NCBI GenBank assembly: GCA_964469155.1
Contig: CAYXXU010000010.1
Span: 306 to 64,305, forward strand
Reading direction: 5' to 3'
DNA length: 64,000 bases
DNA from: an uncultured Bacteroidales bacterium
Lineage (GTDB): Bacteria > Bacteroidota > Bacteroidia > Bacteroidales > CAIWKO01
Part shown: piece by piece, positions 1 to 64,000 of the stretch
How the letters are laid out: each line of letters opens with the position of its first letter
How positions within the stretch are numbered: the stretch's first letter is position 1
Notes under the pieces: model-generated
Told to the model about the DNA's origin: nothing
Database searches by the model: none
The model's input: only the letters and a program-made list of their open reading frames with translations
Made by a program: the position numbers and the translations under genes

Positions 1-118
1 TTGATCTGTCAAGTTTTTTGATAAAATCGTCTTTAGATTTTTCAGACCATTCTTTTTCCAGATAGTCGAGCAAGTTTTCGAGCCTGATTTTAGCTCTTTT
101 TGAAAAAACAACCTGCAT
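1..118 (-). CDS. RelE/ParE-family type II toxin, N-terminal fragment (gene runs off the left edge)
   Basis: Not in the ORF track because it is truncated. Manual minus-strand translation from the ATG at 118-116 gives MQVVFSKRAKIRLENLLDYLEKEWSEKSKDDFIKKLDRS, open to position 1. This N-terminus resembles Bacteroidota RelE/ParE toxins. The ATG lies 2 nt after the stop of the upstream small acidic ORF, the usual antitoxin-toxin layout. Confidence 0.5.
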   Translation of the reverse strand, partial: MQVVFSKRAKIRLENLLDYLEKEWSEKSKDDFIKKLDRS

Positions 119-120
119 GT

Positions 121-342
121 TTATTTACGATATTTTTTTAAAACTTCATCGTAATTGTATTTTTCATCATTGTTAAGCTCATCAATACCTGCCATGATCT
201 CTTCCTGATCTTCTTTTGAAAGAGTGTTCCAAAAGTCCTGCTTTTCGTTTTGAAAAATCCTCATGATCTTTTCCAAAACAGAAGGATTATCAGTATTAAT
301 GATCATTTTCAAAAGCTCTATTTTAACAGCCTGAATATTCAT
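121..342 (-). CDS. small acidic protein, probable antitoxin partner of the downstream RelE/ParE-like toxin
   Basis: ORF 121-378. I prefer the internal start MNIQAVKIELLKMI (ATG at 342). It is 74 aa and helical, with an acidic C-terminal half (EDQEEIMAGIDELNNDEKYNYDE). Its stop is 2 nt upstream of the toxin ATG. Confidence 0.5.
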   Translation of the reverse strand: MNIQAVKIELLKMIINTDNPSVLEKIMRIFQNEKQDFWNTLSKEDQEEIMAGIDELNNDEKYNYDEVLKKYRK

Positions 343-635
343 GTCATTTTTTCTTTTATACAAAATTACAAAAAGCAATTAAAATTTGGTTGATATGACA
401 ATTTTTTTCTGCTTATTTCATGGAATAAATAATAAATGAATTGTTAGCACAGATTGTCTTTACAATAATAATTCCATAAGCCCGCACCGAATTCGATTCA
501 CCCGAGATCGATAACGAAGTGCTTATACCTGCTAAACATAAATTAGTATTTGGCGATTTCTGTACTGTCAAGATTAGCGGGGCAGAAGCGTATGATTTTT
601 ATGGGGAGAAAGGGGGACTGACGTTTCGGTTGGAA

Positions 636-803
636 CCTTTAAGGAACACAAAGTTTGCCTTCAGTCTCACCAGCAGACCCAAAGGTACAGTATACGAGCC
701 TAAAGGCTCACCAGACATACCTAAAGGTACAGTAAGCGAGCCTAAAGGCTCACTATATGAGCATTTAGGTACAGAGAATTAGCCTAAAGGCAACAGAAAA
801 ACC
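636..803. repeat. 21-bp tandem array, about 8 units, two alternating unit types (42-bp super-repeat)
   Basis: The register is exact from 678: CCCAAAGGTACAGTATACGAG / CCTAAAGGCTCACCAGACATA / CCTAAAGGTACAGTAAGCGAG / CCTAAAGGCTCACTATATGAG / CATTTAGGTACAGAGAATTAG / CCTAAAGGCAACAGAAAAACC. Two more degenerate units lie at 636-677. The 87-aa ORF 519-782 (PKGTVYEPKGSP...) is only a translation of this array. Confidence 0.85.
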
Positions 804-964
804 TGTATCGTAATTTACAGGGAGGTTGTTCAATAAACTGTGTCAAATAAAAAAGAAATTAATAATTTAAAACCCTATGAAAAGGAAATAATTTAGGATG
901 TAAGCTATTTTCAAAATAGCTGTAAGCCATTTTTTATTTTGAGAAAAATCCGGAAGGCACAAAC

Positions 965-3790
965 TCACAGCTTCCCCCTCAAATACCTCCCCGTAAACGA
1001 CCCTTCGCATTTCACCAGCTCTTCCGGCAGTCCCTCAAACACCACATAGCCTCCGGCATCGCCGCCTTCGGGGCCCATATCAATGATCCAGTCGGCACAT
1101 TTAATCAGCTCCATATTGTGCTCTATCACAATAATGCTGTGGCCGTTGGCTATCAGCGCCGTAAAAGCCTCATACAGCTTATGTATATCGTGAAAATGAA
1201 GCCCGGTAGTAGGTTCGTCGAAAATAAACAGGGTAGGTTTTTCCACACTGCCTTTCGAGAGGAAGGTGGCCAGTTTCAGTCGCTGTGCCTCGCCGCCGCT
1301 CAGGGTGCTGCAGGGCTGTCCCAGCTTCAGATATCCCAGTCCCACCGAAGCCAGGGGTTCCAGTTTTTCGTAAATGCGATTGCTTAGCGTTGATTTTTTA
1401 TCTGCTTCGCAGAAAAATCCCAGTGCCTCGTTCACGGTCATATCCAGTATGTCGGTGATGTTTTTGCCTTTCCAGGTAATATCCAGCACCTCATCTTTAA
1501 AGCGTTTGCCTTCGCAGCTCTCGCATTTCAGGTAAATATCGGCCATAAACTGCATCTCAATGGTCACAAAACCATCGCCCTGGCATTCTTCGCAGCGTCC
1601 GCCGGGAATATTGAAAGAAAAATAGCCGGGTTTAAACCCTCTCACTTTCGATAATTGCTGATCGCAATACAAGGCGCGTATTTCGTCGTAAGCCTTGATA
1701 TAAGTAGCCGGATTGGAGCGCGACGATTTCCCTATAGGATTCTGATCCACGTACTCCACGTTTGTAATACGGTCGATATCGCCCGACAGCTTAGAGAATT
1801 TTCCCGTCTTGTCCGAATGTCCGCCATAGATCTTTTTCAGGGCCGAATACAAAGTTTTTTTCACCAGGGTTGTCTTGCCCGAACCGCTCACACCCGTCAC
1901 CACGGTCAGCACTTTCAAAGGAAACTTAACATGGATGTTCTTCAGATTGTTTTCGTGTGCCCCGTTCACCTCAATAAACTGTTTCCACGGATTGCGCACC
2001 TTGGGCATAGGAATAGACGTCAATTTGTTCAGATACTTTGATGTGAGCGACACCTTATTCTCCAGCAACTCCTCATAACTGCCCTGAAACACCAGCTCCC
2101 CACCATGGCTGCCAGCCAGGGGGCCAATATCAATGATATGGTCGGCGGTGCGGATAATATCTTCGTCATGTTCCACCACTATCACCGTATTGCCTATGTT
2201 GCGCAGTCTTTGCAGCACCCCAATCAAGCGGTCGGTATCGCGCGGATGCAGCCCAATGCTGGGTTCATCCAGAATATACATAGAACCCACCAGGCTACTT
2301 CCCAGAGCCGTTGCCAGGTTGATACGCTGAGATTCTCCTCCCGATAAACTATTGGATGCACGATTCAGAGTAAGATAGGGCAGACCCACATCCATCAGAA
2401 ACTGTATGCGGTGAATGATTTCGGGCAAAATGCGTTTGCTCACCTGTTGATCGAAATCTCCGAGATTAAGGCTATGAAGAAATTCCAACACCTGATGTAG
2501 GGGCATCAATACGATATCGATGATTGATTTTCCTTCAATTTTCACGTAAGAAGCATCTTTGCGCAAGCGTGTGCCTTTGCATTCGGGACAGACCGTCTTG
2601 CCACGATAGCGCGCCAGCATTACGCGGTATTGAATCTTGTAGGTTTGCTCCTCCACATATTTGAAGAAAGCGTTGATGCCTTCAAAATATTCATTCCCGG
2701 TCCATAGCAGTTCTTTTTGCTCCTCGGTCAATTCCATAAAAGGTTTGTGAATCGGGAAATCGAATTTGTAAGCATTTTTAACCAACTGATCTTTCCATTC
2801 GCTCATCTTTTCGCCTTTCCAGCAGGCCACAGCTTCTTCATAAATAGAAAGGTGCTTGTTCGGGATCACCAGGTCTTCGTCAATTCCGATAACATTTCCG
2901 AAACCCTCACATTTTTTGCAGGCCCCGTACGGGTTATTAAAAGTGAAAAGATTTACGGATGGTTCATCGAACAGCATGCCGTCTGTTTCGTACTTGTCAG
3001 AGAAAGTGGTTTCAGATATTTTTCCTGATGTCTCAGCAATAATGATACAATTGCCCGAACCTTCATAGAAAGCTGTCTGAACCGAATCGCCTAGCCTTTC
3101 GCGATTGGCCCCAGTTTCCTTATCGATCAGCAAACGGTCGATGACTATATTAATGGTATCAGGTTTGGCTTTTTTTTTAGCCGGAGGCGAATATTCTTCA
3201 ATTTTACAGAGGTCACCATTGACACTGATCCTTCTGAATCCCTGCTGTTGTGCTATCTCCAATTGTTCCGCCACCGACCTGTCACTGATCACCATCAAGG
3301 GACATTCTATCAAAACCTGGGTTCCTTCGGGCTGAGTAAGAATATGATCGACCACGTCGCTGACATTTTTCTTTTTTACTTCCTCCCCTGAAACCGGCGA
3401 AATAGTCTTTCCTATCCTGGCAAAAAGAAGTTTCAGAAAGTCATAGATCTCAGTAGAGGTACCAACCGTAGATCGTGGATTGTGGGTTTTCACCTTTTGC
3501 TCTATGGCAATGGCGGGCGATATTCCTTTTATATAATCGACCTCGGGTTTGGGCATACGTCCTAAAAACTGTCGGGCGTAAGAACTGAGGCTTTCGACAT
3601 AACGTCGCTGTCCTTCAGCATAAATAGTATCAAAAGCAAGTGATGATTTTCCGGAACCGGACAATCCGGTTATAACAACCAGTTTATTGCGCGGAATGGC
3701 TACACTTACATTCTTTAAATTGTGAACCCGGGCATTTTTTATTACAATGTATTTCTTAGGACTATATGAGTCTATTTCAGTAAATTCCAT
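965..3790 (-). CDS. uvrA: excinuclease ABC subunit A (UvrA)
   Basis: 941 aa with two ABC ATPase modules. Walker A motifs are GLSGSGKSS and GVSGSGKTT; signature motifs are LSGGESQR and LSGGEAQR. Zinc-finger Cys pairs are present ([28 protein letters not shown]). Full-length UvrA architecture. Confidence 0.97.
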
Positions 3791-3832
3791 GAAAGTTTCC
3801 TAAAGTAAAATGGAGTGGTATGAATTTTTTTT

Positions 3833-3840
3833 CAAAATTA
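3833..3840 (-). promoter_or_regulatory. candidate -7 promoter box for uvrA
   Basis: Minus-strand TAATTTTG (plus CAAAATTA) lies about 43 nt upstream of the uvrA ATG. It matches the Bacteroidota primary-sigma -7 consensus TAnnTTTG. No clean -33 TTTG was seen. Confidence 0.3.
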
Positions 3841-4015
3841 TAAAAATAAAACTTGCTTTTTGCTAAAAAAGTTTTGTATATTTGCATTAGTATTTCCCAA
3901 AAATACTATTATTATATTGATTCGTCATTGTAATTTTATCGTTTAACCCTTAAATACGGAGGACTGCTATCGAATAGACATTTACCTTGAACTAATTCTA
4001 AAATAAGGAGGTAAA

Positions 4016-4600
4016 ATGTCGTTGCAGTCAAGAACTGACCAACAGTTAATTGATGACTACGTATGTGGTAGTCATGAAAGTCTTGAATTTCTAATCCATC
4101 GTCACAAAAGCAGGGTATTTTCATACATCCTGTTTATTGTGAAAAATAAACATCTTGCTGAAGATATTTTTCAGGAAACCTTTATTAGGGTGGTTCATAG
4201 TTTGAAACAGGACAATTATAGAGATGAGGGGCGTTTTTTATCATGGGTTCTGCGAATTGCCCATAATCTGACGATGGATCATTACAGGATTAATAAAAGA
4301 ATGCGCTACCAGGACCACAACACGGATTTTGATATTTTTGATACCTTCCTTGTTCAAGAGCAAACTGTGGAAGAAAAATTAGTGATCGACCAAATACATA
4401 AAGATATCACGAAATTGTTGGAATATTTGCCTCCTGAGCAAAAGGAGGTAATAATCATGAGGCATTATTACGATATGAGTTTTAAAGAAATTGCCGAAGA
4501 ACTTGATATTAATCTAAGCACAGTGATAGCACGCATGAGATATTCTCTCAGACGTATGAGGAAACTGATTAAAAAGAAGAATATTATTATAACCTCCTAA
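4016..4600 (+). CDS. RNA polymerase sigma-70 factor, ECF subfamily
   Basis: 194 aa. Region 2 is visible (DIFQETFIRVVHSL ... WVLRIAHNLTMDHYR) and region 4 has an HTH (QKEVIIMRHYYDMSFKEIAEELDINLSTVIARMRYSLRRMR). An AGGAGG-like RBS (aaggaggtaaaATG) sits directly upstream. Confidence 0.85.
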   Translation: MSLQSRTDQQLIDDYVCGSHESLEFLIHRHKSRVFSYILFIVKNKHLAEDIFQETFIRVVHSLKQDNYRDEGRFLSWVLRIAHNLTMDHYRINKRMRYQDHNTDFDIFDTFLVQEQTVEEKLVIDQIHKDITKLLEYLPPEQKEVIIMRHYYDMSFKEIAEELDINLSTVIARMRYSLRRMRKLIKKKNIIITS

Positions 4601-4709
4601 GGGGAAATTCCTGTAAAAACCAGCTCGTGAAAAATATTTTGCATTTTTTTTTTATTTTGTACAATAAATTTTATAATTCTTCGTTACACCCCCAAATGTT
4701 AAACAAATT

Positions 4710-4988
4710 ATGTTGCCTATGCCAAAAACCATTACTCTTGAAGATTTATTACTTTTTGCTTACGGGGATCTTTCAGATTCAATTCATGAACAAACTATCA
4801 ACCAGTTTATCCGGAACGACAATCTTCTTTATGAAGAGTATCTGCAAATAACGGATGCAAAGCAAATGATAGAAAAAAGTTTCACTGCCCCCTCTGATGA
4901 AGTAATAAACAGAATTATTTCTTATTCCAGGTCGCTTGCAAAAGTAGATGTCGCAGAGCCGGAATTAAGATTAATGATTCAAAACTGA
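4710..4988 (+). CDS. hypothetical small protein downstream of the ECF sigma gene (possible cognate regulator, no TM segment seen)
   Basis: 92-aa ORF on the same strand as the sigma gene and followed by a clean terminator. No recognisable domain. The start may be the second Met (MPKTITLEDLL). Confidence 0.4.
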   Translation: MLPMPKTITLEDLLLFAYGDLSDSIHEQTINQFIRNDNLLYEEYLQITDAKQMIEKSFTAPSDEVINRIISYSRSLAKVDVAEPELRLMIQN

Positions 4989-4994
4989 TAAAAA

Positions 4995-5018
4995 AGCTCC
5001 CATGTGGAGCTTTTTTTT
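4995..5018 (+). terminator. Rho-independent terminator
   Basis: Stem AGCTCC (4995-5000), loop CATGT, stem GGAGCT (5006-5011), then a run of 8 T. It starts 7 nt after the stop of ORF 4710-4988. Confidence 0.7.
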
Positions 5019-5041
5019 ATTTTTGCCGTTAATTACATTGA

Positions 5042-5689
5042 ATGATAAAACTTAAAGATCGTTACCGGTATTTTGTGGAATATTTTTCCCTGCATCAGCC
5101 TGAAGCCGAAACCGAACTGGAATATACCGATCCATTCGAATTGCTGGTGGCTGTGATTCTTTCAGCCCAATGCACCGATAAACGTGTGAATATGATCACA
5201 CCAACATTCTATAAACGCTTTCCTGATGCGGCCACGCTGGCCAAAGCAGAGTTGCCTGAAGTGTTTGACCTGATCAGAACATGTTCCTATCCCAATAATA
5301 AGGCAAAACATCTGATAGGTATGTCGCAGATGCTGATCAATGATTTTAAAGGGATTGTTCCTGATGATGTGGATCAGTTGCAGAAACTTCCCGGAGTGGG
5401 GCGCAAAACAGCCAATGTGATAGCTTCGGTGGTGTATAAAAAACCTGCCATGGCTGTGGATACCCATGTGTTCAGGGTGGCGGCCCGCATTGGTTTGACG
5501 GTGAATGCCAAAACCCCACTCGAAACTGAGAAACAATTGGTGAAAAATATTCCGGAAGATAAAATTGCCGTGGCGCATCATTGGCTGATACTGCATGGCA
5601 GATATATTTGCCAGGCCCGGAAACCGTTGTGCGAAAATTGCGGAGTCGCATCTGTGTGCCTGTATTACGAAAAAAATAAAAAACCATGA
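5042..5689 (+). CDS. nth: endonuclease III (DNA-(apurinic or apyrimidinic site) lyase)
   Basis: 215 aa with a helix-hairpin-helix motif (LPGVGRKTANV). The C-terminal 4Fe-4S ligand pattern C-x6-C-x2-C-x5-C is present (CQARKPLCENCGVASVC). Confidence 0.93.
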   Translation: MIKLKDRYRYFVEYFSLHQPEAETELEYTDPFELLVAVILSAQCTDKRVNMITPTFYKRFPDAATLAKAELPEVFDLIRTCSYPNNKAKHLIGMSQMLINDFKGIVPDDVDQLQKLPGVGRKTANVIASVVYKKPAMAVDTHVFRVAARIGLTVNAKTPLETEKQLVKNIPEDKIAVAHHWLILHGRYICQARKPLCENCGVASVCLYYEKNKKP

Positions 5690-6024
5690 ATCTGAAATAT
5701 TTCCAGGAATCACCCTTTGCCGTTACGGTTTGTAATGAAGATGGGATTATTATTTTTATGAACGACAAATCGCAAAAGACCTTTGTGAATTATGGAGGAA
5801 GCGATCTGATTGGTAAGAGTCTGCTGGATTGTCATCCTGAGCCTGCCAAAACAAGGCTTGCCCAAATGCTTTTGACTCATAAAGAGAATGCTTATACCAT
5901 AGAAAAGAATGGTGTAAGGAAACTGATACATCAGTCGCCCTGGTTCGAAGCAGGCAAATTTAAAGGGTATATCGAGCTATCTATTGAAATACCTATGGAT
6001 ATGCCGCATTTTGTTAGAAAATGA
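5686..6024 (+). CDS. single PAS-domain protein
   Basis: 112 aa. The ATG overlaps the nth stop (ATGA), implying translational coupling. The sequence is PAS-like (FAVTVCNEDGIIIFMNDKSQKTFVNYGGSDLIGKSLLDCHP ... GYIELSIEI). Confidence 0.6.
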   Translation: MNLKYFQESPFAVTVCNEDGIIIFMNDKSQKTFVNYGGSDLIGKSLLDCHPEPAKTRLAQMLLTHKENAYTIEKNGVRKLIHQSPWFEAGKFKGYIELSIEIPMDMPHFVRK

Positions 6025-6025
6025 T

Positions 6026-8560
6026 CTAATTCAGCACGATTACCTTTTTTATGCAGTAACCTTTTGCGGTGGCGATCTTCACAAAATAAGTTCCTGAAAC
6101 AAGATTCGAAACGTCAAGTGTAATATTTTTTGAGGGCTGTTTCTCTTCCGTGTTTTTTATCATGCTGCCAACAATATTGAAAAGGGTAATACTAATGTTG
6201 CCATCTGTTTTTCCCACGACATCGATATTTACAGATCCTTTTGCCGGATTGGGATAAATAGTGAAATCGCCCGAAATGTCAGATTCCTGAATGCCTAAAT
6301 AGTTGTATAATGGGGCTTCCCATATTCCCCGTCCATAGGTGGCTGCCCTGATTTTCCCAATACCATAGTTAATTTCCAGTTCCCTAACACCCACATTGGG
6401 GAGGTCGGTGTTGTATGCTATCCAACTGGCCATGGTTGAATCTTTAAAAAATATTCCTACTTCCGTACCCACATATAAGGCGTTATTTGCATTTTTCTGA
6501 AATGTAATACAATTGAGCCCCATGCTGGTTAGATTGCCTGTGATATTGGTAAAGGAAGTTCCTGCATTTTTTGAATACAGTACCTTGTCAGAACCGTTGG
6601 AGGTAACCGCAAGCCAGATCTTAGCCGCATTGTCGGGGTCGATGGTTATGCCGGAGATATACTGGCCGGGAGCGGGGTTGAAGGTGTTCCAGTTGGTGCC
6701 GCCATTGGTGGTGACATAAAGGGTTCCGTTGCGCGAAGCATAGATATAATTGTTATTGGATGCTGCTACTACCAGGTTATTCAGATTATCGCCCCCGGTA
6801 AGATTGTTGGAAATGGGGGTCCATGACATGGCTCCGTCGGTGGTGGCAAATACCTCCTGATAGCCCGCCCACAACATGTTTCCATTTGCAGGATCCATCA
6901 CATAAGGAGTAATCCAGCCGCCGTCGAGGGTATCGACTGGTTTGGCATTGTTGAAATTGTCGCCCCCGTCTTCCGATTTCAAAATACCGCCCATCTGGTA
7001 GGTTACGTATATAGTGTAAGGGTCGTTATTGCTAATGATGGCTTCCATGCCATCGGCGCCGAAAACATGCGTCCACTGACCGTTGTACAGGAGGTTTGAG
7101 CCAACATCCTGAGCTCCTGCAGCTATCTTATAGGGTTCGGATTCGCAGCTTCCCATGCGGTAGAACTGACTGATGCCAAGGCCGTTGCTCAGATCGACCC
7201 ACGAACCTCCATGATCGGCTGTGTAGAAAATGCCGCCGTCGCTTCCGCAATAGAGGGTGTCGCCATAGAAGTTGAGCGAATGAATGTCGCAATGGATGTA
7301 GTTGTAAGGGGTGCCTGTGTTCCACATGGTGTTTACGGTGAAGCTGGAGCCACCATCAGTCGATTTCCAAACATTAACGCCGCCCACATAAACCTCGTTG
7401 GCATTGTTGGGCGAAACGGCAAGCGCCAGGTCGTACCATGCCTGCCCTGAGTTGTCGCTGCCATCGTCTGCATAGCCAAGAATATTGGGCGCATTGCAGC
7501 GTGCGGTAAAAGTAAGGCCCGCGTCGGTGGAACGATACACGCCTTCGAAAGTATTATCGGGACGTGAAACTACTGCATACACATAATTTGCGTTGCTTTG
7601 GGTAACATCAATTTCTATCCTTACGGTATCGCTGGGTATGCCCGAGGTGATCTTGGTAAAGCTGTTGCCTCCGTTGGATGATCTGACAAAGAACGATCCG
7701 CTGCCATAAATAACGGTGGTATCGTTGGGTCTGAACTTCAGGTCTTTCACTTCCGTGGCGTTGTATATCAATTGCCAGGTGGCGCCAGCATTTTTTGAGC
7801 GGTAAATGCCTTCGTTGGATGCTGCAAATATCTTGTTCGGATTGAGGGGATTGATCAGAATCTTGTTGAAGTTGCGGTAGGTGGGTGAGAAATGCATTCC
7901 GGTGGTATTCCAGGTGGAGCCCCCGTCGGTCGATTTATAGATCCCGGTGCCTTTGGTATCCCAGGCATCGCGGTCGCCGGTGCCCAGATAAATGATGTTG
8001 TGATCGGTGGGATGTATGGCAATGGCTGAAGTTCCCAGCACGGGCATGGTATCGAAGGTAGTGTTCCACGTCATGCCCCCGTCGTTGGTTTTCCACATGC
8101 CTCCTGAAGGCGCCGCCACATAAATGTTGTTACGGTTTTGCATATCGACCGTAACGGCATTCAGGCGGCCGTTGCCGGGATTGTAACCGCTTATGCCGTT
8201 GCTCCATGAGGTCAATCCCAAAGGAAGCCATGAGGCAGGCGATTTGCTGTTCTTAACTGTGGGGTTCTGCGAGAGGAATTTTTTGTATTCATTATAATAT
8301 TTCAAAGGTTCGGGGAATTTTCCATCGGGGTAGCAACGGGGTTCCATAAGGTACTCCCAACGTTTGAATTGCTTGTAGCCTTTGCTGCGCTGGTAGGGCC
8401 GGTCGCCCCAATATTTATAAAAAGCTTTCTGAATGTCGTAGAAGGTAGCTTCTGACTTTGCCTTTTCCAGAAAGGGCGGTTTCATCCAGGGCTGGGCAGA
8501 AACGCGACCGTAAAGACTCAGAATGACAAGGGTCAGCATTATGGCAAAGAGCTTTTTCAT
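6026..8560 (-). CDS. secreted BNR/Asp-box (sortilin-like) beta-propeller protein with T9SS type-A C-terminal sorting domain
   Basis: 844 aa with a signal peptide (MKKLFAIMLTLVILSLYGRVSAQ). More than 10 Asp-box motifs S/TxDxGxT/SW/F are present (TNDGGMTW, STDGGSTW, SKNAGATW, STDGGSSF, TADHGGSW, TTDGAMSW, TTNGGTNW). The last ~80 aa read as a classical Por_Secre_tail domain (FTIYPNPAKGSVNIDV ... GTYFVKIATAKGYCIKKVIVLN). Confidence 0.8.
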   Translation of the reverse strand: MKKLFAIMLTLVILSLYGRVSAQPWMKPPFLEKAKSEATFYDIQKAFYKYWGDRPYQRSKGYKQFKRWEYLMEPRCYPDGKFPEPLKYYNEYKKFLSQNPTVKNSKSPASWLPLGLTSWSNGISGYNPGNGRLNAVTVDMQNRNNIYVAAPSGGMWKTNDGGMTWNTTFDTMPVLGTSAIAIHPTDHNIIYLGTGDRDAWDTKGTGIYKSTDGGSTWNTTGMHFSPTYRNFNKILINPLNPNKIFAASNEGIYRSKNAGATWQLIYNATEVKDLKFRPNDTTVIYGSGSFFVRSSNGGNSFTKITSGIPSDTVRIEIDVTQSNANYVYAVVSRPDNTFEGVYRSTDAGLTFTARCNAPNILGYADDGSDNSGQAWYDLALAVSPNNANEVYVGGVNVWKSTDGGSSFTVNTMWNTGTPYNYIHCDIHSLNFYGDTLYCGSDGGIFYTADHGGSWVDLSNGLGISQFYRMGSCESEPYKIAAGAQDVGSNLLYNGQWTHVFGADGMEAIISNNDPYTIYVTYQMGGILKSEDGGDNFNNAKPVDTLDGGWITPYVMDPANGNMLWAGYQEVFATTDGAMSWTPISNNLTGGDNLNNLVVAASNNNYIYASRNGTLYVTTNGGTNWNTFNPAPGQYISGITIDPDNAAKIWLAVTSNGSDKVLYSKNAGTSFTNITGNLTSMGLNCITFQKNANNALYVGTEVGIFFKDSTMASWIAYNTDLPNVGVRELEINYGIGKIRAATYGRGIWEAPLYNYLGIQESDISGDFTIYPNPAKGSVNIDVVGKTDGNISITLFNIVGSMIKNTEEKQPSKNITLDVSNLVSGTYFVKIATAKGYCIKKVIVLN

Positions 8561-8674
8561 AGGTGTTTATTTTAAAGCAAAAGTAAGGATATTAGTATTA
8601 TTAGTGGCTCAATTTGGTTTTTTATTTTGTAAATAAATTCAGGAACGGATCATTGGAAAGTGTACTAAACAGGC

Positions 8675-8753
8675 CACAAAGTCACCAATACTCCAGGAAT
8701 CCACAAAGAAGCATTCTATGCATTATTTCTTTGTGTAAATTGGTGACTTTGTG
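8675..8753. repeat. nested palindromic (REP/MITE-like) element, CACAAAG type
   Basis: The outer arms are CACAAAGTCACCAAT (8675-8689) and ATTGGTGACTTTGTG (8739-8753). The inner arms are CACAAAGAA (8702-8710) and TTCTTTGTG (8727-8735). It lies in the divergent intergenic region between 8560 and 8888. Confidence 0.7.
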
Positions 8754-8887
8754 TCTAAGTGGCTATTCTTTTTGTTCTTTCATGCATTTCAATAAGTATT
8801 CCCATACAGCGAACTTTTTGAACTAAAAATATTTTGTGGTGATAAAAATGGGTATACCTTTGTATCAAATTTTAAACTAAAACCTTT

Positions 8888-10669
8888 ATGTCAGGAAAAA
8901 CCTATGCCGAAAAGATTTTGGGCGCCGATTGCGGCAGCATCGTTTTTAAAAAGCCCGATATTGTGCTTTCGCACGATAATACAGCCAGTATAAACTCGAC
9001 CTTTGCCAAGATGGGAGGCGAAAAAGTGGCCTTTCCCGATCAATTGCTTATAGTGTTGGATCATAATGCTCCGCCTACCAATGCCAAGCTGGCCAACGAT
9101 TACCAGAAGATACGCGACATCGTTGCCAAACAAGGTATCACCAAATTTCATGATGTGGGTAAGGGTATTTGCCACCAAATCATGTCGCTCTATGCCCGCC
9201 CCGATATGATAGTGGTGGGAAGCGACAGCCATACCTGCACGGCAGGTGCTTTCAATGCTTTTGCCGCGGGAATAGACCGCACCGAAACCGCCGGATTGTG
9301 GAAACAAGGCGAAACCTGGTTCCGCGTACCCGAGTCTGTAAAGGTTACCCTTACGGGGAAACTGAACCCGGGTGTATATGCCAAAGACATTGCCCTTTGG
9401 ATCATCGGTATGATGGGCAGCGACGGAGCCGATTATATGTCGATTGAATATCACGGCGAAGGAGTGAAGTGCCTGAGCATTTCCGACCGCATGACCATTG
9501 CCAACCTGGCTTCCGAAATGGGCGCCAAAAATGCTGTGTTCCCTGCCGACGAGATCTTGTGGGATTTCATTGGAAGCAAAACCGCCGGAACCTGGGCCGA
9601 TGCCGATGCACGCTATCTGAAAGAATTTACCATCGACCTCAACCAGTTGTTCCCGGTAGTGGCTGCTCCGCATCATGTGGATAATGTGAAAGCCGTTTCG
9701 GAGGTTCAGGGCACCAAACTCAACCAGGCTCTGATAGGTACCTGCACCAACGGACGCATTGAGGATATCCGCATTGCCACCGCCATTCTGAAAGGCAAAA
9801 AAATTCCCGAAGGTTTCCAACTGCTGGTAATTCCTGCATCGATGGAGATTTACAAACAAGCCATGCAGGAAGGCCTCGTTATCGATCTGCTGAATGCCGG
9901 CGCTAATTTCCTGTCGCCATCGTGTGGTCCCTGCCTGGGAACAGGGCAGGGGATACCCGCCGACGGTTATGTGGTGATCTCAACTGCCAACCGCAATTTT
10001 ATAGGCCGCATGGGCAACGAAAAAGCTGAAATATACCTGGCATCGCCCGCCACTGTGGCACATTCGGCGCTGAAAGGCGAGATTACCGACCCAAGAGGCA
10101 TTGCAGCCCACGATAAATTTCCCTTTGCCAAAGAACAAAGCCATACGCTGCAGGTGCAGCAAGGCGACGACCGCTACGATAAAGGCGTGTGGGGTTACGG
10201 CGATATCGACAATATGAATACCGACCAGATGTTTGCCGGTAATCTTACTTATAACATCAACAGCTCAGAAGGCGATAAAATTATGCCTTACCTTTTTAAA
10301 GGCGTTGACGAAAGCTTTGCCGAAAAGGTAAAAGCCGGAGATATCGTGATTGCCGGTTTGAACTTCGGTTGCGGAAGCTCGCGCGAGCATCCTGCCGTGG
10401 GATTATCTTTTGCCGGAGTGCAGGCAGTGATCTGCAAATCGGTGAACCGCATTTTTTACCGTTCGGCAGTGAACCAGGGATTGCCCATTTTGGTAGTTCC
10501 CGAAGCCGTTGCCAACTATAAAAAAGGCGACAGTGTGGAGGTTGATATGGCCAAAGGTACTATCACCATTGCCGGAAAAGCCTATACCTTCAATGCCCTG
10601 CCCGGAAAGCTGATGAATATTTTTTCGGCTAAGGGACTCGTTAATTATGTGAAAGAGGCGGGAAAATAG
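8888..10669 (+). CDS. aconitase-family dehydratase, fused large plus small subunit (3-isopropylmalate / homoaconitate dehydratase-like)
   Basis: 593 aa. The LeuC-like part carries the three cluster Cys motifs (GSDSHTC, GTCTNGR, SCGPCLG). The C-terminal ~170 aa is LeuD/swivel-like (GLNFGCGSSREHPAVGL). No other leu genes are adjacent. Confidence 0.85.
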   Translation: MSGKTYAEKILGADCGSIVFKKPDIVLSHDNTASINSTFAKMGGEKVAFPDQLLIVLDHNAPPTNAKLANDYQKIRDIVAKQGITKFHDVGKGICHQIMSLYARPDMIVVGSDSHTCTAGAFNAFAAGIDRTETAGLWKQGETWFRVPESVKVTLTGKLNPGVYAKDIALWIIGMMGSDGADYMSIEYHGEGVKCLSISDRMTIANLASEMGAKNAVFPADEILWDFIGSKTAGTWADADARYLKEFTIDLNQLFPVVAAPHHVDNVKAVSEVQGTKLNQALIGTCTNGRIEDIRIATAILKGKKIPEGFQLLVIPASMEIYKQAMQEGLVIDLLNAGANFLSPSCGPCLGTGQGIPADGYVVISTANRNFIGRMGNEKAEIYLASPATVAHSALKGEITDPRGIAAHDKFPFAKEQSHTLQVQQGDDRYDKGVWGYGDIDNMNTDQMFAGNLTYNINSSEGDKIMPYLFKGVDESFAEKVKAGDIVIAGLNFGCGSSREHPAVGLSFAGVQAVICKSVNRIFYRSAVNQGLPILVVPEAVANYKKGDSVEVDMAKGTITIAGKAYTFNALPGKLMNIFSAKGLVNYVKEAGK

Positions 10670-10709
10670 GTAGATAGTATCTGGTATATAGTATCTGGTA
10701 TATGGAAAA

Positions 10710-10737
10710 AGGCTCGCAGGGATGAGGGCCTTTTTTT
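10710..10737 (+). terminator. probable Rho-independent terminator (imperfect stem)
   Basis: AGGCTCGCAGGGATGAGGGCCT is followed by TTTTTTT, about 40 nt after the stop at 10669. The stem has a bulge. Confidence 0.45.
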
Positions 10738-10857
10738 ATTTAAGAATTCAGAAGTATGAAGTCAGAATTGAATTGAAGTAAACACAGTCAGCTCAATCTC
10801 CTACTTTATTTTCAAATTTCCTGATTAACTCAATTTTCAAATTTTCCTCATAACTCC

Positions 10858-11613
10858 CTACCCTATAAACACCCCCCACATTCCTGTCCAGGGGCCGTTT
10901 ATAGAGGGGTGTTTGGTATTGATCCAACGGGCAAAGAATTGCATTTGATAGCCCTGGTATTTTGCACCCATTTCGGCAATGAACGATGCCCTGGTACTTA
11001 TTATTTTGGTAGTGTTGTCGTCCGGTCCTATTATAGAAGGCATGGGGAGTTCTTTCCCGTCGGGCGAAAACTGATGGGGTAAAATCATTCGGTAAGCTAT
11101 TTCCACGGCATCGGCACGGGGTGGTTTGCAGGCTCTTTTGCTCTCGTTCATATAATGACAACTGACCTTAATACGTCCCGTTCCAATAATGGTGACGACA
11201 GCGACACATTTCTCGGCTATTGGCGCTGTTGGCCTCGAGCGTTTGGTAACAGGGTTTGCAATGTTAAGGGTATCGCGATCACCATTGGTAATATTCGGAC
11301 TATAAGCTATTCGCATCAATATCGGCCGGAAAAAAGCCGAAAAATCACTCATCACCTGCAATACGTTTTGGCGGGTCACCGCGGTTTTTTTATCCTTATG
11401 GCTGTGCAGGTCCCACACTCCGGGATGCAAAGGATCGTCAGAGCTCCACACCTTTTTAAAGTGGTTGAGCGTAAGCAGTTCGGCGGCCGACATGCCCAGA
11501 ATTTCGCCCCTCATCAGCGTCTCTCCGGGTGCAATTGATTGCAGATATTCATTTGCTGTTATCAGATACCAATGAAAGGTTGCAAGCGTGGCTGGTATTC
11601 TTCTCTTTTGCAT
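10858..11613 (-). CDS. hypothetical protein (no signal peptide, no domain recognised)
   Basis: 251-aa ORF with ordinary amino-acid composition. The overlapping ORFs 10793-11161 (-) and 11155-11538 (+) look like shadows. Function unknown. Confidence 0.5.
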   Translation of the reverse strand: MQKRRIPATLATFHWYLITANEYLQSIAPGETLMRGEILGMSAAELLTLNHFKKVWSSDDPLHPGVWDLHSHKDKKTAVTRQNVLQVMSDFSAFFRPILMRIAYSPNITNGDRDTLNIANPVTKRSRPTAPIAEKCVAVVTIIGTGRIKVSCHYMNESKRACKPPRADAVEIAYRMILPHQFSPDGKELPMPSIIGPDDNTTKIISTRASFIAEMGAKYQGYQMQFFARWINTKHPSINGPWTGMWGVFIG

Positions 11614-11807
11614 GATCGTTGTCTTAAAAGTTCATTATACTTTCAATAATATGGAAAATATACCGGCAATTTCGACTCATATTCGCCAGAAGTTGCATGA
11701 CATTTTCTGTGTTTTCGGCATCATTTTCTGTCGTTCTGAAGATGCCATTACAAAGTTAAAAAATGTTTTCCGAACTTTACGCTATATTGTGATAAAATAT
11801 TTCTACG

Positions 11808-11954
11808 TAGTTATAAATACCTACTAAACAGAAATTAAAAATAACCATTTAGAAATAATTAAAAACAATTTAGAATATACTTAAAACTAAACAGAAATAA
11901 ATAAAAACTACGTAGTAAATAGTAAAAACAAGATAGAAATAATTAGTAACACTC
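11808..11954. repeat. 21-bp tandem array, 7 units, AT-rich
   Basis: The register is exact: TAGTTATAAATACCTACTAAA / CAGAAATTAAAAATAACCATT / TAGAAATAATTAAAAACAATT / TAGAATATACTTAAAACTAAA / CAGAAATAAATAAAAACTACG / TAGTAAATAGTAAAAACAAGA / TAGAAATAATTAGTAACACTC. Confidence 0.8.
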
Positions 11955-12166
11955 TTATTTATGGTCAGAATTGCAGATTCAATAACTGAAATAACACTCT
12001 ATAAAAGTGCAATAATGCAATTGAAAATTAAGAGGATACTATCAGGAATTCTGGAATTACTATAAAGAATCCATAAAGTACTTCCCATAATTGGAATGAT
12101 AATTTTTTAAGTGTAGAAAGTAAAGGTGAGGTTTGTTAGAAGCGATTCTTTAGTTGTTAAAGTCAA

Positions 12167-12628
12167 CTAACGATTAAACAATTCCTCAATCTTATTATAG
12201 CGATAATCGAAGATTGTTTTCAATTGTTTCTTTATGAATAGGGCATTGGCCATTCGTCCCAGAAAACCGAAGGGCGCTTTGTAGTGAACTATATCGGTCA
12301 TTTCAACCCCGCCTTCCACTTCTTTGATAAAATGCTGGTGATGCCACAAGGCGTAAGGCCCCACGCGTTGTTCATCCACAAAGTATTCTTTCAACTTCAC
12401 CTGGGTGATCTCGGTAACCCAGTACATTTTGATGCCTAACAGGGGCTTCACGTAATACTCGATGATCTGTCCGGCATACATATTTTCGGCATCAGCCTCC
12501 TGGCTGATAATATCGAATCCCATGTGCGGAGGGGTGATAAGCGCCAGATTTTTTGGCGAGCTGATAAACTTCCAAACGTTAGTAATATCGCTTTTGATAA
12601 ATTGTTTTGACTGAATGGTGTGAAGCAT
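12167..12628 (-). CDS. SRPBCC (START/Bet v1-like) ligand-binding family protein
   Basis: 153 aa. The sequence pattern (VWKFISSPKNLALITPP ... VDEQRVGPYALWHHQHFI ... APFGFLGRMAN) matches what I recognise as the COG4276-type SRPBCC family. Confidence 0.7.
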   Translation of the reverse strand: MLHTIQSKQFIKSDITNVWKFISSPKNLALITPPHMGFDIISQEADAENMYAGQIIEYYVKPLLGIKMYWVTEITQVKLKEYFVDEQRVGPYALWHHQHFIKEVEGGVEMTDIVHYKAPFGFLGRMANALFIKKQLKTIFDYRYNKIEELFNR

Positions 12629-12686
12629 TTTTGAGGGAATATGGTTAAATTGCTGAATGGTTAAATTGTTATCAGAATTGGTTAAT

Positions 12687-12721
12687 GGCTATTGGCTTTT
12701 GGTTCGTGGCTTCTGGCTGAT
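12687..12721. repeat. phase-exact heptamer tract GGCTNNT x5
   Basis: GGCTATT GGCTTTT GGTTCGT GGCTTCT GGCTGAT. The same word family recurs at 47667-47694. Confidence 0.75.
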
Positions 12722-12750
12722 CCAATCACCAATTTCCAATACGGGACCAC

Positions 12751-12790
12751 TAATGACCATTAATGACAACTAATGACTATTAATGACCTT
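12751..12790. repeat. phase-exact decamer tract TAATGACNNN x4
   Basis: TAATGACCAT TAATGACAAC TAATGACTAT TAATGACCTT. The reverse-complement word (GTCATT) forms a second decamer tract at 25091-25150. Confidence 0.8.
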
Positions 12791-12832
12791 ATCCTAATAG
12801 TCTAAAAGCCTGAAGCCTAAAAGCCTCCTCCC
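12791..12832. repeat. CTAATAG / AAGCCT stutter directly abutting the EF-G stop codon
   Basis: ATCCTAATAGTCTAAAAGCCTGAAGCCTAAAAGCCTCCTCCC ends 1 nt before the stop at 12833-12835. It is related to the tracts at 39741-39776 and 50500-50540. Confidence 0.65.
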
Positions 12833-14914
12833 TTACTGCAACTTTTCCAGCCTCTTCTTTTCCGCTATTTTCTTCAGTTCTTCTTCCTGAATACCGCGGG
12901 GAACCGCTTCGTATTGATGAAACTCCATGCTGTAGTTGGCGCGACCGCTCGAAATATTTCTAAGTTGAGTAGCATACCCGAACATCTCCATCAAAGGCAC
13001 AAAAGCATTTACCTTTTGCGAACCTTTGCGGAAACGGCGCATGGCTTCAATCTGTCCGCGGCGACGGTTCAGGTTGCCTACTATTTCGCCAATATAATCG
13101 TCGGGAGTATTCACTTCCACTTTCATCACAGGTTCCAGTAAAATGGGGTTGGCTTTCAGGAAAGCAGCTTTGAAACACATAGACGCGCAGGTCTGGAAAG
13201 CCATATCCGACGAATCAACCGGGTGATAAGCGCCATCGAGTAAGGTGACCTTAACATCCACAATAGGAAATTCGGCTAAAATCCCTCTTTCAAGGGTTTT
13301 TCTGACACCTTTATCTACCGAACCGATAAACTCGTTGGGAATAGCACCGCCTTTAATTTTATCGACAAATTCGTAGCCTTTGCCCTCGTTAGGCTCAATG
13401 CGCAACACGGTGCGGGCAAACTGTCCCTTACCACCGCTTTGTTTGGCATATTTGAAATCGTTTTCCGATTCGAGCGTAATAGCTTCGCGGAAAGCCACCG
13501 AAGGCTGACCTACTATCACTTCCACATCAAACTCGCGACGCAGGCGGTCAATAATGATCTCGAGGTGAAGTTCGCCCATACCCGAAACAATGGTTTCGCT
13601 GGTTTCGTCGTCGTAGCGCATATTGAACGAAGGATCTTCGTTGGCCAGTTTGCGCAGCGATTCTATCATACGTTCCTGATCTTTGCGTTTGGCGGGGTTA
13701 ATCTTCAACTCAATCACAGTTGGAGGTATGTGAATATTTTCCAGATACAGCGGAAACTCCGGATCGCACAAGGTATCGCCGGTTTTGGTAAGTTTCATAC
13801 CTATCAGCGCCACAATATCACCGGGACCTGCTTCGTGCAGTTCTTCACGGTCTTTGGCGTGTATCTTCAGAATACGTCCGGCACGTTCATGTTTGTTTTT
13901 GGTCGAATTCAGCAACTGCATGCCGCTGGTAAGCGTTCCCGAATAAATACGGATAAAGGTCTGCTGACCCACAAACGGGTCGTGGATGAGCTTAAAAGCC
14001 AAAGCTGCGAAAGGTTCTTTGGCCGAAGGATTGCGCTGGCGGGTTTTTTCAGGATCGTCAACATCCATGCCTACCACGGCACCCACATCAATAGGCGAGG
14101 GAAGATAATCCACCACGGCATCGAGCAACATCTGAATACCTTTGTTCTTGTATGCGGCGCCGCAGAACACCGGTGTGATCAATAATTTCAGGGTAGCTTC
14201 GCGGGCTGCTTTCTTCAAAAGTTCGGCAGGCACTTCTTTTTCGTCGAAATACAGATTCATGATCTCTTCATTATAATCTGCCAGTTTTTCGACGAGATAA
14301 GTACGGGTTGCCTTTAATTTTTCGAGGTATTCCTCCGGAACCGGAGTTTCAATGCTGACCGCTTCCTGAAACGTATAGGCCTTTTGTTCTATTACATCAA
14401 TAATACCTTCAAAGCCTTCTTCGGCGCCAATAGGCAACTGAAAGGCGACGGCTTTGGCATCCAGATATTTGTTCATCATGCACACCACATCGTTAAAATC
14501 GGCACCCGTGCGGTCCATTTTATTTACAAAGGCAATGCGCGGCACTTTATAGCGTTCGGCCTGGTTCCATACGGTTTCGGTCTGTGGCTCCACGCCTCCC
14601 ACGGCACAAAATAAGGCGATCATACCATCAATAACCCGCAACGAACGTTCCACTTCAACGGTAAAATCAACGTGTCCCGGGGTGTCAATGATATTCACCT
14701 GCGAGCCTTTCCACTGACAGGTAATAGCCGCCGAAGCAATGGTAATGCCGCGTTCCTGCTCCTGTTTCATAAAATCCATGGTAGCTTGTCCATCGTGGAC
14801 TTCGCCGGTTTTGCGATTCACGCCTGTGAAAAAAAGAATGCGTTCGGTTACGGTTGTTTTTCCTGCATCTATATGTGCGGCTATGCCAATGTTTCTGAGT
14901 TTTGTTAAAGACAT
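12833..14914 (-). CDS. fusA: elongation factor G (stand-alone copy, not in an rpsL-rpsG-fusA context)
   Basis: 693 aa with GTPase motifs AHIDAGKTT (G1), DTPGHVDF (G3) and NKMD (G4). The length fits a five-domain EF-G. No ribosomal protein genes flank it, so it may be an EF-G2-type paralogue. Confidence 0.93.
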
Positions 14915-15094
14915 TTTTTTATGTTTACTTTAAGATTTGATAATGAATTTCTGAGGTTTCACCATTTTGTCTCCTGAATTCTGAATTATTGATTTTGAAC
15001 TCCGGATTCTTCTTTTGCTACAGCAATAACGCTTTAGGTGAAAAAGCTCAAATTTTTTGCAAAGATAGGCATTTTATCCGAAAGGATTTCTATA

Positions 15095-16765
15095 TCAGGC
15101 AAAAAACAAAATCAGCATCTGCGCAATAATGATCCTTAAGAACATCACCAGAGGATACACTGTGGCATAAGCAATGGCAGGCGCCTCGGTTTGCGAAATA
15201 GAGTTTGCAAAAGCCAGGGCCGGAGGATCGGTCATGCTGCCCGACATCAGACCACACAATTCGAAGAAATTTCGTTTCAGAACAAATTTTGTGAAAATAC
15301 CGATCATCAGGATAGGAACCACGGTAATAATGGCTCCATAGGCCATCCATATGAATCCATCGCCCGAAACAAGGGTGGAAACAAAGCTTTCGCCTGCTTT
15401 TAATCCCACACTCGAAAGGAAAAGCACTATCCCGATCTCGCGCAGCATCATGTTGGCGCTGGGCGTAGTGTAAGAGATCAGTGAAAATTTATATCCGTAG
15501 CGGCTTAATAATATGGCCACTATCAAGGGGCCTCCGGCCATACCCAGTTTTATAGGGGTCGGTATTCCGTGTATGGCTAAAGGAATGCTTCCGAGAACCA
15601 CCCCAAGCATGATTCCGATAAAGATAGGAAAGAGGTTGGGCTCGTTGAGGCGTTTCAGCGAATCTCCAATAAGCTGGGCAGCATTATCAATGGATTTCTC
15701 ATCACCAACGATGGTAAGTTTGTCGCCTATTTGCAGCCTGATATCGGGTGTTGCAAGCAGTTCGATACCCGAACGTGCAATGCGTGTGATGTTAATATCA
15801 AAGCGGGTGCGCAGTTTCAGCGACCCTAAACTCTTGCCAATGATATGACGGTTGGTCACCAATACCTGTTTCGACATTAGTTTACCCGGGAAAGCACCCA
15901 GATCGAAAACGCTGGGTTTGCCAAGCAATTTCACCAGGTCGGGGATATCGCCTTGCTGGGCAACCAGCAGCACAATGTCGCCTTCTGAAAACCGGGTTTC
16001 AGAGTTTACGATTGAGTCGATACCATTGTGCAGTATTCTGGATATTACAGCATCATTTTTAAAATGCCGGGCAATTTCGCTGATGTTTTTATTGAAAATT
16101 TCAGGATTAGTAATAATGATACTGGTTTTTTGAGGCACGGCTTCCTGAGGATGCTGCAATTGTTCGTATTTTTCAGCTTCCCGGTTAATGTCCGTCTTAG
16201 AGATGGCCCGGATAATGAGCATAGAAAGGATAATACCAATTACCCCGAAAGGATAGGCTACGGCATAGCCCAGACCTATATTCGGGATATCTGCGCCATT
16301 GCTGCTGTCGGCAACCTGTTTCAAAGCCTGCTGGGCGGCACCTAATCCGGGTGTGTTTGTTACGGCCCCCGACATGATGCCTGCCATCATAGGCATGGAA
16401 ACTCCGGTGACGAAATGCAGCGCTATGGTGATTATTGCCCCCAGAAACACAATGCCCATAGCCAGCACATTGAGCGTCAGGCCTCCTTTTTTAAACGATG
16501 AGAAAAAACCCGGGCCTACCTGCAACCCTATGAAAAACACGAATAAAACAAGCCCGAAATCTTTAATAAAATCGAGTACATCGTGGTTGATACGAACACC
16601 CAGATGTCCTGCAAATATCCCTGTGAATAAAACAAAAGTAACTCCCAGCGAAATTTTGTAAACTTTTAATTTTCCAAGCAAAACGCCCGAAGCGATCACC
16701 AAACTATAGATCAATACCGTTTGTGCTATGGATTCTTTGAGAAACAGATCGGTGAACCAGTTCAT
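15095..16765 (-). CDS. YidE/YbjL-type putative transporter (aspartate:alanine exchanger family) with two RCK-C/TrkA-C domains
   Basis: 556 aa. Two hydrophobic multi-TM halves are separated by two soluble TrkA-C-like segments (ISRILHNGIDSIVNSETRFSEGDIVLLVAQ and ITRIARSGIELLATPDIRLQIGDKLTIVGD). Confidence 0.8.
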   Translation of the reverse strand: MNWFTDLFLKESIAQTVLIYSLVIASGVLLGKLKVYKISLGVTFVLFTGIFAGHLGVRINHDVLDFIKDFGLVLFVFFIGLQVGPGFFSSFKKGGLTLNVLAMGIVFLGAIITIALHFVTGVSMPMMAGIMSGAVTNTPGLGAAQQALKQVADSSNGADIPNIGLGYAVAYPFGVIGIILSMLIIRAISKTDINREAEKYEQLQHPQEAVPQKTSIIITNPEIFNKNISEIARHFKNDAVISRILHNGIDSIVNSETRFSEGDIVLLVAQQGDIPDLVKLLGKPSVFDLGAFPGKLMSKQVLVTNRHIIGKSLGSLKLRTRFDINITRIARSGIELLATPDIRLQIGDKLTIVGDEKSIDNAAQLIGDSLKRLNEPNLFPIFIGIMLGVVLGSIPLAIHGIPTPIKLGMAGGPLIVAILLSRYGYKFSLISYTTPSANMMLREIGIVLFLSSVGLKAGESFVSTLVSGDGFIWMAYGAIITVVPILMIGIFTKFVLKRNFFELCGLMSGSMTDPPALAFANSISQTEAPAIAYATVYPLVMFLRIIIAQMLILFFA

Positions 16766-16965
16766 TTAATTGTTATAAAAGCAGCAAAATTAGTTGAAAA
16801 TAATGTGCTTTTCAGGCTTAAGTCGAGTAATATTAATATCAGGTTAGCGAAATTTTCAACTGGGGCTGAAAGCTTATATTACCAGAGCTTTTAGTGATCA
16901 TTTTACTATTATGATGCTTAAGAGTGATTATCTGATGATAGAATTTATTTAAAAAAAACTGCAAA

Positions 16966-17739
16966 TTATTTCCCTTGCATACTCATAACTTGTTTTAGTA
17001 CTATTTTTAAAGGGGCAAATGGGATCAGCATTTTGATCAGGAACTTCATGGGTATATCAGTAATAATTTCTCTTTTCCCTTTCATCATGGCCTTATATCC
17101 TTTTTTTGCAACAGTTTGAGCCGAGGCCCCGTTTTTAAACAACTTCACTTCCTCCATGTTTGCTTTTTTAGCAAAGTTGGTAATAGTGGGTCCTGGACAG
17201 AGGCTGGTGACAGTAATGTTTGTGCCTGCAATTTCGGCAGCAATAGCATGACTCAGCGAAAGCACATAAGCCTTGGTGGCGAAGTAAACAGCTTGCAAAG
17301 GGCCGGGCATAAATGCCGCAACGGAAGCTACGTTCATGATCCTTCCTGAATTTCTGCTGATCATTTCCGGCAGAAAGTATCGTGTCAGCAGAGTAAGTGA
17401 TATAATATTCAGATCGATCATCTCAAGGTCTTCTTCAATATTTCTTTCATAGAATTTTCCGTAACCACCAAAACCTGCGTTGTTGATCAGGTAGTCAATC
17501 TGTATGTTTTCTGATTTGATCTCATCATATATTTCTTTAGGAGCCAGTCGCTGCGAAAGATCTTTTACAATAATTTTTACATTAATGCCATAAGTTTGCT
17601 CAAGTTCTGATTTCAATGCTTCCAGTATTTCCTGACGGCGGGCTACCAGCACCAGGTCGCCTTTGTTTTGAGCATGAATTATCGCAAGTTCTTTACCTAT
17701 GCCATTAGAGGCTCCTGTGATAAGCGCAGTATTATTCAT
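16966..17739 (-). CDS. short-chain dehydrogenase/reductase (SDR) family oxidoreductase
   Basis: 257 aa with the cofactor motif TGASNGIGK and catalytic YxxxK (YFATK). Confidence 0.85.
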   Translation of the reverse strand: MNNTALITGASNGIGKELAIIHAQNKGDLVLVARRQEILEALKSELEQTYGINVKIIVKDLSQRLAPKEIYDEIKSENIQIDYLINNAGFGGYGKFYERNIEEDLEMIDLNIISLTLLTRYFLPEMISRNSGRIMNVASVAAFMPGPLQAVYFATKAYVLSLSHAIAAEIAGTNITVTSLCPGPTITNFAKKANMEEVKLFKNGASAQTVAKKGYKAMMKGKREIITDIPMKFLIKMLIPFAPLKIVLKQVMSMQGK

Positions 17740-17878
17740 AGTAGGGGAATGGATAAATAATAATTCAAAAAGTTGTTTCAGACAAAGGTACTCAATGTTG
17801 AAGCATTTTTATGGAATAGTTTCCGGGAAATACTTACCGGTTCAATAGAAAAAATAACAAAAAACCTTTCCGGCGCAT

Positions 17879-20800
17879 TTAGAGGCTGAAATATTTTGTA
17901 ATTATTTCTATCAGTTCCTCTTCTTTGATAGGTTTCGTAATATAATCGTTACATCCGCAATTAATTGATTTTTCGCGGTCGCCTGCAATAGCATAAGCAG
18001 TTTGAGCAATAATAACGACATCGATATTAAATTGCCTGATCTGCCGGGTGGCTTCATATCCATCCATTTCAGCCATTTTAATGTCCATCAGGATAAGATC
18101 AAGATCAGGATGGTCCCTGCAAATTTTAATGGCTTCAACACCTGTTCTGGCATGTAGTATTTTCTGACTGTACTTTTGAAGTGTTATGGTAAGGAACAAA
18201 TCTGATGCATCATCGTCTTCGGCAATAAGAACTTTCAACTTTCTGACTTTCCCTTTTCCCTTAATTTTAAAAACTTTATCTGCCACTATAGGCTTACTTT
18301 TCATTTTGGTGATATAGGGAGTGGTAAAATAGAAAGTCGTTCCAACGCCTTGCTCGCTCTCAACCCAGATCTTCCCGCCGAGCATTTCAACATACATTTT
18401 CGAAATGGATAAGCCCAGCCCGGCGCCTTCGTAATTTCTTGAAAGTGATTCACTCCCTTGCCTGAATCTTTCAAAAATGTATTGTTTTTGCTCGTCCGAT
18501 ATTCCAATGCCGGTATCTTTCACATAGAATTCAAGAAATTTACCTTTTTTTTCGTATCCAAATGCAATGGACCCTTCGAAGGTAAATTTCAATGCATTTT
18601 TTACCAGATTAGTTAGTATGGCATAGATTTTTTCGCGGTCGGTATAAATAATGGACTCTTTTAAAGGCAAAAAGTTCTTGTAAAACAATTGCATTCCTTT
18701 TTTTTCAACTTCGGGTTTGAAGAAATAGTAAATGTATTCAATCTGCTCATTAATACTCGAATTTGAATATTGCACATCGGTCATCCCTGCTTCAATTTTA
18801 GAGATACTGATCAGATCGTTGATGATATTAAGCATTCTGTCGCCGCTACTCTCAATGATCTGGATATATTCATTTATTTTTTCACCCGAAAGCCTGGGTT
18901 CTTTCAAAAGCCCTGCAAAACTCAGGATACCATTCATTGGAGTTCGGATCTCATGACTCATATTAGCCAGAAAGGCCGATTTTAACCGGTCGCTTTCTTC
19001 CGCTTTTTCTTTAGCCTTTTGTAGTTCAATATTGATTCTTTTGTATTCTTTGTTCTGACGTTCAATTTCTTTTGTTTTTTGTCTGAGAATTTCTTCAGTT
19101 TTTTTACGTTCGGTTATGTCGTTCGAAACGGATAGTATACCTCTTTTCCCGTTAGGCAAGGTAATTGCGGTTTCTCTGAGCATAAAAACACGATAGGTTC
19201 CCTCTTTGGTATAATTTACCACTTCCTGCTCCAGAATCTCTCCTGCAAGAATTCGTCGGATATTTTCATTTACCACTGAAAAATTATCGGGAGATGACAA
19301 TATGATTATATGTTTCCCGATAAATTCCTCTTTAGAATAAGATACCGATTTATAAACCTCATCGTTTGCTTCGATGATGAAGCCATTTTCATCCAATACA
19401 ATAATACCTGCAGGTGAAGTTGAAAAAAGAGACCGGTAGCGTTGTTCGCTCTCCATCAATGCATTTTCTGCCGCTTTTCGTTCGGTAATATCAATGAAGA
19501 ATACAGTTACATGATTTTGACTGGTCTGAAATGCATGTACTTCATAGACACCCTGGATTTGTTGATCATGATAAATAAATTGCTCTACATTGAATTCTTG
19601 ACCGGTGGCTGCGGCAAGGCGATATGCATCGGGAATTTCAGTTTCAGCCAAAGCAGGGAAGGCTTCTTCAATACTTTTGCCCAGAAATTGATTGTGGTTT
19701 ATCCCGATAATTTTGTCGGCAGCCGGGTTTGCACCAATAAAAATCAGTTGATTATCTTCCATCAACTTATAATGATATGCCCCAAAAGGAGCATTCTCGA
19801 CAATGAGTTTTGAATATTGTTCGCTGTTGCGTATGTCATCTTCTGCTTTTTTCCGATCGGTTATATCAATTGTATAACCGGCCAGCAGCTTTTTACCTCC
19901 CACCGAAATCGGGAACTTCATGGAGGTATAAAACCTGCCGTTTAATTCTTCATCCAGGGTGATCATCTGACCCTTCGAAACCACATCCCAATCGTCTTTT
20001 GAAATTTTTATTGCAAATTCTTTAGGAAATAGCTCCATCATGGTTTTACCAACCATTTCTGAACCCGGGATGCCAATCATATCCTGGTAGTTCTCACTGG
20101 CCATGATCACACGACTTTCTTTTTCGGTTACTTGTTTTATAAAAGAGTAAATGGGTGAATTTTTCATGAACAAAGAAACCAGGTCAATGCTTTCCTGGAG
20201 TTTTAACTCTGCCTTCCTGCGCTCGGTGATGTCCTGAATGACAGGCATCATATAAATGGGCTTGTTGTTTTTGTCTCTGACCATGTTGATACGGACTTCG
20301 CCCCAAACAATTTCTCCATCTTTACGCACATATCTTTTATGCAATAACGATTTTTTCTTTGTGCCTGAAGTAATAGCCTCTATTTCTTGTTGTGAATTTT
20401 CCAGATCGTCAGGAAATGTGATCTCCGTGACGGTTTTTTCTTTCAGTTCTTCTTCTGAATACCCGAGAAAGTTACATAAAAATTTGTTGCAGGTAAGAAA
20501 CTTTTGATCTAAACCCACAGTGGCAACTCCAATAGGAGCCTCGTCGATACTTAACTGTAGTTTCGTCAGGTTGTCATGTAGTTCATCATTCATCCGTTTA
20601 CGCTCGGTTACATCTGAAAAGAAACCAACCAGTACTTTTCTATTACCGAGCATCAGGTTGTTTGCATGGATATCAACATAAATGGTGGTCCCATCCTTTT
20701 TTATAAAGGGAACCTCCACAGGATTTGTAATTTCGCCGGTGACCAACATTTCAAAAGACGTGAGAGCGGCTTCCAATGATCCAGGGGAATGAAGGTTGTG

Positions 20801-21580
20801 GATAGTCATGCTCTTAATTTCTTCCTCAGAATATCCCATCATTTTACAAAAAGAAGGATTGGCAAACATGAGTTTTTTCGTTTTTACGTCGGCAGCAATA
20901 ATCCCTTCGGTTGTGCCCATAAACAAAGTGGCATAACGTTCTTCGCTTTCCCTCAATTGTCTTTCCAGGCGTTTATGCTCCAAAAATTCTTTTTCGAGTT
21001 GTTCTGCTTCTTCTTTTACAAGCAGGTTTGCATAGCCCATTTCGGAGATCAACGATGCTATTTCACCCATAAAGGCCGTAGCGTTGTGAAGATCTTCCTC
21101 TGACACTACCGGAATTTGTTTCAATGCTTCCAGGTAGGCCTTTTCGTCATAACCGTAAGTTTTAGCCTGTTTTTTAAATCGTTCTGTATCGGGTGGCTCC
21201 AGCAGCAGTTGTCCGGTGGCTATGCTTGCAATGTGTATTCCTTTTATGATTATGGGAATAGCACAATCGATCAGCCCATGTTCACAGGATTCAATAATAG
21301 TTTGGCCGGGCAGGTTGAGAGATTGTAGAAGTTTGCGGTTGCTGTTGGTGCAAATTACTTCAGAGGCTTCGCAACCCCGGTGAAACTTTGTGCAGATATC
21401 GCGCCATCCGCTTTTTCCGATAATATTAAGTCCGGGATGGTCAAGAAAACCAATGGTGAAACCTGTTGCCAGGGTAAACTTTTCAAATATTATTTGCAGC
21501 CTTTCGAGGTTGACCAGATCGGTGATGCTATATTTTCCATCAATTAAGTTTTCAGTAATTTGGGGAGGAGGTTTTTTCAT
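17879..21580 (-). CDS. hybrid sensor histidine kinase / response regulator with N-terminal PocR-like domain and multiple PAS domains
   Basis: ORF 17879-21625. I prefer the start at MKKPPPQ (ATG 21580). The N-terminus is PocR-like (FTIGFLDHPG ... CTKFHRGCEASEVICTNSN ... CEHGLIDCAIPI). About 5 PAS segments follow, each ending in DITERK-type motifs. Then come HisKA (FLANMSHEIRTPMNGI), HATPase (GAGLGLSISKMYVEMLGG) and a C-terminal receiver (VLIAEDDD ... LILMDIKMAEMDG). Confidence 0.85.
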   Translation of the reverse strand: MKKPPPQITENLIDGKYSITDLVNLERLQIIFEKFTLATGFTIGFLDHPGLNIIGKSGWRDICTKFHRGCEASEVICTNSNRKLLQSLNLPGQTIIESCEHGLIDCAIPIIIKGIHIASIATGQLLLEPPDTERFKKQAKTYGYDEKAYLEALKQIPVVSEEDLHNATAFMGEIASLISEMGYANLLVKEEAEQLEKEFLEHKRLERQLRESEERYATLFMGTTEGIIAADVKTKKLMFANPSFCKMMGYSEEEIKSMTIHNLHSPGSLEAALTSFEMLVTGEITNPVEVPFIKKDGTTIYVDIHANNLMLGNRKVLVGFFSDVTERKRMNDELHDNLTKLQLSIDEAPIGVATVGLDQKFLTCNKFLCNFLGYSEEELKEKTVTEITFPDDLENSQQEIEAITSGTKKKSLLHKRYVRKDGEIVWGEVRINMVRDKNNKPIYMMPVIQDITERRKAELKLQESIDLVSLFMKNSPIYSFIKQVTEKESRVIMASENYQDMIGIPGSEMVGKTMMELFPKEFAIKISKDDWDVVSKGQMITLDEELNGRFYTSMKFPISVGGKKLLAGYTIDITDRKKAEDDIRNSEQYSKLIVENAPFGAYHYKLMEDNQLIFIGANPAADKIIGINHNQFLGKSIEEAFPALAETEIPDAYRLAAATGQEFNVEQFIYHDQQIQGVYEVHAFQTSQNHVTVFFIDITERKAAENALMESEQRYRSLFSTSPAGIIVLDENGFIIEANDEVYKSVSYSKEEFIGKHIIILSSPDNFSVVNENIRRILAGEILEQEVVNYTKEGTYRVFMLRETAITLPNGKRGILSVSNDITERKKTEEILRQKTKEIERQNKEYKRINIELQKAKEKAEESDRLKSAFLANMSHEIRTPMNGILSFAGLLKEPRLSGEKINEYIQIIESSGDRMLNIINDLISISKIEAGMTDVQYSNSSINEQIEYIYYFFKPEVEKKGMQLFYKNFLPLKESIIYTDREKIYAILTNLVKNALKFTFEGSIAFGYEKKGKFLEFYVKDTGIGISDEQKQYIFERFRQGSESLSRNYEGAGLGLSISKMYVEMLGGKIWVESEQGVGTTFYFTTPYITKMKSKPIVADKVFKIKGKGKVRKLKVLIAEDDDASDLFLTITLQKYSQKILHARTGVEAIKICRDHPDLDLILMDIKMAEMDGYEATRQIRQFNIDVVIIAQTAYAIAGDREKSINCGCNDYITKPIKEEELIEIITKYFSL

Positions 21581-21679
21581 CTGATATGATTTATTAAAGC
21601 GACAGTCCGCAAAAGATATTAGCAAATATAGTAATAAATGTCAATTAATTGAAATTTCTGTCTTTGTAAAAATCATGCT

Positions 21680-22483
21680 TCATTTTTTCAAAACATAAAA
21701 CAGGTATTTCTTTTCACCTGATTTTAGTTTCGAAAAATTGCGTGAATCGGAGGCAGCAAACTTTTCGTCAATTTTAAACCAGCGAAGCAAACGGGAGGAT
21801 TGTAACATTTCGTCGCGTTTTGCGGCAAACAAACCGAGTGAAAGCACAATATTGGGGGTTATATCTTCTTTCTTTTCCAGTTTCAGGCCCGTGGCTTTTA
21901 AAAGGTTTTCTGTTTCGGCGATCTTGTTTTCGGAGCGAAATATATCAGCATATAAAAAGGTTCCTCCGGGGCGAAGTATGGCATAAACATTATTCAGAAA
22001 ATTTTGCATGGATGGATAACAATGCGAAGATTCGAGATTGATCACCACATCGAAAACCGAATCGGCGAATTGTTGTTTTTCAGCATCGCCCTGCATGAAG
22101 GTAAGGTTTTGTGCCTTAAAGCTCCGCTTACACTTTTTTATGTTCATCGACGAAAGATCGGTACCCACCACACGGCCGGGGTGATATTGATTGTGAAGCA
22201 GCCAGCAACCACCGCCCCGCCCGCATCCTATCTCAATGATATCTTTTCCGTCGAGCGGCGCGTGTTTGAATAAATGAAGATACAATGCCGATTGAAGCTT
22301 TTGTATGTCGTCGGCCGTATGAACCTGATTTATGGTATCGCTTTCGGCATAACCATAATTCATAAACCTGAAGTCGCCATACCTGTTGTTAAATTGATAC
22401 AAGGTTAGCAGGTTGTAAAAAGTTTTCAGATAGAACTTTTTATATGCCTGTTTGTATGGTTTGGGTACCAGTTTATGTATCAT
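21680..22483 (-). CDS. class I SAM-dependent methyltransferase
   Basis: 267 aa with motif I IEIGCGRGGG and post-I/II motifs (VVGTDLS, FDVVINLES, LRPGGTF). It starts 18 nt after the stop of the upstream TonB-dependent receptor gene, so it is probably co-transcribed. Confidence 0.8.
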   Translation of the reverse strand: MIHKLVPKPYKQAYKKFYLKTFYNLLTLYQFNNRYGDFRFMNYGYAESDTINQVHTADDIQKLQSALYLHLFKHAPLDGKDIIEIGCGRGGGCWLLHNQYHPGRVVGTDLSSMNIKKCKRSFKAQNLTFMQGDAEKQQFADSVFDVVINLESSHCYPSMQNFLNNVYAILRPGGTFLYADIFRSENKIAETENLLKATGLKLEKKEDITPNIVLSLGLFAAKRDEMLQSSRLLRWFKIDEKFAASDSRNFSKLKSGEKKYLFYVLKK

Positions 22484-22501
22484 GCAAACTTTTTTGCTAA
22501 A

Positions 22502-24889
22502 TTATAACTTTACTTTCAAACCTGTAAGAAAACTAATGCCTGCCTGCGGAAAGTATCCATCCATCACATTGTATGCCCCGTTATAATAATAGCGATACAC
22601 CCAGGCATTGTTTTCGTATTTCTTGTTGAATATATTGTTGAGCATCAGCGATACTTTTATCTCTTTAATAAACCCGGGTTTGAAGGTATAATCCACTACA
22701 ATATCCGAAACGCAGTAGGGGTTAAGAGAGCGTTCTTTGGCCGTGGTATTGTCGATGTATTGACGGCTGACGTATTTGCTGACCAGCGAAATATTAAAGT
22801 TTTCGATAAAATTGCCTGTAAATGTATTGGAGGCGACCACATCGGGCGAGAAAGCCAGGTTGGTGGTACCCAACGGATTCAGTATCTGACCGCCTTGATC
22901 CCAATCTTCGACATATTCGGTGAAGCCAATAATCTTATTCCGGCTAAAGCAGGCATTTACTTCCCAGGTGAGGCGTTTGAACAATCGTGCTGCGGCGCTA
23001 ATTTCCATGCCCGCACGGTAGCTTTGGGGCACATTGGTCATGATGGCATAACCCACATCGTTGATCTCGCCTGTGAGCACCAGTTGATCTCTGTAGTACA
23101 TATAATACCCGTTGATGGCTGTGGTTACATATTTGCTGCTAAAGGTGTAGCCCAGTTCGGCATTATACATGCTTTCCTTTTTTGGTAAGGGTTTAGCCAT
23201 ATCGGCATCGGCGTAGTTGTTGCCATTGGGTTCGCGGTTGGCCAGAGCAAGAGCCAGGTAAATGCGGTGGTGGCTGTTGATATCATAAGTTACTCCTGCC
23301 TTCGGATTGAAGAAATTGAACCGGTGCGACTGGGTTATGTCGCGCAATCTGGAATCAAGACTATCGAGGCTGAAGCGGATGGTGCGGTATTGCAGGTCGA
23401 TATAGGTGGTGACCTGTTTTACCGGCTTGTAGTTTATTTTTCCGTAAATACTGAATTCGCCTTTTTGGGAAGTGTTCAGATACCACTGGAAGTTGAGAGG
23501 AATAGCGATGGCATATTGCGCCCAGGTAATTTTTCCGTAATGATCTCCTTCGTATTGGTTGCCGGCCCCGCCCAGGGTTATCTGCAGGTTTTTATGATTG
23601 TCGAAGCGTCCCGAGAAGGTGAATCCGTAGAAATGATTGCCCAGCCATTTTTGGCGGATAAGGTCGGTGGCCGTTAGGGTGTCATTACCAATAACAGGGT
23701 AGGGAAGGGCGTAGGCAGCAAAATCGTCGGCTTCGCGGTATTCTTCGTAGTAGCCGCGTCCGTAAGTATAATGCAGGGCAGCGTTCAGTTGGAAGCGTTT
23801 GCCCACCTCCTGCGAAAACAACAACTGGTAGTTGTCCTGCTGATAATTGTCGGTTTGGTTTTCGTAAGTAAATAAATTGTAGCGTCGATGGGTCTGTAGC
23901 GAATCTTTCGGTACCCCGTTCCATGCCTGGTAGGTTTTTTCTTTACCTGAAAATATCACCAGCTTGAGAATGGTTTTTTTACCGTAGTATCCTGCATTAA
24001 CAAACAAAGACTTCATATCGGTTGAGGCCCTTTCTATATAGCCATCGGAATTAAGTTTCGACAAACGCACATCCAGCGTAAAGTGTTTGGCCAGCAAACC
24101 CGTGCCTGCCATGAGGGTATGTTTCCAGGTGTTGAATGAGCCATAGCCGCCGTCGTAGATAGCATAAGCATCAGGGTTGAGTTTGGTGGTTTCGAAGTTG
24201 ATGCTGGCGCCGAATGCGGCCGAGCCGTTGGTGGATGTACCGATGCCTCGTTGTATCTGCACATTGTCGATGGATGAAGCCAGGTCGGGCATATCGACCC
24301 AAAACATCCCCTGCGATTCGGCATCGTTGGCAGGAATGCCATTGATGGTGACATTGATGCGTGTAAGGTCGGTGCCGCGAATACGCAGGCCGGTGTAGCC
24401 CACCCCATTACCTGCATCAGAGCTGCTCACCAGGGCGGGCGTAGTGTTGAGTATATATGGCAGATCCTGCCCATAGTTGATGCGGCTGATCTGATTTTTA
24501 CCCACATTGGTATAGGTTGATGGCTGATCGGCTGCCGCACGGGTGGCACTGATGATTACTTCGTCCTGCAACACCGTATTCTTTTCGAGTTGAATGTTGT
24601 AGATATAGGCGCCTGCAATCTCAATGGTTTTGGTTTGACTGTGATAGCCTATATACGATACTTTGCACTGGTAACTGCCTTTTTTCAGGTTACTGATCAG
24701 GTAATTTCCCTGATCATCACTGATGGTGCCTGTGAATAGTCCTTCGATGCTTACCGAGGCTCCTGAAAGCGCCTCACCGCTGCTTTTGTCGGTGATATGC
24801 CCCGAAAGGCTGCCCTGTGCCATAGTTGTCAACGGCAGCAGCAGCGGAATGATCAGCGTTACAATTAACTTTTTCATGATTTTGAACAT
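22502..24889 (-). CDS. TonB-dependent outer-membrane receptor (CarboxypepD_reg N-terminal domain, plug, beta-barrel), TPP-riboswitch controlled
   Basis: 795 aa with a signal peptide. The N-terminal domain is carboxypeptidase-regulatory-like (GSLSGHITDKSSGEALSGASVSIEG ... GNYLISNLKKGSYQCKVSYIGY). The plug is visible (GLRIRGTDLTRINVTINGIP ... IQRGIGTSTNGSAAFG). The C-terminus is barrel-like and ends in an aromatic-rich strand. Confidence 0.85.
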   Translation of the reverse strand: MFKIMKKLIVTLIIPLLLPLTTMAQGSLSGHITDKSSGEALSGASVSIEGLFTGTISDDQGNYLISNLKKGSYQCKVSYIGYHSQTKTIEIAGAYIYNIQLEKNTVLQDEVIISATRAAADQPSTYTNVGKNQISRINYGQDLPYILNTTPALVSSSDAGNGVGYTGLRIRGTDLTRINVTINGIPANDAESQGMFWVDMPDLASSIDNVQIQRGIGTSTNGSAAFGASINFETTKLNPDAYAIYDGGYGSFNTWKHTLMAGTGLLAKHFTLDVRLSKLNSDGYIERASTDMKSLFVNAGYYGKKTILKLVIFSGKEKTYQAWNGVPKDSLQTHRRYNLFTYENQTDNYQQDNYQLLFSQEVGKRFQLNAALHYTYGRGYYEEYREADDFAAYALPYPVIGNDTLTATDLIRQKWLGNHFYGFTFSGRFDNHKNLQITLGGAGNQYEGDHYGKITWAQYAIAIPLNFQWYLNTSQKGEFSIYGKINYKPVKQVTTYIDLQYRTIRFSLDSLDSRLRDITQSHRFNFFNPKAGVTYDINSHHRIYLALALANREPNGNNYADADMAKPLPKKESMYNAELGYTFSSKYVTTAINGYYMYYRDQLVLTGEINDVGYAIMTNVPQSYRAGMEISAAARLFKRLTWEVNACFSRNKIIGFTEYVEDWDQGGQILNPLGTTNLAFSPDVVASNTFTGNFIENFNISLVSKYVSRQYIDNTTAKERSLNPYCVSDIVVDYTFKPGFIKEIKVSLMLNNIFNKKYENNAWVYRYYYNGAYNVMDGYFPQAGISFLTGLKVKL

Positions 24890-24940
24890 TACGTTACACT
24901 TTGGATAGCTTCAGAGGCAACAGCCATCCGTTAAAGTTAA

Positions 24941-25019
24941 CTCTTACTCCCTACGCCGGCATTACCCGGATCAGGTTCAGAGGGTTTGATCTCAGCCCGT
25001 TCAGTTGGGGCACCCCTTT
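24941..25019 (-). promoter_or_regulatory. TPP (THI-box) riboswitch
   Basis: The minus strand reads GGGGTGCCCCAACTGAACGGGCTGAGATCAAACCCTCTGAACCTGATCCGGGTAATGCCGGCGTAGGGAGTAAGAG. It contains the invariant THI-box blocks GGGGUGC, GCUGAGA, ACCC, GAACCUGAUC-GG-UAAUGCC-GCGUAGGGA. It lies about 50 nt upstream of the receptor ATG at 24889. Confidence 0.9.
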
Positions 25020-25028
25020 TATTAGGTA

Positions 25029-25036
25029 CAAAGATA
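25029..25036 (-). promoter_or_regulatory. candidate -7 promoter box for the riboswitch-receptor operon
   Basis: Minus-strand TATCTTTG (TAnnTTTG consensus) sits about 10 nt upstream of the first riboswitch G. This placement would start transcription at the aptamer. No clean -33 box was found. Confidence 0.4.
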
Positions 25037-25090
25037 GGAGTTTTTGGGAATGTTGGGATTTCTGATGTAAGATAAAATTTTTGTTATTAA

Positions 25091-25150
25091 TAGTCATTGA
25101 TGGTCATTCATTGTCATTAGTGGTCATTGGTTGTCATTAATGGTTTTTGG
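25091..25150. repeat. phase-exact decamer tract NNGTCATTNN x5-6
   Basis: TAGTCATTGA TGGTCATTCA TTGTCATTAG TGGTCATTGG TTGTCATTAA TGGTTTTTGG. This is the reverse complement of the TAATGAC word at 12751-12790. Confidence 0.8.
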
Positions 25151-25436
25151 TTGTTGAAGCATCAAAAAACAACTAATAAAAAACAAATAAATTCCAATAA
25201 TACAAATTTCAATTTATCAAACGGGGCTTTCAGTGTTTGAAATTTTATTTTTTTTTGAATTTGAAATTTATTTGTTATTTGATGCTTGTTATTTGGGATT
25301 TTCTGAGAAAGACGATTCTAAAAGTGTTTTACAAGGGGTGCAATGAAATTATAGCATGGATAATGTAAATTGACGAATTTGCCCTGAAAATAAGACAGTT
25401 GCTTATGATTGCAGCCCCTTTTTTATGCCCCGGAAG

Positions 25437-25627
25437 TCCATTTTGTATGCATACAACGCCACGTTTGCAGCATACAATGAAATTTTTGCATTACACATCG
25501 CCACGTTTGCATTACACAACGAAACGTTTGCAGCATACAACGCAACGTTTGCATTACACAACGTAACGTTTGCTGCATGAAAAGAAATTTTTGCAGCATA
25601 CAAGGCAACCTTTCACGCATACAAAAT
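25437..25627. repeat. 21-bp tandem array, 9 units (consensus about ACGTTTGCAKYAYACAACGNA)
   Basis: The TTTG core recurs at 25442, 25464, 25485, 25506, 25527, 25548, 25569 and 25590, with a degenerate copy (TTTC) at 25611. The spacing is 22 once and then 21 seven times. GCAGCATACAA and GCATTACACAA units tend to alternate. ORFs 25403-25603 and 25423-25620 are translations of the array. Confidence 0.85.
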
Positions 25628-25787
25628 ACTGTGTCGGACCTAAAAAAATCTGTTGTAAGCCAAAAAAACGATCTTCCCGGCTGAGAAAATTTTTATTCTT
25701 ATGTAATGATAATCTTTAATGCTGAGGAATCTTTTTTGTGGAAAATAAAATCAATTTTTGAAGATTTATAAAAGGATGTCCTGTCTC

Positions 25788-26768
25788 CTAACTTCTCTCT
25801 CCTGACTCCTTCTTCAATTCCTGACGGTGCTTACGATACTCTATAATGGGCTTGTCGCCCATAATAAGCCTTTCATCCATTTTAACATCGCTCTTTTTTG
25901 GCAACTGGGTAACCACCACCCGCTTGTCTTGTCGAAGGATAATAATGTTCGTTAACTTTCCGATAATATTGAAAAGTTGTTTTAAGCCTGGTACCTTGAC
26001 CATATTTTGATAATACCTCACATACACCAGGGTGTTTTCCTCATCCACCGGCACAAAAGCGGCAAAGGCCCTGATCTTATCCGAGATCAGGTTCTGCCAT
26101 ATATTGGGATAATGAAACTGTAGTTGAAACAGTTTCTCATAATCGGGGATTTCATCAGGTTTAAGGGGAGTGGTTTTTCCATCGTCGGCCCTGTTGTCCA
26201 CATAAAAAGTAATCAATTCGTCCTTACGCACCACCACAGGACCATTCACCAATGTTTTATTGCCCCTGCCAATGGTAGTTCGGTGTACAAAGGGCAGATG
26301 CACCACGTCCAATTGGTTTTCTATAGCCCTTGAGTAATGCACATTCCAATGATCAATAAAGGTCGAATAGGAAAAAGGGATCAATTCTTTAAAAAAGAAA
26401 GGTTCAGCAGTCCTTTTATCCTCATCGCCCCACCACAGCCAGATCAGTCCGTAGGCTTCGTAAGTTTTATAGGTCAGCACCTTCATGCTTTCGGGCACTT
26501 GTTTGTTCTTTCCGTTAGCCGGTATCACACGCACTTTGCCCGTTGCGTCATATAGAAATCCGTGAAACGGACACTCAAGCTTACCGTCGACAACTTTGCC
26601 ACACGAAAGCGAAACTCCCCTATGGCAGCATTTATCGGCAATGCAGTTTGCTTGTCCTTTCTCATCCCGCCACACAGCCAGGTTTTCGTTAAACCGCCTT
26701 ATCAGTAGTGGTTTATTTTTCTTTACCTCTTTCGAATCGAGTATTACGTACCATTGATTGTATATCAT
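25788..26768 (-). CDS. Rieske [2Fe-2S] domain non-heme iron oxygenase family protein
   Basis: 326 aa with the Rieske motif CCHRGVSLSCGKVVDGKLECPFHGF (CxH ... CxxH). The C-terminal catalytic-domain-like region has ENQLDVVHLPFVH. Confidence 0.85.
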   Translation of the reverse strand: MIYNQWYVILDSKEVKKNKPLLIRRFNENLAVWRDEKGQANCIADKCCHRGVSLSCGKVVDGKLECPFHGFLYDATGKVRVIPANGKNKQVPESMKVLTYKTYEAYGLIWLWWGDEDKRTAEPFFFKELIPFSYSTFIDHWNVHYSRAIENQLDVVHLPFVHRTTIGRGNKTLVNGPVVVRKDELITFYVDNRADDGKTTPLKPDEIPDYEKLFQLQFHYPNIWQNLISDKIRAFAAFVPVDEENTLVYVRYYQNMVKVPGLKQLFNIIGKLTNIIILRQDKRVVVTQLPKKSDVKMDERLIMGDKPIIEYRKHRQELKKESGERS

Positions 26769-27040
26769 AGCTCAGCGTTCGTTTAAAAAAAACAGGCATT
26801 TCAAAAATAAATAAAAATCGCATGAACAAACCGTATTATACCATATTAATGGGTGTCATTTGGAAAAAGACAACCAATTTACTGTGTGCGGTTTTGTTCC
26901 GTTTGCAAATAAAATAATGGAGTGAGCACTAAGGTCTCTGATACACATGATATGGGCTGTGGAATGAGGCTCACTTGTTAAGTGTGTTGCATATCTATTG
27001 CATCAGCCTGTAATTAACCGTCAAGGCCTATGCAATTGAT

Positions 27041-27343
27041 TTATATTTTGCTAAGCTCGTTCGAAATTTTCAGGATATAGTTCAGGTCATCCTCATTCAC
27101 AGTATAAATACTCATTTTTCCTCTTCTGACTTTATTCAGAATACCGAATTGTCTCATCAGGCCCAAATGAAGCGAAGTTTCCGGCTGATTTAAATTTAGT
27201 TTCTGATATATCTGAGTAACATTCATTTCTTTGTTTTCTAAAATAGACTCAATAATCTCAACTCTTATTGGATGGGTAGCGATTTTGAGTTTTTTTGCTG
27301 TGTATTTGATTTTCTGAATATCCATTTCAATGGTCGTTTTCAT
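27041..27343 (-). CDS. ArsR/SmtB-family winged-helix transcriptional regulator
   Basis: 100 aa with an HTH region (HPIRVEIIESILENKEMNVTQIYQKLNLNQPETSLHLGLMRQFGILNKVRRGKMSIY). Confidence 0.75.
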   Translation of the reverse strand: MKTTIEMDIQKIKYTAKKLKIATHPIRVEIIESILENKEMNVTQIYQKLNLNQPETSLHLGLMRQFGILNKVRRGKMSIYTVNEDDLNYILKISNELSKI

Positions 27344-27433
27344 TTTTTTTCATTTTAATTGAATACAAATATAATCAAACTTTCGAATACAAATAGGATA
27401 TAGTTGGGCATGAATTAATTTAGCCAGATAATT

Positions 27434-29410
27434 CTATTTCTTCTCAAATACCAGCACCACTTTATTGAAGTTAGCCGAAGCATTGGCAACTCGTCTGTAG
27501 TCTTCAAATTCGGCTATGGTATAATTATACTCTTTGTAATATTCCTCTATGGTAATGGTAACCGTATTGTTTTCCATTGTATAATCGGAAATAAAGGCCA
27601 TAGTGGTGTCATTGTTGTCACGGATATAGGTTTCGGTCATCTTTAGTTGATCAGGGTTAGAAACTTTATATCCATCAGGGATATTAAAGCTGATAATGCG
27701 CTCATAGCTGTGATTATATGGAAATTCGAGCGGCAGTTTGCGTTCGTCCTTTTTGTATAGTTCCAGTTGGGGCCCTATCAGCATACCCGCTTTAAAAAGA
27801 TATTTATTTCCGGCCTTTTCGAAAAAATGATCCGATTTCAGTGTGGCTTTGGCAATCAAAGGTTTTTGACCCAGAAAGTTGCCTCCCTTGTTTTCAAAGG
27901 TCAGGTTTTCAATCGTTCCTTCGTTATCAATATATTTAATGATCGATTCTGAAAAATCTTTCAGTTTGTCTTCTTCTTTAATAAAATCGAAGAAAGGCTG
28001 ATAATATGAAGCGGTATAACCACTCATTTCCCTGACTATTTCGAATTTTGTATCGCTGAAATCGTTGGTTATATCTGCTTTTATTTTCAGTTTATCGAGG
28101 CTTTCGGTATATTTTGCTCCCTGTATGAATTTTATTTTTCCCATTCCGGTACTGTAGTCGCCCATCGACACTGATTTGATGAACAACCCGTACGTGTTGA
28201 TGTATTCATTATCCGGAAAACCCAGTCGTGTAAAGTTATCGGCGGGGGCAAGGTACTTTTTAATTTTAGGAAAGTAGAGCAGGTATTTGTTCAGAAAAGC
28301 ATAACATTCGAAATCCTTGTCAAATTTAAGTTCAAAACGGTCGCACGTAAGCACAATCTCTGTTTCAATATTCAGATTTTTAAAAATGTTGGCATAGAGT
28401 TTCACAGAACCAAAATCATTATACACTTTATTGGCAACGATCTTTGCCAGCAAGGTCTTATCGGGATCAACCGTTTCGTCGTAGATGTAATTTGTTTTCA
28501 GATAATTTTCCACCTCTCTTATTTTGGCTTCCTCGTCACTGGCAGCAGGCTTTATATCTTTAACAACGCCTGCAATTACTTTGGAATCTTTGGATTCGAG
28601 TTGGTTAAATATACGGTCATATATATCGCCGGCAAGCGGTCCGTATGAATAGATATCCTTTTTTCCGGTAGCTGAATTACGATCGAGTTTAACGCCATAT
28701 TTCATCTTTTCTGCTTCTAAGGCAGCACTTTCTTCATCTTTCAACCGGGGTATGTTATCTTTTTGTATGGTCCAGATATTCTTATCTGTCACGGTAGTAT
28801 CGTATATGGCATCCGGACAGCCATTGAAACTCTTAAATTTAAACCACAGATTCGGAGGAGTAGAATATCGTGTTTGGTAAGAAAGCACAGGCAGCCCCGA
28901 TTGAATTGTGATAATGCTCCCATTCAGGGTGGGAATATGTTTCATACAGAACAGAAATTCTATCTCGCATCCTATTTCAACACCTTCGAAAGCAAAATAC
29001 TGATATTTGGTACCCGATTCTGAGTCATATCCCTCTTTAAACTCATCCTTCTTCAATTCGCTGACACTTCCGTCGTTTTTTATTACCCTGGCTTTTGCAC
29101 TCACCACCTTATCGGCATCGTACAATGGAATGTACACCTTATTGTTGTTTTCAATTCCCACATGGGTGATGAGTTTCACTCTTTTGTGCGTGATCTTGTA
29201 CTCGAATAAAATATTATTTTCATAAGTATACTCATAAAAATACCTGGTGAAAATGATCACTGAATTATTGGAAGTATCCTGATCGGTATTGGTAAGTTTC
29301 GGACTATCTTCCCATTTATACGATTCGTACTCTGCTTGTTGAACCTGTGCAAAGGAATGTTGAGCCCATGCCATCATCAGCAAGGCAATGAAAAGGATTG
29401 CTTTTTTCAT
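27434..29410 (-). CDS. secreted DUF3857-like domain protein
   Basis: 658 aa with a signal peptide (MKKAILFIALLMMAWAQHSFAQ). The N-terminal region resembles DUF3857. It is a paralogue-like neighbour of 29407-31326, and its ATG overlaps that gene's stop by 4 nt. Confidence 0.55.
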   Translation of the reverse strand: MKKAILFIALLMMAWAQHSFAQVQQAEYESYKWEDSPKLTNTDQDTSNNSVIIFTRYFYEYTYENNILFEYKITHKRVKLITHVGIENNNKVYIPLYDADKVVSAKARVIKNDGSVSELKKDEFKEGYDSESGTKYQYFAFEGVEIGCEIEFLFCMKHIPTLNGSIITIQSGLPVLSYQTRYSTPPNLWFKFKSFNGCPDAIYDTTVTDKNIWTIQKDNIPRLKDEESAALEAEKMKYGVKLDRNSATGKKDIYSYGPLAGDIYDRIFNQLESKDSKVIAGVVKDIKPAASDEEAKIREVENYLKTNYIYDETVDPDKTLLAKIVANKVYNDFGSVKLYANIFKNLNIETEIVLTCDRFELKFDKDFECYAFLNKYLLYFPKIKKYLAPADNFTRLGFPDNEYINTYGLFIKSVSMGDYSTGMGKIKFIQGAKYTESLDKLKIKADITNDFSDTKFEIVREMSGYTASYYQPFFDFIKEEDKLKDFSESIIKYIDNEGTIENLTFENKGGNFLGQKPLIAKATLKSDHFFEKAGNKYLFKAGMLIGPQLELYKKDERKLPLEFPYNHSYERIISFNIPDGYKVSNPDQLKMTETYIRDNNDTTMAFISDYTMENNTVTITIEEYYKEYNYTIAEFEDYRRVANASANFNKVVLVFEKK

Positions 29411-31326
29411 ATTTTCTTTTTTAATACCACTACTTCTTTAAAATCGGAACGCATTTGTTTTATCATTTTATTCCACGATTGGAATGCTGAGGGCTTGAGC
29501 AACATAGTATTTGTTCTGGATGTAAAATGGTAAACTATAGTGTTTCCTTTAATTTCATAAGTGATAGAATACGAGAAAGTGTCATCACCGTAAGAACTGT
29601 TTTTTGGCAAATAGCTTACTTCATAAGCCTCCGGTATGGTAAAAATATTATTTGCCCTGAGAAATGATTTGAAATAAAATTCATAATCGAGTTGGCGGTC
29701 ATCCTTAAATAATTCAAAATCCTCATAAGGTCTCGAAAGATTTAAATTCAGGTACATTTCATTATTGTTTATGATCAAATGATCGGAAAGAGTGAATTCG
29801 TAATTGATGCGCAAGCTATTTGGGTTGTATATAATATCGTATTTATCGATTACACACTTATTGTTACCCGTTTCGAGATAAGATTTCATGAACTTGGTTT
29901 TTTCAGTGGCATCCTTAATCCTTTCGATACTTTGCTTCATATTTGTAAAGTAATATCCTTTTAGTTGCAGATTGCCATTCCCCTTAATTTTTCCCTGATC
30001 GATAGAAAGATTTAAAAAATCGAGATGTGCGTTGCTATCCGCAGCAACTTCGGGCACTTTTCGAATTTCGTATTTTTCATTACTAATTCTGATCATGCTT
30101 TCTTTTCCCTGAATAAATGAACTGGGTATTTCCAACGGAATGTAGGGATTGGTGGCATCAAGAAAATAGTATTGTCCGTTTTCGATATAAGTAGCTATCA
30201 TGTGATTGGTTACTTTATTGGTTGGAATTTGCTGGTAGGTGTAAGGTAAATCGCGTGTGCCTACCCAGGTATAATAGGCTTTGATACCCGCAATATCCAG
30301 CAATTCGACAATGATCGTAGCCATATCTTTACAATCGCCATACCGTTTATCGAAAACCATGTAAGGATGGCGTGGCACGAAACCACCCAGCGCATATTCG
30401 TTGGCCACATACTTGATGTTGTTTTGCACCCATCGGTATATTGCTGCTACTTTTTCATGATCTGACTTACAATCTTTCACCAGCGAATTGGTAGTTTCTA
30501 TCATCGCATCCGTATGCTTGTGGTCAATTTTTGCGACTTTCTCATTTTGCCATGCAAACAGATCATCGATATTTCGAAATACATTAATATTGTTATTGTT
30601 CAGCTTATACGATTTAATATAGGGAATGATCTGGGGCAAAAAACAAAGATAGTCGGGCGATCGGTTCTCCTTTTTGTAACTGTTTATATTCGAAGCTTTC
30701 CAGGTATAAATATACCTTCCGCCTTTTTCTACTTTGGTAAAATCAATATTCGACGAATCGGTATAAAAGTATTTGGTATCAAATTCCACATTCTTATCGG
30801 CATTAATAACGAACTCGAAATTTTCGACCGGGTAATATCTTTTTACTATTTCGAAAGGGAAAAAATGCGGTTCGCTTATATCAAGGGTATACTTTAATTT
30901 GGTAATGGCCCCCTGACGCAGCGAAGGATAAATGAATGAAGTGGAAAAAAGATCCTGATAAAAAATATCATCCTCAAAAACTTCCTGGGTCTTAAAATCC
31001 TTAACTTTTATTTCCTTGAACTTATTGTTATCGGGCAGAAGCGTGCTGGCTTCAATATCTTTCATTTTTGAGAAATGAGACGATTCTATCTTGCCTTCCG
31101 AAAATGCCCCTGCCTTATAATTGTTGTAATAGATCTCTTCGTACTTGGTTTCTTCTATCTTCAGACCTGTTTTGCCTATATCGACCGAGATTTCGGTTTT
31201 TAAATTCAGGTAAACAATATCCTTGTCCTTATATTTGGTCCCATAATTAACGTAATCAGCAACATTCTGTGATGAGGCAACCCATGAGTAAGCCAGGAAA
31301 ATCAATAACACTAGTTTATTTTTCAT
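29407..31326 (-). CDS. secreted DUF3857 plus transglutaminase-like cysteine protease-fold protein
   Basis: ORF 29407-31386. I prefer the start MKNKLVLLIFLAYSWVASSQ (ATG 31326). The transglutaminase core triad context is present: YGDCKDMATIIVELL (Cys), VTNHMIATY (His), YFLDATNPY (Asp). Confidence 0.65.
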   Translation of the reverse strand: MKNKLVLLIFLAYSWVASSQNVADYVNYGTKYKDKDIVYLNLKTEISVDIGKTGLKIEETKYEEIYYNNYKAGAFSEGKIESSHFSKMKDIEASTLLPDNNKFKEIKVKDFKTQEVFEDDIFYQDLFSTSFIYPSLRQGAITKLKYTLDISEPHFFPFEIVKRYYPVENFEFVINADKNVEFDTKYFYTDSSNIDFTKVEKGGRYIYTWKASNINSYKKENRSPDYLCFLPQIIPYIKSYKLNNNNINVFRNIDDLFAWQNEKVAKIDHKHTDAMIETTNSLVKDCKSDHEKVAAIYRWVQNNIKYVANEYALGGFVPRHPYMVFDKRYGDCKDMATIIVELLDIAGIKAYYTWVGTRDLPYTYQQIPTNKVTNHMIATYIENGQYYFLDATNPYIPLEIPSSFIQGKESMIRISNEKYEIRKVPEVAADSNAHLDFLNLSIDQGKIKGNGNLQLKGYYFTNMKQSIERIKDATEKTKFMKSYLETGNNKCVIDKYDIIYNPNSLRINYEFTLSDHLIINNNEMYLNLNLSRPYEDFELFKDDRQLDYEFYFKSFLRANNIFTIPEAYEVSYLPKNSSYGDDTFSYSITYEIKGNTIVYHFTSRTNTMLLKPSAFQSWNKMIKQMRSDFKEVVVLKKKI

Positions 31327-31401
31327 GATTACCTTTTTAAGAAATTTAGTAGCAGGATTTGTGGCCTGATGCCGGAAATAATCCAAAACATGACATATAA
31401 T

Positions 31402-34400
31402 TTATTTATCGCTAATCCCTACCACTTCATCATTATAATAAGTAAGCACGGCAATGAGTTTCCCGTTTTTATCATATTTGCGGCATTTTCCATGGGTGGT
31501 GCCAGAAATATAATTTACCGATTCTTTCAGTTTTCCGTCAGGATAATATTGTAGAATATAACCATCGGGTTCTCCGTCCACATAGTTTCTTTTTTCTTTT
31601 ACCTGTCCGTTCGGATAATAATAGATATTCTCGCCCGATACGTCATCATCCTTATAATTTGATATTTCGTACAACTGCCCGGTTGAATAATACCTTTTGT
31701 ATGGGCCCTGGTATAAACCTTTATTTACGGTGTATTGTCTGGCAATTTTCCCGTTCTTGAGATAGATGGTAATTTCAGCAGTTTCGTTATCCACCTCGGT
31801 GGTTTTTTCTTTTCCGCTGGCATCAAAATAAGTGTATGAAAGTAATTGATCGTGAAGGAACAAACGCTTGTGTTCCAACTGTCCGTCGGGGCTATAGTAC
31901 AAACTCACTCCTTCAAGCAGCCCATCAATAAATTCACAATCATACTCAGGTTTGCCATTCTCATAATATGAAATGTCTTTCCCGTTTCTTTTTCCGTTCC
32001 TATAATTCACTATCCTGTCAAGTTTGCCGTCTTCGGTATAGTATTCCCATTTTCCGTCGGTATCGCCGTATTTATAATTGCCTGTCGTGCTAACATTGCC
32101 ATTCCAGTAATACCATGTCCATTTACCATTTTTATACCCGTTAAAGAACTGGCCTTTTACATTAATTTTCCCGTTGGGAAAATAGAAAACATAATCGCCG
32201 TTAAAATTACCATACTGAATATTGATCTCACTTTTTACCGGACCTCCCTTATAAAAATGATAGCTTTTCAGGCCGCTGGCATTGGTGTATCCAATGCTAT
32301 CGATTACATTTCCCAGTGAGTCGTAATTCATTGAACTGAGCAGAACCCCTTTGTAGAATGTTTCTGTTTCGAAAATCTTACCTGTGATGCTATACTTTCT
32401 TTGTATGCCGTTTTTTTGGCCTTCGATATAAAAATTCTCTCCGGCTAACGATTTGTCAGGATTGTAGGTAGCCCAATAACCCTCAACATCATCCTTAAGA
32501 TAGTTGCCGTGTGAATTGATGTTACCGTTTTTGTAATATTCCACATAATAACCGTCAGCCAGATCGTCTTTATAATGCAGTATTTTTTCAATTTTCCCGT
32601 TTGTGAAGAATGATTTTGCTTCACCCACTGATTTTCCGTCGACAAAACGGGATATGGATTCAATGTTGCCATTTTTGTCGTAAAATTTCCATTCACCCTG
32701 TTTGTCTTCTTTACCGTAAACTCCGCTGCTGCTTTTCATGCCCGTTGAATAGAAACTTTCGAAATCGAAGGTGCCGCTCTTTTTCTTATCTTCTTTCACC
32801 ACCTGTCCCTTTTTATTGTAATATTTATAACTTATGATCTCGCCTTTGCGGTATTCGCGTTCGTTATAAATTTTCCCATCAGTGTCATACTCTTTGCGTA
32901 CACCGTTCAGTTTTCCGGTTTCATCAAAATCGGCCGTGACCGATACCACGCCATTTTCAAAGAAAAGAATGTTTTTACCCACAGGCTTATCATTAAGGTA
33001 TTTTATCGAATCAGAAACCTGGCCGTTCTCATAGTATGAAATAAAATCGCCCTGCAGCACCCCTTTTACGTAATTGGCTTTTTGTCTGATCTTTCCATTG
33101 CGAAAATATAAGGTTTCGCTCAGGTTCTTTTTTCCCTCCAGATAATTTACTTCGCTCATGAGTTCTCCGCTGCTGTAATAGGTTTTTACCGGGCCGTCGA
33201 GTTTACCGTTCTTGTTGGTTCCTGTGAAGTATACCTGCCCGTTGGAGTAATACTCTTCATAGATACCATCCCTGATATCGTTCTTAAAGCTAATGGTTTT
33301 ATCTTTTGCCCCCTCGTTTGAATAGGCAATCCCTTCGCCGTCTATCTTATCACTCTTATAGGGAATATGCGATTCAATGATACCCAGCAAAGAGTATGAA
33401 TCATAAGAAATCAGCTCTCCTTTCACATAGGTGGCTTTTGTTTTAAGGTTGCCATTTTCATGATACCATATCCATTCGCCATCTTTTTTACCGTCTTCAA
33501 CAAATATACCCTTTGCTTTAAGCTTGCCATTGGCATGATAAAACTCAGTATAACCCAGGTAATCGGTCTTGGCGCTATTTAGAACGCCAAAGGAACTGAT
33601 GGCAAATCGTTTATTGGCCCTGAAAACATCTACCTTCTGCAATTTTCCGTTAAATTCCATATCATATTGCCTGTGTTGGTTATCCCAGGCATTCTTAAAC
33701 CATTCAACAAAACCCGATAGCCTGGATTTATTCTTTTCTACTATCTTTTTATGAGCCTCGTTAGCGCTTGCCTGCAACAGATAGGTAGCAAACAGATCGA
33801 ATTTATTGTCTTTCAGCAGTTGCTTATAGAAGGGCACATAGGTCTTATACCAGAATCCTTTGGTTTCGGGATCATCGGGCAACTTATCGAAAAGCAGGTA
33901 GTCTTGTTTTATAAAGCTGAAATTAAGTTTCGAGGGTACTTTATATTTTTTGTTTAGAGCAACGTAATTCTTAATCAGTATATCAATTTCCGAAAAATCA
34001 TCTCCATCAGTAATATCGAGCCCTTTGGGGTGAACGCTTTCCTCATACTTGGTGGTAACCATCTCGTTAATGCACAATAAGGCATTATTGGCCATTTTCG
34101 AATCGGGGTCTAATAAAATATAGGTACTGAAAGCTAACAAGGCGAGTGAGGTTTTACCTTCGTTCATGGCCAGTATACCCAGGGCATAATGTGTTCCCGG
34201 ATGAAAGGGATTCAATGCTTCCGACTTTTTATAACATTCAAATGCTTCCTTGTTTTTTTCGAGTTTTGTTAATGAGAATGCCTTATTAAAATAAAGCATG
34301 TTGGCCTTGGGAAAAAGTTTGCTGCCTGCCTCGTATAGTGCCACGGCATCTCCGTATTTCTGCAAATTATCGTAGCAGCATCCCATATCGGTATAGAGTT

Positions 34401-34695
34401 CGGGGCTCAGGTACAGGTCCATGCCAAGCGCTTTTTTACCCATGGCAATGCCTTCTTCATATTTTTCGAGCTGATAATAGGTCAGTGCCTGTTCGACAAC
34501 GGCAATATAATAATTGGTATCATTTTCCGGAATCTGACTGTATTCCTTCAGGGCCAGTTCGTATTTTCCATCTTCGTAGTATTCTACTCCTTTTTTGATC
34601 TTATCCGAAGAGTTGATAATTTCGGGTTTATCCTGGCTGAATGTGGCGCTGCTGAGCAGACAGAATACAAAAAGCAAAAGGGATTTGTTTCTCAT
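31402..34695 (-). CDS. secreted TPR-repeat plus MORN-variant (YwqK-like) repeat protein
   Basis: ORF 31402-34734. I prefer the start MRNKSLLLFVFCLLSSATFSQ (ATG 34695). The N-terminal ~230 aa are TPR-like. More than 20 tandem ~23-aa repeats of the form G.w..Yy.nGk....g.y..gk..G follow, which is the MORN variant type. Confidence 0.7.
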   Translation of the reverse strand: MRNKSLLLFVFCLLSSATFSQDKPEIINSSDKIKKGVEYYEDGKYELALKEYSQIPENDTNYYIAVVEQALTYYQLEKYEEGIAMGKKALGMDLYLSPELYTDMGCCYDNLQKYGDAVALYEAGSKLFPKANMLYFNKAFSLTKLEKNKEAFECYKKSEALNPFHPGTHYALGILAMNEGKTSLALLAFSTYILLDPDSKMANNALLCINEMVTTKYEESVHPKGLDITDGDDFSEIDILIKNYVALNKKYKVPSKLNFSFIKQDYLLFDKLPDDPETKGFWYKTYVPFYKQLLKDNKFDLFATYLLQASANEAHKKIVEKNKSRLSGFVEWFKNAWDNQHRQYDMEFNGKLQKVDVFRANKRFAISSFGVLNSAKTDYLGYTEFYHANGKLKAKGIFVEDGKKDGEWIWYHENGNLKTKATYVKGELISYDSYSLLGIIESHIPYKSDKIDGEGIAYSNEGAKDKTISFKNDIRDGIYEEYYSNGQVYFTGTNKNGKLDGPVKTYYSSGELMSEVNYLEGKKNLSETLYFRNGKIRQKANYVKGVLQGDFISYYENGQVSDSIKYLNDKPVGKNILFFENGVVSVTADFDETGKLNGVRKEYDTDGKIYNEREYRKGEIISYKYYNKKGQVVKEDKKKSGTFDFESFYSTGMKSSSGVYGKEDKQGEWKFYDKNGNIESISRFVDGKSVGEAKSFFTNGKIEKILHYKDDLADGYYVEYYKNGNINSHGNYLKDDVEGYWATYNPDKSLAGENFYIEGQKNGIQRKYSITGKIFETETFYKGVLLSSMNYDSLGNVIDSIGYTNASGLKSYHFYKGGPVKSEINIQYGNFNGDYVFYFPNGKINVKGQFFNGYKNGKWTWYYWNGNVSTTGNYKYGDTDGKWEYYTEDGKLDRIVNYRNGKRNGKDISYYENGKPEYDCEFIDGLLEGVSLYYSPDGQLEHKRLFLHDQLLSYTYFDASGKEKTTEVDNETAEITIYLKNGKIARQYTVNKGLYQGPYKRYYSTGQLYEISNYKDDDVSGENIYYYPNGQVKEKRNYVDGEPDGYILQYYPDGKLKESVNYISGTTHGKCRKYDKNGKLIAVLTYYNDEVVGISDK

Positions 34696-34820
34696 GTTTC
34701 CGGTTTTTTTTGATTCATAAAAATAATTCGACAAATTTAAATGGTGTAAATTAATAAAACAAGAAAATATTAAAATTTCTTTAAAATAATTTACAGTGTT
34801 TGGTTATCAGATGCCGGGGA

Positions 34821-34866
34821 GAAAAAGAAAAACTCCCGGAGCAATTGGTGGCTACGGGAGTTTTTA
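34821..34866 (-). terminator. Rho-independent (bidirectional-looking) terminator after the 34926 gene
   Basis: The 7-bp stem is ACTCCCG (34832-34838) / CGGGAGT (34855-34861). An A-run flanks it on the plus strand (a T-run on the minus transcript), and a T-run lies on the other side. Confidence 0.6.
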
Positions 34867-34925
34867 TATTGGAAATTATTGATGAGCTTTAGTCCGACTT
34901 AGCAATATAATCTGAAGAGCAGGCG

Positions 34926-37900
34926 CTAGGGTCTTATCACTTGCACGGCTGGTGGCTTCGAATTATTGTCTATTATAGTCATATCAGAACCATCCACAAT
35001 GCCATCGCCGTTTACATCCTCAGGAAAGTATCCCAGTAAAGCAGGAGGTTTACTGGCATTGTCTATCAACAACATATCTGTTCCGTCAACAATGCCATCC
35101 TGAAGTCCTGACACAGCAATATCACCGGCCCAGATAGCCCATATAGTACCCATTGATTTTAGGTTACTGCCATAACCCATATTCTGTGCTGTTGTGAAAT
35201 CCCAATTGAAAGGACCAGCACCACTAAAATCAACCCAATCGCCACTCCAGGTTTCTATGCTGTTGCGATGTTTTATTACTATATAGTAGGTACCTGTGAT
35301 GGTGCCGGGAAGGGTGGGAATAGTTAAGGTCCCATCAGCATTAAGTTCCACACCAATGTATGTGTAAGCCAGGGTAAATGGAGTAACTGATTGGTACAAT
35401 TCAACCCTTACGGTATCGACTACCGGTGCTGTGAATTTTGGACCGGCAACATCCTGTGCCTGGTTCATAGTGCCTGTAGATGTATTATATAAACCTTCGA
35501 GGAAGAGTTTCACATTAAGGGTTTTGGTAGTTGGAGCTGGCACATACACTTCAATATCATCAATCAGCCAGGCATGTGCATACGTTCCTTCATATAAAAA
35601 TGCAAGTTGTATGGTGTTACCGGCATAAGCAGAAAGGGAAACTACAGCCTGTTCCCAGGGCTCTAATACGGTGGTTGGGGACCATACCACATCATAAGTT
35701 TGCCAGCCATCGGAGGAAACCAGTACAGAGTTTTGTCCATAGTCAGCTGGATATACATTGTACGACCAAAAAGAAAGTTCTACATTAGTCGCTGCCGGAA
35801 GAACCAATTCAGGTGAAAACACTGCCCCAGATTCTGCATAACCAGAAGCACCATACAAATGTCCTATGCTCTGGGTTCCGCCGGGAGTGTGATTGTCAGT
35901 GTACAATGTCCAATTTTCTCCTCCGCCATCTATATCCTGCACTGTCCAACAACCAAGTGATGGAGATGTGGGCTCAAAATCTTCGGTAAAAGGAAGTGAG
36001 TAGGCATTGCAGGGGGTTGTGAAAGTAAAAGGACCTGCCCAGACCGATGTCCCATTGCTACCACAATTCGATTGCACATAAAAATCATAAGAAGTAGAAG
36101 CTGTTAATGTACCTATTGGTATAGAATAAGAATTCGCTGTCAGACCATTAACCGCATTGCCTCCGACATGATTAAAGCCTTCCAGTCCCCAATCAATATT
36201 CCATAAAGTACCGGTTGGGTCGGTCCATCCCAGATCAGCGCCTGTTTGTGTGAGATTGGTAATAGTAAGTGACGTTGGGGCAGGACAGGATGGTGATTCA
36301 TTTACAAGAATATCATCAATCAGCCAGGCATGAGCATACGTTCCTTCATATAAAAATGCAAGTTGTATGGTGTTACCGGCATAAGCAGAAAGTGAAACTA
36401 CAGCCTGCTCCCAGGTTGCTTCTGCAACTGTAGTTGGTGCCCAAACTACATCGTAAGTTTGCCAGCCATTGGTCGAAACCAGTACAGAATTTTGTCCGTA
36501 GTAGCTTGCATCCAAATTGTATGACCAAAATGACAGTTCAACAATAGTTGCTGCAGGCAGAATCAACTCAGGCGAAAACACTGCACCAGACTCAGCATAA
36601 CCAGAAGCCCCATACAAATGTCCAATCCCCTGGGCACCGCCGGGGGTATGATTGTCAGTGTACAATGTCCAATATTCTCCTCCACCATCAATATCCTGAA
36701 CCGTCCAGCAACCGAGTGATGGAGATGTGGGCTCAAAATTTTCAGTAAAAGGAAGCGAGTAGGCATTGCATGGAGTCATGAAAGTAAAAGGTCCGGCCCA
36801 GGCAGATAACCCCGTGGCACCACAATTTGATTGCACATAGAAATCATAAGAAGTAGATGCCGTTAGTGTACCTACAGGTATTGTATAAGAATTAGATGTC
36901 AGGCCATTCACAGGGTTTCCACCTGTATGATTAAAGCCCTGAAGGCCCCAATCAATATTCCATAAAGTGCCTGTTGGATCGGTCCAGCCCAAAACAGCGC
37001 CTGTTTGTGTGAGATTGCTAACAGTAAGTAAGGTGGGTGCAGGACAAATAACACCTTCAGTAATACTTACCAAATCCAATCCAATAAAAGCACCATCAGT
37101 TTGATTGTCTGCTACATGTTCGTTAAATGCAATATACACATTCTGACCGGCATACCCAGTCAATGGAATAGTAAATTGTTTCCAATCTCCCTGTATCAGT
37201 TGAGAATTATTAATGGCCAAAAGAGTTGTTGTAAAACTTGCCACGGCATTTGTCGTAGTTGATATTTTTATGTCTACATAATCAGCATAAGCCGAAAACA
37301 AATACATATAAAAGCTCAATTGGGCATTGGCCGGCACTGCAATTTGAGGTGAAATAAGCCATTGGTCGTTAGAGCTGGCACCACCGGTTGTCCAGGTGCA
37401 ATAGGCTGCTTTTGACCCACCGCCAGTAGGAACTGTCATCGTTCCACCTGTAAATCCTGGCAAGGGAGTAGTCCCGGATGTAATAGAAGCCCATCCTGTG
37501 CCGCCGTCGGGGCTTGATTTTGACCAGCATGCAGGTGGAAATACACCTCCTTCGAAACTCTCTGAAAAAGGAGTATTAGAGATTGCACAAACCGTTGAGA
37601 AGGTATATGGGCCTGACCAAACGCTATTAATACTTCCCGCACAATTGGACCGTACATAATACTGGTAAACAGTGCCTGAAGAAAGACCGGAAATAGGATT
37701 ATTGGTGCTTGAACCGGTAGAGGTTCCTGATCCGGTGGGTTGAGCCAGGGGTGCTACTCCATATACATATTCCCAGGCAGTAGCAGTTCCGTTGGGTGTC
37801 CAGGTTAAATTAGCAGAGTTGGTGGTTATTGAGGTAGCATTTAAAGCGCTTGGGGCCAGGCAGGCCGGAGGCGGACCCACCTGGGCTTCAATACCGTATT

Positions 37901-39410
37901 TAAGATCGCTTCCTGTCGGAAGAGCGGTTAAAGTTCCGCCGGATAAAGACATCACATAATAAAAAGTATTATCACGCTGGGGAGTTTCAGAATATACACC
38001 AACGGGATAATACTGCGCAGTACCTGCAGTCTGGGCGAAACCAATGTAAAAATCGGCATTGGTAAATGAAGGAGGTACAGGAAAAGAAAAATATTTAGTA
38101 GTACCCAAATCACCAGCCTGAACCACATAACTTCCGCTTGTTGCCACAATACTTCCGCTGCTGTTCATAACAACGGCATAAATGGTGTTTCCGGTAGTGG
38201 CAGCGTCGGACGAAATTACTAGGTTTGCTCCATTCACATATCCCAATCCATGCATGGTAAATTTTGAAGCAAAAATTCCGGCGTTAGGATAAGTAAATCC
38301 ATATCCTCCTGAGTTTGCAAGGCTGTAACTATATCCAAAAAGATTCGAATTTACATTGACGGGTATGGTCAAAGTATTATTTGATGGCCATGTTTCACCA
38401 GCAATAGTTGAGGTTGTGGCTGTTATATTAACATTTTCCTGCAGGGTGGGTGACCATGCTGTAAAATTGACAACAGATGAACTGTTTGCAGCCAATGCCG
38501 TTACATTTTGGGTGGCGGTATATCGGGTGGTTGAGGTGGCCTGATCTTTAACAGTTATGGTAAGGTCGAAGGTTTTGGCCGCACTTGTTAAATTGTTAAC
38601 CCTCACGCCCACAGTGCAAGGAACTCCGTAAACCGTCGGAACTTTTTCAGTGGTATAAATATTTGTTACAGAGATCACATCCTCATACGAAGAAGTACCA
38701 ATGCGGGTAATCGGTCTGTGTAAGGCTGCCGTTAAAGTTGCCGGTAAACTTGAAGTACTTCTGGCACTTGCAATTCCATTCGTCAGGTCGGTATTAGTAT
38801 CATAATAGGTTGCCACGGTGCCTGCAGTGCCTGTTGAGCTAAATTCCCAGGCTATATAAAGACCTGATCCCGTATATGTAAATGATGAACCTCCTGTAAA
38901 CGGAACATCGTAGGTGCCGACAACTAAAGGAGTTGTCCAACTGGTATTGTTACAGGCAAGGGTGAAACCTGAAATGGCCGTGGCCCAAGTAGTGGAAAGT
39001 AAAAAGGTGGTATTGGTGGTATTAAGGAGATAGATTTTTAATGTGCCGGTTAATGCACCTGTTCCGGCCTGCATTATCGACCATCCTATCGAATTAATAA
39101 CAGAAGAATTTGGCAAACCCGAAGCAGCCATTTCTGCAGGTGTTAACAGATAGATACTTCTTTGGTATTTGTAGGTATTTCCGGGAGCCCGTCCACTGGA
39201 AGAATAGCCGTTGGCCACAGAAGGAGCGGATAATATCGGGGAACTCTTTGGCATGATGTAAGGAGTTACCTGATTTAGTGTCGTAGCCTTGTGTGCATAA
39301 ACTGCTGAGGCCTCGCTTCCCACAACTCCGGTTGTGGCCTGCGATTTAAATTGCCCGAAACTGCTTCCTATGAAAACTAAGGAAACCAAAAATAATAATA
39401 ATTTCTTCAT
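34926..39410 (-). CDS. large secreted multidomain surface protein: Fn3-like and choice-of-anchor-J/cleaved-adhesin-like (MAM-like) modules, C-terminal dockerin-like VIRP module
   Basis: ORF 34926-39614. I prefer the start MKKLLLFLVSLVFIGSSFGQ (ATG 39410), giving 1494 aa. It contains three Fn3-like segments (SALNATSITTNSANLTWTP ... YYVRSNC) and three adhesin-like modules (PFSESFEGGVFPPACW ...; PFTENFEPTSPSLGCW ... twice). The last 199 aa are shared with 39796-40599 and 50547-56699. Confidence 0.8.
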   Translation of the reverse strand: MKKLLLFLVSLVFIGSSFGQFKSQATTGVVGSEASAVYAHKATTLNQVTPYIMPKSSPILSAPSVANGYSSSGRAPGNTYKYQRSIYLLTPAEMAASGLPNSSVINSIGWSIMQAGTGALTGTLKIYLLNTTNTTFLLSTTWATAISGFTLACNNTSWTTPLVVGTYDVPFTGGSSFTYTGSGLYIAWEFSSTGTAGTVATYYDTNTDLTNGIASARSTSSLPATLTAALHRPITRIGTSSYEDVISVTNIYTTEKVPTVYGVPCTVGVRVNNLTSAAKTFDLTITVKDQATSTTRYTATQNVTALAANSSSVVNFTAWSPTLQENVNITATTSTIAGETWPSNNTLTIPVNVNSNLFGYSYSLANSGGYGFTYPNAGIFASKFTMHGLGYVNGANLVISSDAATTGNTIYAVVMNSSGSIVATSGSYVVQAGDLGTTKYFSFPVPPSFTNADFYIGFAQTAGTAQYYPVGVYSETPQRDNTFYYVMSLSGGTLTALPTGSDLKYGIEAQVGPPPACLAPSALNATSITTNSANLTWTPNGTATAWEYVYGVAPLAQPTGSGTSTGSSTNNPISGLSSGTVYQYYVRSNCAGSINSVWSGPYTFSTVCAISNTPFSESFEGGVFPPACWSKSSPDGGTGWASITSGTTPLPGFTGGTMTVPTGGGSKAAYCTWTTGGASSNDQWLISPQIAVPANAQLSFYMYLFSAYADYVDIKISTTTNAVASFTTTLLAINNSQLIQGDWKQFTIPLTGYAGQNVYIAFNEHVADNQTDGAFIGLDLVSITEGVICPAPTLLTVSNLTQTGAVLGWTDPTGTLWNIDWGLQGFNHTGGNPVNGLTSNSYTIPVGTLTASTSYDFYVQSNCGATGLSAWAGPFTFMTPCNAYSLPFTENFEPTSPSLGCWTVQDIDGGGEYWTLYTDNHTPGGAQGIGHLYGASGYAESGAVFSPELILPAATIVELSFWSYNLDASYYGQNSVLVSTNGWQTYDVVWAPTTVAEATWEQAVVSLSAYAGNTIQLAFLYEGTYAHAWLIDDILVNESPSCPAPTSLTITNLTQTGADLGWTDPTGTLWNIDWGLEGFNHVGGNAVNGLTANSYSIPIGTLTASTSYDFYVQSNCGSNGTSVWAGPFTFTTPCNAYSLPFTEDFEPTSPSLGCWTVQDIDGGGENWTLYTDNHTPGGTQSIGHLYGASGYAESGAVFSPELVLPAATNVELSFWSYNVYPADYGQNSVLVSSDGWQTYDVVWSPTTVLEPWEQAVVSLSAYAGNTIQLAFLYEGTYAHAWLIDDIEVYVPAPTTKTLNVKLFLEGLYNTSTGTMNQAQDVAGPKFTAPVVDTVRVELYQSVTPFTLAYTYIGVELNADGTLTIPTLPGTITGTYYIVIKHRNSIETWSGDWVDFSGAGPFNWDFTTAQNMGYGSNLKSMGTIWAIWAGDIAVSGLQDGIVDGTDMLLIDNASKPPALLGYFPEDVNGDGIVDGSDMTIIDNNSKPPAVQVIRP
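35547..37046. repeat. intragenic tandem duplication, 2 x 750 bp (250 aa Fn3 plus adhesin-like module)
   Basis: The two Cys codons that open the CPAPT motif of each copy lie at 37046 and 36296, exactly 750 bp apart. The protein copies (CPAPTLLTVSNLTQTGAVLGWTDPTGTLWNIDWGLQGFNH ... and CPAPTSLTITNLTQTGADLGWTDPTGTLWNIDWGLEGFNH ...) are roughly 90 percent identical by eye. Confidence 0.9.
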
Positions 39411-39685
39411 AATAATACTGTCTTTTAGGTTAATAATAAATGAATGATAAATTATAATAGATATGTTTATTAAAAAATTAGGAGGTGCTAATGTACAATA
39501 AATATTTGCTTGAGGCAAATTATTATGATTGTTTTTTTCAACTTTCTTCAATCCTGTTTTGTAAATAGCTGTTAGTGGTTTTTTTAATAGATATTTTGAC
39601 CTGATTTCAGCCATAGGGATTTAGCGAAATGATGAAATTATACCCTATTATTATTACTGCTATCGGCATTAGGCTGACAAAGGCA

Positions 39686-39730
39686 TAAAAAAAAACTTCC
39701 GGATCACAGCAACCCGGAAGTCTCTTTTTT
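39686..39730 (-). terminator. Rho-independent terminator after the fibre operon
   Basis: The 8-bp stem is ACTTCCGG (39695-39702) / CCGGAAGT (39714-39721). The plus-strand A9 run at 39686-39695 gives a U-run on the minus transcript. It lies 65 nt after the stop at 39796. Confidence 0.7.
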
Positions 39731-39740
39731 ATCTTCCCTA

Positions 39741-39776
39741 AAAGTCTGATAGCCATCAGCCTAATAGCCTATATCC
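39741..39776. repeat. AGYCTRATAGCC stutter just downstream of a stop codon
   Basis: AAAGTCTGATAGCCATCAGCCTAATAGCCTATATCC lies 20 nt from the stop at 39796. It shares its vocabulary with 50500-50540 and 12791-12832. Confidence 0.6.
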
Positions 39777-39795
39777 AAATATCCTTTTCTTATTG

Positions 39796-40599
39796 TTATG
39801 GTCTTATCACTTGCACTGCCGGTGGCTTCGAATTATTATCGATCATGGTCATATCCGAGCCATCCACAATGCCATCGCCATTTACATCCTCAGGATAATA
39901 TCCCTGCAAAGCAGGGGGTTTGCTGGCATTATCAACGGCAGTCATATCCGAACCATCGACGATTCCATCCTGTGTTGGATCGCCGCCCCAGATGGCATAA
40001 ACTGTGCCCATCAGCTTTTGATTATTGCCATAGGCCTGCGAAGCTGCTGTGCTGAAATCGTAACTGAATGGGCCTGCTCCACTAAAATTGTAAGGTTGGG
40101 CGCTCCATGTCTCTATACTATTCCGGTGCCTGATGGTAATATAGTACGAACCATTAGTATTTGAAGGCAGATTATTGATCTGAAGGCTTCCATCAGTATG
40201 CAGGTCAATATTATTGTCCTCGTAGAATATTCCATAGGGGGTAGCACTGTTATGCAATTCAACACTTACTTTGTCGGCAATGCCGGCTGAGAATTGCGGC
40301 CCTGAAGTGCCTTGTGCCTGGTTCATCATACCTCCTCCGGCATAGAGGCCTTCCAGAAATATTTTTATGGCTATCTGTTTTGCCATAATCTGCTGCCAGG
40401 TTTGCAGGAAACCTTGTGAGAGTGTGACGCTGCTGCCCGCCTGGGTGCCTATGATGGGTTCGCCTATGGCGAAGGCAAGGTAGCCTCCACTATATTGAGT
40501 ACTACCGCCCATGGAGTTTATTACTACGGGCTGAACCTGTTGTGCCTGCAAGGAGAGGCAGAGGGCGAGGATACTGAATGTTATTATTAGCTTTTTCAT
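39796..40599 (-). CDS. small secreted protein consisting of signal peptide, ~50-aa N-terminal segment and a stand-alone copy of the dockerin-like VIRP module
   Basis: 267 aa with a signal peptide (MKKLIITFSILALCLSLQAQ). Residues ~74-267 align over their full length with the C-termini of the 34926 and 50547 proteins (IFLEGLY ... HRNSIETWSA ... GDPTQDGIVDGSDM ... EDVNGDGIVDGSDM ... NSKPPAVQVIRP). The ATG is 10 nt after the stop of 40610-43159. Confidence 0.8.
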   Translation of the reverse strand: MKKLIITFSILALCLSLQAQQVQPVVINSMGGSTQYSGGYLAFAIGEPIIGTQAGSSVTLSQGFLQTWQQIMAKQIAIKIFLEGLYAGGGMMNQAQGTSGPQFSAGIADKVSVELHNSATPYGIFYEDNNIDLHTDGSLQINNLPSNTNGSYYITIRHRNSIETWSAQPYNFSGAGPFSYDFSTAASQAYGNNQKLMGTVYAIWGGDPTQDGIVDGSDMTAVDNASKPPALQGYYPEDVNGDGIVDGSDMTMIDNNSKPPAVQVIRP

Positions 40600-40609
40600 A
40601 CCTTTAGTT

Positions 40610-43159
40610 TTATTGTTTGTTGAGCAATTGGTCTATTTGTTTTTGCTGTTGTTCTATGATCTTTTTCAGTTCTTCAATCTGTTGTTGCTGTTCCTGCATA
40701 CCTTTGACCAAAGGCACCACAAACTCGGCATAGCGCAATCCATAGAAATCATCTTTGTTTTTAGGTTTATCCACACCACTGAAATCGTATCCCAAATCCT
40801 TGGCGGCTTGTTCTACTTCCTGGGCTATGAAACCTGTTTGCAGTTCCTGTGATTTCAATTGTTCCGATTCTTTTAACCTTAAACTATCGGGAGTTTTGTT
40901 GTATGAAGCAATGGCATCCATATCCAGATGATAAGTGACAGGACGAAGTTTCATAATGAAATCCAAGCCAAAATTCATATCCTGCACCTGCTTTTTGAAC
41001 CTGACATCCGAAACATTTGACCAATTGGCATAGCCACCAATGGAGGTGACACTATTATTGCCAATTCTTACCTGATTTGAGGCAGTAATTGAGGTATTAT
41101 AACCAAATGCACTGGAATTGGAATTGCTCGCTGATAGATTGGCATAAACACCGCAAGCTGTGTTGTAACCGCCAGTAGAGTTATAAGGTAATGCATAAAA
41201 TCCCAATGCAGTATTACCTTCACCGTCATTGTTTATTTCTAAGGCAGAGACTCCAATTGCTGTATTATAATCACCTGTTGAATTATTTTTAAGCGCAAAT
41301 AATCCCGAAGCTGTATTGTTACTCCCGGAGCTATTTTCATAAAGCGCCTGATCCCCCACAGCGGTGTTATTTATCCCAGTATTATCGGCTGCTGTACCAC
41401 TGCCATGTAATGCCTGAAATCCTACTGCAGTATTGTAAGTGGATCGGCCTGTAGTTCTGTTATCGGCAAGGCCCATTGCAGCGTACCCGATTGCAGTGCT
41501 TCTGCTGTTGGCTTTGTTGCTATATAATGCGTCATGTCCAATGGCAGTATTATATGATCCGGTTGTATTATCATGAAGCGCATAGCTTCCATGGGCTACA
41601 TTAGCACTTCCTGTGTTATTATATAATGCTGCATCACCAATTGCAATATTATAATTACCCTCTGTATTTGAATAAAGCGCTCCTGTACCATAAGCCGTAT
41701 TGCTTTGTCCTATGGTATTCGAATAAAGTGCATTGTATCCAGAGGCTGTATTCCAAGTACCGGTTGTATTGGAGAAAAGTGATTGACTTCCCATCGCAGT
41801 ATTCCATCTACCTGAGTTGATAGTCGGGGTTGGACTTCCTTTCATAGCCGAATAACCAACAGCCGTATTATGAGTTTCATATTGCGTGTTTTGAGTTAAG
41901 GCATAAAACATAGAATAGGCTCCGATAGCAGTACTTGCACTGTTAGTAACATTATTGTATAGAGCATAATATCCCAGGGCTGTATTGTTATTACCTATTG
42001 TATTATTGTATAGTGAATAATATCCCATAGCTGTATTTACTGCCCCTTCCGTATTATTATACAGTGTTCGATACCCAATGGCCGTATTAAATCCCCCTGT
42101 GGTGTTGGAATATAGGGGTAAATTTCCTAAGGCAGTGTTGCTGCTAATATTTGCAGTGCCTTTACCAACTGTAATTCCATTGAAACGTGCATCGGCACCC
42201 ACCACATCGAATTTATAGGTGGGCGAGGTGGTGCCTATACCCACATTGGTGCCGTTATCGTATATCAGTGAGTTACCACCCACTGTGGCTCCTGTGAATT
42301 TCACCACATAGTTGGTGGTGCCGCTGATGGTGGCATTGCCGGTGGGGCCCTGAATACCTTGTATGCCCTGAATACCCTGAATTCCGGTGGGGCCTTGTAT
42401 GCCCTGAATACCCTGTATGCCTTGTGCCCCGGTGGCACCCACAGCTCCCTGCGGGCCAACGGCTCCGCTGAGGTTGATACTCCAAATATTATAAGTGCCC
42501 GAGCCGGTTACGGCGTTTATGGTAACATTTAGCATACCGGTGGAGGGGGTGTAGCTTGTTATCAATCCGGTCATGTAGTTGGATGTGGAGTTGGCTATCA
42601 CTACGGTTTGTCCGTTGGTGTAGCTGAGTCCGGTGCCTACCACCAGGCTTTTCGCTCCGGTTGATATAGTGAGAGTGTTAGGAGATATGGTGGAATAGCG
42701 GTCGCCAGCGGCTCCGGCAATTCCTGTGGGGCCTGTAGGGCCGGTGGGGCCCGCAGTGCCGCTTTCTTTGGCATAGAGTGCATAAGGCACCGATACAAAC
42801 TGGTTGGTGCCCACCAATTGCCATGCTGTGCCACCGGCCGGGTCGATCTCTACCTTCAGAAAATAGGTGTTGCTGCCCCAACTGATGGTGCCGAAGTTGC
42901 CGGCTACCACACTGCCCTGGCCTATCTGCAAAGCAAACAGTCCGAAGGCATCGGTGGTTTTGCTGTGGGTTTCGATGTAAATGGCCGTGCCCGAAGCGCT
43001 GCCCTGAAGCAGGCTCAGTTTGAGAGCTACCGATTGATTGGCCAATACATTGCCGCTGCCATCGCGGGCTACGCCCTGGTAGTTGATGGCCTGTGGCGTT
43101 TGAGCATAGAGGGCTGTGCCGAGAATGCTCAGGAGGAGGATGAGGAGGAGTTTTTTCAT
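40610..43159 (-). CDS. secreted collagen-like fibre protein with NTAxG repeat shaft and C-terminal peptidase-S74 intramolecular-chaperone (tail-fibre/endosialidase chaperone) domain
   Basis: 849 aa with a signal peptide (MKKLLLILLLSILGTALYAQ).
- Conserved ~150-aa N-terminal domain.
- Gly-X-Y tracts ([19 protein letters not shown]; [40 protein letters not shown]).
- About 25 repeats of ~15 aa (NTAIGYRTLYNNTEG ...).
- C-terminus SDVRFKKQVQDMNFGLDFIMKLRPVTYHLD ... GFIAQEVEQAAKDLG ... YAEFVVPLVKGMQEQQQQIEELKK, the typical S74 autoprocessing chaperone signature followed by a coiled coil. Confidence 0.85.
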   Translation of the reverse strand: MKKLLLILLLSILGTALYAQTPQAINYQGVARDGSGNVLANQSVALKLSLLQGSASGTAIYIETHSKTTDAFGLFALQIGQGSVVAGNFGTISWGSNTYFLKVEIDPAGGTAWQLVGTNQFVSVPYALYAKESGTAGPTGPTGPTGIAGAAGDRYSTISPNTLTISTGAKSLVVGTGLSYTNGQTVVIANSTSNYMTGLITSYTPSTGMLNVTINAVTGSGTYNIWSINLSGAVGPQGAVGATGAQGIQGIQGIQGPTGIQGIQGIQGIQGPTGNATISGTTNYVVKFTGATVGGNSLIYDNGTNVGIGTTSPTYKFDVVGADARFNGITVGKGTANISSNTALGNLPLYSNTTGGFNTAIGYRTLYNNTEGAVNTAMGYYSLYNNTIGNNNTALGYYALYNNVTNSASTAIGAYSMFYALTQNTQYETHNTAVGYSAMKGSPTPTINSGRWNTAMGSQSLFSNTTGTWNTASGYNALYSNTIGQSNTAYGTGALYSNTEGNYNIAIGDAALYNNTGSANVAHGSYALHDNTTGSYNTAIGHDALYSNKANSRSTAIGYAAMGLADNRTTGRSTYNTAVGFQALHGSGTAADNTGINNTAVGDQALYENSSGSNNTASGLFALKNNSTGDYNTAIGVSALEINNDGEGNTALGFYALPYNSTGGYNTACGVYANLSASNSNSSAFGYNTSITASNQVRIGNNSVTSIGGYANWSNVSDVRFKKQVQDMNFGLDFIMKLRPVTYHLDMDAIASYNKTPDSLRLKESEQLKSQELQTGFIAQEVEQAAKDLGYDFSGVDKPKNKDDFYGLRYAEFVVPLVKGMQEQQQQIEELKKIIEQQQKQIDQLLNKQ

Positions 43160-43235
43160 GGGTGGTTGGGTTTTATGGTTTGTTATTTGTTTGTTTTCGT
43201 TTGAGCTATTTGGTGCAGTATGATTGTTGTGAAAC

Positions 43236-45833
43236 TTATTCCTGTCCTACGGCCACAATATTTATCGTATAGTTGGGCGATTGGGAGGTGGTTTTGGGGT
43301 TATAGATAAAGAGCTTGCCTCCTGATGTTGTAACAGTGGATAATGACATAATGACTTCGGCAAATCCGCCACCCGAAGCATTGGCAATATACACCACAGG
43401 TGCCGAGGTAAAGCTCTCGGGGAAAGTAAAACTGATGTTTACGGTTGAACCTGCCGTGATGGTTGTATTAACGGCTACGGTAGTTGAGAGAATTTTGCGT
43501 TGCACTGCATCAACTGCCCTGAAGGTACCTTTATTGTCTTTCACGGTTATGGTGCCACTGGTAACTACATTACCACTGAAATTTGCATTGCCATCGAAAC
43601 TTGCATCGCCGTTTTTATAAATGATGAGTGCATCGCTTCTAGCGGTATTGCTTGTACCATTTCCCACCACAAACAAGCGGTCTTCGGCAACCCAGCCATT
43701 TGTATTAGCAGGCGTATAATCCGTATTATAGCGTCCTATAACGGTTTCATAACCTGAAGGCGCAGTTGTATATGTGCCCATTGCTGTTGAAATACCACCT
43801 GAAGCTAGTGAGTTATAACCCATTGCTGTTGCATAAACTCCTGTAGCATCTGTATTGTAACCTATTGCTGTTGCAGATACCGCTGACGCATTAGTGAAGT
43901 ATCCCATTGCAGTAGAATATGAACCTGATGCGATTGAATTATCTCCCGTGGCAAATGCAGCTATCCCCTTAGCCTTTGTGCTACGCCCCATTGCTACTGA
44001 ATAATCACCTATGCTGTCAGTATTCCATTGCAAACCGTTAATATAACCTACTCTGAATGCGGCTTTATCAGGATACCACAACATGCGGGTACCGGCTCCG
44101 GATACGGGTGCAGCACCCGGACTTGATTTATAAGAGCCCACAAACAACACATTGCCTCCACCTGTGCCTGTGCCGTTGGCATGCAGCAGGGCTGTGGGCG
44201 TGCTTGTGCCCAATCCGGTGTTACCGTTTTTAAGCATAACCAGGGCATCACTCTTTTCAGAGCTGCCAGTGCCATTTCCCACAACAAAAAGGCGGTCAGC
44301 AGCATTCCATATCGTGGTGCTCATTGGTGTATAATCCGTGTTATATTGGCCTATTGCTGTTTCATAAGCTGAAGCTGCTTTGACGAAATTGCCTGTAGCG
44401 GTTGAGTAATCCCCTGCTGCTGTGGTATGGCTGCCCATAGCTGTTGAAACCATTCCGGAGCCTGTTGTTTCGGCACCCAGGGCAGTTGAATACCAGCCTG
44501 AACCAATGGTGTAGTAACCCAAAGCGGTAGCAGCACTACCAGAGGCATTGGTATATGATCCAATGGAGGTTGAAGCCTCGCCCGTAGCAGAAGCATTATT
44601 GCCGATAGCTATGGAAGTCACTTTTGAAGCACGTGAGGCAAAACCAATGGCTACTGCACTACTTCCTATTGCCTTAGAGTTATTTCCCATTGCCACAGAG
44701 TAATCACCGATACTATCCTTATTCCATTGTAATCCGTCGACATAGCCTGCCCTGAAAGCCGCTTTGTCAGGATACCACATCATGCGTGTTCCGGCACCGG
44801 ATACGGGCACGGAGCCGGGGCTTGCTTTATAAGTACCTGCAAATAAAACATTGCCTTGTCCCGTACCGGTGCCATTGGCATGCAGAAGGGCAGATGGTGA
44901 AGTTGTGCCTAAACCTATGTTGGTACCGTTATCATATAGCAGTGAGTTGCCGCCGGTTGTTGCACCGGTGAATTTCACCAGATAGTTGCTTGTGCCGCTT
45001 ATATTGGCACTTCCGGCTGGACCTTGTAAGCCTTGAATGCCTTGTAAGCCTTGAATACCTTGTATCCCTTGAGCACCTGTTGGTCCTTGAATCCCTTGGG
45101 CTCCGGTAGCACCATCAGGACCTTGGGGGCCTCTGGCACCACTTAGGTTTACATTCCATTGCGAAAAGGTTCCATAGCCTGCCACCGAATTTATATTAAC
45201 GTTGAGCAAGCCGGTTCCGGCATCGTAAGCTGTCACCACACCCACCATGTAATCGCTGAATGAGTTGGCTATAACCACCGTTTGGCCATTGGTATAGCTA
45301 AGTCCGGAACCAACTTCCAGACTTTTGGCACTAAGGTCTATACTGAGTGAAGTGGTGGATTGGCTGGCATAGCGGTCGCCGTCGGCTCCGGCAGTTCCTG
45401 TGGGGCCTGTGGGGCCGGTGGGACCTGCTGTGCCGCTTTCTTTGGCATAGAGTGCATAAGGCACCGACACAAACTGGTTGGTGCCCACCAATTGCCATGC
45501 TGTGCCACCGGCCGGGTCGATCTCTACCTTCAGAAAATAGGTGTTGCTGCCCCAACTGATGGTGCCGAAGTTGCCGGCTACCACACTGCCCTGGCCTATC
45601 TGCAAAGCAAACAGTCCGAAGGCGTCGGTGGTTTTACTATGAGTTTCAGAATAGACAACCATGCCACTAGCACTGCCGCTAAGTATGCTCAGGCGGAGGG
45701 CTACGGTTTGATTGGCCACAACATTGCCGCTGTTATCGCGGGCTACGCCCTGATAGTTGATGGCTTGGGGCGTTTGAGCATAGAGGGCTGTGCCGAAGAT
45801 GCTCAGGGTGAGGAGGAGTAGGAGTTTTTTCAT
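43236..45833 (-). CDS. secreted collagen-like fibre protein with YadA-head-like (Hep_Hag-type) repeats and a distinct C-terminal beta-rich tip domain
   Basis: ORF 43236-45878. I prefer the start [20 protein letters not shown] (ATG 45833), giving 865 aa.
- Same N-terminal domain as 40610-43159.
- Gly-X-Y tract [43 protein letters not shown].
- Two ~230-aa tandem modules ([57 protein letters not shown] ...) rich in SxAxG 14-mers.
- No S74 domain. The tip ([21 protein letters not shown] ...) is possibly lectin-like. Confidence 0.8.
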
Positions 45834-45875
45834 GGGTGGTTGGTTTATAATGTTTGTAATTAAGGAAATGGGTAA

Positions 45876-45883
45876 CAAATATA
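45876..45883 (-). promoter_or_regulatory. candidate -7 promoter box for the fibre operon
   Basis: Minus-strand TATATTTG (TAnnTTTG) lies 43-50 nt upstream of the ATG at 45833. A second match, TATTTTTG, is at 45913-45920. Confidence 0.35.
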
Positions 45884-45950
45884 AGAATTTTCAGATAGGT
45901 TTTAATAAGCAACAAAAATATTAACACTATTCTAATAAAGAATCAGGGAA

Positions 45951-46006
45951 ATTACCGAAATGAGTAGGGGATTTTACGGATATTGGGGGGGGAGAAGTCC
46001 GGAGTG
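45951..46006. repeat. conserved intergenic block (copy A) with TTACSGA direct repeats and GGGATTTTACGGA core
   Basis: ATTACCGAAATGAGTAGGGGATTTTACGGATATTGGGGGGGGAGAAGTCCGGAGTG aligns with 47571-47626. A second shared block lies at 46157-46191 and aligns with 47701-47734. Confidence 0.7.
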
Positions 46007-46251
46007 AAAAAATTTAACCACATAGACACATAGAAGCATAGAAGATTCAAGACTACATAAGGACACAATAAAAATTCATAGCAGAGCCTGCCTACCAATT
46101 AAAGTGCGCAGACTAAAAAAAAACTTGCCGCGGGGGGCAGGGAATAGGTAATAGTGGAGAGGGAATAATAAGGAGGGGAGGCCTGTCTGGCTTTGTGTAA
46201 GGCTGACAAGACTCCCCTTTTGCCGATTGATGATTGCCGATTGGCTTAGCC

Positions 46252-47190
46252 TTATTTCTTTACCAGCACGGTAACTTTGGCATCGAGGTCGGTTTCGTTT
46301 ATGAAAATGATAAATTTATTGTCGGGACCGGCTGCACTGCCTTTCAACTGTAGCCTAATTTTTGAAGCCAATTCGTTTGGCGGACTTTTCATTTCTGCAT
46401 CGGCAGTGGGTGCAAAGTAGAATTTCAGTGTTTTTGAGAATTTGCTGGTAACCACAATCATATCCTTGTCCGTAAAATCGAGTTCGAAAGCTTTGCTGGA
46501 TTGCTTCTGAATCTGAATGGTTTTGATATGAGTAACATAGTTGACGATGGTTTGGTCGAAATAATAAAGCATAGTAGTAGGGTTCTTATAGTTTTCGGCC
46601 AATATCACCAGCATATTGAGGTAAAGTTCATCGTACAATAACTTTACCTTGGTTTCAAAATCGGGTATGGCTTCCGATACATCGCCTTTCTTTTCTTTTT
46701 GCAGATCATATATTGCCTGGTAATCGTCGCGAATTTGGGTGAATTCGGCTTCCAGGCCTGCGCCCAAATCGGCTGCATACGTATGAGTGCCATTGATCAT
46801 ACGCTGCATCAGGAAAAATATGTTTTCCTGGGTTGCCTTGGAGTATTCAGAACGTCCGTAAGGATAAAACAACTGGTAAGTTCCCGAGGCCTTTTTGAAT
46901 TTGTATTCGACCAGGGGTTCCAGATCAAGTGATTTATCGACAAATTCTTTCATTTTGGCGTTTAGTTGCACTGTATAGTCCTGCCGCATCACCAGGTCGG
47001 CATCGTAGGTTTCGAGATTGCCAAAGATTTTTTCCCATACCTCTTTTGTGGCAAGCAGCCGGGGAGCATAAACGGGATTGTCGGCAGCTTTCATGCGCAT
47101 ATAATTGTCGTAGGCGACTTTCTGAATGCTGTCCTTTGAGGTGTTGATGGTGTAAAAAGGATTTTCGCTGTAAGGTTCTAATTTTTTCAT
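46252..47190 (-). CDS. hypothetical protein, no signal peptide, no recognised domain
   Basis: ORF 46252-47388. Its first 66 codons translate the 43-bp repeat array and the AT-rich leader, so I prefer MKKLEPYSENPFYTINTSKD (ATG 47190), giving 312 aa. The composition is protein-like, with a helical N-terminal two thirds and a beta-rich C-terminus. Confidence 0.6.
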   Translation of the reverse strand: MKKLEPYSENPFYTINTSKDSIQKVAYDNYMRMKAADNPVYAPRLLATKEVWEKIFGNLETYDADLVMRQDYTVQLNAKMKEFVDKSLDLEPLVEYKFKKASGTYQLFYPYGRSEYSKATQENIFFLMQRMINGTHTYAADLGAGLEAEFTQIRDDYQAIYDLQKEKKGDVSEAIPDFETKVKLLYDELYLNMLVILAENYKNPTTMLYYFDQTIVNYVTHIKTIQIQKQSSKAFELDFTDKDMIVVTSKFSKTLKFYFAPTADAEMKSPPNELASKIRLQLKGSAAGPDNKFIIFINETDLDAKVTVLVKK

Positions 47191-47270
47191 GATTTTAGTG
47201 TTTTTTTGATTAATAAAATTATTTTTCTTTATATGGTTACTATTTTTTTTTATTATTCGCTCGATGTGAA

Positions 47271-47453
47271 TCTGCAACTCCGAAAGTTTGCGATGACACC
47301 ACCCTGCAACAGAGTACTGCCTCCGAAAGTTTGCGACGACACCACCCTGCAACAGAGTACTGCCTCCGAAAGTTTGCGACGACACCACCCTGCAACAGAG
47401 TAATGCCTCCGAAAGTTTGCGATGACACCACCCTGCAACAGAGTACCGGCCTC
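47271..47453. repeat. 43-bp tandem repeat, 4 full copies plus partial ends
   Basis: The unit is CTCCGAAAGTTTGCGAYGACACCACCCTGCAACAGAGTAMTGC. It starts at 47278, 47321, 47364 and 47407, an exact spacing of 43, with 1-2 substitutions per copy. The array lies 80-260 nt upstream of the ATG at 47190. Confidence 0.9.
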
Positions 47454-47570
47454 CTCACGATTTTAAAGAACGCATTTCGGAACTTTTTTACTTTTCTCAG
47501 ATCAGGGTTTGTCTGTGCGTAATCCCGAAGGTACAAAAGTAGTTAATGCTATGCCTTAGGTATCAGTAGA

Positions 47571-47626
47571 ATTACGGAAAAAAAATAAGGGATTTTACGG
47601 ATTTTGAGGGGAGAGAAGACCGAAGA
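47571..47626. repeat. conserved intergenic block (copy B) with GGGATTTTACGGA core
   Basis: ATTACGGAAAAAAAATAAGGGATTTTACGGATTTTGAGGGGAGAGAAGACCGAAGA aligns with 45951-46006. Confidence 0.7.
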
Positions 47627-47802
47627 CGGAAGACCGAAGACTTAAGAGGGAACAAAGCCAGGGTGTGGCTCATGGCTCGTGGCTTGTGGCTTTGAAAAAT
47701 AGAGGGCATAATGAAAAGGAGAGGTCTGCTTGCCAACTGCTGATTTGCCGACTGAAGACTGCAGACTGAAGACTTCCGACTTCCGACTCCGGTCTTCCGA
47801 CC
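47615..47802. repeat. three phase-exact heptamer tracts filling the spacer downstream of the response-regulator gene
   Basis: Tract 1: GAAGACC GAAGACG GAAGACC GAAGACT (47615-47642). Tract 2: GGCTCAT GGCTCGT GGCTTGT GGCTTTG (47667-47694). Tract 3: GACTGAA GACTGCA GACTGAA GACTTCC GACTTCC GACTCCG GTCTTCC (47750-47798), which runs into the stop codon at 47803. Confidence 0.85.
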
Positions 47803-48465
47803 CTAATTCAGTTTGATCAGCCCGTTTCTCAGGGCATATTTCACCAGGTCGGCAATAGTTTTCAGTTCGAGTTTTTCCATAATACTGACCTTATGGCTTT
47901 CGACGGTGCGCGGACTGATAAATAGTTTTTTGCTTATCTGGTTATAGGTTAACCCATCGGCAAAGCCTTTCAACACCTCGGTCTCGCGGGGACTGAGGCT
48001 GTTGGCTGCCGATTGTTCTCGGCTATCGGCCGATGCAAGCATTTTTCTATGGCTTTTGAAAATGATACGCGATACCCTGTCGCCGTAATATTCCTCGCCT
48101 TCGGCAATGGTATGAATGGCTTCGAGAAACTCATCGGCCGAACATTCTTTTGTCAGATATCCCTTCACACCGCATTTCAGGGCGCAAAGCACCGTGCCTT
48201 CATCGCCTGCAGCCGAAAGCATCAGCACTTTGATATCGGGATATCTTTCTTTCACTTCCATGGCCATGATATTGCCGTCCATATCGGGCAGGTTGATGTC
48301 GAGTATCAAAATGTGAGGTTGCACGGTACGTAATTTCACGAGCATAGAGGCTGCATCGCCGGTTTCGGAAACTACTTCAATGCTGTTGTCGGCCATAAAC
48401 ATGGCCCTGATGCCATCTCTTACAATCTTATGGTCGTCGACCATCGCTACTTTTATCTTCTGCAT
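47803..48465 (-). CDS. NarL/FixJ (LuxR-type HTH) response regulator
   Basis: 220 aa. The receiver has VAMVDDH ... ILDINLPDMDG. The C-terminal LuxR HTH reads LSPRETEVLKGFADGLTYNQISKKLFISPRTVESHKVSIMEKL. The ATG is 12 nt after the kinase stop. Confidence 0.9.
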   Translation of the reverse strand: MQKIKVAMVDDHKIVRDGIRAMFMADNSIEVVSETGDAASMLVKLRTVQPHILILDINLPDMDGNIMAMEVKERYPDIKVLMLSAAGDEGTVLCALKCGVKGYLTKECSADEFLEAIHTIAEGEEYYGDRVSRIIFKSHRKMLASADSREQSAANSLSPRETEVLKGFADGLTYNQISKKLFISPRTVESHKVSIMEKLELKTIADLVKYALRNGLIKLN

Positions 48466-48477
48466 GTTCGATCCGAT

Positions 48478-50346
48478 TTACGAAAACAAAGGTACAAAAA
48501 CTGTAAATATCATTCCGCCATTATTGTTTCGGGCTGCTTCAATAGTTCCGCCATTGAGTGTAACCAGCTCTTTACAAAGAATCAGGCCCAGGCCGGCGCC
48601 TTTTTCGGTTTTATCTTTTCCCAGCTTGCTTACGTTTTCCTCAATACGGAACAGTTTGCTGATGTCTTCGTCGGTCATGCCGGGGCCTGAGTCGCTTACC
48701 GACAGGGTGCCCATCGTTAGGTTTTTACCGTAAGTAAGGCTGATAGGGCTGCCCTTGCCCGAGAATTTGATGGCATTGCTAAGCAGATTTCGAACAATGG
48801 TCTGCATCATCATTTGGTCGGCTCTGATACAGCAATTTTCGTTTTCGTGCAGGTTGACCTGAATGTTTTTTTCGAAAGCCTGGGCCTGCACTTCTGCCTG
48901 GGCTGTGGTGGCAATATCCTTCATAGAAAGCTCAACAGGTTCCGGATTCAGTCGGCCCGTTTGTCCCATGGCCCATTGCAGCAGGTTGTTTAGCAGACTG
49001 TGTATGCTGTTGGCCGAAAGATTCATTTCGCTGATATAATCTTTCAGTTGGTCTTTTTCCAGCCTGTCGAGATTGGCATTCAGCGCCGATGTGATCTTCC
49101 CGAACGACGATACGGGCGAGCGCAGATCGTGCGATATGATAGAGAAAAACTTATCTTTGGTGGCATTCAGTTGTTGCAGTTCGAGGTTTTGTTTGTTGAG
49201 CAAGGCAGCCGTACGGCGTTTTTCGAAGAACAACCAGAATGTCGCGCCCAGCAGAAGCAAAAACAATGAAGCTATGATGATAAATAGATTACGCTGATTG
49301 CTTGCCCTATCGGCACGCAGGTTTTGCAGTTCCACTTCAGCTTGTTTTTGGACGATCATCCTTTCCTTTTTCTCGGTGTCATATTTGGTCATGATCTCCT
49401 GAAAAGCCGCTGTTTTCTCCAGATTGAATACCGAATCATTAAAGTACTCGTACTGAAGGCGGTTTTCCCAGGCGTTTTTATAATCGCCTTTGGCCTGGTA
49501 GGTTTCGCTCAGATTCTTATAGCCCCGCCTGATTTGCGATAAGGCGCCTATTTCTTTCGAAGCTTCTATTCCTTTTTGGATGATGCTGATGGCCTGATCG
49601 TATTTTTTCTGAACCGTAAGCAGGCTGGCCAGGTTCAGACTCATAAAAGCATAAGCCTCCTTGTTGCCACATTCAGAGTATTTCTCCAGACCTTTATTGA
49701 TATAGTAAGTGGCGCTATCGAACTGATATCGTTTGTAAAAGAAACCGGCCAGGCTGTTATACACATCGGCAGCCCCATCGCAACTATGTTTCAGATTGAA
49801 AAGGAAAAGGGCCTTGCGATAATTTTCTTTCATTTCCGCTGGGCGGTCCAGATCATCGAGCACCATAGCCATATTATACCACGAATCAGCTATTGATACT
49901 GTGTCGGTGGTTTTCAGACGGTAATTCAGTCCTTCGGTAAAATATTTCAAAGCCGTTTCATTCTCCTTCATCCGGTAATAGTCAATCCCAATGCTGTTGT
50001 TTGCCGAGCCTGTGAGCGCAGCATTATGAAGGGTTTCCGCCAGGCGGAGCGATTGAATATCACATTCCAGAGCCGCAGCAAAATTGGCATTCAGCCTATA
50101 CAGGTCGGCCAGCTTCGAGTTCATTTTAAACAACAGGTAAGGTTCAGCCTGCATTTCGGTGGCAATTTTCACCGCTGATCGCTGTGCACCCAACGCCGAA
50201 TCGGCAGGTAGGGCATCTATATGCTCCGAAAGGCGTTTCAGTAAATCGGAGGCTTTTTTATAATCAGGGTTTTGGTTTAGGTTTTGTCCGGAAAGCCGGG
50301 CACAGAACAAGCATAATAAGCAAACAATAGCAAGATTTCGTTTCAT
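48478..50346 (-). CDS. TPR-repeat sensor histidine kinase
   Basis: 622 aa. A signal peptide (MKRNLAIVCLLCLFCARLSGQ) is followed by a ~330-aa TPR-like periplasmic region and one TM segment (LFIIIASLFLLLLGATFWLFF). Then come a coiled coil, HisKA (FFSIISHDLRSPVSS) and HATPase (GAGLGLILCKELVTLNGG). Confidence 0.88.
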   Translation of the reverse strand: MKRNLAIVCLLCLFCARLSGQNLNQNPDYKKASDLLKRLSEHIDALPADSALGAQRSAVKIATEMQAEPYLLFKMNSKLADLYRLNANFAAALECDIQSLRLAETLHNAALTGSANNSIGIDYYRMKENETALKYFTEGLNYRLKTTDTVSIADSWYNMAMVLDDLDRPAEMKENYRKALFLFNLKHSCDGAADVYNSLAGFFYKRYQFDSATYYINKGLEKYSECGNKEAYAFMSLNLASLLTVQKKYDQAISIIQKGIEASKEIGALSQIRRGYKNLSETYQAKGDYKNAWENRLQYEYFNDSVFNLEKTAAFQEIMTKYDTEKKERMIVQKQAEVELQNLRADRASNQRNLFIIIASLFLLLLGATFWLFFEKRRTAALLNKQNLELQQLNATKDKFFSIISHDLRSPVSSFGKITSALNANLDRLEKDQLKDYISEMNLSANSIHSLLNNLLQWAMGQTGRLNPEPVELSMKDIATTAQAEVQAQAFEKNIQVNLHENENCCIRADQMMMQTIVRNLLSNAIKFSGKGSPISLTYGKNLTMGTLSVSDSGPGMTDEDISKLFRIEENVSKLGKDKTEKGAGLGLILCKELVTLNGGTIEAARNNNGGMIFTVFVPLFS

Positions 50347-50499
50347 ATTATTGGAAAAACTAGTGTTAAAAATACAGTTTTTACATAATACTCATAATAA
50401 TTTTCTAAAAAAAAATTACATTTTTGAATCCTTATTTCGACAAAATTAATTTCCCTCTGATCACCGGGAGCAAAGCAGCAGCAAATACTGTATTGTTTT

Positions 50500-50540
50500 C
50501 CTATTAGTCTAATAGCCTAAAGTCTAATAGCCTACTATTC
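50500..50540. repeat. 15-nt word AGTCTAATAGCCTAA x2 just downstream of the giant gene stop
   Basis: CCTATTAGTCTAATAGCCTAAAGTCTAATAGCCTACTATTC ends 6 nt before the stop codon at 50547-50549. Confidence 0.7.
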
Positions 50541-50546
50541 TTATTA

Positions 50547-53500
50547 TTACGGCCTTATCACATACACCGGCGGAGGTGCCGAATTGTTATCAACCATCGA
50601 CATATCCGACCCATCCACAATACCATCACCGTTAACATCTTCAGGATAATACCCATGGAGAATAGGGGGTTGGCTTCCATTATCAATAACCGACATATCC
50701 GAACCATCCACTATGCCATCCTGTGTGGGGTCGCCTCCCCAAATGGCATAAACTGTACCCATCAACTTCTGATTATCACCATAAGCTTGCGAAGCTGCTA
50801 TGCTGAAATCGTAACTGAAAGGACCCTGACCACTGAAGTCGTAAGGGAATGCACTCCAGGTTTCAATACTATTGCGGTGTTTGATGGTGATATAGTAGGA
50901 ATTGGTGGTGTTAGCAGGTAGATTGCTGAGCAGCAGCGTGCCATCGGTATGCAGGTCAATATCATTCACCTCGTAAAATATCCCGTAAGGGTTGGTATTG
51001 AAATGCAACGCTACATCCACCTTATCGGCGATACCAGCAGCAAATTGCGGCCCTGCATCACCCTGGGCCTGATTCATCAAACTGCCTCCGGCATATAGAC
51101 CTTCCAGAAATAGCTTTAGGTTTAATGTTTTGCTGCCTGAACCGGTAACGGTCAGATTCAGTGTAAAGGAACTATCGCAGCCATGTTTCGAAATGTAATT
51201 TGCATAATAGGTTCCTGCGGTAGTATAGTCTATGCCTTGCCAGGTAAAGGTTTGTCCGGTGCTGATAGTATGATTTTCAGTAATGTCATAGGAAGGATAT
51301 ATCATGGCAGTAACTTCCAGCCTCGAAGTACTTTCGCATCCGCCTATGGTCTGGCTTGCATAATAAAGGGTTGAGGTGGACAAAACATAAGAGGGTTGAA
51401 GCAAATTACCTCCGGTGGAAGCATCGTACCATTTAATTTCATTTCCGGTGGCCTGCAGACCGGCAATAGTGGCTTCATCGCAAAACGATTGCAGAGGATC
51501 TCCTGCAGGAGCATTGGCCATATTTACAGTAATTTCTACACTGGCACAAATACCCGTCGCGGCGCATCCTCCTTCGCCTCTGGCGAAATAAGTTGTGGTG
51601 GCAGTTGGTGAAACCAATAATGAACTGCCTGTGCCAATTGGTGTTCCTCCACATGAACCTTCATACCAATACCAGGTTTCAGCACCATTCAGATATCCTG
51701 CAATGACTGATAGGCTTACTTCTGAACCCATACAAATTGAATTGGATGTGGCACTCAGGGTGGGAACATCAGGTTGGGAGCAACCGATTTCTCCCAGTTG
51801 AAATTCACCAAATGATGTTACACCAAGAATTTGTGTACTGTTGGATGTTTTGTTACCCATGGTCGGATAGGTCCAGTTCGAGGCACTGTATTTTCCGCAA
51901 ACCAGATTGGATGTATTTACTCCGTTATCCAGATCACTTGTCGGGAAGTTGAAAACAGCATCATAAGTTGTAAATACTGTTCCTGTATTGCTTAAAGTCC
52001 AGGTGCGGTTTACCGTTTTAAGGTTGTTTATTTGCGATGCGTACAACACCTGATGATCGCCCGCTTGGGTTGATGCCATGATGTCGCCCGAAGTACTGAT
52101 ATTGGCAAAAGTCAATGCAACAGGAGTGTACATGGACGCAAGAGAATCGCCGGTTTCAAAAGTTTTGGACAGATTGCTGCCCGTAGCCATCTTTTTCTGC
52201 AGATTGCCAAATACGTGCCCCGATGTTCGTGCAACACTGGCCCCTGTCAGAATCAAACTGATCTTATTCTGCCCGGTTTTGATCACACCTGCTGTAAGTG
52301 TCAGGATGTTTCGGATATTGATGCCGGCATAGCCACTCAATGTCAGGCCGGCGGTGTTGTTGAGTGTCATGTTATAGAAGGTAGAATTATTGGTGCCACT
52401 ATGGGTTTGAGGAGCTGTCCCGTTAAAGGTAATGGAAGAACCTGTAGCAATACTCCCGTTATTTATAAAGTTACCCCCTGTTAAGAGCATAGTACCAATC
52501 CATAGAGTCCCGGCATTGATGGTAACATCATTTTTTACTGTAAGGTTAGAAGTAATAATATAAGCGGTAGGAGTCCCTGTTTCATTTATCAGCAGATTGT
52601 AGATGGGGGCAGTGCTGTATATCCTGATGATGGGGCTTCCTGATGTAGCAGCATCACCAATTTGCAGGGTTCCACCTGTAACATTATTGGTGGTTGCAAG
52701 ATTTTTATAGTCCGATGTACTGCTCGATGCCTTGGGTATAACAATGCTGCCACCGCTCATGGTGAAAGAGGATGCCGCATTGAAATCGAAAGGCGCAATA
52801 GATGTATTTGTTGAACCGAATTTGCAAACCGTAAACACCCCTCCCGATTGGTTGTAGGTAGTATTGCCGCCCGAATAAAACCTGCCTGCCACATTCAGTG
52901 TTCCGCCTTCAATGGTAATTTTTGAGTTGTTGTTATACACCAGATTATGGTCCTGTGCAGTTCCGATATTGATACTTCCGGCCGACATCCTGAGGAGGCC
53001 ATTGATGGTCCAACTGAAAGCACCTGCGGTAACAGTGCCGCCATTGTTCCAAAATCCGGCAAGTGCTACAATATTAACTGCAGAAGTAAAGGGGGTAATA
53101 ACTGATGCACTGGATAATTTAAAGGTCCCGCTGGTCAAGGTCAAAGGATTGGCTGCATTGGTCAGACCAATTAAGGAGGTTACTTCGAGAATCCTGTCCT
53201 GTGCACCTTTGACGAGGGTCAGCTTATTGAAATTTGTGACCGCCGAGCCTTTTACTGTTTGCAGATTATTAGTGCCGTTAAAGGTAATAGTTCCAATACC
53301 TGCCACAAAAGTACCATGATTTGTCCAGTCGCCGGCCACTTCCAGCAGGCTGCCCACCGAAGCGCTCATGGTAAGTGTGGCCCCTTCAGCTATGGTAATG
53401 TTTCTGCATCTGATATTGGACGTGCTGCTGATCAACGGCATATTGCTGACTCCTGCTGGTATATATACATCGGTAGTAGCAACAGGAACTGTATTATTGC

Positions 53501-56500
53501 ACCAGTTGGTTGCTACATTCCATGCCGTGCTGGTTGCACCTGTCCATATTCCTGTACAACTGCTCACCTGAATATCATCAATGGCCCAATAATAACCATA
53601 GCTGCCCGAATAATTCCATTTGAATTTTACCTGCGACTGTCCTGCAGCCCCTGGCACCGAAAATGACGCAGGCGCCGGATTGGTGGTTGATGCACTGAAA
53701 GTGCTTATCAGGTTCCATGTGGCTCCGTTATTAATGCTGTAATATACACTGGCACTGCTGCCGGTAGCATGCCTGTAATAATGATTGAAGGTCAAACTTA
53801 CAAAGGAATTTGCTGATAAATTGATGGTAGGAGTGATCAGGTCGGCATTTTGGGAAAAACCTGATCCATAGTCAAAGCTATTCAAATAGGCATAATTTCC
53901 GTTCAGTAAAGGAAGGTTCCCATCCTGGAAGGCCCCGGATTTCCAAACCTGTCCGATACCTGACTGATCCAGTTGGGTCCAGCAGTCCGGAATGGACGAA
54001 CCGTCAAAACTCTCAGTGAATGGAGCAGTATAAATACTACACATGGTTTGGGCGCTAACCATGGTTCCGCTCGAGTAGTTCAAGGAACCATCCACCGACC
54101 ATATCTTGTAATGATAAACTACATTTGTTGTTAAGCCGGTATGATTAAAAGATGTTAAACTGCCTGAATAAAGCACTGTTCCTCCTCCGGAGATGGTGTT
54201 TCCTGCTGAATAGCTTGCTCCGTTAACAGGAATACCAAATGTTGGAGCGGCCGACCATACTACCATAACATCATTGTTGTTTGAATTTTGGGTCCAGGTC
54301 AGGTCTATCTGGCTTGTCCCTGTCGCCGATACAGTAATATCAGATGGGTCGATAACCGTATATTCGATCAGGTCGCTTTGCCACAAACCACGTCCATAGG
54401 TCGCTGCTTTAATGCGGTTATTTGAGGCATTCGAAGGGTCGTAATAAATTTCAAGCTCCCTGATATCCACAGGGGGAAGTCCTTGCGAATAAAGCACCCA
54501 GTTTGGCATATTGGCATCTTTAAACCAGACCCCGGTCTGGTTTCCTATATAAAGCCCTTCATCACTGTTTTTATCATAGACCACACAATTGATAAAAAGG
54601 GGAGGCAGGTTACCGCTGATATCGGTCCAGGAGATACCCTTATCCGATGATTTGAAAACCTTATAACCGGCAGTAGCAAAGACAATATTCGCGTCATTGG
54701 GATGTGCCTCCATATCCGTGGGAGTAAGACCCAGAGGAAGTGCACATTGGGTCCAGCTAACACTGCCGGCGCTTGCATTTACATTGTCCGACCTGATAAT
54801 AGCACCATTTCTGACACCATACATCACATCCACATTGGCCGGCGATTGTTCTAGAACCCTTACCACATCTCCGGAAGGTGATATTTCTTCCCACGTTATC
54901 TGTGAAACAGCTGATTTAACATTCAAACACCGCTGAATACTCTGATAACCCAAAAACATAGTGTTCGGATTGGTTTCATGAAGTGTGTAAGGCGTCACCC
55001 AGGCATTATTGACCCAGACGGCCCCTCCGGTGATATAATTATAGGTGCTGCCCGTTGAACGGTAAATAGCTCCTGACTGATTGCTTACATAGCGGTAGTT
55101 GGCATCTGTGGGATCAATAAGGCATTCCATGCCGTCTCCGCCAATAACAGTAGTAAGATTGCCGTTGTCAGCAAAAGCGCTTCCATTGTCCTGTTCGCCA
55201 AGCATAACATAGCCTGCATGGGTCTTGCTCTGCCCGATCTTATAAACCTGGGCAATGGCCAATCCTGAGGATATCTCACTCCATGATGAACCTGAGTTGC
55301 CTGTCCAATGCACACCACCATCGTTTCCGGTAAAAAGCCTGGCTGTATGAGGCGACCATTCCAGACAATGGTGGTCAGCGTGAACTGAGGCAGCTCCGCA
55401 AGTGCTGTATGAACTTCCTTCCCAATGGGCAACTATCGAAAAACTTAAGCCTCCGTCAGTGGTTTTCCAGATATTGATACCTCCTATGTAAATGGTGTTT
55501 ACATCGGTTGGATCAATAGCCATGCACATATCGTAGACTGCCTGGCTCGATGCATCGGTACCGTCGCACATATATCCCATAAGATTTTTATAGCTTGATT
55601 GGGTGATATTCGTAAAATGTAAGCCATTGTCAGTTGACGTTCCTAAAGAGGAAAACGATTGATAAGGACCTGTTTTCAGCAGTACAACAAGAGAGGGATT
55701 TGCCGCGGATACGCCTATTACCATGCGGGGTCCCAGGCTGTTTCCTTCGCTGATATTGGTCCAGAGTTCACCACCATCAGCGGAACGGTAGAACTTTGAA
55801 CCATTGGAGGAGAATAATGCGGCATAAACTATGGATGGATCGCCGGGCTTATATTTTATATCCCTGAAATCACCCGCTTGTTTCAGACTCCAGCTACTGC
55901 CTCCGTTGATGGTTTTATATACACCTGTCTTTGTGGCTGCCAGAATGATATTGGGATCGGTGGGATGCATTAACATGGCTCCCACGGTAACATCTCCCAT
56001 AGTGCTATTGATCTGGCTCCAGCTGGCACCGCCATCAATCGATTTGAATACTCCCATTCCCGGTGCATCCCCTGCATCGCGATCGCCCGAGCCAATATAT
56101 ATAATGTCGGGATTGGTAGGATGAATCAAAATGGATGAAACACCCAGCTTAGGAAGGTCGTTCGACAGGTTGATCCAGGTGAGTCCGGCATCAGTGGTTT
56201 TCCAAAATCCCCCCGAAGGCGAACCCACATAAATTGTATTGGCATCGGTGGGATGAAATGCCAGGGCATTTACACGTCCCATACCGGTGGGTTGCACGGT
56301 AGCGTTGGCAGGATAGGAGTCCGGACCAACCAGGGTCCAGGTGCCCGTAGCCGATTTGTTGGGCAGTTGGGTTTGCATGTATTTGTTGTATTCGTTGCTG
56401 ACATACCCGGGTGCCTGCAATTTGCCATTGGGAAGTACTCGCGATTCGTTGATATATTCCCAACGTTTAAACACTTTATAGCCATTCCCCTTATAATTGC

Positions 56501-56699
56501 TTTTATTTTTCCAGTATGTATTAAAAGCGCTCTGAGCAGCAGTAAAGTCAACATCCGGGTCCTGTATCATTTCGAGCCACGATTTGCTGCCGGAATGCTG
56601 CACTAAATTGTCTTTTTTGGTTTGACTTATGACATGATTGCTTATTAGAAAAGCAAAAATCAGTATGAAATTCCTTATAAGACGCGCTGTAATATTCAT
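50547..56699 (-). CDS. giant secreted surface protein: BNR/sortilin-like propeller, Fn3, adhesin-like module, long beta-helix-like region, Ig-like Cys-rich modules, C-terminal dockerin-like VIRP module
   Basis: 2050 aa.
- The N-terminal ~770 aa are paralogous to 6026-8560 (shared YKVFKRWEY motif and Asp-boxes such as TTDAGLTW, SIDGGASW, TINGGSSW, TTDGGLSF, SSDKGISW).
- Then Fn3-like (DITVSATGTSQIDLTWTQ) and an adhesin-like module (PFTESFDGSSIPDCW).
- Then ~700 aa of G/T/N-rich beta-helix-like repeats, followed by Cys-containing Ig-like modules.
- The last ~194 aa are KTLNLKLFLEGLY ... HRNSIETWSA ... GDPTQDGIVDGSDM ... EDVNGDGIVDGSDM ... PPPVYVIRP. Confidence 0.85.
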   Translation of the reverse strand: MNITARLIRNFILIFAFLISNHVISQTKKDNLVQHSGSKSWLEMIQDPDVDFTAAQSAFNTYWKNKSNYKGNGYKVFKRWEYINESRVLPNGKLQAPGYVSNEYNKYMQTQLPNKSATGTWTLVGPDSYPANATVQPTGMGRVNALAFHPTDANTIYVGSPSGGFWKTTDAGLTWINLSNDLPKLGVSSILIHPTNPDIIYIGSGDRDAGDAPGMGVFKSIDGGASWSQINSTMGDVTVGAMLMHPTDPNIILAATKTGVYKTINGGSSWSLKQAGDFRDIKYKPGDPSIVYAALFSSNGSKFYRSADGGELWTNISEGNSLGPRMVIGVSAANPSLVVLLKTGPYQSFSSLGTSTDNGLHFTNITQSSYKNLMGYMCDGTDASSQAVYDMCMAIDPTDVNTIYIGGINIWKTTDGGLSFSIVAHWEGSSYSTCGAASVHADHHCLEWSPHTARLFTGNDGGVHWTGNSGSSWSEISSGLAIAQVYKIGQSKTHAGYVMLGEQDNGSAFADNGNLTTVIGGDGMECLIDPTDANYRYVSNQSGAIYRSTGSTYNYITGGAVWVNNAWVTPYTLHETNPNTMFLGYQSIQRCLNVKSAVSQITWEEISPSGDVVRVLEQSPANVDVMYGVRNGAIIRSDNVNASAGSVSWTQCALPLGLTPTDMEAHPNDANIVFATAGYKVFKSSDKGISWTDISGNLPPLFINCVVYDKNSDEGLYIGNQTGVWFKDANMPNWVLYSQGLPPVDIRELEIYYDPSNASNNRIKAATYGRGLWQSDLIEYTVIDPSDITVSATGTSQIDLTWTQNSNNNDVMVVWSAAPTFGIPVNGASYSAGNTISGGGTVLYSGSLTSFNHTGLTTNVVYHYKIWSVDGSLNYSSGTMVSAQTMCSIYTAPFTESFDGSSIPDCWTQLDQSGIGQVWKSGAFQDGNLPLLNGNYAYLNSFDYGSGFSQNADLITPTINLSANSFVSLTFNHYYRHATGSSASVYYSINNGATWNLISTFSASTTNPAPASFSVPGAAGQSQVKFKWNYSGSYGYYWAIDDIQVSSCTGIWTGATSTAWNVATNWCNNTVPVATTDVYIPAGVSNMPLISSTSNIRCRNITIAEGATLTMSASVGSLLEVAGDWTNHGTFVAGIGTITFNGTNNLQTVKGSAVTNFNKLTLVKGAQDRILEVTSLIGLTNAANPLTLTSGTFKLSSASVITPFTSAVNIVALAGFWNNGGTVTAGAFSWTINGLLRMSAGSINIGTAQDHNLVYNNNSKITIEGGTLNVAGRFYSGGNTTYNQSGGVFTVCKFGSTNTSIAPFDFNAASSFTMSGGSIVIPKASSSTSDYKNLATTNNVTGGTLQIGDAATSGSPIIRIYSTAPIYNLLINETGTPTAYIITSNLTVKNDVTINAGTLWIGTMLLTGGNFINNGSIATGSSITFNGTAPQTHSGTNNSTFYNMTLNNTAGLTLSGYAGINIRNILTLTAGVIKTGQNKISLILTGASVARTSGHVFGNLQKKMATGSNLSKTFETGDSLASMYTPVALTFANISTSGDIMASTQAGDHQVLYASQINNLKTVNRTWTLSNTGTVFTTYDAVFNFPTSDLDNGVNTSNLVCGKYSASNWTYPTMGNKTSNSTQILGVTSFGEFQLGEIGCSQPDVPTLSATSNSICMGSEVSLSVIAGYLNGAETWYWYEGSCGGTPIGTGSSLLVSPTATTTYFARGEGGCAATGICASVEITVNMANAPAGDPLQSFCDEATIAGLQATGNEIKWYDASTGGNLLQPSYVLSTSTLYYASQTIGGCESTSRLEVTAMIYPSYDITENHTISTGQTFTWQGIDYTTAGTYYANYISKHGCDSSFTLNLTVTGSGSKTLNLKLFLEGLYAGGSLMNQAQGDAGPQFAAGIADKVDVALHFNTNPYGIFYEVNDIDLHTDGTLLLSNLPANTTNSYYITIKHRNSIETWSAFPYDFSGQGPFSYDFSIAASQAYGDNQKLMGTVYAIWGGDPTQDGIVDGSDMSVIDNGSQPPILHGYYPEDVNGDGIVDGSDMSMVDNNSAPPPVYVIRP

Positions 56700-56857
56700 A
56701 GTTTACAGAGTTGGGAAATGGTTTGCAAAATGTAAAAATACTGGTATCTATGGATAAAAATATGAATAATTGAAAAAATGAAATTGATATTTGTCAATGT
56801 TGATTCAGCCCAAAATTGTCCATTGAGGATTTTGGGATAATCAAACAGCATCTACGA

Positions 56858-57361
56858 TCAGCCATAAAGGATTTCCAGTATACTGAAAACCCTTTCTTCC
56901 CTGCCCAGTTTTAAAACAGCTTTGTCGCCCTTCTTTTTATTTATCAAGGCTTTGGCCAAAGGCGACAAAAAGGAAATCTTCCCTTTGGATATATCGGCTT
57001 CGTCCACTCCGGTAATCTGAAAGGTTTGAATGGTGTTAGTAGCTTCTATTCTGAAGGTAACTGTGGCTCCGAATCGTATTTCATTCTGGGGTTGTTCTTT
57101 AAGGTCTACTATTTTGGCTTCGGCAATACGCTGGTTGAGCAAATGCAATTTGGCATTGATATGGTTCAGGGCAATGCGTCTCTCGTTTTCGTTGCTTATG
57201 GTCAGTTGTTTTTTTTCGTCGTTCAGCCTTTGTTTTTCTGCAATCAAGGCATCCCAACCCGATGGGGTAACATAATTGGTAACTCCCTTAGGCAGTTCTG
57301 CACGGGGAGGCACCATCGGTATATCTTCCTGGTCGTCTTCTTTTACAAATCCTCTGCTCAT
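56858..57361 (-). CDS. GreA/GreB-family transcription elongation factor-like protein
   Basis: 167 aa with an N-terminal coiled-coil-like region. The C-terminal GreA/B domain is visible (IRFGATVTFRIEATN ... ISFLSPLAKALINKKKGDKAVL). Confidence 0.7.
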   Translation of the reverse strand: MSRGFVKEDDQEDIPMVPPRAELPKGVTNYVTPSGWDALIAEKQRLNDEKKQLTISNENERRIALNHINAKLHLLNQRIAEAKIVDLKEQPQNEIRFGATVTFRIEATNTIQTFQITGVDEADISKGKISFLSPLAKALINKKKGDKAVLKLGREERVFSILEILYG

Positions 57362-57491
57362 TGATGGTCAGTTTTAATTATGGCGCTGCTGATGGATAGC
57401 AGGATAACATAAGCTCAAAATTAATAATTTTTTTCAGCTTCTGGCCTTTAGTGAAAACTTAAAAATATCAAAATAAGACAAGGTAGAAAAA

Positions 57492-57602
57492 TTAACCGCG
57501 AATCCTTCGCGGCGGACGCAAAGATAAGATACGCGAAGTTCGCAAAGAAATCTTTGCGCACTTTTCGTACTTTGCGCAAAACTTTGCGTTCTTAGCGGTT
57601 AA
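57492..57602. repeat. 111-bp palindromic REP/MITE-like element, CGCAAAG type
   Basis: The terminal inverted repeat is TTAACCGC (57492-57499) / GCGGTTAA (57595-57602). The interior is made of CGCAAAG and CTTTGCG words in opposing orientation (GCGAAGTTCGCAAAGAAATCTTTGCGCACTTTTCGTACTTTGCGCAAAACTTTGCG). ORF 57492-57674 is a translation artefact of it. Confidence 0.75.
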
Positions 57603-57694
57603 AAAAAATAATACCCTTATATTGTGTTTGAACGCAACTTGCCCTGATGTTGCTCGTTTTAGTCGCACTCCCAATACAAGATGCCCGAAAGGTA

Positions 57695-58396
57695 CTATTT
57701 GGCCAGTTCCAAAGCTTTGGGATACAAAATATTATTTTCCAGATGCACGTGAATCTGTAGGTCGTCAGCAAAACGTTTCAGCAGTTTATAGGTAAGGGTA
57801 TATGTGCTGCAGCCATCGGGCGGAACAGCGTAATCATTGGTCAGGTCGCTGATCACATCCAAAACACTGCCGGCATATTCGTGCTCGGTTTTCATTATGG
57901 CCATTTCCCTGAGCGTAATAAATTTCGAATCTTTCGATCCCGAGAGTAGCACCTCCTTCAGCGCCGGAAACAAAACCTTTTCTTCATTGATAATATGTCG
58001 TGTAAGCTCAGTATCGACCTTGCCTACCAGATTGGCTATTTCAACAAGTTCCGGATGACGGCTTCCGTGCACTTCGGCTATCTTTCGCGTATAGAAAATA
58101 AGCTGTGGCAAAAGTTCCATCGTGGTTTTATGATGTTCGTTAACGATATGATCGCACAATACATCAAGGGTCCATTCAGAAAAATTATAGCCAGAATCGC
58201 TTTCAGTCGAAGCCAGTTCTGTCAGTTCCCTTTCAATGGGTTCAACATCAATGTTTTTATCTGCACAGGCATCTGCTAATGTTTCATATCCACCGCAGCA
58301 GAAATCAATACCTGCTTTTTTAAAAATTTCGATCGAGCGAAAATCTTTTGCCACAATATCGCCCACCTTCATTGATTTATAGTTGTTTTCTATCAC
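57695..58396 (-). CDS. ric: iron-sulfur cluster repair di-iron protein (RIC; ScdA/YtfE family), copy 1
   Basis: 233 aa with the ScdA_N motif (VGDIVAKDFRSIEIFKKAGIDFCCGG). A hemerythrin-like four-helix domain follows, with His/Glu ligand motifs (HIVNEHH, HPEL, NEEKVLFPA, HLENNILYP). Confidence 0.85.
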   Translation of the reverse strand: MIENNYKSMKVGDIVAKDFRSIEIFKKAGIDFCCGGYETLADACADKNIDVEPIERELTELASTESDSGYNFSEWTLDVLCDHIVNEHHKTTMELLPQLIFYTRKIAEVHGSRHPELVEIANLVGKVDTELTRHIINEEKVLFPALKEVLLSGSKDSKFITLREMAIMKTEHEYAGSVLDVISDLTNDYAVPPDGCSTYTLTYKLLKRFADDLQIHVHLENNILYPKALELAK

Positions 58397-58482
58397 AGTT
58401 CTTTTTTTAGATCGTTACATATACTGATTTATGTGTGAAGGAAATACTTTGGTACAATGATGATTTTTATGCCAAAGGATCA

Positions 58483-59175
58483 TTATTCTACTATTTTAAA
58501 ATTAAATGCTCCTTTCTTCAATACGCCCATCAGGTTTATCCATAAAGGCAAAAGGGCTTCGGTGCCTCTGGCTGATGATATTCCTCCAAGGTCGATGAGG
58601 TTTTCTTCTTTCCATCCGAATTCTTTCAATACGCTTTTAACCAAGGCTTTTGCACCTTCGTCGTTCCCACAAATAAAATTCACATGTTCTTTATTCCCAA
58701 TCATACCTGGGTTAACCATAAGTCCGCACCACATGGTGTTTAGTGTTTTCACTACTTTGGCTTCCGGAAATACTTTTTGAATTTCTTCCCCTAACGAATG
58801 GGTATTACTCAATTCAGGTACAAGGCTGGGAGGCATACCTTTACTGAAATCGAGCGGATTGGCAATATCAACCAGCACTTTTCCATCCAGATTTTTATGG
58901 CCGGCCAGTTTTAATGCATCAATCGATAGAAATCCCTTGGTGGCATTAAATACTATTTCGCCAAATGCAGCAGTTTCGGCAAATGTTCCGAGCTTAACCT
59001 GGGAGTTGGCTGCGTACCATTCAGAAAACGAAGGGTTGCCATATGAATCTTTTTCGGTACTCGCCAGTTTATCGGCTACATTTCGTGTACCCATCATTAC
59101 ATCGTGTCCAACTTCAAGCAGTTTTAATGCCAAAGTTTGGCCCACGGTTCCAGTTCCTATTATTGCTATTTTCAT
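58483..59175 (-). CDS. NADP oxidoreductase, coenzyme F420-dependent family (NpdG-like)
   Basis: 230 aa with an N-terminal Rossmann motif (MKIAIIGTGTVGQTLALKLLEVGHDVMMGTRN). Family assignment rests on length and overall pattern only. Confidence 0.6.
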   Translation of the reverse strand: MKIAIIGTGTVGQTLALKLLEVGHDVMMGTRNVADKLASTEKDSYGNPSFSEWYAANSQVKLGTFAETAAFGEIVFNATKGFLSIDALKLAGHKNLDGKVLVDIANPLDFSKGMPPSLVPELSNTHSLGEEIQKVFPEAKVVKTLNTMWCGLMVNPGMIGNKEHVNFICGNDEGAKALVKSVLKEFGWKEENLIDLGGISSARGTEALLPLWINLMGVLKKGAFNFKIVE

Positions 59176-59224
59176 GGTGTTATGTTTTTGTTTTTATCTA
59201 TAATATTTTTTAAACAAAATTAAT

Positions 59225-59232
59225 CATATTTG
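59225..59232 (-). promoter_or_regulatory. candidate -7 promoter box for 58483-59175
   Basis: Minus-strand TAATTTTG (TAnnTTTG) lies about 50 nt upstream of the ATG at 59175. Confidence 0.3.
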
Positions 59233-59311
59233 AACAAAATTGCAAATAAAATGGAATGATTCTTAATAACAGGAACCGAAAAGTGCTGCCAGTATAATTG
59301 ATTTTCCCGGA

Positions 59312-60022
59312 TCAGTGGCTTTGTTTGGCCAGTTCCAAAGCCTTAGGATACAAAATATTGTTTTCGAGATGAACGTGAATATGAAGATCGTCCTCAAACT
59401 GTTCCAACAGTTTAAAACAAATGCTGTAAGTATTGCAGGCATCAGGAGGTACCATATAGTTTATGCTTAAACGGTTTATGGTGTCCATGGCTCCGCCTGC
59501 AAATTCGTGTTCGCCTTTCATGCGGGTTATTTCCGAAACGATCACCTTCTTTGCTTCATCCGATTTTGTGCGCATGGCTTCTTTGATGGCCGGAAACAGC
59601 ACTTCTTCTTCGTTCCTGAGATGTTGTTGCAATTCGGTATTGATCTGATCGAAAAGTTTTGCAATTTCTATCAGTTCCGGATGATGCGAGCCATGCACCT
59701 CAGCAATCTTTTCTGTATAAAATGGCAATTGCGGTAACAGTTTTGCAACGGTTTTGTGGTGCGTATTGACTATATAATCGCAGAGAAAATCCAATTCCCA
59801 TTCCTTGAAATTGTGTGAAGAATCCGTTTCGGTTTGTTCAAGCTCCCCGAGCTTTGTTTCAAGAACTGTAATATCGATCTTTTTCTCCTCACAAGCTTCC
59901 TGCATGCTTTGATTGCCGCCGCAACAGAAATCGATGCCAGCCTGTTTAAATATCTCAGCCGCGCGGAAATCATTTGCCACTATCTCGCCTATTTTCATTG
60001 CCCTATACTTATTCTGTTCCAT
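59312..60022 (-). CDS. ric: iron-sulfur cluster repair di-iron protein (RIC; ScdA/YtfE family), copy 2
   Basis: 236 aa and collinear with copy 1 (IGEIVANDFRAAEIFKQAGIDFCCGG ... YIVNTHH ... NEEEVLFPA ... HLENNILYPKALELAK). The 3-prime ends of the two genes are also similar at the DNA level. Confidence 0.85.
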   Translation of the reverse strand: MEQNKYRAMKIGEIVANDFRAAEIFKQAGIDFCCGGNQSMQEACEEKKIDITVLETKLGELEQTETDSSHNFKEWELDFLCDYIVNTHHKTVAKLLPQLPFYTEKIAEVHGSHHPELIEIAKLFDQINTELQQHLRNEEEVLFPAIKEAMRTKSDEAKKVIVSEITRMKGEHEFAGGAMDTINRLSINYMVPPDACNTYSICFKLLEQFEDDLHIHVHLENNILYPKALELAKQSH

Positions 60023-60064
60023 AATGATATTAGTAAAGTTTCAATTTCTATTGGTAATATCCTG

Positions 60065-60592
60065 CTATGACGCTTTATAAAAATAGATGAAGTAAAGTTC
60101 TTCACTTTCTTTCACTATCCAGTGCTGAACCTGCAAACTCGTAGCTTTGTCAATGAGAGGAGCCGGTAAAAAAGGTGCAATAAGTTTATAGATCGTATCG
60201 CCGGGCAATACATTCAGATCGGCCATTACCTGTGCTACAGGATGTTCACCTGCTGCCAGCATGGCTCTAACATCCAGTTCCTGTTTAATTTTTTCTTCGC
60301 CAAACCAGGCGGGTTTTGTTGTGTTGTACATGGTATCTTTTGTTTCAGTTAATATTTCTTGTCCAACTTCTTTTCTTAGAATATTGATGAGGTCGCCCAC
60401 ATTTACATTTCCTATGCTGGCGGCCTGCTGCAAGGATGTGATGCGTGCCACAGTATTTCTCAGCAAGGGATTTTTGAGTTTCTTAAAGGCAGGCACATAG
60501 CCTATCAGAACATCTTCGAGTTGCGGATAGGTTTCTATAAGCTGCAGCACCTTGGTTTTAGGTGTGATGATTAGTTTATTATTTGTTTCCAT
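60065..60592 (-). CDS. DUF1858 plus DUF2249 domain protein
   Basis: ORF 60065-60649. I prefer the start METNNKLIITPKTKV (ATG 60592), which avoids overlap with the upstream gene. It has a DUF1858-like N-terminus (VLQLIETYPQLEDVLIGYVPAFKKLKNPLLRNTVARITSLQQAA) and a DUF2249-like C-terminus (LDVRAMLAAGEHPVAQVMADLNVLPGDTIYKLIAPFLPAPL). Confidence 0.65.
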   Translation of the reverse strand: METNNKLIITPKTKVLQLIETYPQLEDVLIGYVPAFKKLKNPLLRNTVARITSLQQAASIGNVNVGDLINILRKEVGQEILTETKDTMYNTTKPAWFGEEKIKQELDVRAMLAAGEHPVAQVMADLNVLPGDTIYKLIAPFLPAPLIDKATSLQVQHWIVKESEELYFIYFYKAS

Positions 60593-60599
60593 AATTCGG

Positions 60600-61829
60600 T
60601 TATTTATAAGATAAAATTCGTTGTTCGCCTTGCAGCTCGCGATATACATTCACATTGTGCGAAACTTCCAGGGTTCCCATATATTCGCCGGATTCGTTGC
60701 GCAGGGCAAAGTACTCAATGTGTATCATTTTGCCACCCATGTTGATCCAGAAAGGTGCACGCGTTTGTTTGCCGCTTCTGAAATCTTCTATGATCTTATC
60801 TACTATATGGGCACTGGCCGGGGGATGGCAATGACGCACATCGCGGTTCAGTATGGCACGGTTGCGTTGAAATATGCGCTCGGCTCCCTGTGAGAAATAT
60901 TTGACTTTATCGTCTTTATCCACAAAAGTGATATCCAGTGGCAGGGTATTCAATATGCTCAGCAACTCTTCTGCCGAAAAACTTCCCGAAGGCAATTGGA
61001 TGTGACTGCCTGATTTTTGTGCATCGTTTATGGATACTTCGGCGGCCCATTCTGGTTTCCAGGTAACTTTCGGGTCGTAAAGGCAATACCCGATTTCAAG
61101 CGATTGTTTGCTGATCTCGTACCAATCGGCTTCGGTAAGTTTATCCATAGCCATGGGGAAGAGTATTTCTTCCTCTTTAGGTATCATTTCGTTTACACCT
61201 TTCACGGCGGGTGTCAGCACCATCTCGCTCGAAGCAATGAATTCTTCCAATGACATTTCGGGGGTTTGCAGAATTTCTATGCTGCCTTTAATCAGTTCGC
61301 GAATCTCGTCGTGTTTTCCCCACATCACCTTGGGAGGCCCTGTGATACCTTGTTTTTCGAGATAAGGGAACAAGAGGTATTCTTTACGCTGATAATGTTT
61401 ATCGACGTCCAACAGGTTGTTGAACATACCTCTCAGTTTTATGATTTCCGGCTTAAGGTCAGCAGGAGGATTGCTTTCAATACCCATGATGGTCGACAGT
61501 ATTTGAACCACCACCAGTTTCAGTTCTTTGTTTTCCTGTTTCATTACATCCACAGGGTGACCTTCGGGTATATGTTTTGCTCCGGAAACATCTATTTTGC
61601 CTTCCAAAACTGCGGTGTGAGCATCGCATAGATCCAGTATTTCCGATTCCGGCAATCCTTCTGCTATCAGTTCCTGCTCCACTTCCACCACTTCGCCATA
61701 GGGAATATTGCTCAGGGCATAGAGCAATTCGTTTTTAAGTTCTTCCTGTTTTTCACCATTATGCAATCTCAGCAATATGGTCTTTAGTTTGTCTTTTCTT
61801 TCTTTTGAGTTGTTGATTAATTCGCTCAT
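60600..61829 (-). CDS. DUF438 family protein (hemerythrin-like plus C-terminal PAS domain)
   Basis: 409 aa with a DUF438-type N-terminus (EVVEVEQELIAEGLPESEILDLCDAH). The hemerythrin-like middle has KEYLLFPYLE and EEEILFPMA. The C-terminus is PAS (LPLDITFVDKDDKVKYFSQG ... RDVRHCHPPASAHIVDKII). Confidence 0.75.
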   Translation of the reverse strand: MSELINNSKERKDKLKTILLRLHNGEKQEELKNELLYALSNIPYGEVVEVEQELIAEGLPESEILDLCDAHTAVLEGKIDVSGAKHIPEGHPVDVMKQENKELKLVVVQILSTIMGIESNPPADLKPEIIKLRGMFNNLLDVDKHYQRKEYLLFPYLEKQGITGPPKVMWGKHDEIRELIKGSIEILQTPEMSLEEFIASSEMVLTPAVKGVNEMIPKEEEILFPMAMDKLTEADWYEISKQSLEIGYCLYDPKVTWKPEWAAEVSINDAQKSGSHIQLPSGSFSAEELLSILNTLPLDITFVDKDDKVKYFSQGAERIFQRNRAILNRDVRHCHPPASAHIVDKIIEDFRSGKQTRAPFWINMGGKMIHIEYFALRNESGEYMGTLEVSHNVNVYRELQGEQRILSYK

Positions 61830-61883
61830 TGTATTATAATTTAAAATTGTGATTCATTTTTACATCAGGATTGCTCCAAGTTT

Positions 61884-62438
61884 TTATTTCAGATATATGT
61901 CTTTAAGTCTGACCAAAAGCTGATGATATCCACCATAATGACTGATACCGATATTCTCTTCCTCAACTTTTTCGAAGGCATCAAATATTTTCTGTTGTTC
62001 TTCTTCATTCAATACCTTTTCAGCCATTTTGAAAAGTATGTTATTCTCTTTTTCAATATGGTTTCTCAGCAGTTGAACATAGTTCAATGCATTTGAAATT
62101 ATTTCGCTGACGGCAGTTTTGTCACCATTTTTATAAGCATCGAATGCGTCGTTCATACCTTTTACATAATTGCGGCCCGACTGATGCTCGTGCAACATAA
62201 CGGCTATAGGCCCCCCTTCATTGGGAACACCCTGTTTCACCATTGCCGGGAATAATATATCTTCCTCCTTATGGTGATGGTTCTTATCGGCAAATCCTTG
62301 GATAAAATCAAGTATACTATCGAAATGTCCGATATTCAATTCTTTGCCTTTTTCAATATCATTGACAATTTTTTCAATGATACTCAGCATGGATTTTATG
62401 CATTCATGCTCATCGATCAATTGCTGTGTTACATTCAT
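61884..62438 (-). CDS. hemerythrin domain-containing protein
   Basis: 184 aa with His/Glu cation-binding motifs (LIDEHECI, HHHKEEDILFPAM, LHEHQSG, HIEKENNILF). Confidence 0.8.
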   Translation of the reverse strand: MNVTQQLIDEHECIKSMLSIIEKIVNDIEKGKELNIGHFDSILDFIQGFADKNHHHKEEDILFPAMVKQGVPNEGGPIAVMLHEHQSGRNYVKGMNDAFDAYKNGDKTAVSEIISNALNYVQLLRNHIEKENNILFKMAEKVLNEEEQQKIFDAFEKVEEENIGISHYGGYHQLLVRLKDIYLK

Positions 62439-62527
62439 ATTTTTACGGATATTAATTTTAACTGATCTTCAGATGCCTCACCCCTTTGGGCAGGGGCAGG
62501 AAGCATCTGAAAACCAGCATTAATTTT

Positions 62528-64000
62528 TTATTCTGTTAATTCTTTCTTTTCAAGCGACCAACCTGTTTTCAGTCCAATAATAAACCAGGCAAGGGCAATG
62601 GTGCCTATAGCAAAAATGGTATCACCAAATAAACGCATCCATTTCAATATCACTATATAATGCTGGTCCAAAAATTCTGCCGACCGGGCATACCACATTC
62701 CATGTTTTACACTGGCAACGGTTTGTGCAATGCCCACAGGAAGCACACTCAAAAGAACCATTAATATTAAACCAATATTGATAGCCCAGAAAGCTATTTT
62801 AATATACCTGTCTTTCCACTGATACTTTCGGGTCATACCTCTTAATGAGAAAAGCATTAAGGCAATACCCAGCATGCCATACACACCAAACAAAGCCGTG
62901 TGGCCATGAACCGGAGTAGTATTCAGACCCTGCATATAATACAGTGCAATGGGAGGATTGATAAGGAAACCAAACAAACCGGCACCTACGAGGTTCCAGA
63001 AACTGACAGCAATAAAGCACCAGATGGGCCATTTGTATATTTTAATCCACTCAGTCGATTTGCTTAGCTTCCAATTATGGAAAGCTTCAAAACCTATCAA
63101 TACAAGCGGAACCACTTCGAGTGCGCTGAATGAAGCTCCCAATGCTATTATGGCTGTAGGTGTCCCGGCAAAATATAAATGATGAAAGGTCCCGAGAATA
63201 CCACCGGTAAGATAAATTACTGTGGTGAACAGGGCAGCTGTGGTTGCATTGCGTATGCCGACCAAACCAAGTTTAACAAAAATAAAAGCAGTAATTACCG
63301 TAGCAAATACTTCGAAGAATCCTTCTACCCAAAGATGCACTACCCACCATCTCCAGTATTCAGCCACCGAAAGATGGGTTTGACGGCCCCACATCAGTCC
63401 TGCCCCATAAAATGCTGCAATAGCAATGGAGGCTATTATGAAAATGATAAGCAACTGCCTGTTTTCTGCTTTCTGTCTGAGAGCAGGTAAGAGTGCACGG
63501 AACATAAGCACCAACCAGATGATCAATCCTACGAACAGGAATATCTGCCAGAATCTTCCCAGATCAACGTATTCGTATCCCTGGTGACCAAACCAAAAGT
63601 TTTGTATTAAACCAAGTTTCTGCATTACACCCATCCACTGTCCGGCTAAGGAACCCAAGACAATTACCAGCAAAGCTGAAAACAAAAAGTTCACACCCAG
63701 TTTTTGGAATTTGGGTTCATGTCCCGAAACTGCCGGGGCGATATACAAGCCTGTGGCAAGCCATGATGTGGCTATCCAGAAGATAGCAATTTGTACATGC
63801 CAGGTTCTGGAAACTGAATAAGGAAGAATACTACCCAGATCAATTCCATAAAATCCGTTTCCTTCCACACCATAGTGAGCGGTCACAATACCCATTAGTA
63901 CCTGAACCAGTATTAAACCTGTTACCACCCAGAAATATTTCAGGGTTGCTTTCATCGAAGGTGTTGCTATCACACCAAATAACGGATCCTTAGTAGGATA
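62528..64000 (-). CDS. norB: nitric oxide reductase large subunit (NorB/qNOR-type heme-copper oxidase), C-terminal ~490 aa; gene continues beyond the right edge
   Basis: The listed ORF starts at a GTG, but the frame stays open upstream to position 64000 (... YPTKDPLFGVIATPSMK). The protein is polytopic and carries heme-copper oxidase His motifs (WHVQIAIFW, HLWVEGFFEVF, HHLYF, HGHTALFGVYG). Confidence 0.85.
   Translation of the reverse strand, partial: YPTKDPLFGVIATPSMKATLKYFWVVTGLILVQVLMGIVTAHYGVEGNGFYGIDLGSILPYSVSRTWHVQIAIFWIATSWLATGLYIAPAVSGHEPKFQKLGVNFLFSALLVIVLGSLAGQWMGVMQKLGLIQNFWFGHQGYEYVDLGRFWQIFLFVGLIIWLVLMFRALLPALRQKAENRQLLIIFIIASIAIAAFYGAGLMWGRQTHLSVAEYWRWWVVHLWVEGFFEVFATVITAFIFVKLGLVGIRNATTAALFTTVIYLTGGILGTFHHLYFAGTPTAIIALGASFSALEVVPLVLIGFEAFHNWKLSKSTEWIKIYKWPIWCFIAVSFWNLVGAGLFGFLINPPIALYYMQGLNTTPVHGHTALFGVYGMLGIALMLFSLRGMTRKYQWKDRYIKIAFWAINIGLILMVLLSVLPVGIAQTVASVKHGMWYARSAEFLDQHYIVILKWMRLFGDTIFAIGTIALAWFIIGLKTGWSLEKKELTE

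Follow-up and report, generated by a model that had tools for sequence, protein, structure and literature searches.

What does a domain do for its bearers when it recurs at the extreme C-terminus of secreted proteins in a genome that also encodes classical T9SS tails? We met this question in a 64,000-nt stretch of DNA from an uncultured Bacteroidales bacterium (CAIWKO01; GCA_964469155.1, contig CAYXXU010000010.1, positions 306-64,305, forward strand), referred to here as the window, in which three minus-strand genes have a C-terminal module of ~195 aa in common. Such a tail could sort its proteins for export, anchor them at the surface or dock them onto a partner, and we set the evidence for each of these roles side by side.

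Three secreted proteins end in one module

A first-pass annotation of the window, made from the sequence alone, had placed the module at 34926-35525, 39796-40380 and 50547-51131, in each case at the end of a signal-peptide protein, and both the minus-strand ORFs and the family profile bear this out (Table 1). Read on the minus strand, the module frames are open, whereas the same stretches are rich in stops when read on the plus strand. With the window translated in all six frames, the family profile finds exactly three copies (E values from 3e-81 to 4e-99), which excludes a chance origin of the repeat. The motifs listed for the module at that stage, K.(L/I)FLEGLY, MNQAQ, GP(K/Q)F, YYI.I(K/R)HRNSIETWS and two D...DGIVDG(S/T)D loops, are present in each copy. 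The copies are 58-78% identical in protein sequence (61, 58 and 78% for the three pairs) and 65, 62 and 76% identical in DNA; given this DNA identity of 62-76% and a longest identical run of 20 nt, recent duplication or gene conversion was ruled out as the source of the triplication.

Signal peptides of the SPI type can be read from all three sequences. The true start of gene 1 is probably M69 at 39410, where the signal peptide MKKLLLFLVSLVFIGSSFGQ begins. Pfam/NCBIfam HMMs divide this protein into three choice-of-anchor J/MAM-like domains, fn3 domains and the C-terminal module; the gene 3 product combines a BNR/sortilin-like propeller (F510_1955-like), MAM/reelin-like and Ig_7 (CHU_C-associated) domains with its module. 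Gene 2 starts 11 nt downstream of a fibre gene (40610-43159). A lipoprotein route for the module proteins was considered and dropped, since the Cys is missing from homologues of the 267-aa protein and neither of the other two has a lipobox.

Table 1 Module-bearing genes, parts of the module copies and the comparator gene in the window.
Feature	Position	Strand	Description or basis
Gene 1	34926..39410 (ORF to 39614)	-	Secreted protein of ~1494 aa; module at C-terminus
Module copy 1, beta-sandwich (X-like) part	35118..35525	-	Sequence, alignment, AlphaFold2, family profile
Module copy 1, dockerin-like part	34929..35117	-	Ends VIRP; Dockerin_1 13.5 bits, second loop only
Gene 2	39796..40599	-	267 aa; signal peptide, ~50-aa N-domain (VINSMGGS...LSQGFLQ), module
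Module copy 2, beta-sandwich (X-like) part	39988..40380	-	Modelled residues 1-131, ten strands
Module copy 2, dockerin-like part	39799..39987	-	Ends VIRP; Dockerin_1 26.7 bits
Gene 3	50547..56699	-	Secreted protein of 2050 aa; module at C-terminus
Module copy 3, beta-sandwich (X-like) part	50739..51131	-	Sequence, alignment, family profile
Module copy 3, dockerin-like part	50550..50738	-	Two canonical loops; ends VIRP
Comparator gene	6026..8560	-	Without module; T9SS type A CTD at about 6035-6259

The predicted fold matches X-dockerin dyads

In cellulosome bacteria, an "X-module plus dockerin" plug clips proteins onto cohesin sockets. An AlphaFold2 model of module copy 2, computed with an 84-sequence alignment (pLDDT 97.8, pTM 0.92), shows a beta-sandwich, corresponding to the ~130-aa beta-rich part that had been recognised ahead of the loops, followed by two Ca-loop/helix repeats. 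The model indicates that the module is a single compact, rigid unit in which the sandwich is packed on the dockerin part. Its two 10-residue helices (residues 143-152 and 174-183) begin at loop position 10, where the helix likewise starts in dockerin F-hands. The segments after each loop (DN.SKPP) had been judged not to be dockerin-like; that view was not upheld, the model placing a short dockerin helix there.

Searching the PDB with this model using Foldseek, we found that the nine best matches were all type II cohesin-XDoc complexes (among them 4wi0_B, 5m0y_B, 2b59_B, 4fl4, 3kcp, 5g5d_B and 4u3s_B), with E values of 2e-6 to 2.5e-5, a probability of 1.0 and ~190 aligned columns. Overall TM was moderate (0.52-0.66, rmsd ~5 A); the XDoc matches reached 0.62-0.66 when normalised to 156-aa targets, and the Coh-X-Doc chains 4fl4 and 3kcp, with their ~305 aa, gave 0.35. 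As 0.62-0.66 exceeds what a 60-aa dockerin alone could give, the whole module superimposes on the XDoc dyad. We take C. thermocellum CipA and A. cellulolyticus ScaA (PDB 2B59, 3KCP, 4FL4, 4WI0, 4U3S, 5G5D, 5M0Y) to be the reference dyads, and type II XDoc dyads are the best and only strong full-length structural matches of the module. Like them, it is predicted to set an Ig-like sandwich directly N-terminal to, and rigidly packed on, a two-loop, two-helix C-terminal dockerin, and in relatives, although not in the three window proteins, it closes multi-cohesin proteins in the way seen in CipA and ScaA. Unlike them, it has a sandwich of ~130 rather than ~95 aa, shorter helices and an X part devoid of sequence similarity to known X modules, and it is found in a diderm Bacteroidales host, for the most part on enzymes and adhesins and not on scaffoldins only, with cargo that is mostly not cellulolytic and candidate anchors that use a T9SS CTD, not SLH or sortase.

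Sequence comparison points to dockerins in the last part of the module. No Pfam or NCBIfam model spans the whole module and no Pfam model matches the sandwich; the sole Pfam match on the tail is Dockerin_1 (PF00404), which covers the last ~55 aa. Against a gathering threshold of 22.9 bits, the 267-aa protein scores 26.7, whereas the other two window proteins remain below it at 13.5 (in copy 3 over profile positions 2-54 of 57), and 19 of 45 family members scanned contain the domain at E <= 1e-3. When the family profile was compared with PDB sequences, it matched dockerins only, covering both loops (E 3.5e-4) in an alignment confined to profile positions ~171-232, the dockerin part. The module and Dockerin_1 have in common duplicated DxNxDGxVDxxD loops with a helix after each; the module differs in the conserved sandwich that is always in front, in a helix/linker (DNxS-KPP / xxF) that is off consensus and in its Pro end.

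The paired dockerin-like Ca loops proposed by the first-pass annotation thus stand on the Dockerin_1 match, the PDB dockerin matches and the AlphaFold2 model, except that the first loop of copy 1 is atypical (GDIAVSGLQDGIVDGTD), with S/L at positions 1 and 3 instead of the Ca-ligand consensus; the second is canonical (DVNGDGIVDGSD). The loops of copy 2 are DPTQDGIVDGSD and DVNGDGIVDGSD, and its two 22-residue dockerin segments are identical to each other at 18 of 22 positions. Across the 84 aligned sequences, the Ca-ligand D/N residues at loop positions 1, 3, 5, 9 and 12 (D134, D138, D145, D165, N167, D169, D173 and D176) are invariant or at least 90% conserved, the one exception being D142, at position 9 of loop 1, with less than 90%. 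An HRNSxET motif in the sandwich is near-invariant in the same alignment.

A large family with a fixed C-terminal position

The module belongs to a very large family (3,517 clusters at 50% identity, E <= 1e-30) hosted by uncultured Bacteroidales and Lentimicrobiaceae, with many copies per genome; in the literature searched, we found no description of it and nothing on Lentimicrobium together with dockerin. It is exactly C-terminal, with the stop at a fixed distance, in 91 of 97 genome cases, and ~145 of the 150 best representatives carry it C-terminally. The claim that the module always ends in VIRP holds for the window copies; family-wide, only the final Pro is kept (87/97). Module carriers include adhesin-like giants, peptidases, esterases and multi-cohesin scaffoldins, and their cargo domains comprise GEVED, PKD, CUB, Peptidase_C25/S8/M14, choice-of-anchor J and Ig_7 "CHU_C associated". 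Departures from the terminal position also occur: the module is internal in three of the 150 best matches (P0144, P0236, P0256), P0129 consists of two tandem modules and nothing else, and P0131 contains six divergent tandem copies. Such arrangements suggest the behaviour of a binding module rather than of a signal.

Cohesins as candidate partners

Neither Pfam, run on 31 of the 37 ORFs of at least 150 aa including the three module genes, nor a locally iterated cohesin HMM, run on the six-frame translation, detected a cohesin in the window; the cohesin partner in the source organism is therefore unseen. Cohesin genes do occur at 6 of 79 related module loci, so that ~8% of module loci have one within 6 kb. 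Two or three cohesins and a C-terminal module are joined in one protein at L017:3739-6573, L059, L052, L075, L076:5077-6573 and L065:5473-6579 and in P0098, and directly upstream of such cohesin+module genes lie genes for proteins combining cohesin with Por_Secre_tail (L065:4484-5467, L059:3-3731, L017:3-3656). Small cohesin+PF18962 proteins (~260 aa; range ~260-330 aa) are also present, their genes occurring in clusters. A metagenome scan with a five-sequence cohesin alignment selected 26 loci, whose 54 cohesin ORFs carry a T9SS CTD in 23 cases and the module in five; cohesin and module are thereby fused at 5 of the 26 loci. A 19-sequence cohesin profile yielded 8 proteins only, and a protein search with the P0098 cohesin gave no match, missing its own parent too. 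When the P0098 cohesin-module fusion was folded, the module was modelled at pLDDT ~98 and the cohesin below 50, an unreliable model.

The superposition of the whole module on XDoc and the cohesins in related genomes lend strong support to partner docking, one of the options raised at the outset. With moderate confidence, we regard the module as a docking module of the dockerin type, through which cargo as well as scaffoldins would be plugged onto cohesins anchored by T9SS. Its Ig-like beta-sandwich, by fold an "X module", would pack on a short dockerin in which a Ca2+-binding loop-helix segment is present in duplicate; from the extreme C-terminus of signal-peptide proteins, this unit would plug, Ca2+-dependently, onto cohesins that may sit on proteins exported and surface-tethered via a T9SS type A CTD. 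The predicted outcome is a cellulosome-like surface display of cargo that is mostly not cellulolytic. The first-pass annotation had set its idea of a distinct domain against a strong full-length match to a characterised family; such a match exists by fold, to XDoc, and not by sequence.

A cellulosome-like system has been proposed, from InterPro domains only, in Ca. Stygibacter (Cloacimonadota), where signal-peptide S8, C25 and GH18 enzymes carry C-terminal dockerins and a cohesin scaffoldin has a T9SS CTD for surface attachment (PMC8542988). That system belongs to another phylum, and its description includes neither an X-like sandwich nor a defined 195-aa family (PMC8542988).

Several observations count against docking. 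The near-invariant final Pro, the fixed stop distance and HRNSxET suggest a tail that some machinery recognises more than they do a dockerin, which typically diverges fast; no sequence kinship to known X modules is detectable in the X-like sandwich, the window is without cohesin, and a mere ~8% of module loci have a cohesin gene close by. Nor does docking alone account for passage of the outer membrane by SPI-exported proteins that lack a T9SS CTD.

The module and T9SS sorting

The window does contain a classical T9SS type A tail, recognised early on at 6026-6270 and confirmed here by TIGR04183 (44 bits against a cut-off of 23) and PF18962 (63 bits). The protein that bears it (6026-8560) and the N-terminal propeller of gene 3 are paralogues, with 35% identity across 756 aa, and the two tails differ, so that one cargo type bears different C-terminal tails. 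The three window module proteins match no T9SS sorting model of Pfam or NCBIfam at E <= 1, types A and B included, in keeping with the first-pass annotation, which had recognised neither type in the module; the tail of 6026-8560, taken as positive control, is detected. A locally iterated CTD HMM found a T9SS CTD in 0 of 116 module proteins and matched 33 neighbours; Por_Secre_tail was present in 23 of 111 large neighbours of module genes and CHU_C in two neighbours. The tail of P0131 resembles a T9SS CTD by eye, with no Pfam match at E <= 0.01 and a weak score of 11 bits from the local CTD HMM.

These data bear on whether the module might itself be a new, fourth class of T9SS secretion/sorting domain, with the sandwich and conserved C-terminus being recognised and the Ca loops serving as a structural or retention add-on. 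The module resembles T9SS CTDs of type A (TIGR04183/PF18962), type B (TIGR04131/PF13585) and type C (ChiA-like) in its place at the extreme C-terminus of signal-peptide proteins, its many paralogues per genome and its classic T9SS cargo families, and module and CTD are mutually exclusive, yet Por_Secre_tail is found on neighbours. The terminal position with its fixed stop distance and final Pro, and the differing tails of the window paralogues, also favour such a class, and we know of no other export route for such Bacteroidota proteins. At least three unrelated classes of CTD already function with T9SS (PMC10202324). Against this, the module matches none of the T9SS sorting models searched, is twice as long as these CTDs and contains a dockerin; the fold search yields XDoc dyads, and T9SS CTDs are absent among the 50 best matches listed. 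Tandem and internal copies would be odd for a pure secretion signal, and P0131 may need its separate, weakly scoring CTD-like tail. Furthermore, unlike type B, module genes have no recurring dedicated neighbour such as PorP/SprF, either in BLAST clusters of 418 locus ORFs or in a Pfam census of 103 mid-size neighbours. On balance, we consider a fourth sorting class unlikely; it would be compatible with a docking role at a later stage.

Alternatively, cargo could bind a cohesin+T9SS-CTD carrier in the periplasm and the folded complex leave via T9SS, the cohesin protein then serving as covalent surface anchor. Small cohesin+CTD proteins are indeed common and adjoin module genes, a CTD is lacking in the module proteins themselves, and folded proteins are T9SS substrates (PMC10202324). 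However, T9SS co-transport of complexes was not found in the literature searched, and non-covalently bound cargo of 2000+ aa would need to pass the translocon, which leaves this route improbable in our estimation. A broader proposition embraces both routes: the module, not a canonical CTD, could determine export via T9SS for a very large group of surface proteins in Bacteroidales, either as a fourth, Ca-binding signal class or through hitch-hiking on cohesin+CTD carriers bound in the periplasm. We put this forward tentatively, as a possibility with the odds against it.

Highly improbable, in our judgement, is a Ca2+-dependent glycan/LPS-binding anchor, a CBM-like transthyretin-fold sandwich with Ca loops holding proteins to the cell surface or substrate without cohesin: the secondary fold matches (transthyretin-like, CarboxypepD_reg and DUF3823 sandwiches), the HRNSxET motif, which suggests a conserved small ligand or site, and the cohesin-free window speak for it, but the generic transthyretin-like matches that follow XDoc are weak (E > 7e-3 against ~1e-6), the dockerin similarity is seen in the sequence itself, and fusion to cohesin repeats beside cohesin-CTD genes has the look of a cohesin-dockerin system.

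Implications of the proposed docking role

If the docking reading is true, many uncultured Bacteroidales and Lentimicrobiaceae of anaerobic digesters, sediments and lakes would display peptidases, adhesins and esterases in cohesin-dockerin assemblies on their surface. An X-dockerin plug and T9SS-anchored cohesin sockets would then replace the SLH or sortase anchors of Gram-positive systems, and cellulosome-type logic would reach a diderm phylum and non-cellulolytic cargo. Thousands of "hypothetical" C-termini, gathered in the clusters counted above, would gain a name and provide the seed for a domain model. The same reading would pose a sharp question for T9SS, namely by which route hundreds of classic-looking cargo proteins without a known CTD exit the cell; were hitch-hiking on cohesin+CTD carriers true, T9SS would have a transport mode that has yet to be described. 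Designer scaffolds in Gram-negative hosts might also draw on the module and its cohesins as orthogonal parts.

Three divergent copies of the module in the window

The three stretches have open frames on the minus strand only, and in each the 3' end of an ORF encodes the module (see table). As the first-pass annotation had described, all three proteins share the ~195-aa C-terminal stretch with its listed motifs, and all three end in VIRP followed by a stop codon. A family profile run against the six-frame translation of the window recovered these three copies and no others (E 3e-81 to 4e-99). Pairwise identity is 58-78% for protein and 62-76% for DNA, and long stretches of identical DNA are lacking, which rules out a recent duplication; judged from sequence, the copies are old paralogues. 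Each of the three proteins has an SPI-type signal peptide. That of gene 1 begins at Met69, and the 68-aa leader of the longest ORF (39410-39614, minus strand) has none; translation therefore probably starts at 39410 rather than at 39614. Pfam and NCBIfam assign the N-terminal parts to domains typical of surface proteins: three choice-of-anchor J/MAM-like domains and fn3 in gene 1, and a BNR/sortilin-type propeller, a reelin/MAM-like domain and Ig_7 ('CHU_C associated') in gene 3.

The commonest close relatives of the small 267-aa protein form a conserved ~265-aa subfamily with a signal peptide, a ~50-aa N-domain (VINSxGGS...GEPxxG...LSQGFLQ) matching nothing in Pfam or NCBIfam, and the module. 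The gene of the 267-aa protein begins 11 nt downstream from the first of two paralogous fibre genes; a related one, 40% identical, likewise precedes a 259-aa module protein at locus L079. Both window fibre genes encode a signal peptide, a ~300-aa N-part weakly matching Bdello_MAT_N and collagen-like GXY repeats, with neither T9SS C-terminal sorting domain (CTD) nor module; their C-parts differ, one having a repeat region and a Peptidase_S74 intramolecular chaperone, the other YadA-head repeats. The two-component pair lying between module and fibre genes could control this surface-protein island. Directly downstream of gene 1, the stretch with two tandem DUF3857/transglutaminase-like paralogues also holds a 1110-aa TPR and MORN_2 repeat protein (LIC20035 adhesin-like). 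A separate stretch has three genes with hemerythrin domains, two of them ScdA_N + Hemerythrin and the third DUF438 + Hemerythrin + PAS_10, together with a gene for an F420_oxidored-domain protein (NADP oxidoreductase-like). They adjoin a gene for a COX1-like oxidase subunit, and the group has the look of a cluster for repair of NO or oxidative stress damage.

Module genes, window neighbours and cohesin-bearing proteins
Feature	Coordinates or members	Strand	Description
Module gene 1	34926..39614	minus	ORF whose 3' end encodes module
Module gene 2	39796..40599	minus	267-aa protein; ORF whose 3' end encodes module
Module gene 3	50547..56699	minus	ORF whose 3' end encodes module
~265-aa subfamily, window N-domain	40381-40539	minus	
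~265-aa subfamily, other members	P0002-P0014, P0110, P0118, L001:2366-3157		
Fibre gene, first	40610-43159	minus	
Fibre gene, second	43236-45878	minus	
Two-component pair	47803-50346	minus	LuxR-type response regulator (47803-48465), FimS-like TPR sensor histidine kinase (48478-50346)
DUF3857 stretch	27434-31386, 31402-34734	minus	
Hemerythrin stretch	57695-63973	minus	
Multi-cohesin proteins ending in module	L017:3739-6573, L059:3742-6573, L052:3-2603, L075:4264-6570, L076:5077-6573, L065:5473-6579		
Upstream neighbour of cohesin+module gene	L065:4484-5467		cohesin + PKD_6 + Por_Secre_tail (42.5 bits)
Upstream neighbours of cohesin+module genes	L059:3-3731, L017:3-3656		beta-helix + canonical Dockerin_1 + cohesin + Por_Secre_tail; recurrent protein
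Further recurrent beta-helix proteins	L084:52-5745, L085:1-5336		

The module resembles an X-dockerin dyad in predicted fold

Neither Pfam nor NCBIfam holds a model of the whole module. Their sole match on it was Dockerin_1, at the loops, with 26.7 bits in the 267-aa protein (cut-off 22.9) and 13.5 bits in the gene 1 and gene 3 proteins. No T9SS sorting-domain model in either database, type A, B or other, matched the module proteins at E <= 1; the module is a member of neither type A nor type B, in line with the first-pass annotation, which had recognised it as neither. The type A tail at 6026-6270 also proved genuine (TIGR04183 44 bits, PF18962 63 bits). Against PDB sequences, the family profile matched dockerins only, spanning both loops (best E 3.5e-4), and the Ca-ligand positions D134, D138, D145, D165, N167, D169, D173 and D176 either never vary or are conserved in >= 90% of sequences; the first loop of window copy 1 departs from this.

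An AlphaFold2 model built from an 84-sequence alignment (pLDDT 97.8, pTM 0.92) comprises a ten-strand beta-sandwich (residues ~1-131) and two helices (143-152, 174-183), each starting at position 10 of its DxNxDGxVDxxD loop, the F-hand geometry of dockerins. Its nine best Foldseek matches in the PDB, including 4wi0_B, 5m0y_B, 2b59_B, 4u3s_B, 5g5d_B, 4fl4 and 3kcp, are without exception chains from type II cohesin-X-dockerin complexes of Clostridium thermocellum or Acetivibrio cellulolyticus; they align over ~190 columns with probability 1.0 and E 2e-6 to 2.5e-5. Normalised to 156-aa targets, TM scores were 0.62-0.66; the Coh-X-Doc chains 4fl4 and 3kcp, at ~305 aa, gave 0.35. Since a 60-aa dockerin alone could reach ~0.38 at most, the higher scores imply that the sandwich superimposes on the X module too and is similarly placed. 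After these came generic transthyretin-like, CarboxypepD_reg and DUF3823 sandwiches (E > 7e-3), and the top 50 contained no T9SS CTD structure. On sequence and predicted fold we class the module as a dockerin; its likeness to an X module-dockerin dyad (XDoc) is one of predicted fold only, as the family profile matched no X module of known dyads in the PDB sequence search.

A large family at the C termini of signal-peptide proteins

A protein search returned 220 matches, none of them named, in metagenome bins of uncultured Bacteroidales, Lentimicrobium and Chitinophagales. Scanning one genome per species gave at least 596, of which the best 80 all lay in Bacteroidales or Lentimicrobiaceae MAGs, many per genome (at least nine loci in Cfx3-02). 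When 1.84 billion cluster representatives were searched exhaustively with the profile, 3,517 clusters matched at E <= 1e-30; relaxing the limit to <= 1e-10 gave 8,371, and to <= 1e-3, 15,395. Among genome loci, the YY..HRNS motif lies 103-105 residues from the stop codon in 91 of 97 occurrences, and 87 of the 97 end in Pro; the module stands at the very end in ~145 of the 150 best cluster representatives. A crude signal-peptide test was passed by 72 of 84 complete carriers, the failures being mostly visible signal peptides or mis-called starts.

Other arrangements occur. P0129 (405 aa) is a signal peptide and two tandem modules with nothing else, P0131 (1313 aa) strings together six divergent copies in tandem, with the HRNHLSV variant and second loops that are degenerate, and P0144, P0236 and P0256 contain an internal module. 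Behind its six copies P0131 has a tail with a weak likeness to a T9SS CTD, which scores 11 bits with a local model and has no match in Pfam.

Pfam domains in 45 carriers were GEVED (11), fn3 (7), PKD (6), CUB (6), BACON (4), MAM (3), Peptidase_S8 (2), cohesin (2), esterases, Peptidase_M14 and Peptidase_C25; domain types of this sort are usual on T9SS substrates. Large module-free neighbours ended in Por_Secre_tail in 23 of 111 cases and in CHU_C in two. A locally iterated CTD model matched 33 locus proteins and none of 116 module carriers. Within the window, the CTD-bearing ORF 6026-8560 and gene 3 are 35% identical over 756 aa of N-terminal propeller, so the same cargo bears alternative tails.

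Docking or secretion

We rank first, as moderately probable, a docking module with cohesin as its putative ligand: tandem and internal copies, the dockerin-dyad fold and sequence, and fusion to cohesin repeats all argue for a binding module. The same observations tell against a direct new T9SS signal, which we rank second and consider unlikely, although the strict C-terminal position, terminal Pro and exclusivity with CTDs would suit one and three CTD classes with no relation to each other are already accepted by T9SS (PMC10202324). Beside module genes in the loci there is no recurrent dedicated gene, PorP/SprF-like or otherwise. Improbable, in our estimate, is piggy-back export of module cargo on cohesin-CTD carriers, and a glycan- or LPS-binding anchor is the most doubtful of the four.

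Candidate cohesin partners in related genomes

The window encodes no cohesin. A precomputed cohesin match in the family member P0098 prompted iterative searches of the module loci with a cohesin profile, and Pfam confirmed the matches. In several related genomes there are proteins that combine two or three cohesins with Big_2 or PKD_6 and have the module at the end; directly upstream there is often a cohesin protein with a C-terminal T9SS type A CTD. A separate cohesin profile search found five ~260-aa cohesin + PF18962 proteins, and on their contigs genes are clustered in the pattern [beta-helix...cohesin...CTD][cohesin+CTD][3 cohesins + Big_2]. In 26 loci chosen for having a cohesin, 24 of them from a metagenome scan, 23 of 54 cohesin ORFs carried a T9SS CTD and five the module, the cohesin, CTD and module calls in metagenome loci coming from locally built HMMs with a Pfam cross-check of nine proteins.

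A recurrent large protein combines a right-handed beta-helix, a canonical full-length Dockerin_1, a cohesin and a type A CTD; having both dockerin and cohesin, it could self-associate or act as an anchoring hub. Metagenome loci L094, L096, L098 and L091 hold runs of up to seven consecutive cohesin genes, including multi-cohesin ORFs (Coh4, Coh6) with neither CTD nor module.

Dockerins in Bacteroidetes have an earlier record (PMC6487960), and a cellulosome-like system was proposed from domain annotation in Cloacimonadota, with C-terminal dockerins on S8, C25 and GH18 enzymes and a cohesin scaffoldin bearing a T9SS CTD (PMC8542988). Our literature search found no account of the 195-aa X-dockerin-like family, its conserved sandwich or its scale. 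As predicted from domain content, the gene layout is that of a cellulosome, with XDoc-ended scaffoldins and cohesin-bearing anchoring proteins; whereas cellulosomes use SLH or sortase anchors, these related genomes have a T9SS CTD in that place. A docking function and a role in T9SS export would be compatible with each other.

Follow-up and report, generated by a model that had tools for sequence, protein, structure and literature searches.

A three-gene operon of an uncultured Bacteroidales bacterium as a probable Bacteroidota version of the mosaic adhesive trimer fibre system

Introduction

Three adjacent genes on a 64,000-nucleotide stretch of DNA (the window) from an uncultured wastewater Bacteroidales bacterium encode two fibre-like proteins and a small third protein. 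What kind of fibre system is this, and what holds it on the cell? The first description of chimeric mosaic adhesive trimer (MAT) fibres dates from 2024 and covers a single predatory bacterium, Bdellovibrio bacteriovorus, and the surface element bound by their conserved N-terminal domain was explicitly stated to be unknown (Caulton et al. 2024, PMC10769870). Our preferred reading, to which we give a probability of roughly 0.6, is that the window carries a Bacteroidota version of the MAT fibre system in one operon, with the third gene (g3) encoding a dedicated fibre partner that fixes the fibre base at the surface.

Operon structure

The genes and their flanking signals are as follows.

43236-45833, minus strand: g1, ORF of 865 amino acids counted from its ATG (a TTG-extended frame reaches 45878)
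40610-43159, minus strand: g2, ORF of 849 amino acids
39796-40599, minus strand: g3, ORF of 267 amino acids
45876..45920, minus strand: two Bacteroidetes-type -7 boxes, TATATTTG and TATTTTTG, 43-87 nt 5' of the g1 ATG
39686..39730, minus strand: intrinsic-terminator-like hairpin after g3 (CTTCCGG, 11 nt, CCGGAAG, then T9), read directly

From the coordinates, the gaps are 76 nt between g1 and g2 and 10 nt between g2 and g3. The initial annotation had proposed a three-gene operon with these gaps, a terminator after the third gene and -7 boxes confined to the region upstream of the first; the gaps, the terminator and the position of the boxes were all confirmed. Within 39600-46300 on the minus strand, TAnnTTTG occurs only at 45876-45883 and 45913-45920, both upstream of g1; across the whole window this pattern is not enriched (56 found, 66 expected). 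By consensus match only, the two boxes are a candidate operon promoter. The hairpin and its T9 run can be read on the minus strand, and the automatic terminator scan did not report it because its loop limit was 8 nt and the loop has 11. Because the genes are tightly spaced, are followed by a single terminator and keep their same-strand adjacency in other genomes, the reading of g1-g2-g3 as one operon is supported at the level of sequence.

Fibre architecture

All three proteins start with a visible signal peptide (ending ...YAQ or ...LQAQ), in line with the Sec signals annotated earlier on both fibres. Pairwise comparison revealed that g1 and g2 are collinear over ~330 N-terminal residues and then diverge. 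The common part consists of an N-domain, (GXY)7, a middle domain of ~75 residues, (GXY)15 and a neck. A common N-terminal domain had thus been recognized correctly, while its length had been put at ~150 residues. The shafts and tips beyond it differ, as had also been noted: YadA-head-like in g1, NTAxG repeats and a Peptidase_S74 (S74) domain in g2.

45429..45773, minus strand: g1 N-domain, the conserved fibre base, residues 21-135 (profile A2, 4.7e-65 in the own-genome search)
45006..45434, minus strand: g1 collagen tract 1, middle domain and tract 2 (Pfam Collagen)
45372-45434, minus strand: g1 collagen tract 1 (GXY, residues 134-154)
45006-45140, minus strand: g1 collagen tract 2 (GXY, residues 232-276)
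42755..43099, minus strand: g2 N-domain, residues 21-135 (predicted beta-sandwich plus one helix)
42332..42760, minus strand: g2 collagen tract 1, middle domain and tract 2 (Pfam Collagen, 2.3e-9)
42698-42760, minus strand: g2 collagen tract 1
42332-42466, minus strand: g2 collagen tract 2
40790..41011, minus strand: g2 Peptidase_S74 intramolecular chaperone, residues 717-790 (PF13884, 1.4e-9)
40994-41011, minus strand: g2 SDVRFK (SDxxxK), with Ser717 as predicted cleavage residue

In g1, the signal peptide is followed by the MAT-like N-domain, collagen, middle domain, collagen, two YadA-head-like repeat units of ~235 residues each and a beta-rich tip of ~110 residues (Pfam YadA_head 2.9e-25, Collagen 1.3e-9). 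The duplication is visible in the sequence, where a motif ending ...DYSVAMG is present twice. Residues 388-715 correspond to YadA_head/Hep_Hag repeats, with matches to the heads of BpaC and Hep_Hag proteins (PDB 7o23, 3s6l). Pfam detected no S74 domain in g1. These repeats are shared with trimeric autotransporter adhesins such as YadA, BpaC and Ata, which differ by a C-terminal YadA-anchor beta-barrel. Neither Pfam nor NCBIfam detected such a barrel in g1, only head repeats; NCBIfam autotransporter models reached 43 bits against a cut-off of 2500, and the C-terminus is a soluble beta-rich tip. We rejected an assignment of g1 to this class for lack of the anchor barrel.

In g2, the ~330-residue base leads into a shaft of NTAxG-type repeats, followed by a C-terminal part that resembles phage tail spikes and a predicted self-cleaving chaperone. 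Assignment to S74 follows from the PF13884 domain (38.5 bits, cut-off 22) and the Ser-Lys dyad of SDxxxK, which is named as the catalytic motif in PMC10769870. Judged by this motif, the chaperone should cleave itself at Ser717. The g2 N-domain was modelled as an AF2 monomer with pLDDT 91-98 over mature residues 1-105, and its fold had no PDB match with E <1e-3.

Trimer formation is obligatory for collagen, YadA-head and S74 modules. Pfam recovered the collagen tracts, the g1 YadA head and the g2 S74 domain that had been annotated, and g1 and g2, as Sec-exported proteins, most likely form trimeric fibres. Their location at the cell surface we infer.

The similarity of g2 to phage proteins raises the possibility that a degraded prophage, tailocin or contractile injection system left its tail-fibre module here. 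Residues 592-847 match the PHROGs tail spike family phrog_4636 (1.9e-72), and the shaft and C-terminus also match the phage virion structural family phrog_23837 (2.5e-56). Both collagen tracts and S74 chaperones are common features of phage fibres, and g2 resembles tail spikes and fibres with a C-terminal chaperone (endosialidase or T5 pb1 type, PF13884) in combining a tail-spike match with S74 and SDxxxK. However, it differs from them in its Sec signal peptide, which g1 also carries, its cellular N-terminal base and its chromosomal, non-phage context. PHROGs matched the base only in its collagen tracts and matched neither g3 nor the ORF upstream. The neighbours encode a TPR histidine kinase, a LuxR-type regulator and large adhesin-like, transglutaminase-like and MORN/TPR proteins; Pfam assigned only cellular domains to the nine flanking proteins, with no phage gene among them. 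The flanks contain no phage structural, lysis or integration gene, as had been reported earlier, and the window spans nearly the whole 66.7-kb contig. The base domain is also a chromosomal multi-copy family: of the 151 genomes sampled from the order, 99 encode it, with a maximum of 26 copies in one genome. We rejected the phage-remnant explanation on the cellular flanks and consider it highly improbable; the earlier view of a cellular surface-fibre system agrees with these flanks and this distribution. No tRNA genes were found within the window, and the sequencing runs containing its sequence were wastewater DNA runs only.

Relation to mosaic adhesive trimers

We compared the fibre bases with the MAT N-domain model (NCBIfam NF053851, Bdello_MAT_N; curated cut-off 60 bits). 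The model matched 72 of 72 signal-peptide-less fibre bases, with a best E-value of 3.3e-11 and all scores below the cut-off, and the alignments span only approximately the first 65-110 model positions. All five fibres of the own genome were matched as well, again under the cut-off, among them g1 (1.2e-10, 41 bits) and g2 (29-36 bits); without its signal peptide, g2 still matched at 4.6e-9 over model positions 13-79. We read this as remote homology, below the level of curated membership. Because the N-domain matches in 72/72 cases, we place g1- and g2-type fibres as a probable Bacteroidota branch of the mosaic adhesive trimer kind. The initial annotation had not mentioned a link to the Bdellovibrio family.

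The organization agrees with this placement. An invariant base is combined with exchanged shafts and tips, both S74 (g2) and non-S74 (g1) classes are present, and the C-termini differ among the five paralogues of the own genome. As in the Bdellovibrio MAT fibres, the signal peptide is directly followed by a conserved beta-rich N-domain of ~115-130 residues, one base serves a multi-paralogue family with swapped shafts and tips, some members end in the SDxxxK self-cleaving S74 chaperone and others do not (PMC10769870), shaft modules are phage-derived, and the N-domain, as in g2, lacks a structural homologue in the PDB. The two groups differ in phylum, and the model aligns only in its first part with scores under the cut-off. 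The Bacteroidota fibres additionally carry collagen tracts and a second conserved domain, the middle domain, after the base. Moreover, they come with their own, genetically linked partner protein, while no binding partner is yet known for the Bdellovibrio N-domain. The likeness implies no role in predation for the Bacteroidota fibres.

The partner protein

The initial annotation had described g3 as little more than a signal peptide and a stand-alone copy of the VIRP module. This description did not hold, as residues 20-70 are separately conserved and track with fibre genes. The 267-residue protein therefore consists of a signal peptide, this N-motif and a VIRP tail.

40390..40542, minus strand: g3 N-motif, residues 20-70, QVQPVVINSMGGSTQYSGGYLAFAIGEPIIGT...LSQGFLQTW, conserved beside fibre genes
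39799..40383, minus strand: g3 VIRP module, residues 73-267, beta-sandwich and two dockerin-like Ca-loop repeats, ending in VIRP

The N-motif covers ~50 residues with the pattern …SxGG…L…GE…LTQGFxQ and matches 9165 representative proteins at E <=1e-3. Pfam, NCBIfam and PHROGs offer no model for it, and our literature search found no paper on the partner protein. Partners have a stereotyped anatomy of 155-175 residues, with the motif immediately after the signal peptide. Folded alone by AF2, the motif had pLDDT <50, which might reflect a binding segment but fits a flexible linker equally well.

The own genome (4.25 Mb) contains four copies of the N-motif at three loci, all adjoining the five fibre genes. 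Across 117 loci from Bacteroidota (1.41 Mb) we found 83 motif genes, and the conserved neighbourhood expected in relatives was recovered: 78 of the 83 lie within 250 bp of a same-strand fibre gene (69 upstream, 9 downstream), and none in the 117 loci lies beside a fibre gene on the opposite strand. In the sample of 151 genomes, fibre and motif occur together in 86, the fibre alone in 13, the motif alone in 2 and neither in 50 (odds ratio 165, p = 3.5e-25, with the kinship of genomes ignored). Many assemblies among the 13 of 99 fibre-positive genomes without a detected motif are fragmented, and the motif is short. Judged by neighbourhood and co-occurrence, the N-motif is a real, phylum-wide partner of the fibres. 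A single motif gene often stands ahead of two to four fibre genes that share a base but differ in their tips (loci L050-L052 and L035), which fits a common adaptor for the conserved base. The earlier suggestion that the third gene encodes an adaptor or anchor fits this evidence, with the correction that the fibre-linked element is the 50-residue N-motif and not VIRP.

Alternatively, the small protein could act independently at the surface or in the periplasm, for example by capping assembly, serving as a co-receptor or regulating how fibres are displayed, and be merely co-regulated with fibres whose base it does not bind. The unstructured monomer model would agree with this, as would the larger motif proteins that carry adhesin-type domains of their own (LRR, SpaA-like or BspA; L010, L013, L018, L021) and the N-motif/VIRP homologue at L120, which has no fibre gene within 8 kb. 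However, the same-strand adjacency is extreme, the phyletic coupling is strong, partner type and fibre-base clade diversify together, and a typical partner of ~160 residues has little besides the motif once the signal peptide and the C-terminal sorting domain are removed. We regard an independent role as improbable. As far as gene order and domain content can tell, the motif protein most likely serves the fibre base as a surface adaptor or as its anchor.

Partner tails

The T9SS type-A sorting domain (CTD; Por_Secre_tail) is found on 27 of 33 partners, including two g3 paralogues of the own genome (C62:15105-15623 and C62:18307-18825; 53 and 47.5 bits), which has at least 150 T9SS CTD ORFs. 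In T9SS type-A secretion, as in Porphyromonas gingivalis, the PorU/PorV/PorZ attachment complex cleaves off the CTD, and the cargo becomes linked to anionic LPS. The usual partner resembles a minimal version of such cargo (signal peptide, 50-residue motif, short linker, CTD), except that the cargo is usually an enzyme or adhesin and the partner's payload is a tiny docking motif. In contrast, g3 lacks a CTD, with no match to PF18962 or TIGR04183 in Pfam and NCBIfam, and the fibres lack one too; g3 as T9SS type-A cargo was rejected on this ground.

Instead, g3 ends in a VIRP module that shares 61% and 77% identity with the C-terminal ends of neighbouring proteins of 1562 and 2050 residues. The own genome has eleven VIRP modules; the ten outside g3 sit in ORFs of 452 to 2484 residues. 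VIRP-type tails occur on N-motif partners in the window, on C4 and at L001, L041, L049 and L118, and separately at L056, L008 and L009. On both trees the CTD/VIRP swap required at least four changes, with VIRP gained in the window's lineage and at least three others. The window's fibre base falls in a clade with 97% support, all seven members of which have VIRP-type partners. On this phylogenetic evidence, CTD and VIRP are interchangeable partner tails, the CTD being far commoner.

Foldseek placed type II X-dockerins (2b59_B, 5g5d_B, 4fl4_I) at the top for VIRP (prob 0.99, E ~2e-3), a weak match with TM 0.26/0.41 and rmsd 12 A. Like these X-dockerins of clostridial scaffoldins (XDoc; 2b59, 5g5d, 4fl4), VIRP is C-terminal and combines a beta-sandwich with two Ca-loop (DxNxDGxxD-like) repeats. 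It differs in its Gram-negative host without a cellulosome context and in its conserved ...V(I/K)RP terminus, which clostridial XDocs lack; the structural scores are weak and the dockerin part is modelled at low confidence (pLDDT 44-72, against ~90 for the beta-sandwich). Pfam Dockerin_1 recognized one repeat only in g3 (26.7 bits, cut-off 22.9). Cohesins are present in 10 of 14 VIRP-positive genomes and 33 of 137 others (p = 6e-4). Several ORFs elsewhere in Bacteroidales join cohesins to a C-terminal VIRP tail, a CipA-like arrangement as in scaffoldins, and one cohesin protein of the own genome bears a T9SS CTD (C88:15712-17013). These observations suggest, indirectly, that VIRP may dock on a cohesin.

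The tails also bear on a second role for the partner. It could be mainly an export adaptor that captures the fibre, itself devoid of a CTD, in the periplasm and whose own tail, T9SS CTD or VIRP as an alternative sorting signal, takes the complex through the outer-membrane translocon, anchoring being secondary. This overlaps with surface anchoring and differs only in the step that needs the partner. The fibres have a Sec signal and neither Por_Secre_tail nor another sorting domain, and the C-terminus of g2 is taken up by a chaperone that is cleaved off. Partners nearly always have a T9SS CTD in a T9SS-heavy genome, and the repeated exchange of CTD and VIRP at one position makes most sense if the two tails share a function that includes export. 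The two other VIRP ORFs of the window had no T9SS CTD in Pfam or NCBIfam, so those proteins too need some way out. Against this, piggy-back export of a large trimer by T9SS has no precedent known to us or found in the literature, VIRP shows no recognizable likeness to models of the T9SS CTD, and its best structural match is a docking module rather than a secretion signal. We therefore consider a mainly export-related role rather unlikely.

Discussion

Our analyses favour a partner that holds the fibres at the surface. In the mechanism we propose, g1 and g2 would present a shared base (~115-residue beta-sandwich N-domain, collagen, middle domain, collagen) below differing shafts and tips. The N-motif of g3, predicted to be unstructured alone, would bind this invariant base, and the C-terminal tail of g3 would hold the fibre complex on the cell. 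In most Bacteroidota, the T9SS type-A tail of the partner would be cut off and the cargo tethered to lipopolysaccharide at the surface; here, the X-dockerin-like VIRP tail would instead plug into a cohesin-bearing surface protein. Physical binding between N-motif and fibre base is what gene linkage and the shared base lead us to expect. Against this mechanism, we recognized no outer-membrane export signal in the fibres, and the passage of the fibres and of VIRP-tailed proteins across the outer membrane would need an explanation of its own.

A broader version of this idea is possible, though we hold it tentatively and think it on balance doubtful. As a subunit acting in trans, the N-motif protein would sort and anchor fibres that lack their own export signal, and VIRP would be a second surface-delivery tail interchangeable with the T9SS type-A CTD in a surface cohesin-dockerin network. 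If true, this docking network on the outer surface would exist alongside LPS-linked T9SS anchoring, and the fibres would plug into it through g3, for instance onto the T9SS-anchored cohesin protein mentioned above. By extension, the receptor of the Bdellovibrio MAT N-domain might be looked for among short docking peptides of this sort.

About two thirds of the sampled Bacteroidales lineages, and others across the phylum, have a related fibre base, almost always with one tiny, stereotyped partner gene whose product is a candidate, open to testing, for the anchor or export adaptor that has been missing. The exchange of the partner's T9SS tag for a dockerin-like tail is a natural experiment in which motif function and tail function come apart. 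It points to an additional means by which Bacteroidota attach proteins to their surface and hints at how the fibres are held on the cell. Fibres with swappable, phage-derived tips are likely to be major determinants of adhesion in abundant bacteria of wastewater, soil and aquatic habitats.

The putative fibre operon and its surroundings

The two fibre genes (g1 and g2) and the small partner gene (g3) form a putative operon with intergenic gaps of 76 nt and 10 nt, the layout described in the initial annotation. Each of the three proteins has an N-terminal signal peptide whose last residues are ...AQ.

43236-45833, minus strand: g1, fibre, 865 aa
40610-43159, minus strand: g2, fibre, 849 aa
39796-40599, minus strand: g3, partner protein, 267 aa
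~39686-39730, 3' of g3: terminator-like hairpin read from the sequence (CTTCCGG, 11-nt loop, CCGGAAG, then T9)

The hairpin with its T9 tract is the terminator claimed to follow the third gene; an automatic terminator scan was uninformative here because the 11-nt loop is beyond its limit. Promoters of Bacteroidota are not sigma-70-like, so a sigma-70 promoter scan was also uninformative. As had been claimed for the -7 boxes, the only minus-strand matches to TAnnTTTG between 39600 and 46300 precede g1, by 43-87 nt; the motif is unenriched in the window overall, so these boxes are weak evidence. A nearly identical ~20-nt leader (…AAACCAACCACCCATGAAAAAACTCCT) stands before the ATG of both g1 and g2 (43160-43200 and 45834-45870), and the duplication thus took in the translation-initiation region.

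The upstream 378-aa ORF (46252-47388) was left out of the system, since Pfam and PHROGs gave no match and none of 120 loci holds a homologue. Several other genomes (L001, L006, L008, L016, L045, L110) carry, near their fibre loci, homologues of a TPR-sensor histidine kinase, of a LuxR-type regulator and of the Sortilin/VPS10-like N-terminal part of a 2050-aa protein with a C-terminal VIRP module. These recurring neighbours (window 47803-50346 and 50547-56699) may form a regulatory or functional neighbourhood of the fibre loci. Two paralogous ~255-aa proteins share …RIP..L.TF….EYL…PG… and a C-terminus of the form …RWINT..P…GPW.G…; one is at 10858-11613 of the window and the other (C4:11625-12398 of the same genome) directly upstream of a second fibre/VIRP-partner locus.

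The window sequence was present in 17 sequencing runs, every one a DNA metagenome of wastewater, sediment, sludge, wetland or soil: the sequence itself in wastewater, more distant matches in the other sources. The genome assembly comprises 4.25 Mb in 154 contigs, with the window at 306-64305 of contig C10.

Two fibres with a common N-terminal region

g1 and g2 are collinear over ~330 residues rather than over the ~150-aa N-terminal domain proposed initially. The common region has five parts, among them the collagen tracts expected in both fibres.

Residues 21-135 of g1/g2: N-domain
Residues 134-154: (GXY)7
~75 aa: middle domain
Residues 232-276: (GXY)15
Neck: ISGT.NY.VKFTGAT.GGNSL.YDNGTN.G.GTTSP

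Nucleotides 201-400 of g2 (42760-42959) and of g1 (45434-45633) are 99% identical, with flanking 100-nt blocks at 60-76%. Recent gene conversion within the common fibre base could account for this 200-nt patch.

Beyond the neck, g1 carries two copies of a ~235-aa unit (...DYSVAMG...) followed by a beta-rich tip of ~110 aa; the internal tandem duplication, with its YadA-head repeats, spans 43734-44870 (residues about 320-700). The YadA-head-like repeats reported for one fibre lie in these units (Pfam YadA_head, 2.9e-25), and their PDB matches are BpaC and Hep_Hag heads. A PDB sequence search with g1 matched only trimeric autotransporter heads and collagen; g1 was rejected as a trimeric autotransporter, as it has no anchor barrel. 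The NTAxG-type repeat shaft and the peptidase-S74 chaperone ascribed to the other fibre are both in g2, whose SDxxxK motif (SDVRFK) begins at residue 717. Its C-terminal 250 residues match the phage tail-spike family phrog_4636 (1.9e-72), and a PDB sequence search with g2 returned no match. We also considered a prophage origin of the fibre genes, which is ruled out by the genomic context of g1-g3.

A conserved motif in the partner protein is linked to fibre genes

The initial annotation read g3 as a signal peptide plus the VIRP module. The module is indeed present at residues 73-267, but residues 20-70 form a separate conserved N-motif (QVQPVVINSMGGSTQYSGGYLAFAIGEPIIGT...LSQGFLQTW). The family consensus is Q-S-[IL]-x-P-x-V-I-x-S-x-G-...-[ST]-L-S-W-T-[LI]-G-E-...-E-T-F-...-L-T-Q-G-F-Q-Q. 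No model in Pfam, NCBIfam or PHROGs covers it, and its AF2 confidence in the g3 model is low (pLDDT < 50). A word-index search with the N-motif alone found 3 proteins and was too insensitive, so we used six-frame HMM searches and an exhaustive search of representative proteins. The latter covered 1.84 billion representatives and yielded 9165 proteins with the motif (E up to 1e-3); almost all of the best 150 are 155-175 aa long, with the N-motif at residues 18-78. Full-length N-motif/VIRP proteins number ~30 in public data and are annotated as hypothetical throughout.

The six-frame search of the window's own genome found exactly four N-motif ORFs, all abutting fibre genes.

39796-40599 (window): g3, beside g1/g2
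C4:14949-15749: 266 aa, VIRP-tailed, directly 3' of the S74 fibre C4:12783-14936
C62:15105-15623: 172 aa, immediately upstream of a fibre gene
C62:18307-18825: 172 aa, immediately upstream of a fibre gene

The same linkage holds in related genomes, where synteny had been put forward as a check. A set of 117 loci (1.41 Mb) contains 175 fibre ORFs together with 83 motif genes. Of the latter, 78 stand no more than 250 bp from a same-strand fibre gene (69 upstream of it, 9 downstream), and none is beside one on the opposite strand. One motif gene often stands at the head of an array of 2-4 fibre genes that share a base but differ in their tips (L050-L052, L035). In an even sample of 151 genomes across the order, the fibre-base profile matched 99, some of them with as many as 26 copies; 86 genomes had both fibre and motif, 13 fibre only, 2 motif only and 50 neither. 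The odds ratio is 165 (p = 3.5e-25, with no correction for phylogeny). The fibre base is found throughout Bacteroidota, in Bacteroidales, Flavobacteriales/Vicingaceae, Sphingobacteriales, Saprospiraceae, Aureispira, Ohtaekwangia and Chitinophagales, the last including Segetibacter koreensis DSM 18137.

Some motif genes have other surroundings or architectures. A 334-aa N-motif/VIRP homologue (L120:8001-9005, JGI 3300034058) has no fibre base within 8 kb and is an exception to the linkage; its neighbours are small unannotated genes, of which one has DUF4123 and another a faint Phage_lysozyme match. In the VIRP-type clade, an extra ~2-kb gene may lie between the fibre and partner genes (L118:2650-8831, L001, L049), which in L118 (Bacteroidota MAG JBAWXL010000038) encodes an M4 peptidase (FTP/Peptidase_M4). 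A 1034-aa protein (L010:10457-13558, genome G080) combines two N-motifs (residues 24-66 and 602-646) with leucine-rich repeats and a T9SS sorting domain, and motif proteins of 447-471 aa in L013, L018 and L021 also have extra domains, so the N-motif can be joined to larger surface proteins.

Partner tails alternate between a T9SS domain and VIRP

The two C62 partners carry a T9SS type-A sorting domain (CTD) in place of VIRP (PF18962, 53 bits; TIGR04183, 47.5 bits), as do most motif proteins adjoining fibres (Por_Secre_tail in 27/33). With signal peptide and CTD removed, a typical mature partner would be little beyond the N-motif and a linker. VIRP-type tails take the place of the CTD in a clade with an ...LTQGFLQTW signature (window, C4, L001, L041, L049, L118) and, separately, in L056 (Sphingobacteriales) and L008 and L009 (both from genome G070). 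Tail type required at least four changes on the N-motif tree and the adjacent fibre-base tree, against a shuffled mean of 9.6 (0/500 shuffles as low). The clade that holds the window's fibre base has 97% support, and all seven of its members have VIRP-type partners. Partner and base thus diversify together, and the tail was swapped repeatedly.

VIRP tails are patchy in the order (14/151 genomes), and the genomes with VIRP-like-tailed partners, G070 and G073, are those with at least 21 VIRP-like tails. With at least 150 Por_Secre_tail ORFs, the window's own genome makes full use of T9SS in addition to VIRP.

VIRP weakly resembles X-dockerins and co-occurs with cohesins

The VIRP module of g3 shares 61% identity with the C-terminus of a neighbouring 1562-aa protein and 77% with that of a neighbouring 2050-aa protein. 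Of the 11 copies in the genome, two belong to the small g3-type proteins and nine to ORFs of 452-2484 aa. The AF2 model (30-sequence alignment) places a beta-sandwich at residues 74-205 (pLDDT about 90), followed by a less confident two-helix dockerin-like end. Its best PDB folds are weak matches to type II X-dockerins (2b59_B, 5g5d_B, 4fl4_I; E about 2e-3, TM 0.26/0.41).

Pfam Cohesin was found in 10/14 VIRP-positive genomes versus 33/137 others (p = 6e-4). Several other genomes contain one-frame ORFs with one to three cohesins and a C-terminal VIRP-like module, a layout in Bacteroidales that resembles clostridial scaffoldins (CipA).

Cohesin proteins: ORFs with VIRP-like modules in other genomes, and the sole cohesin protein of the window's genome
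G080:C172:5003-6775, cohesin + VIRP
G095:C257:8872-11901, cohesin + VIRP
G095:C129:5928-9770, cohesin + VIRP
G073:C148:19533-23078, cohesin + VIRP
G094:C14:7971-9356, cohesin + VIRP
G070:C23:21036-22298, cohesin + VIRP
G136:C85:41111-43738, cohesin + VIRP
C88:15712-17013, minus strand, sole cohesin protein (PF00963, 38 bits)

The C88 protein, at a contig end and possibly N-terminally truncated, also has a T9SS type-A CTD and two dockerin-like loops (GDIDTNDYV... and GNVDGVGSVTANDAS...). These domains make the protein a candidate surface socket into which VIRP tails could dock. The enrichment, the cohesin/VIRP ORFs and this protein lend indirect support to the dockerin-like reading of VIRP.

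Relation to Bdellovibrio fibres and a proposed assembly

We compared the fibre base with the N-domain of the mosaic adhesive trimer (MAT) fibres of Bdellovibrio, using the NCBIfam profile Bdello_MAT_N (NF053851) as a proxy for Bdellovibrio sequences. It matched all five fibres of the window's genome and, without signal peptides, 72/72 fibre bases (best 3.3e-11), each below the 60-bit cut-off; mature residues 2-67 of g2 align to profile positions 13-79. The predicted fibre base is a beta-sandwich plus helix (AF2 pLDDT 91-98), and a Foldseek search against the PDB returned generic Ig-like sandwiches only, none at E < 1e-3; the MAT N-domain similarly has no PDB relative. In Bdellovibrio, 13 fibres have an S74 domain (SDxxxK) and 8 lack it, and tips are swapped (PMC10769870). 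Given the profile matches and this likeness, we file g1/g2-type fibres as a putative Bacteroidota branch of the MAT kind, remotely homologous and with matches below the 60-bit cut-off, not as members of the curated Bdellovibrio subfamily. Our literature searches turned up no account of MAT-like fibres in Bacteroidota, nor of the N-motif partner.

The analysis establishes the composition of the fibre/partner system, its gene linkage and co-occurrence, the swap of tails and the remote homology of the base; beyond these, we propose the following assembly. The fibres would trimerise via their collagen, YadA-head and S74 modules, with g2 shedding its S74 chaperone at Ser717, and their invariant base would be bound by the N-motif of g3. 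The partner's tail would hold the complex at the cell surface: partners with a CTD would become linked to LPS, and those with VIRP would dock on a cohesin. In the main alternative, the partner would take fibres that have no CTD of their own across the outer membrane, which differs from anchoring only in the step that needs the partner. Export would require VIRP to act as an export signal too, a putative role that the repeated CTD/VIRP exchange favours. What the window adds is a natural swap of a T9SS tag for a dockerin-like VIRP tail, together with a link to cohesin-bearing proteins.
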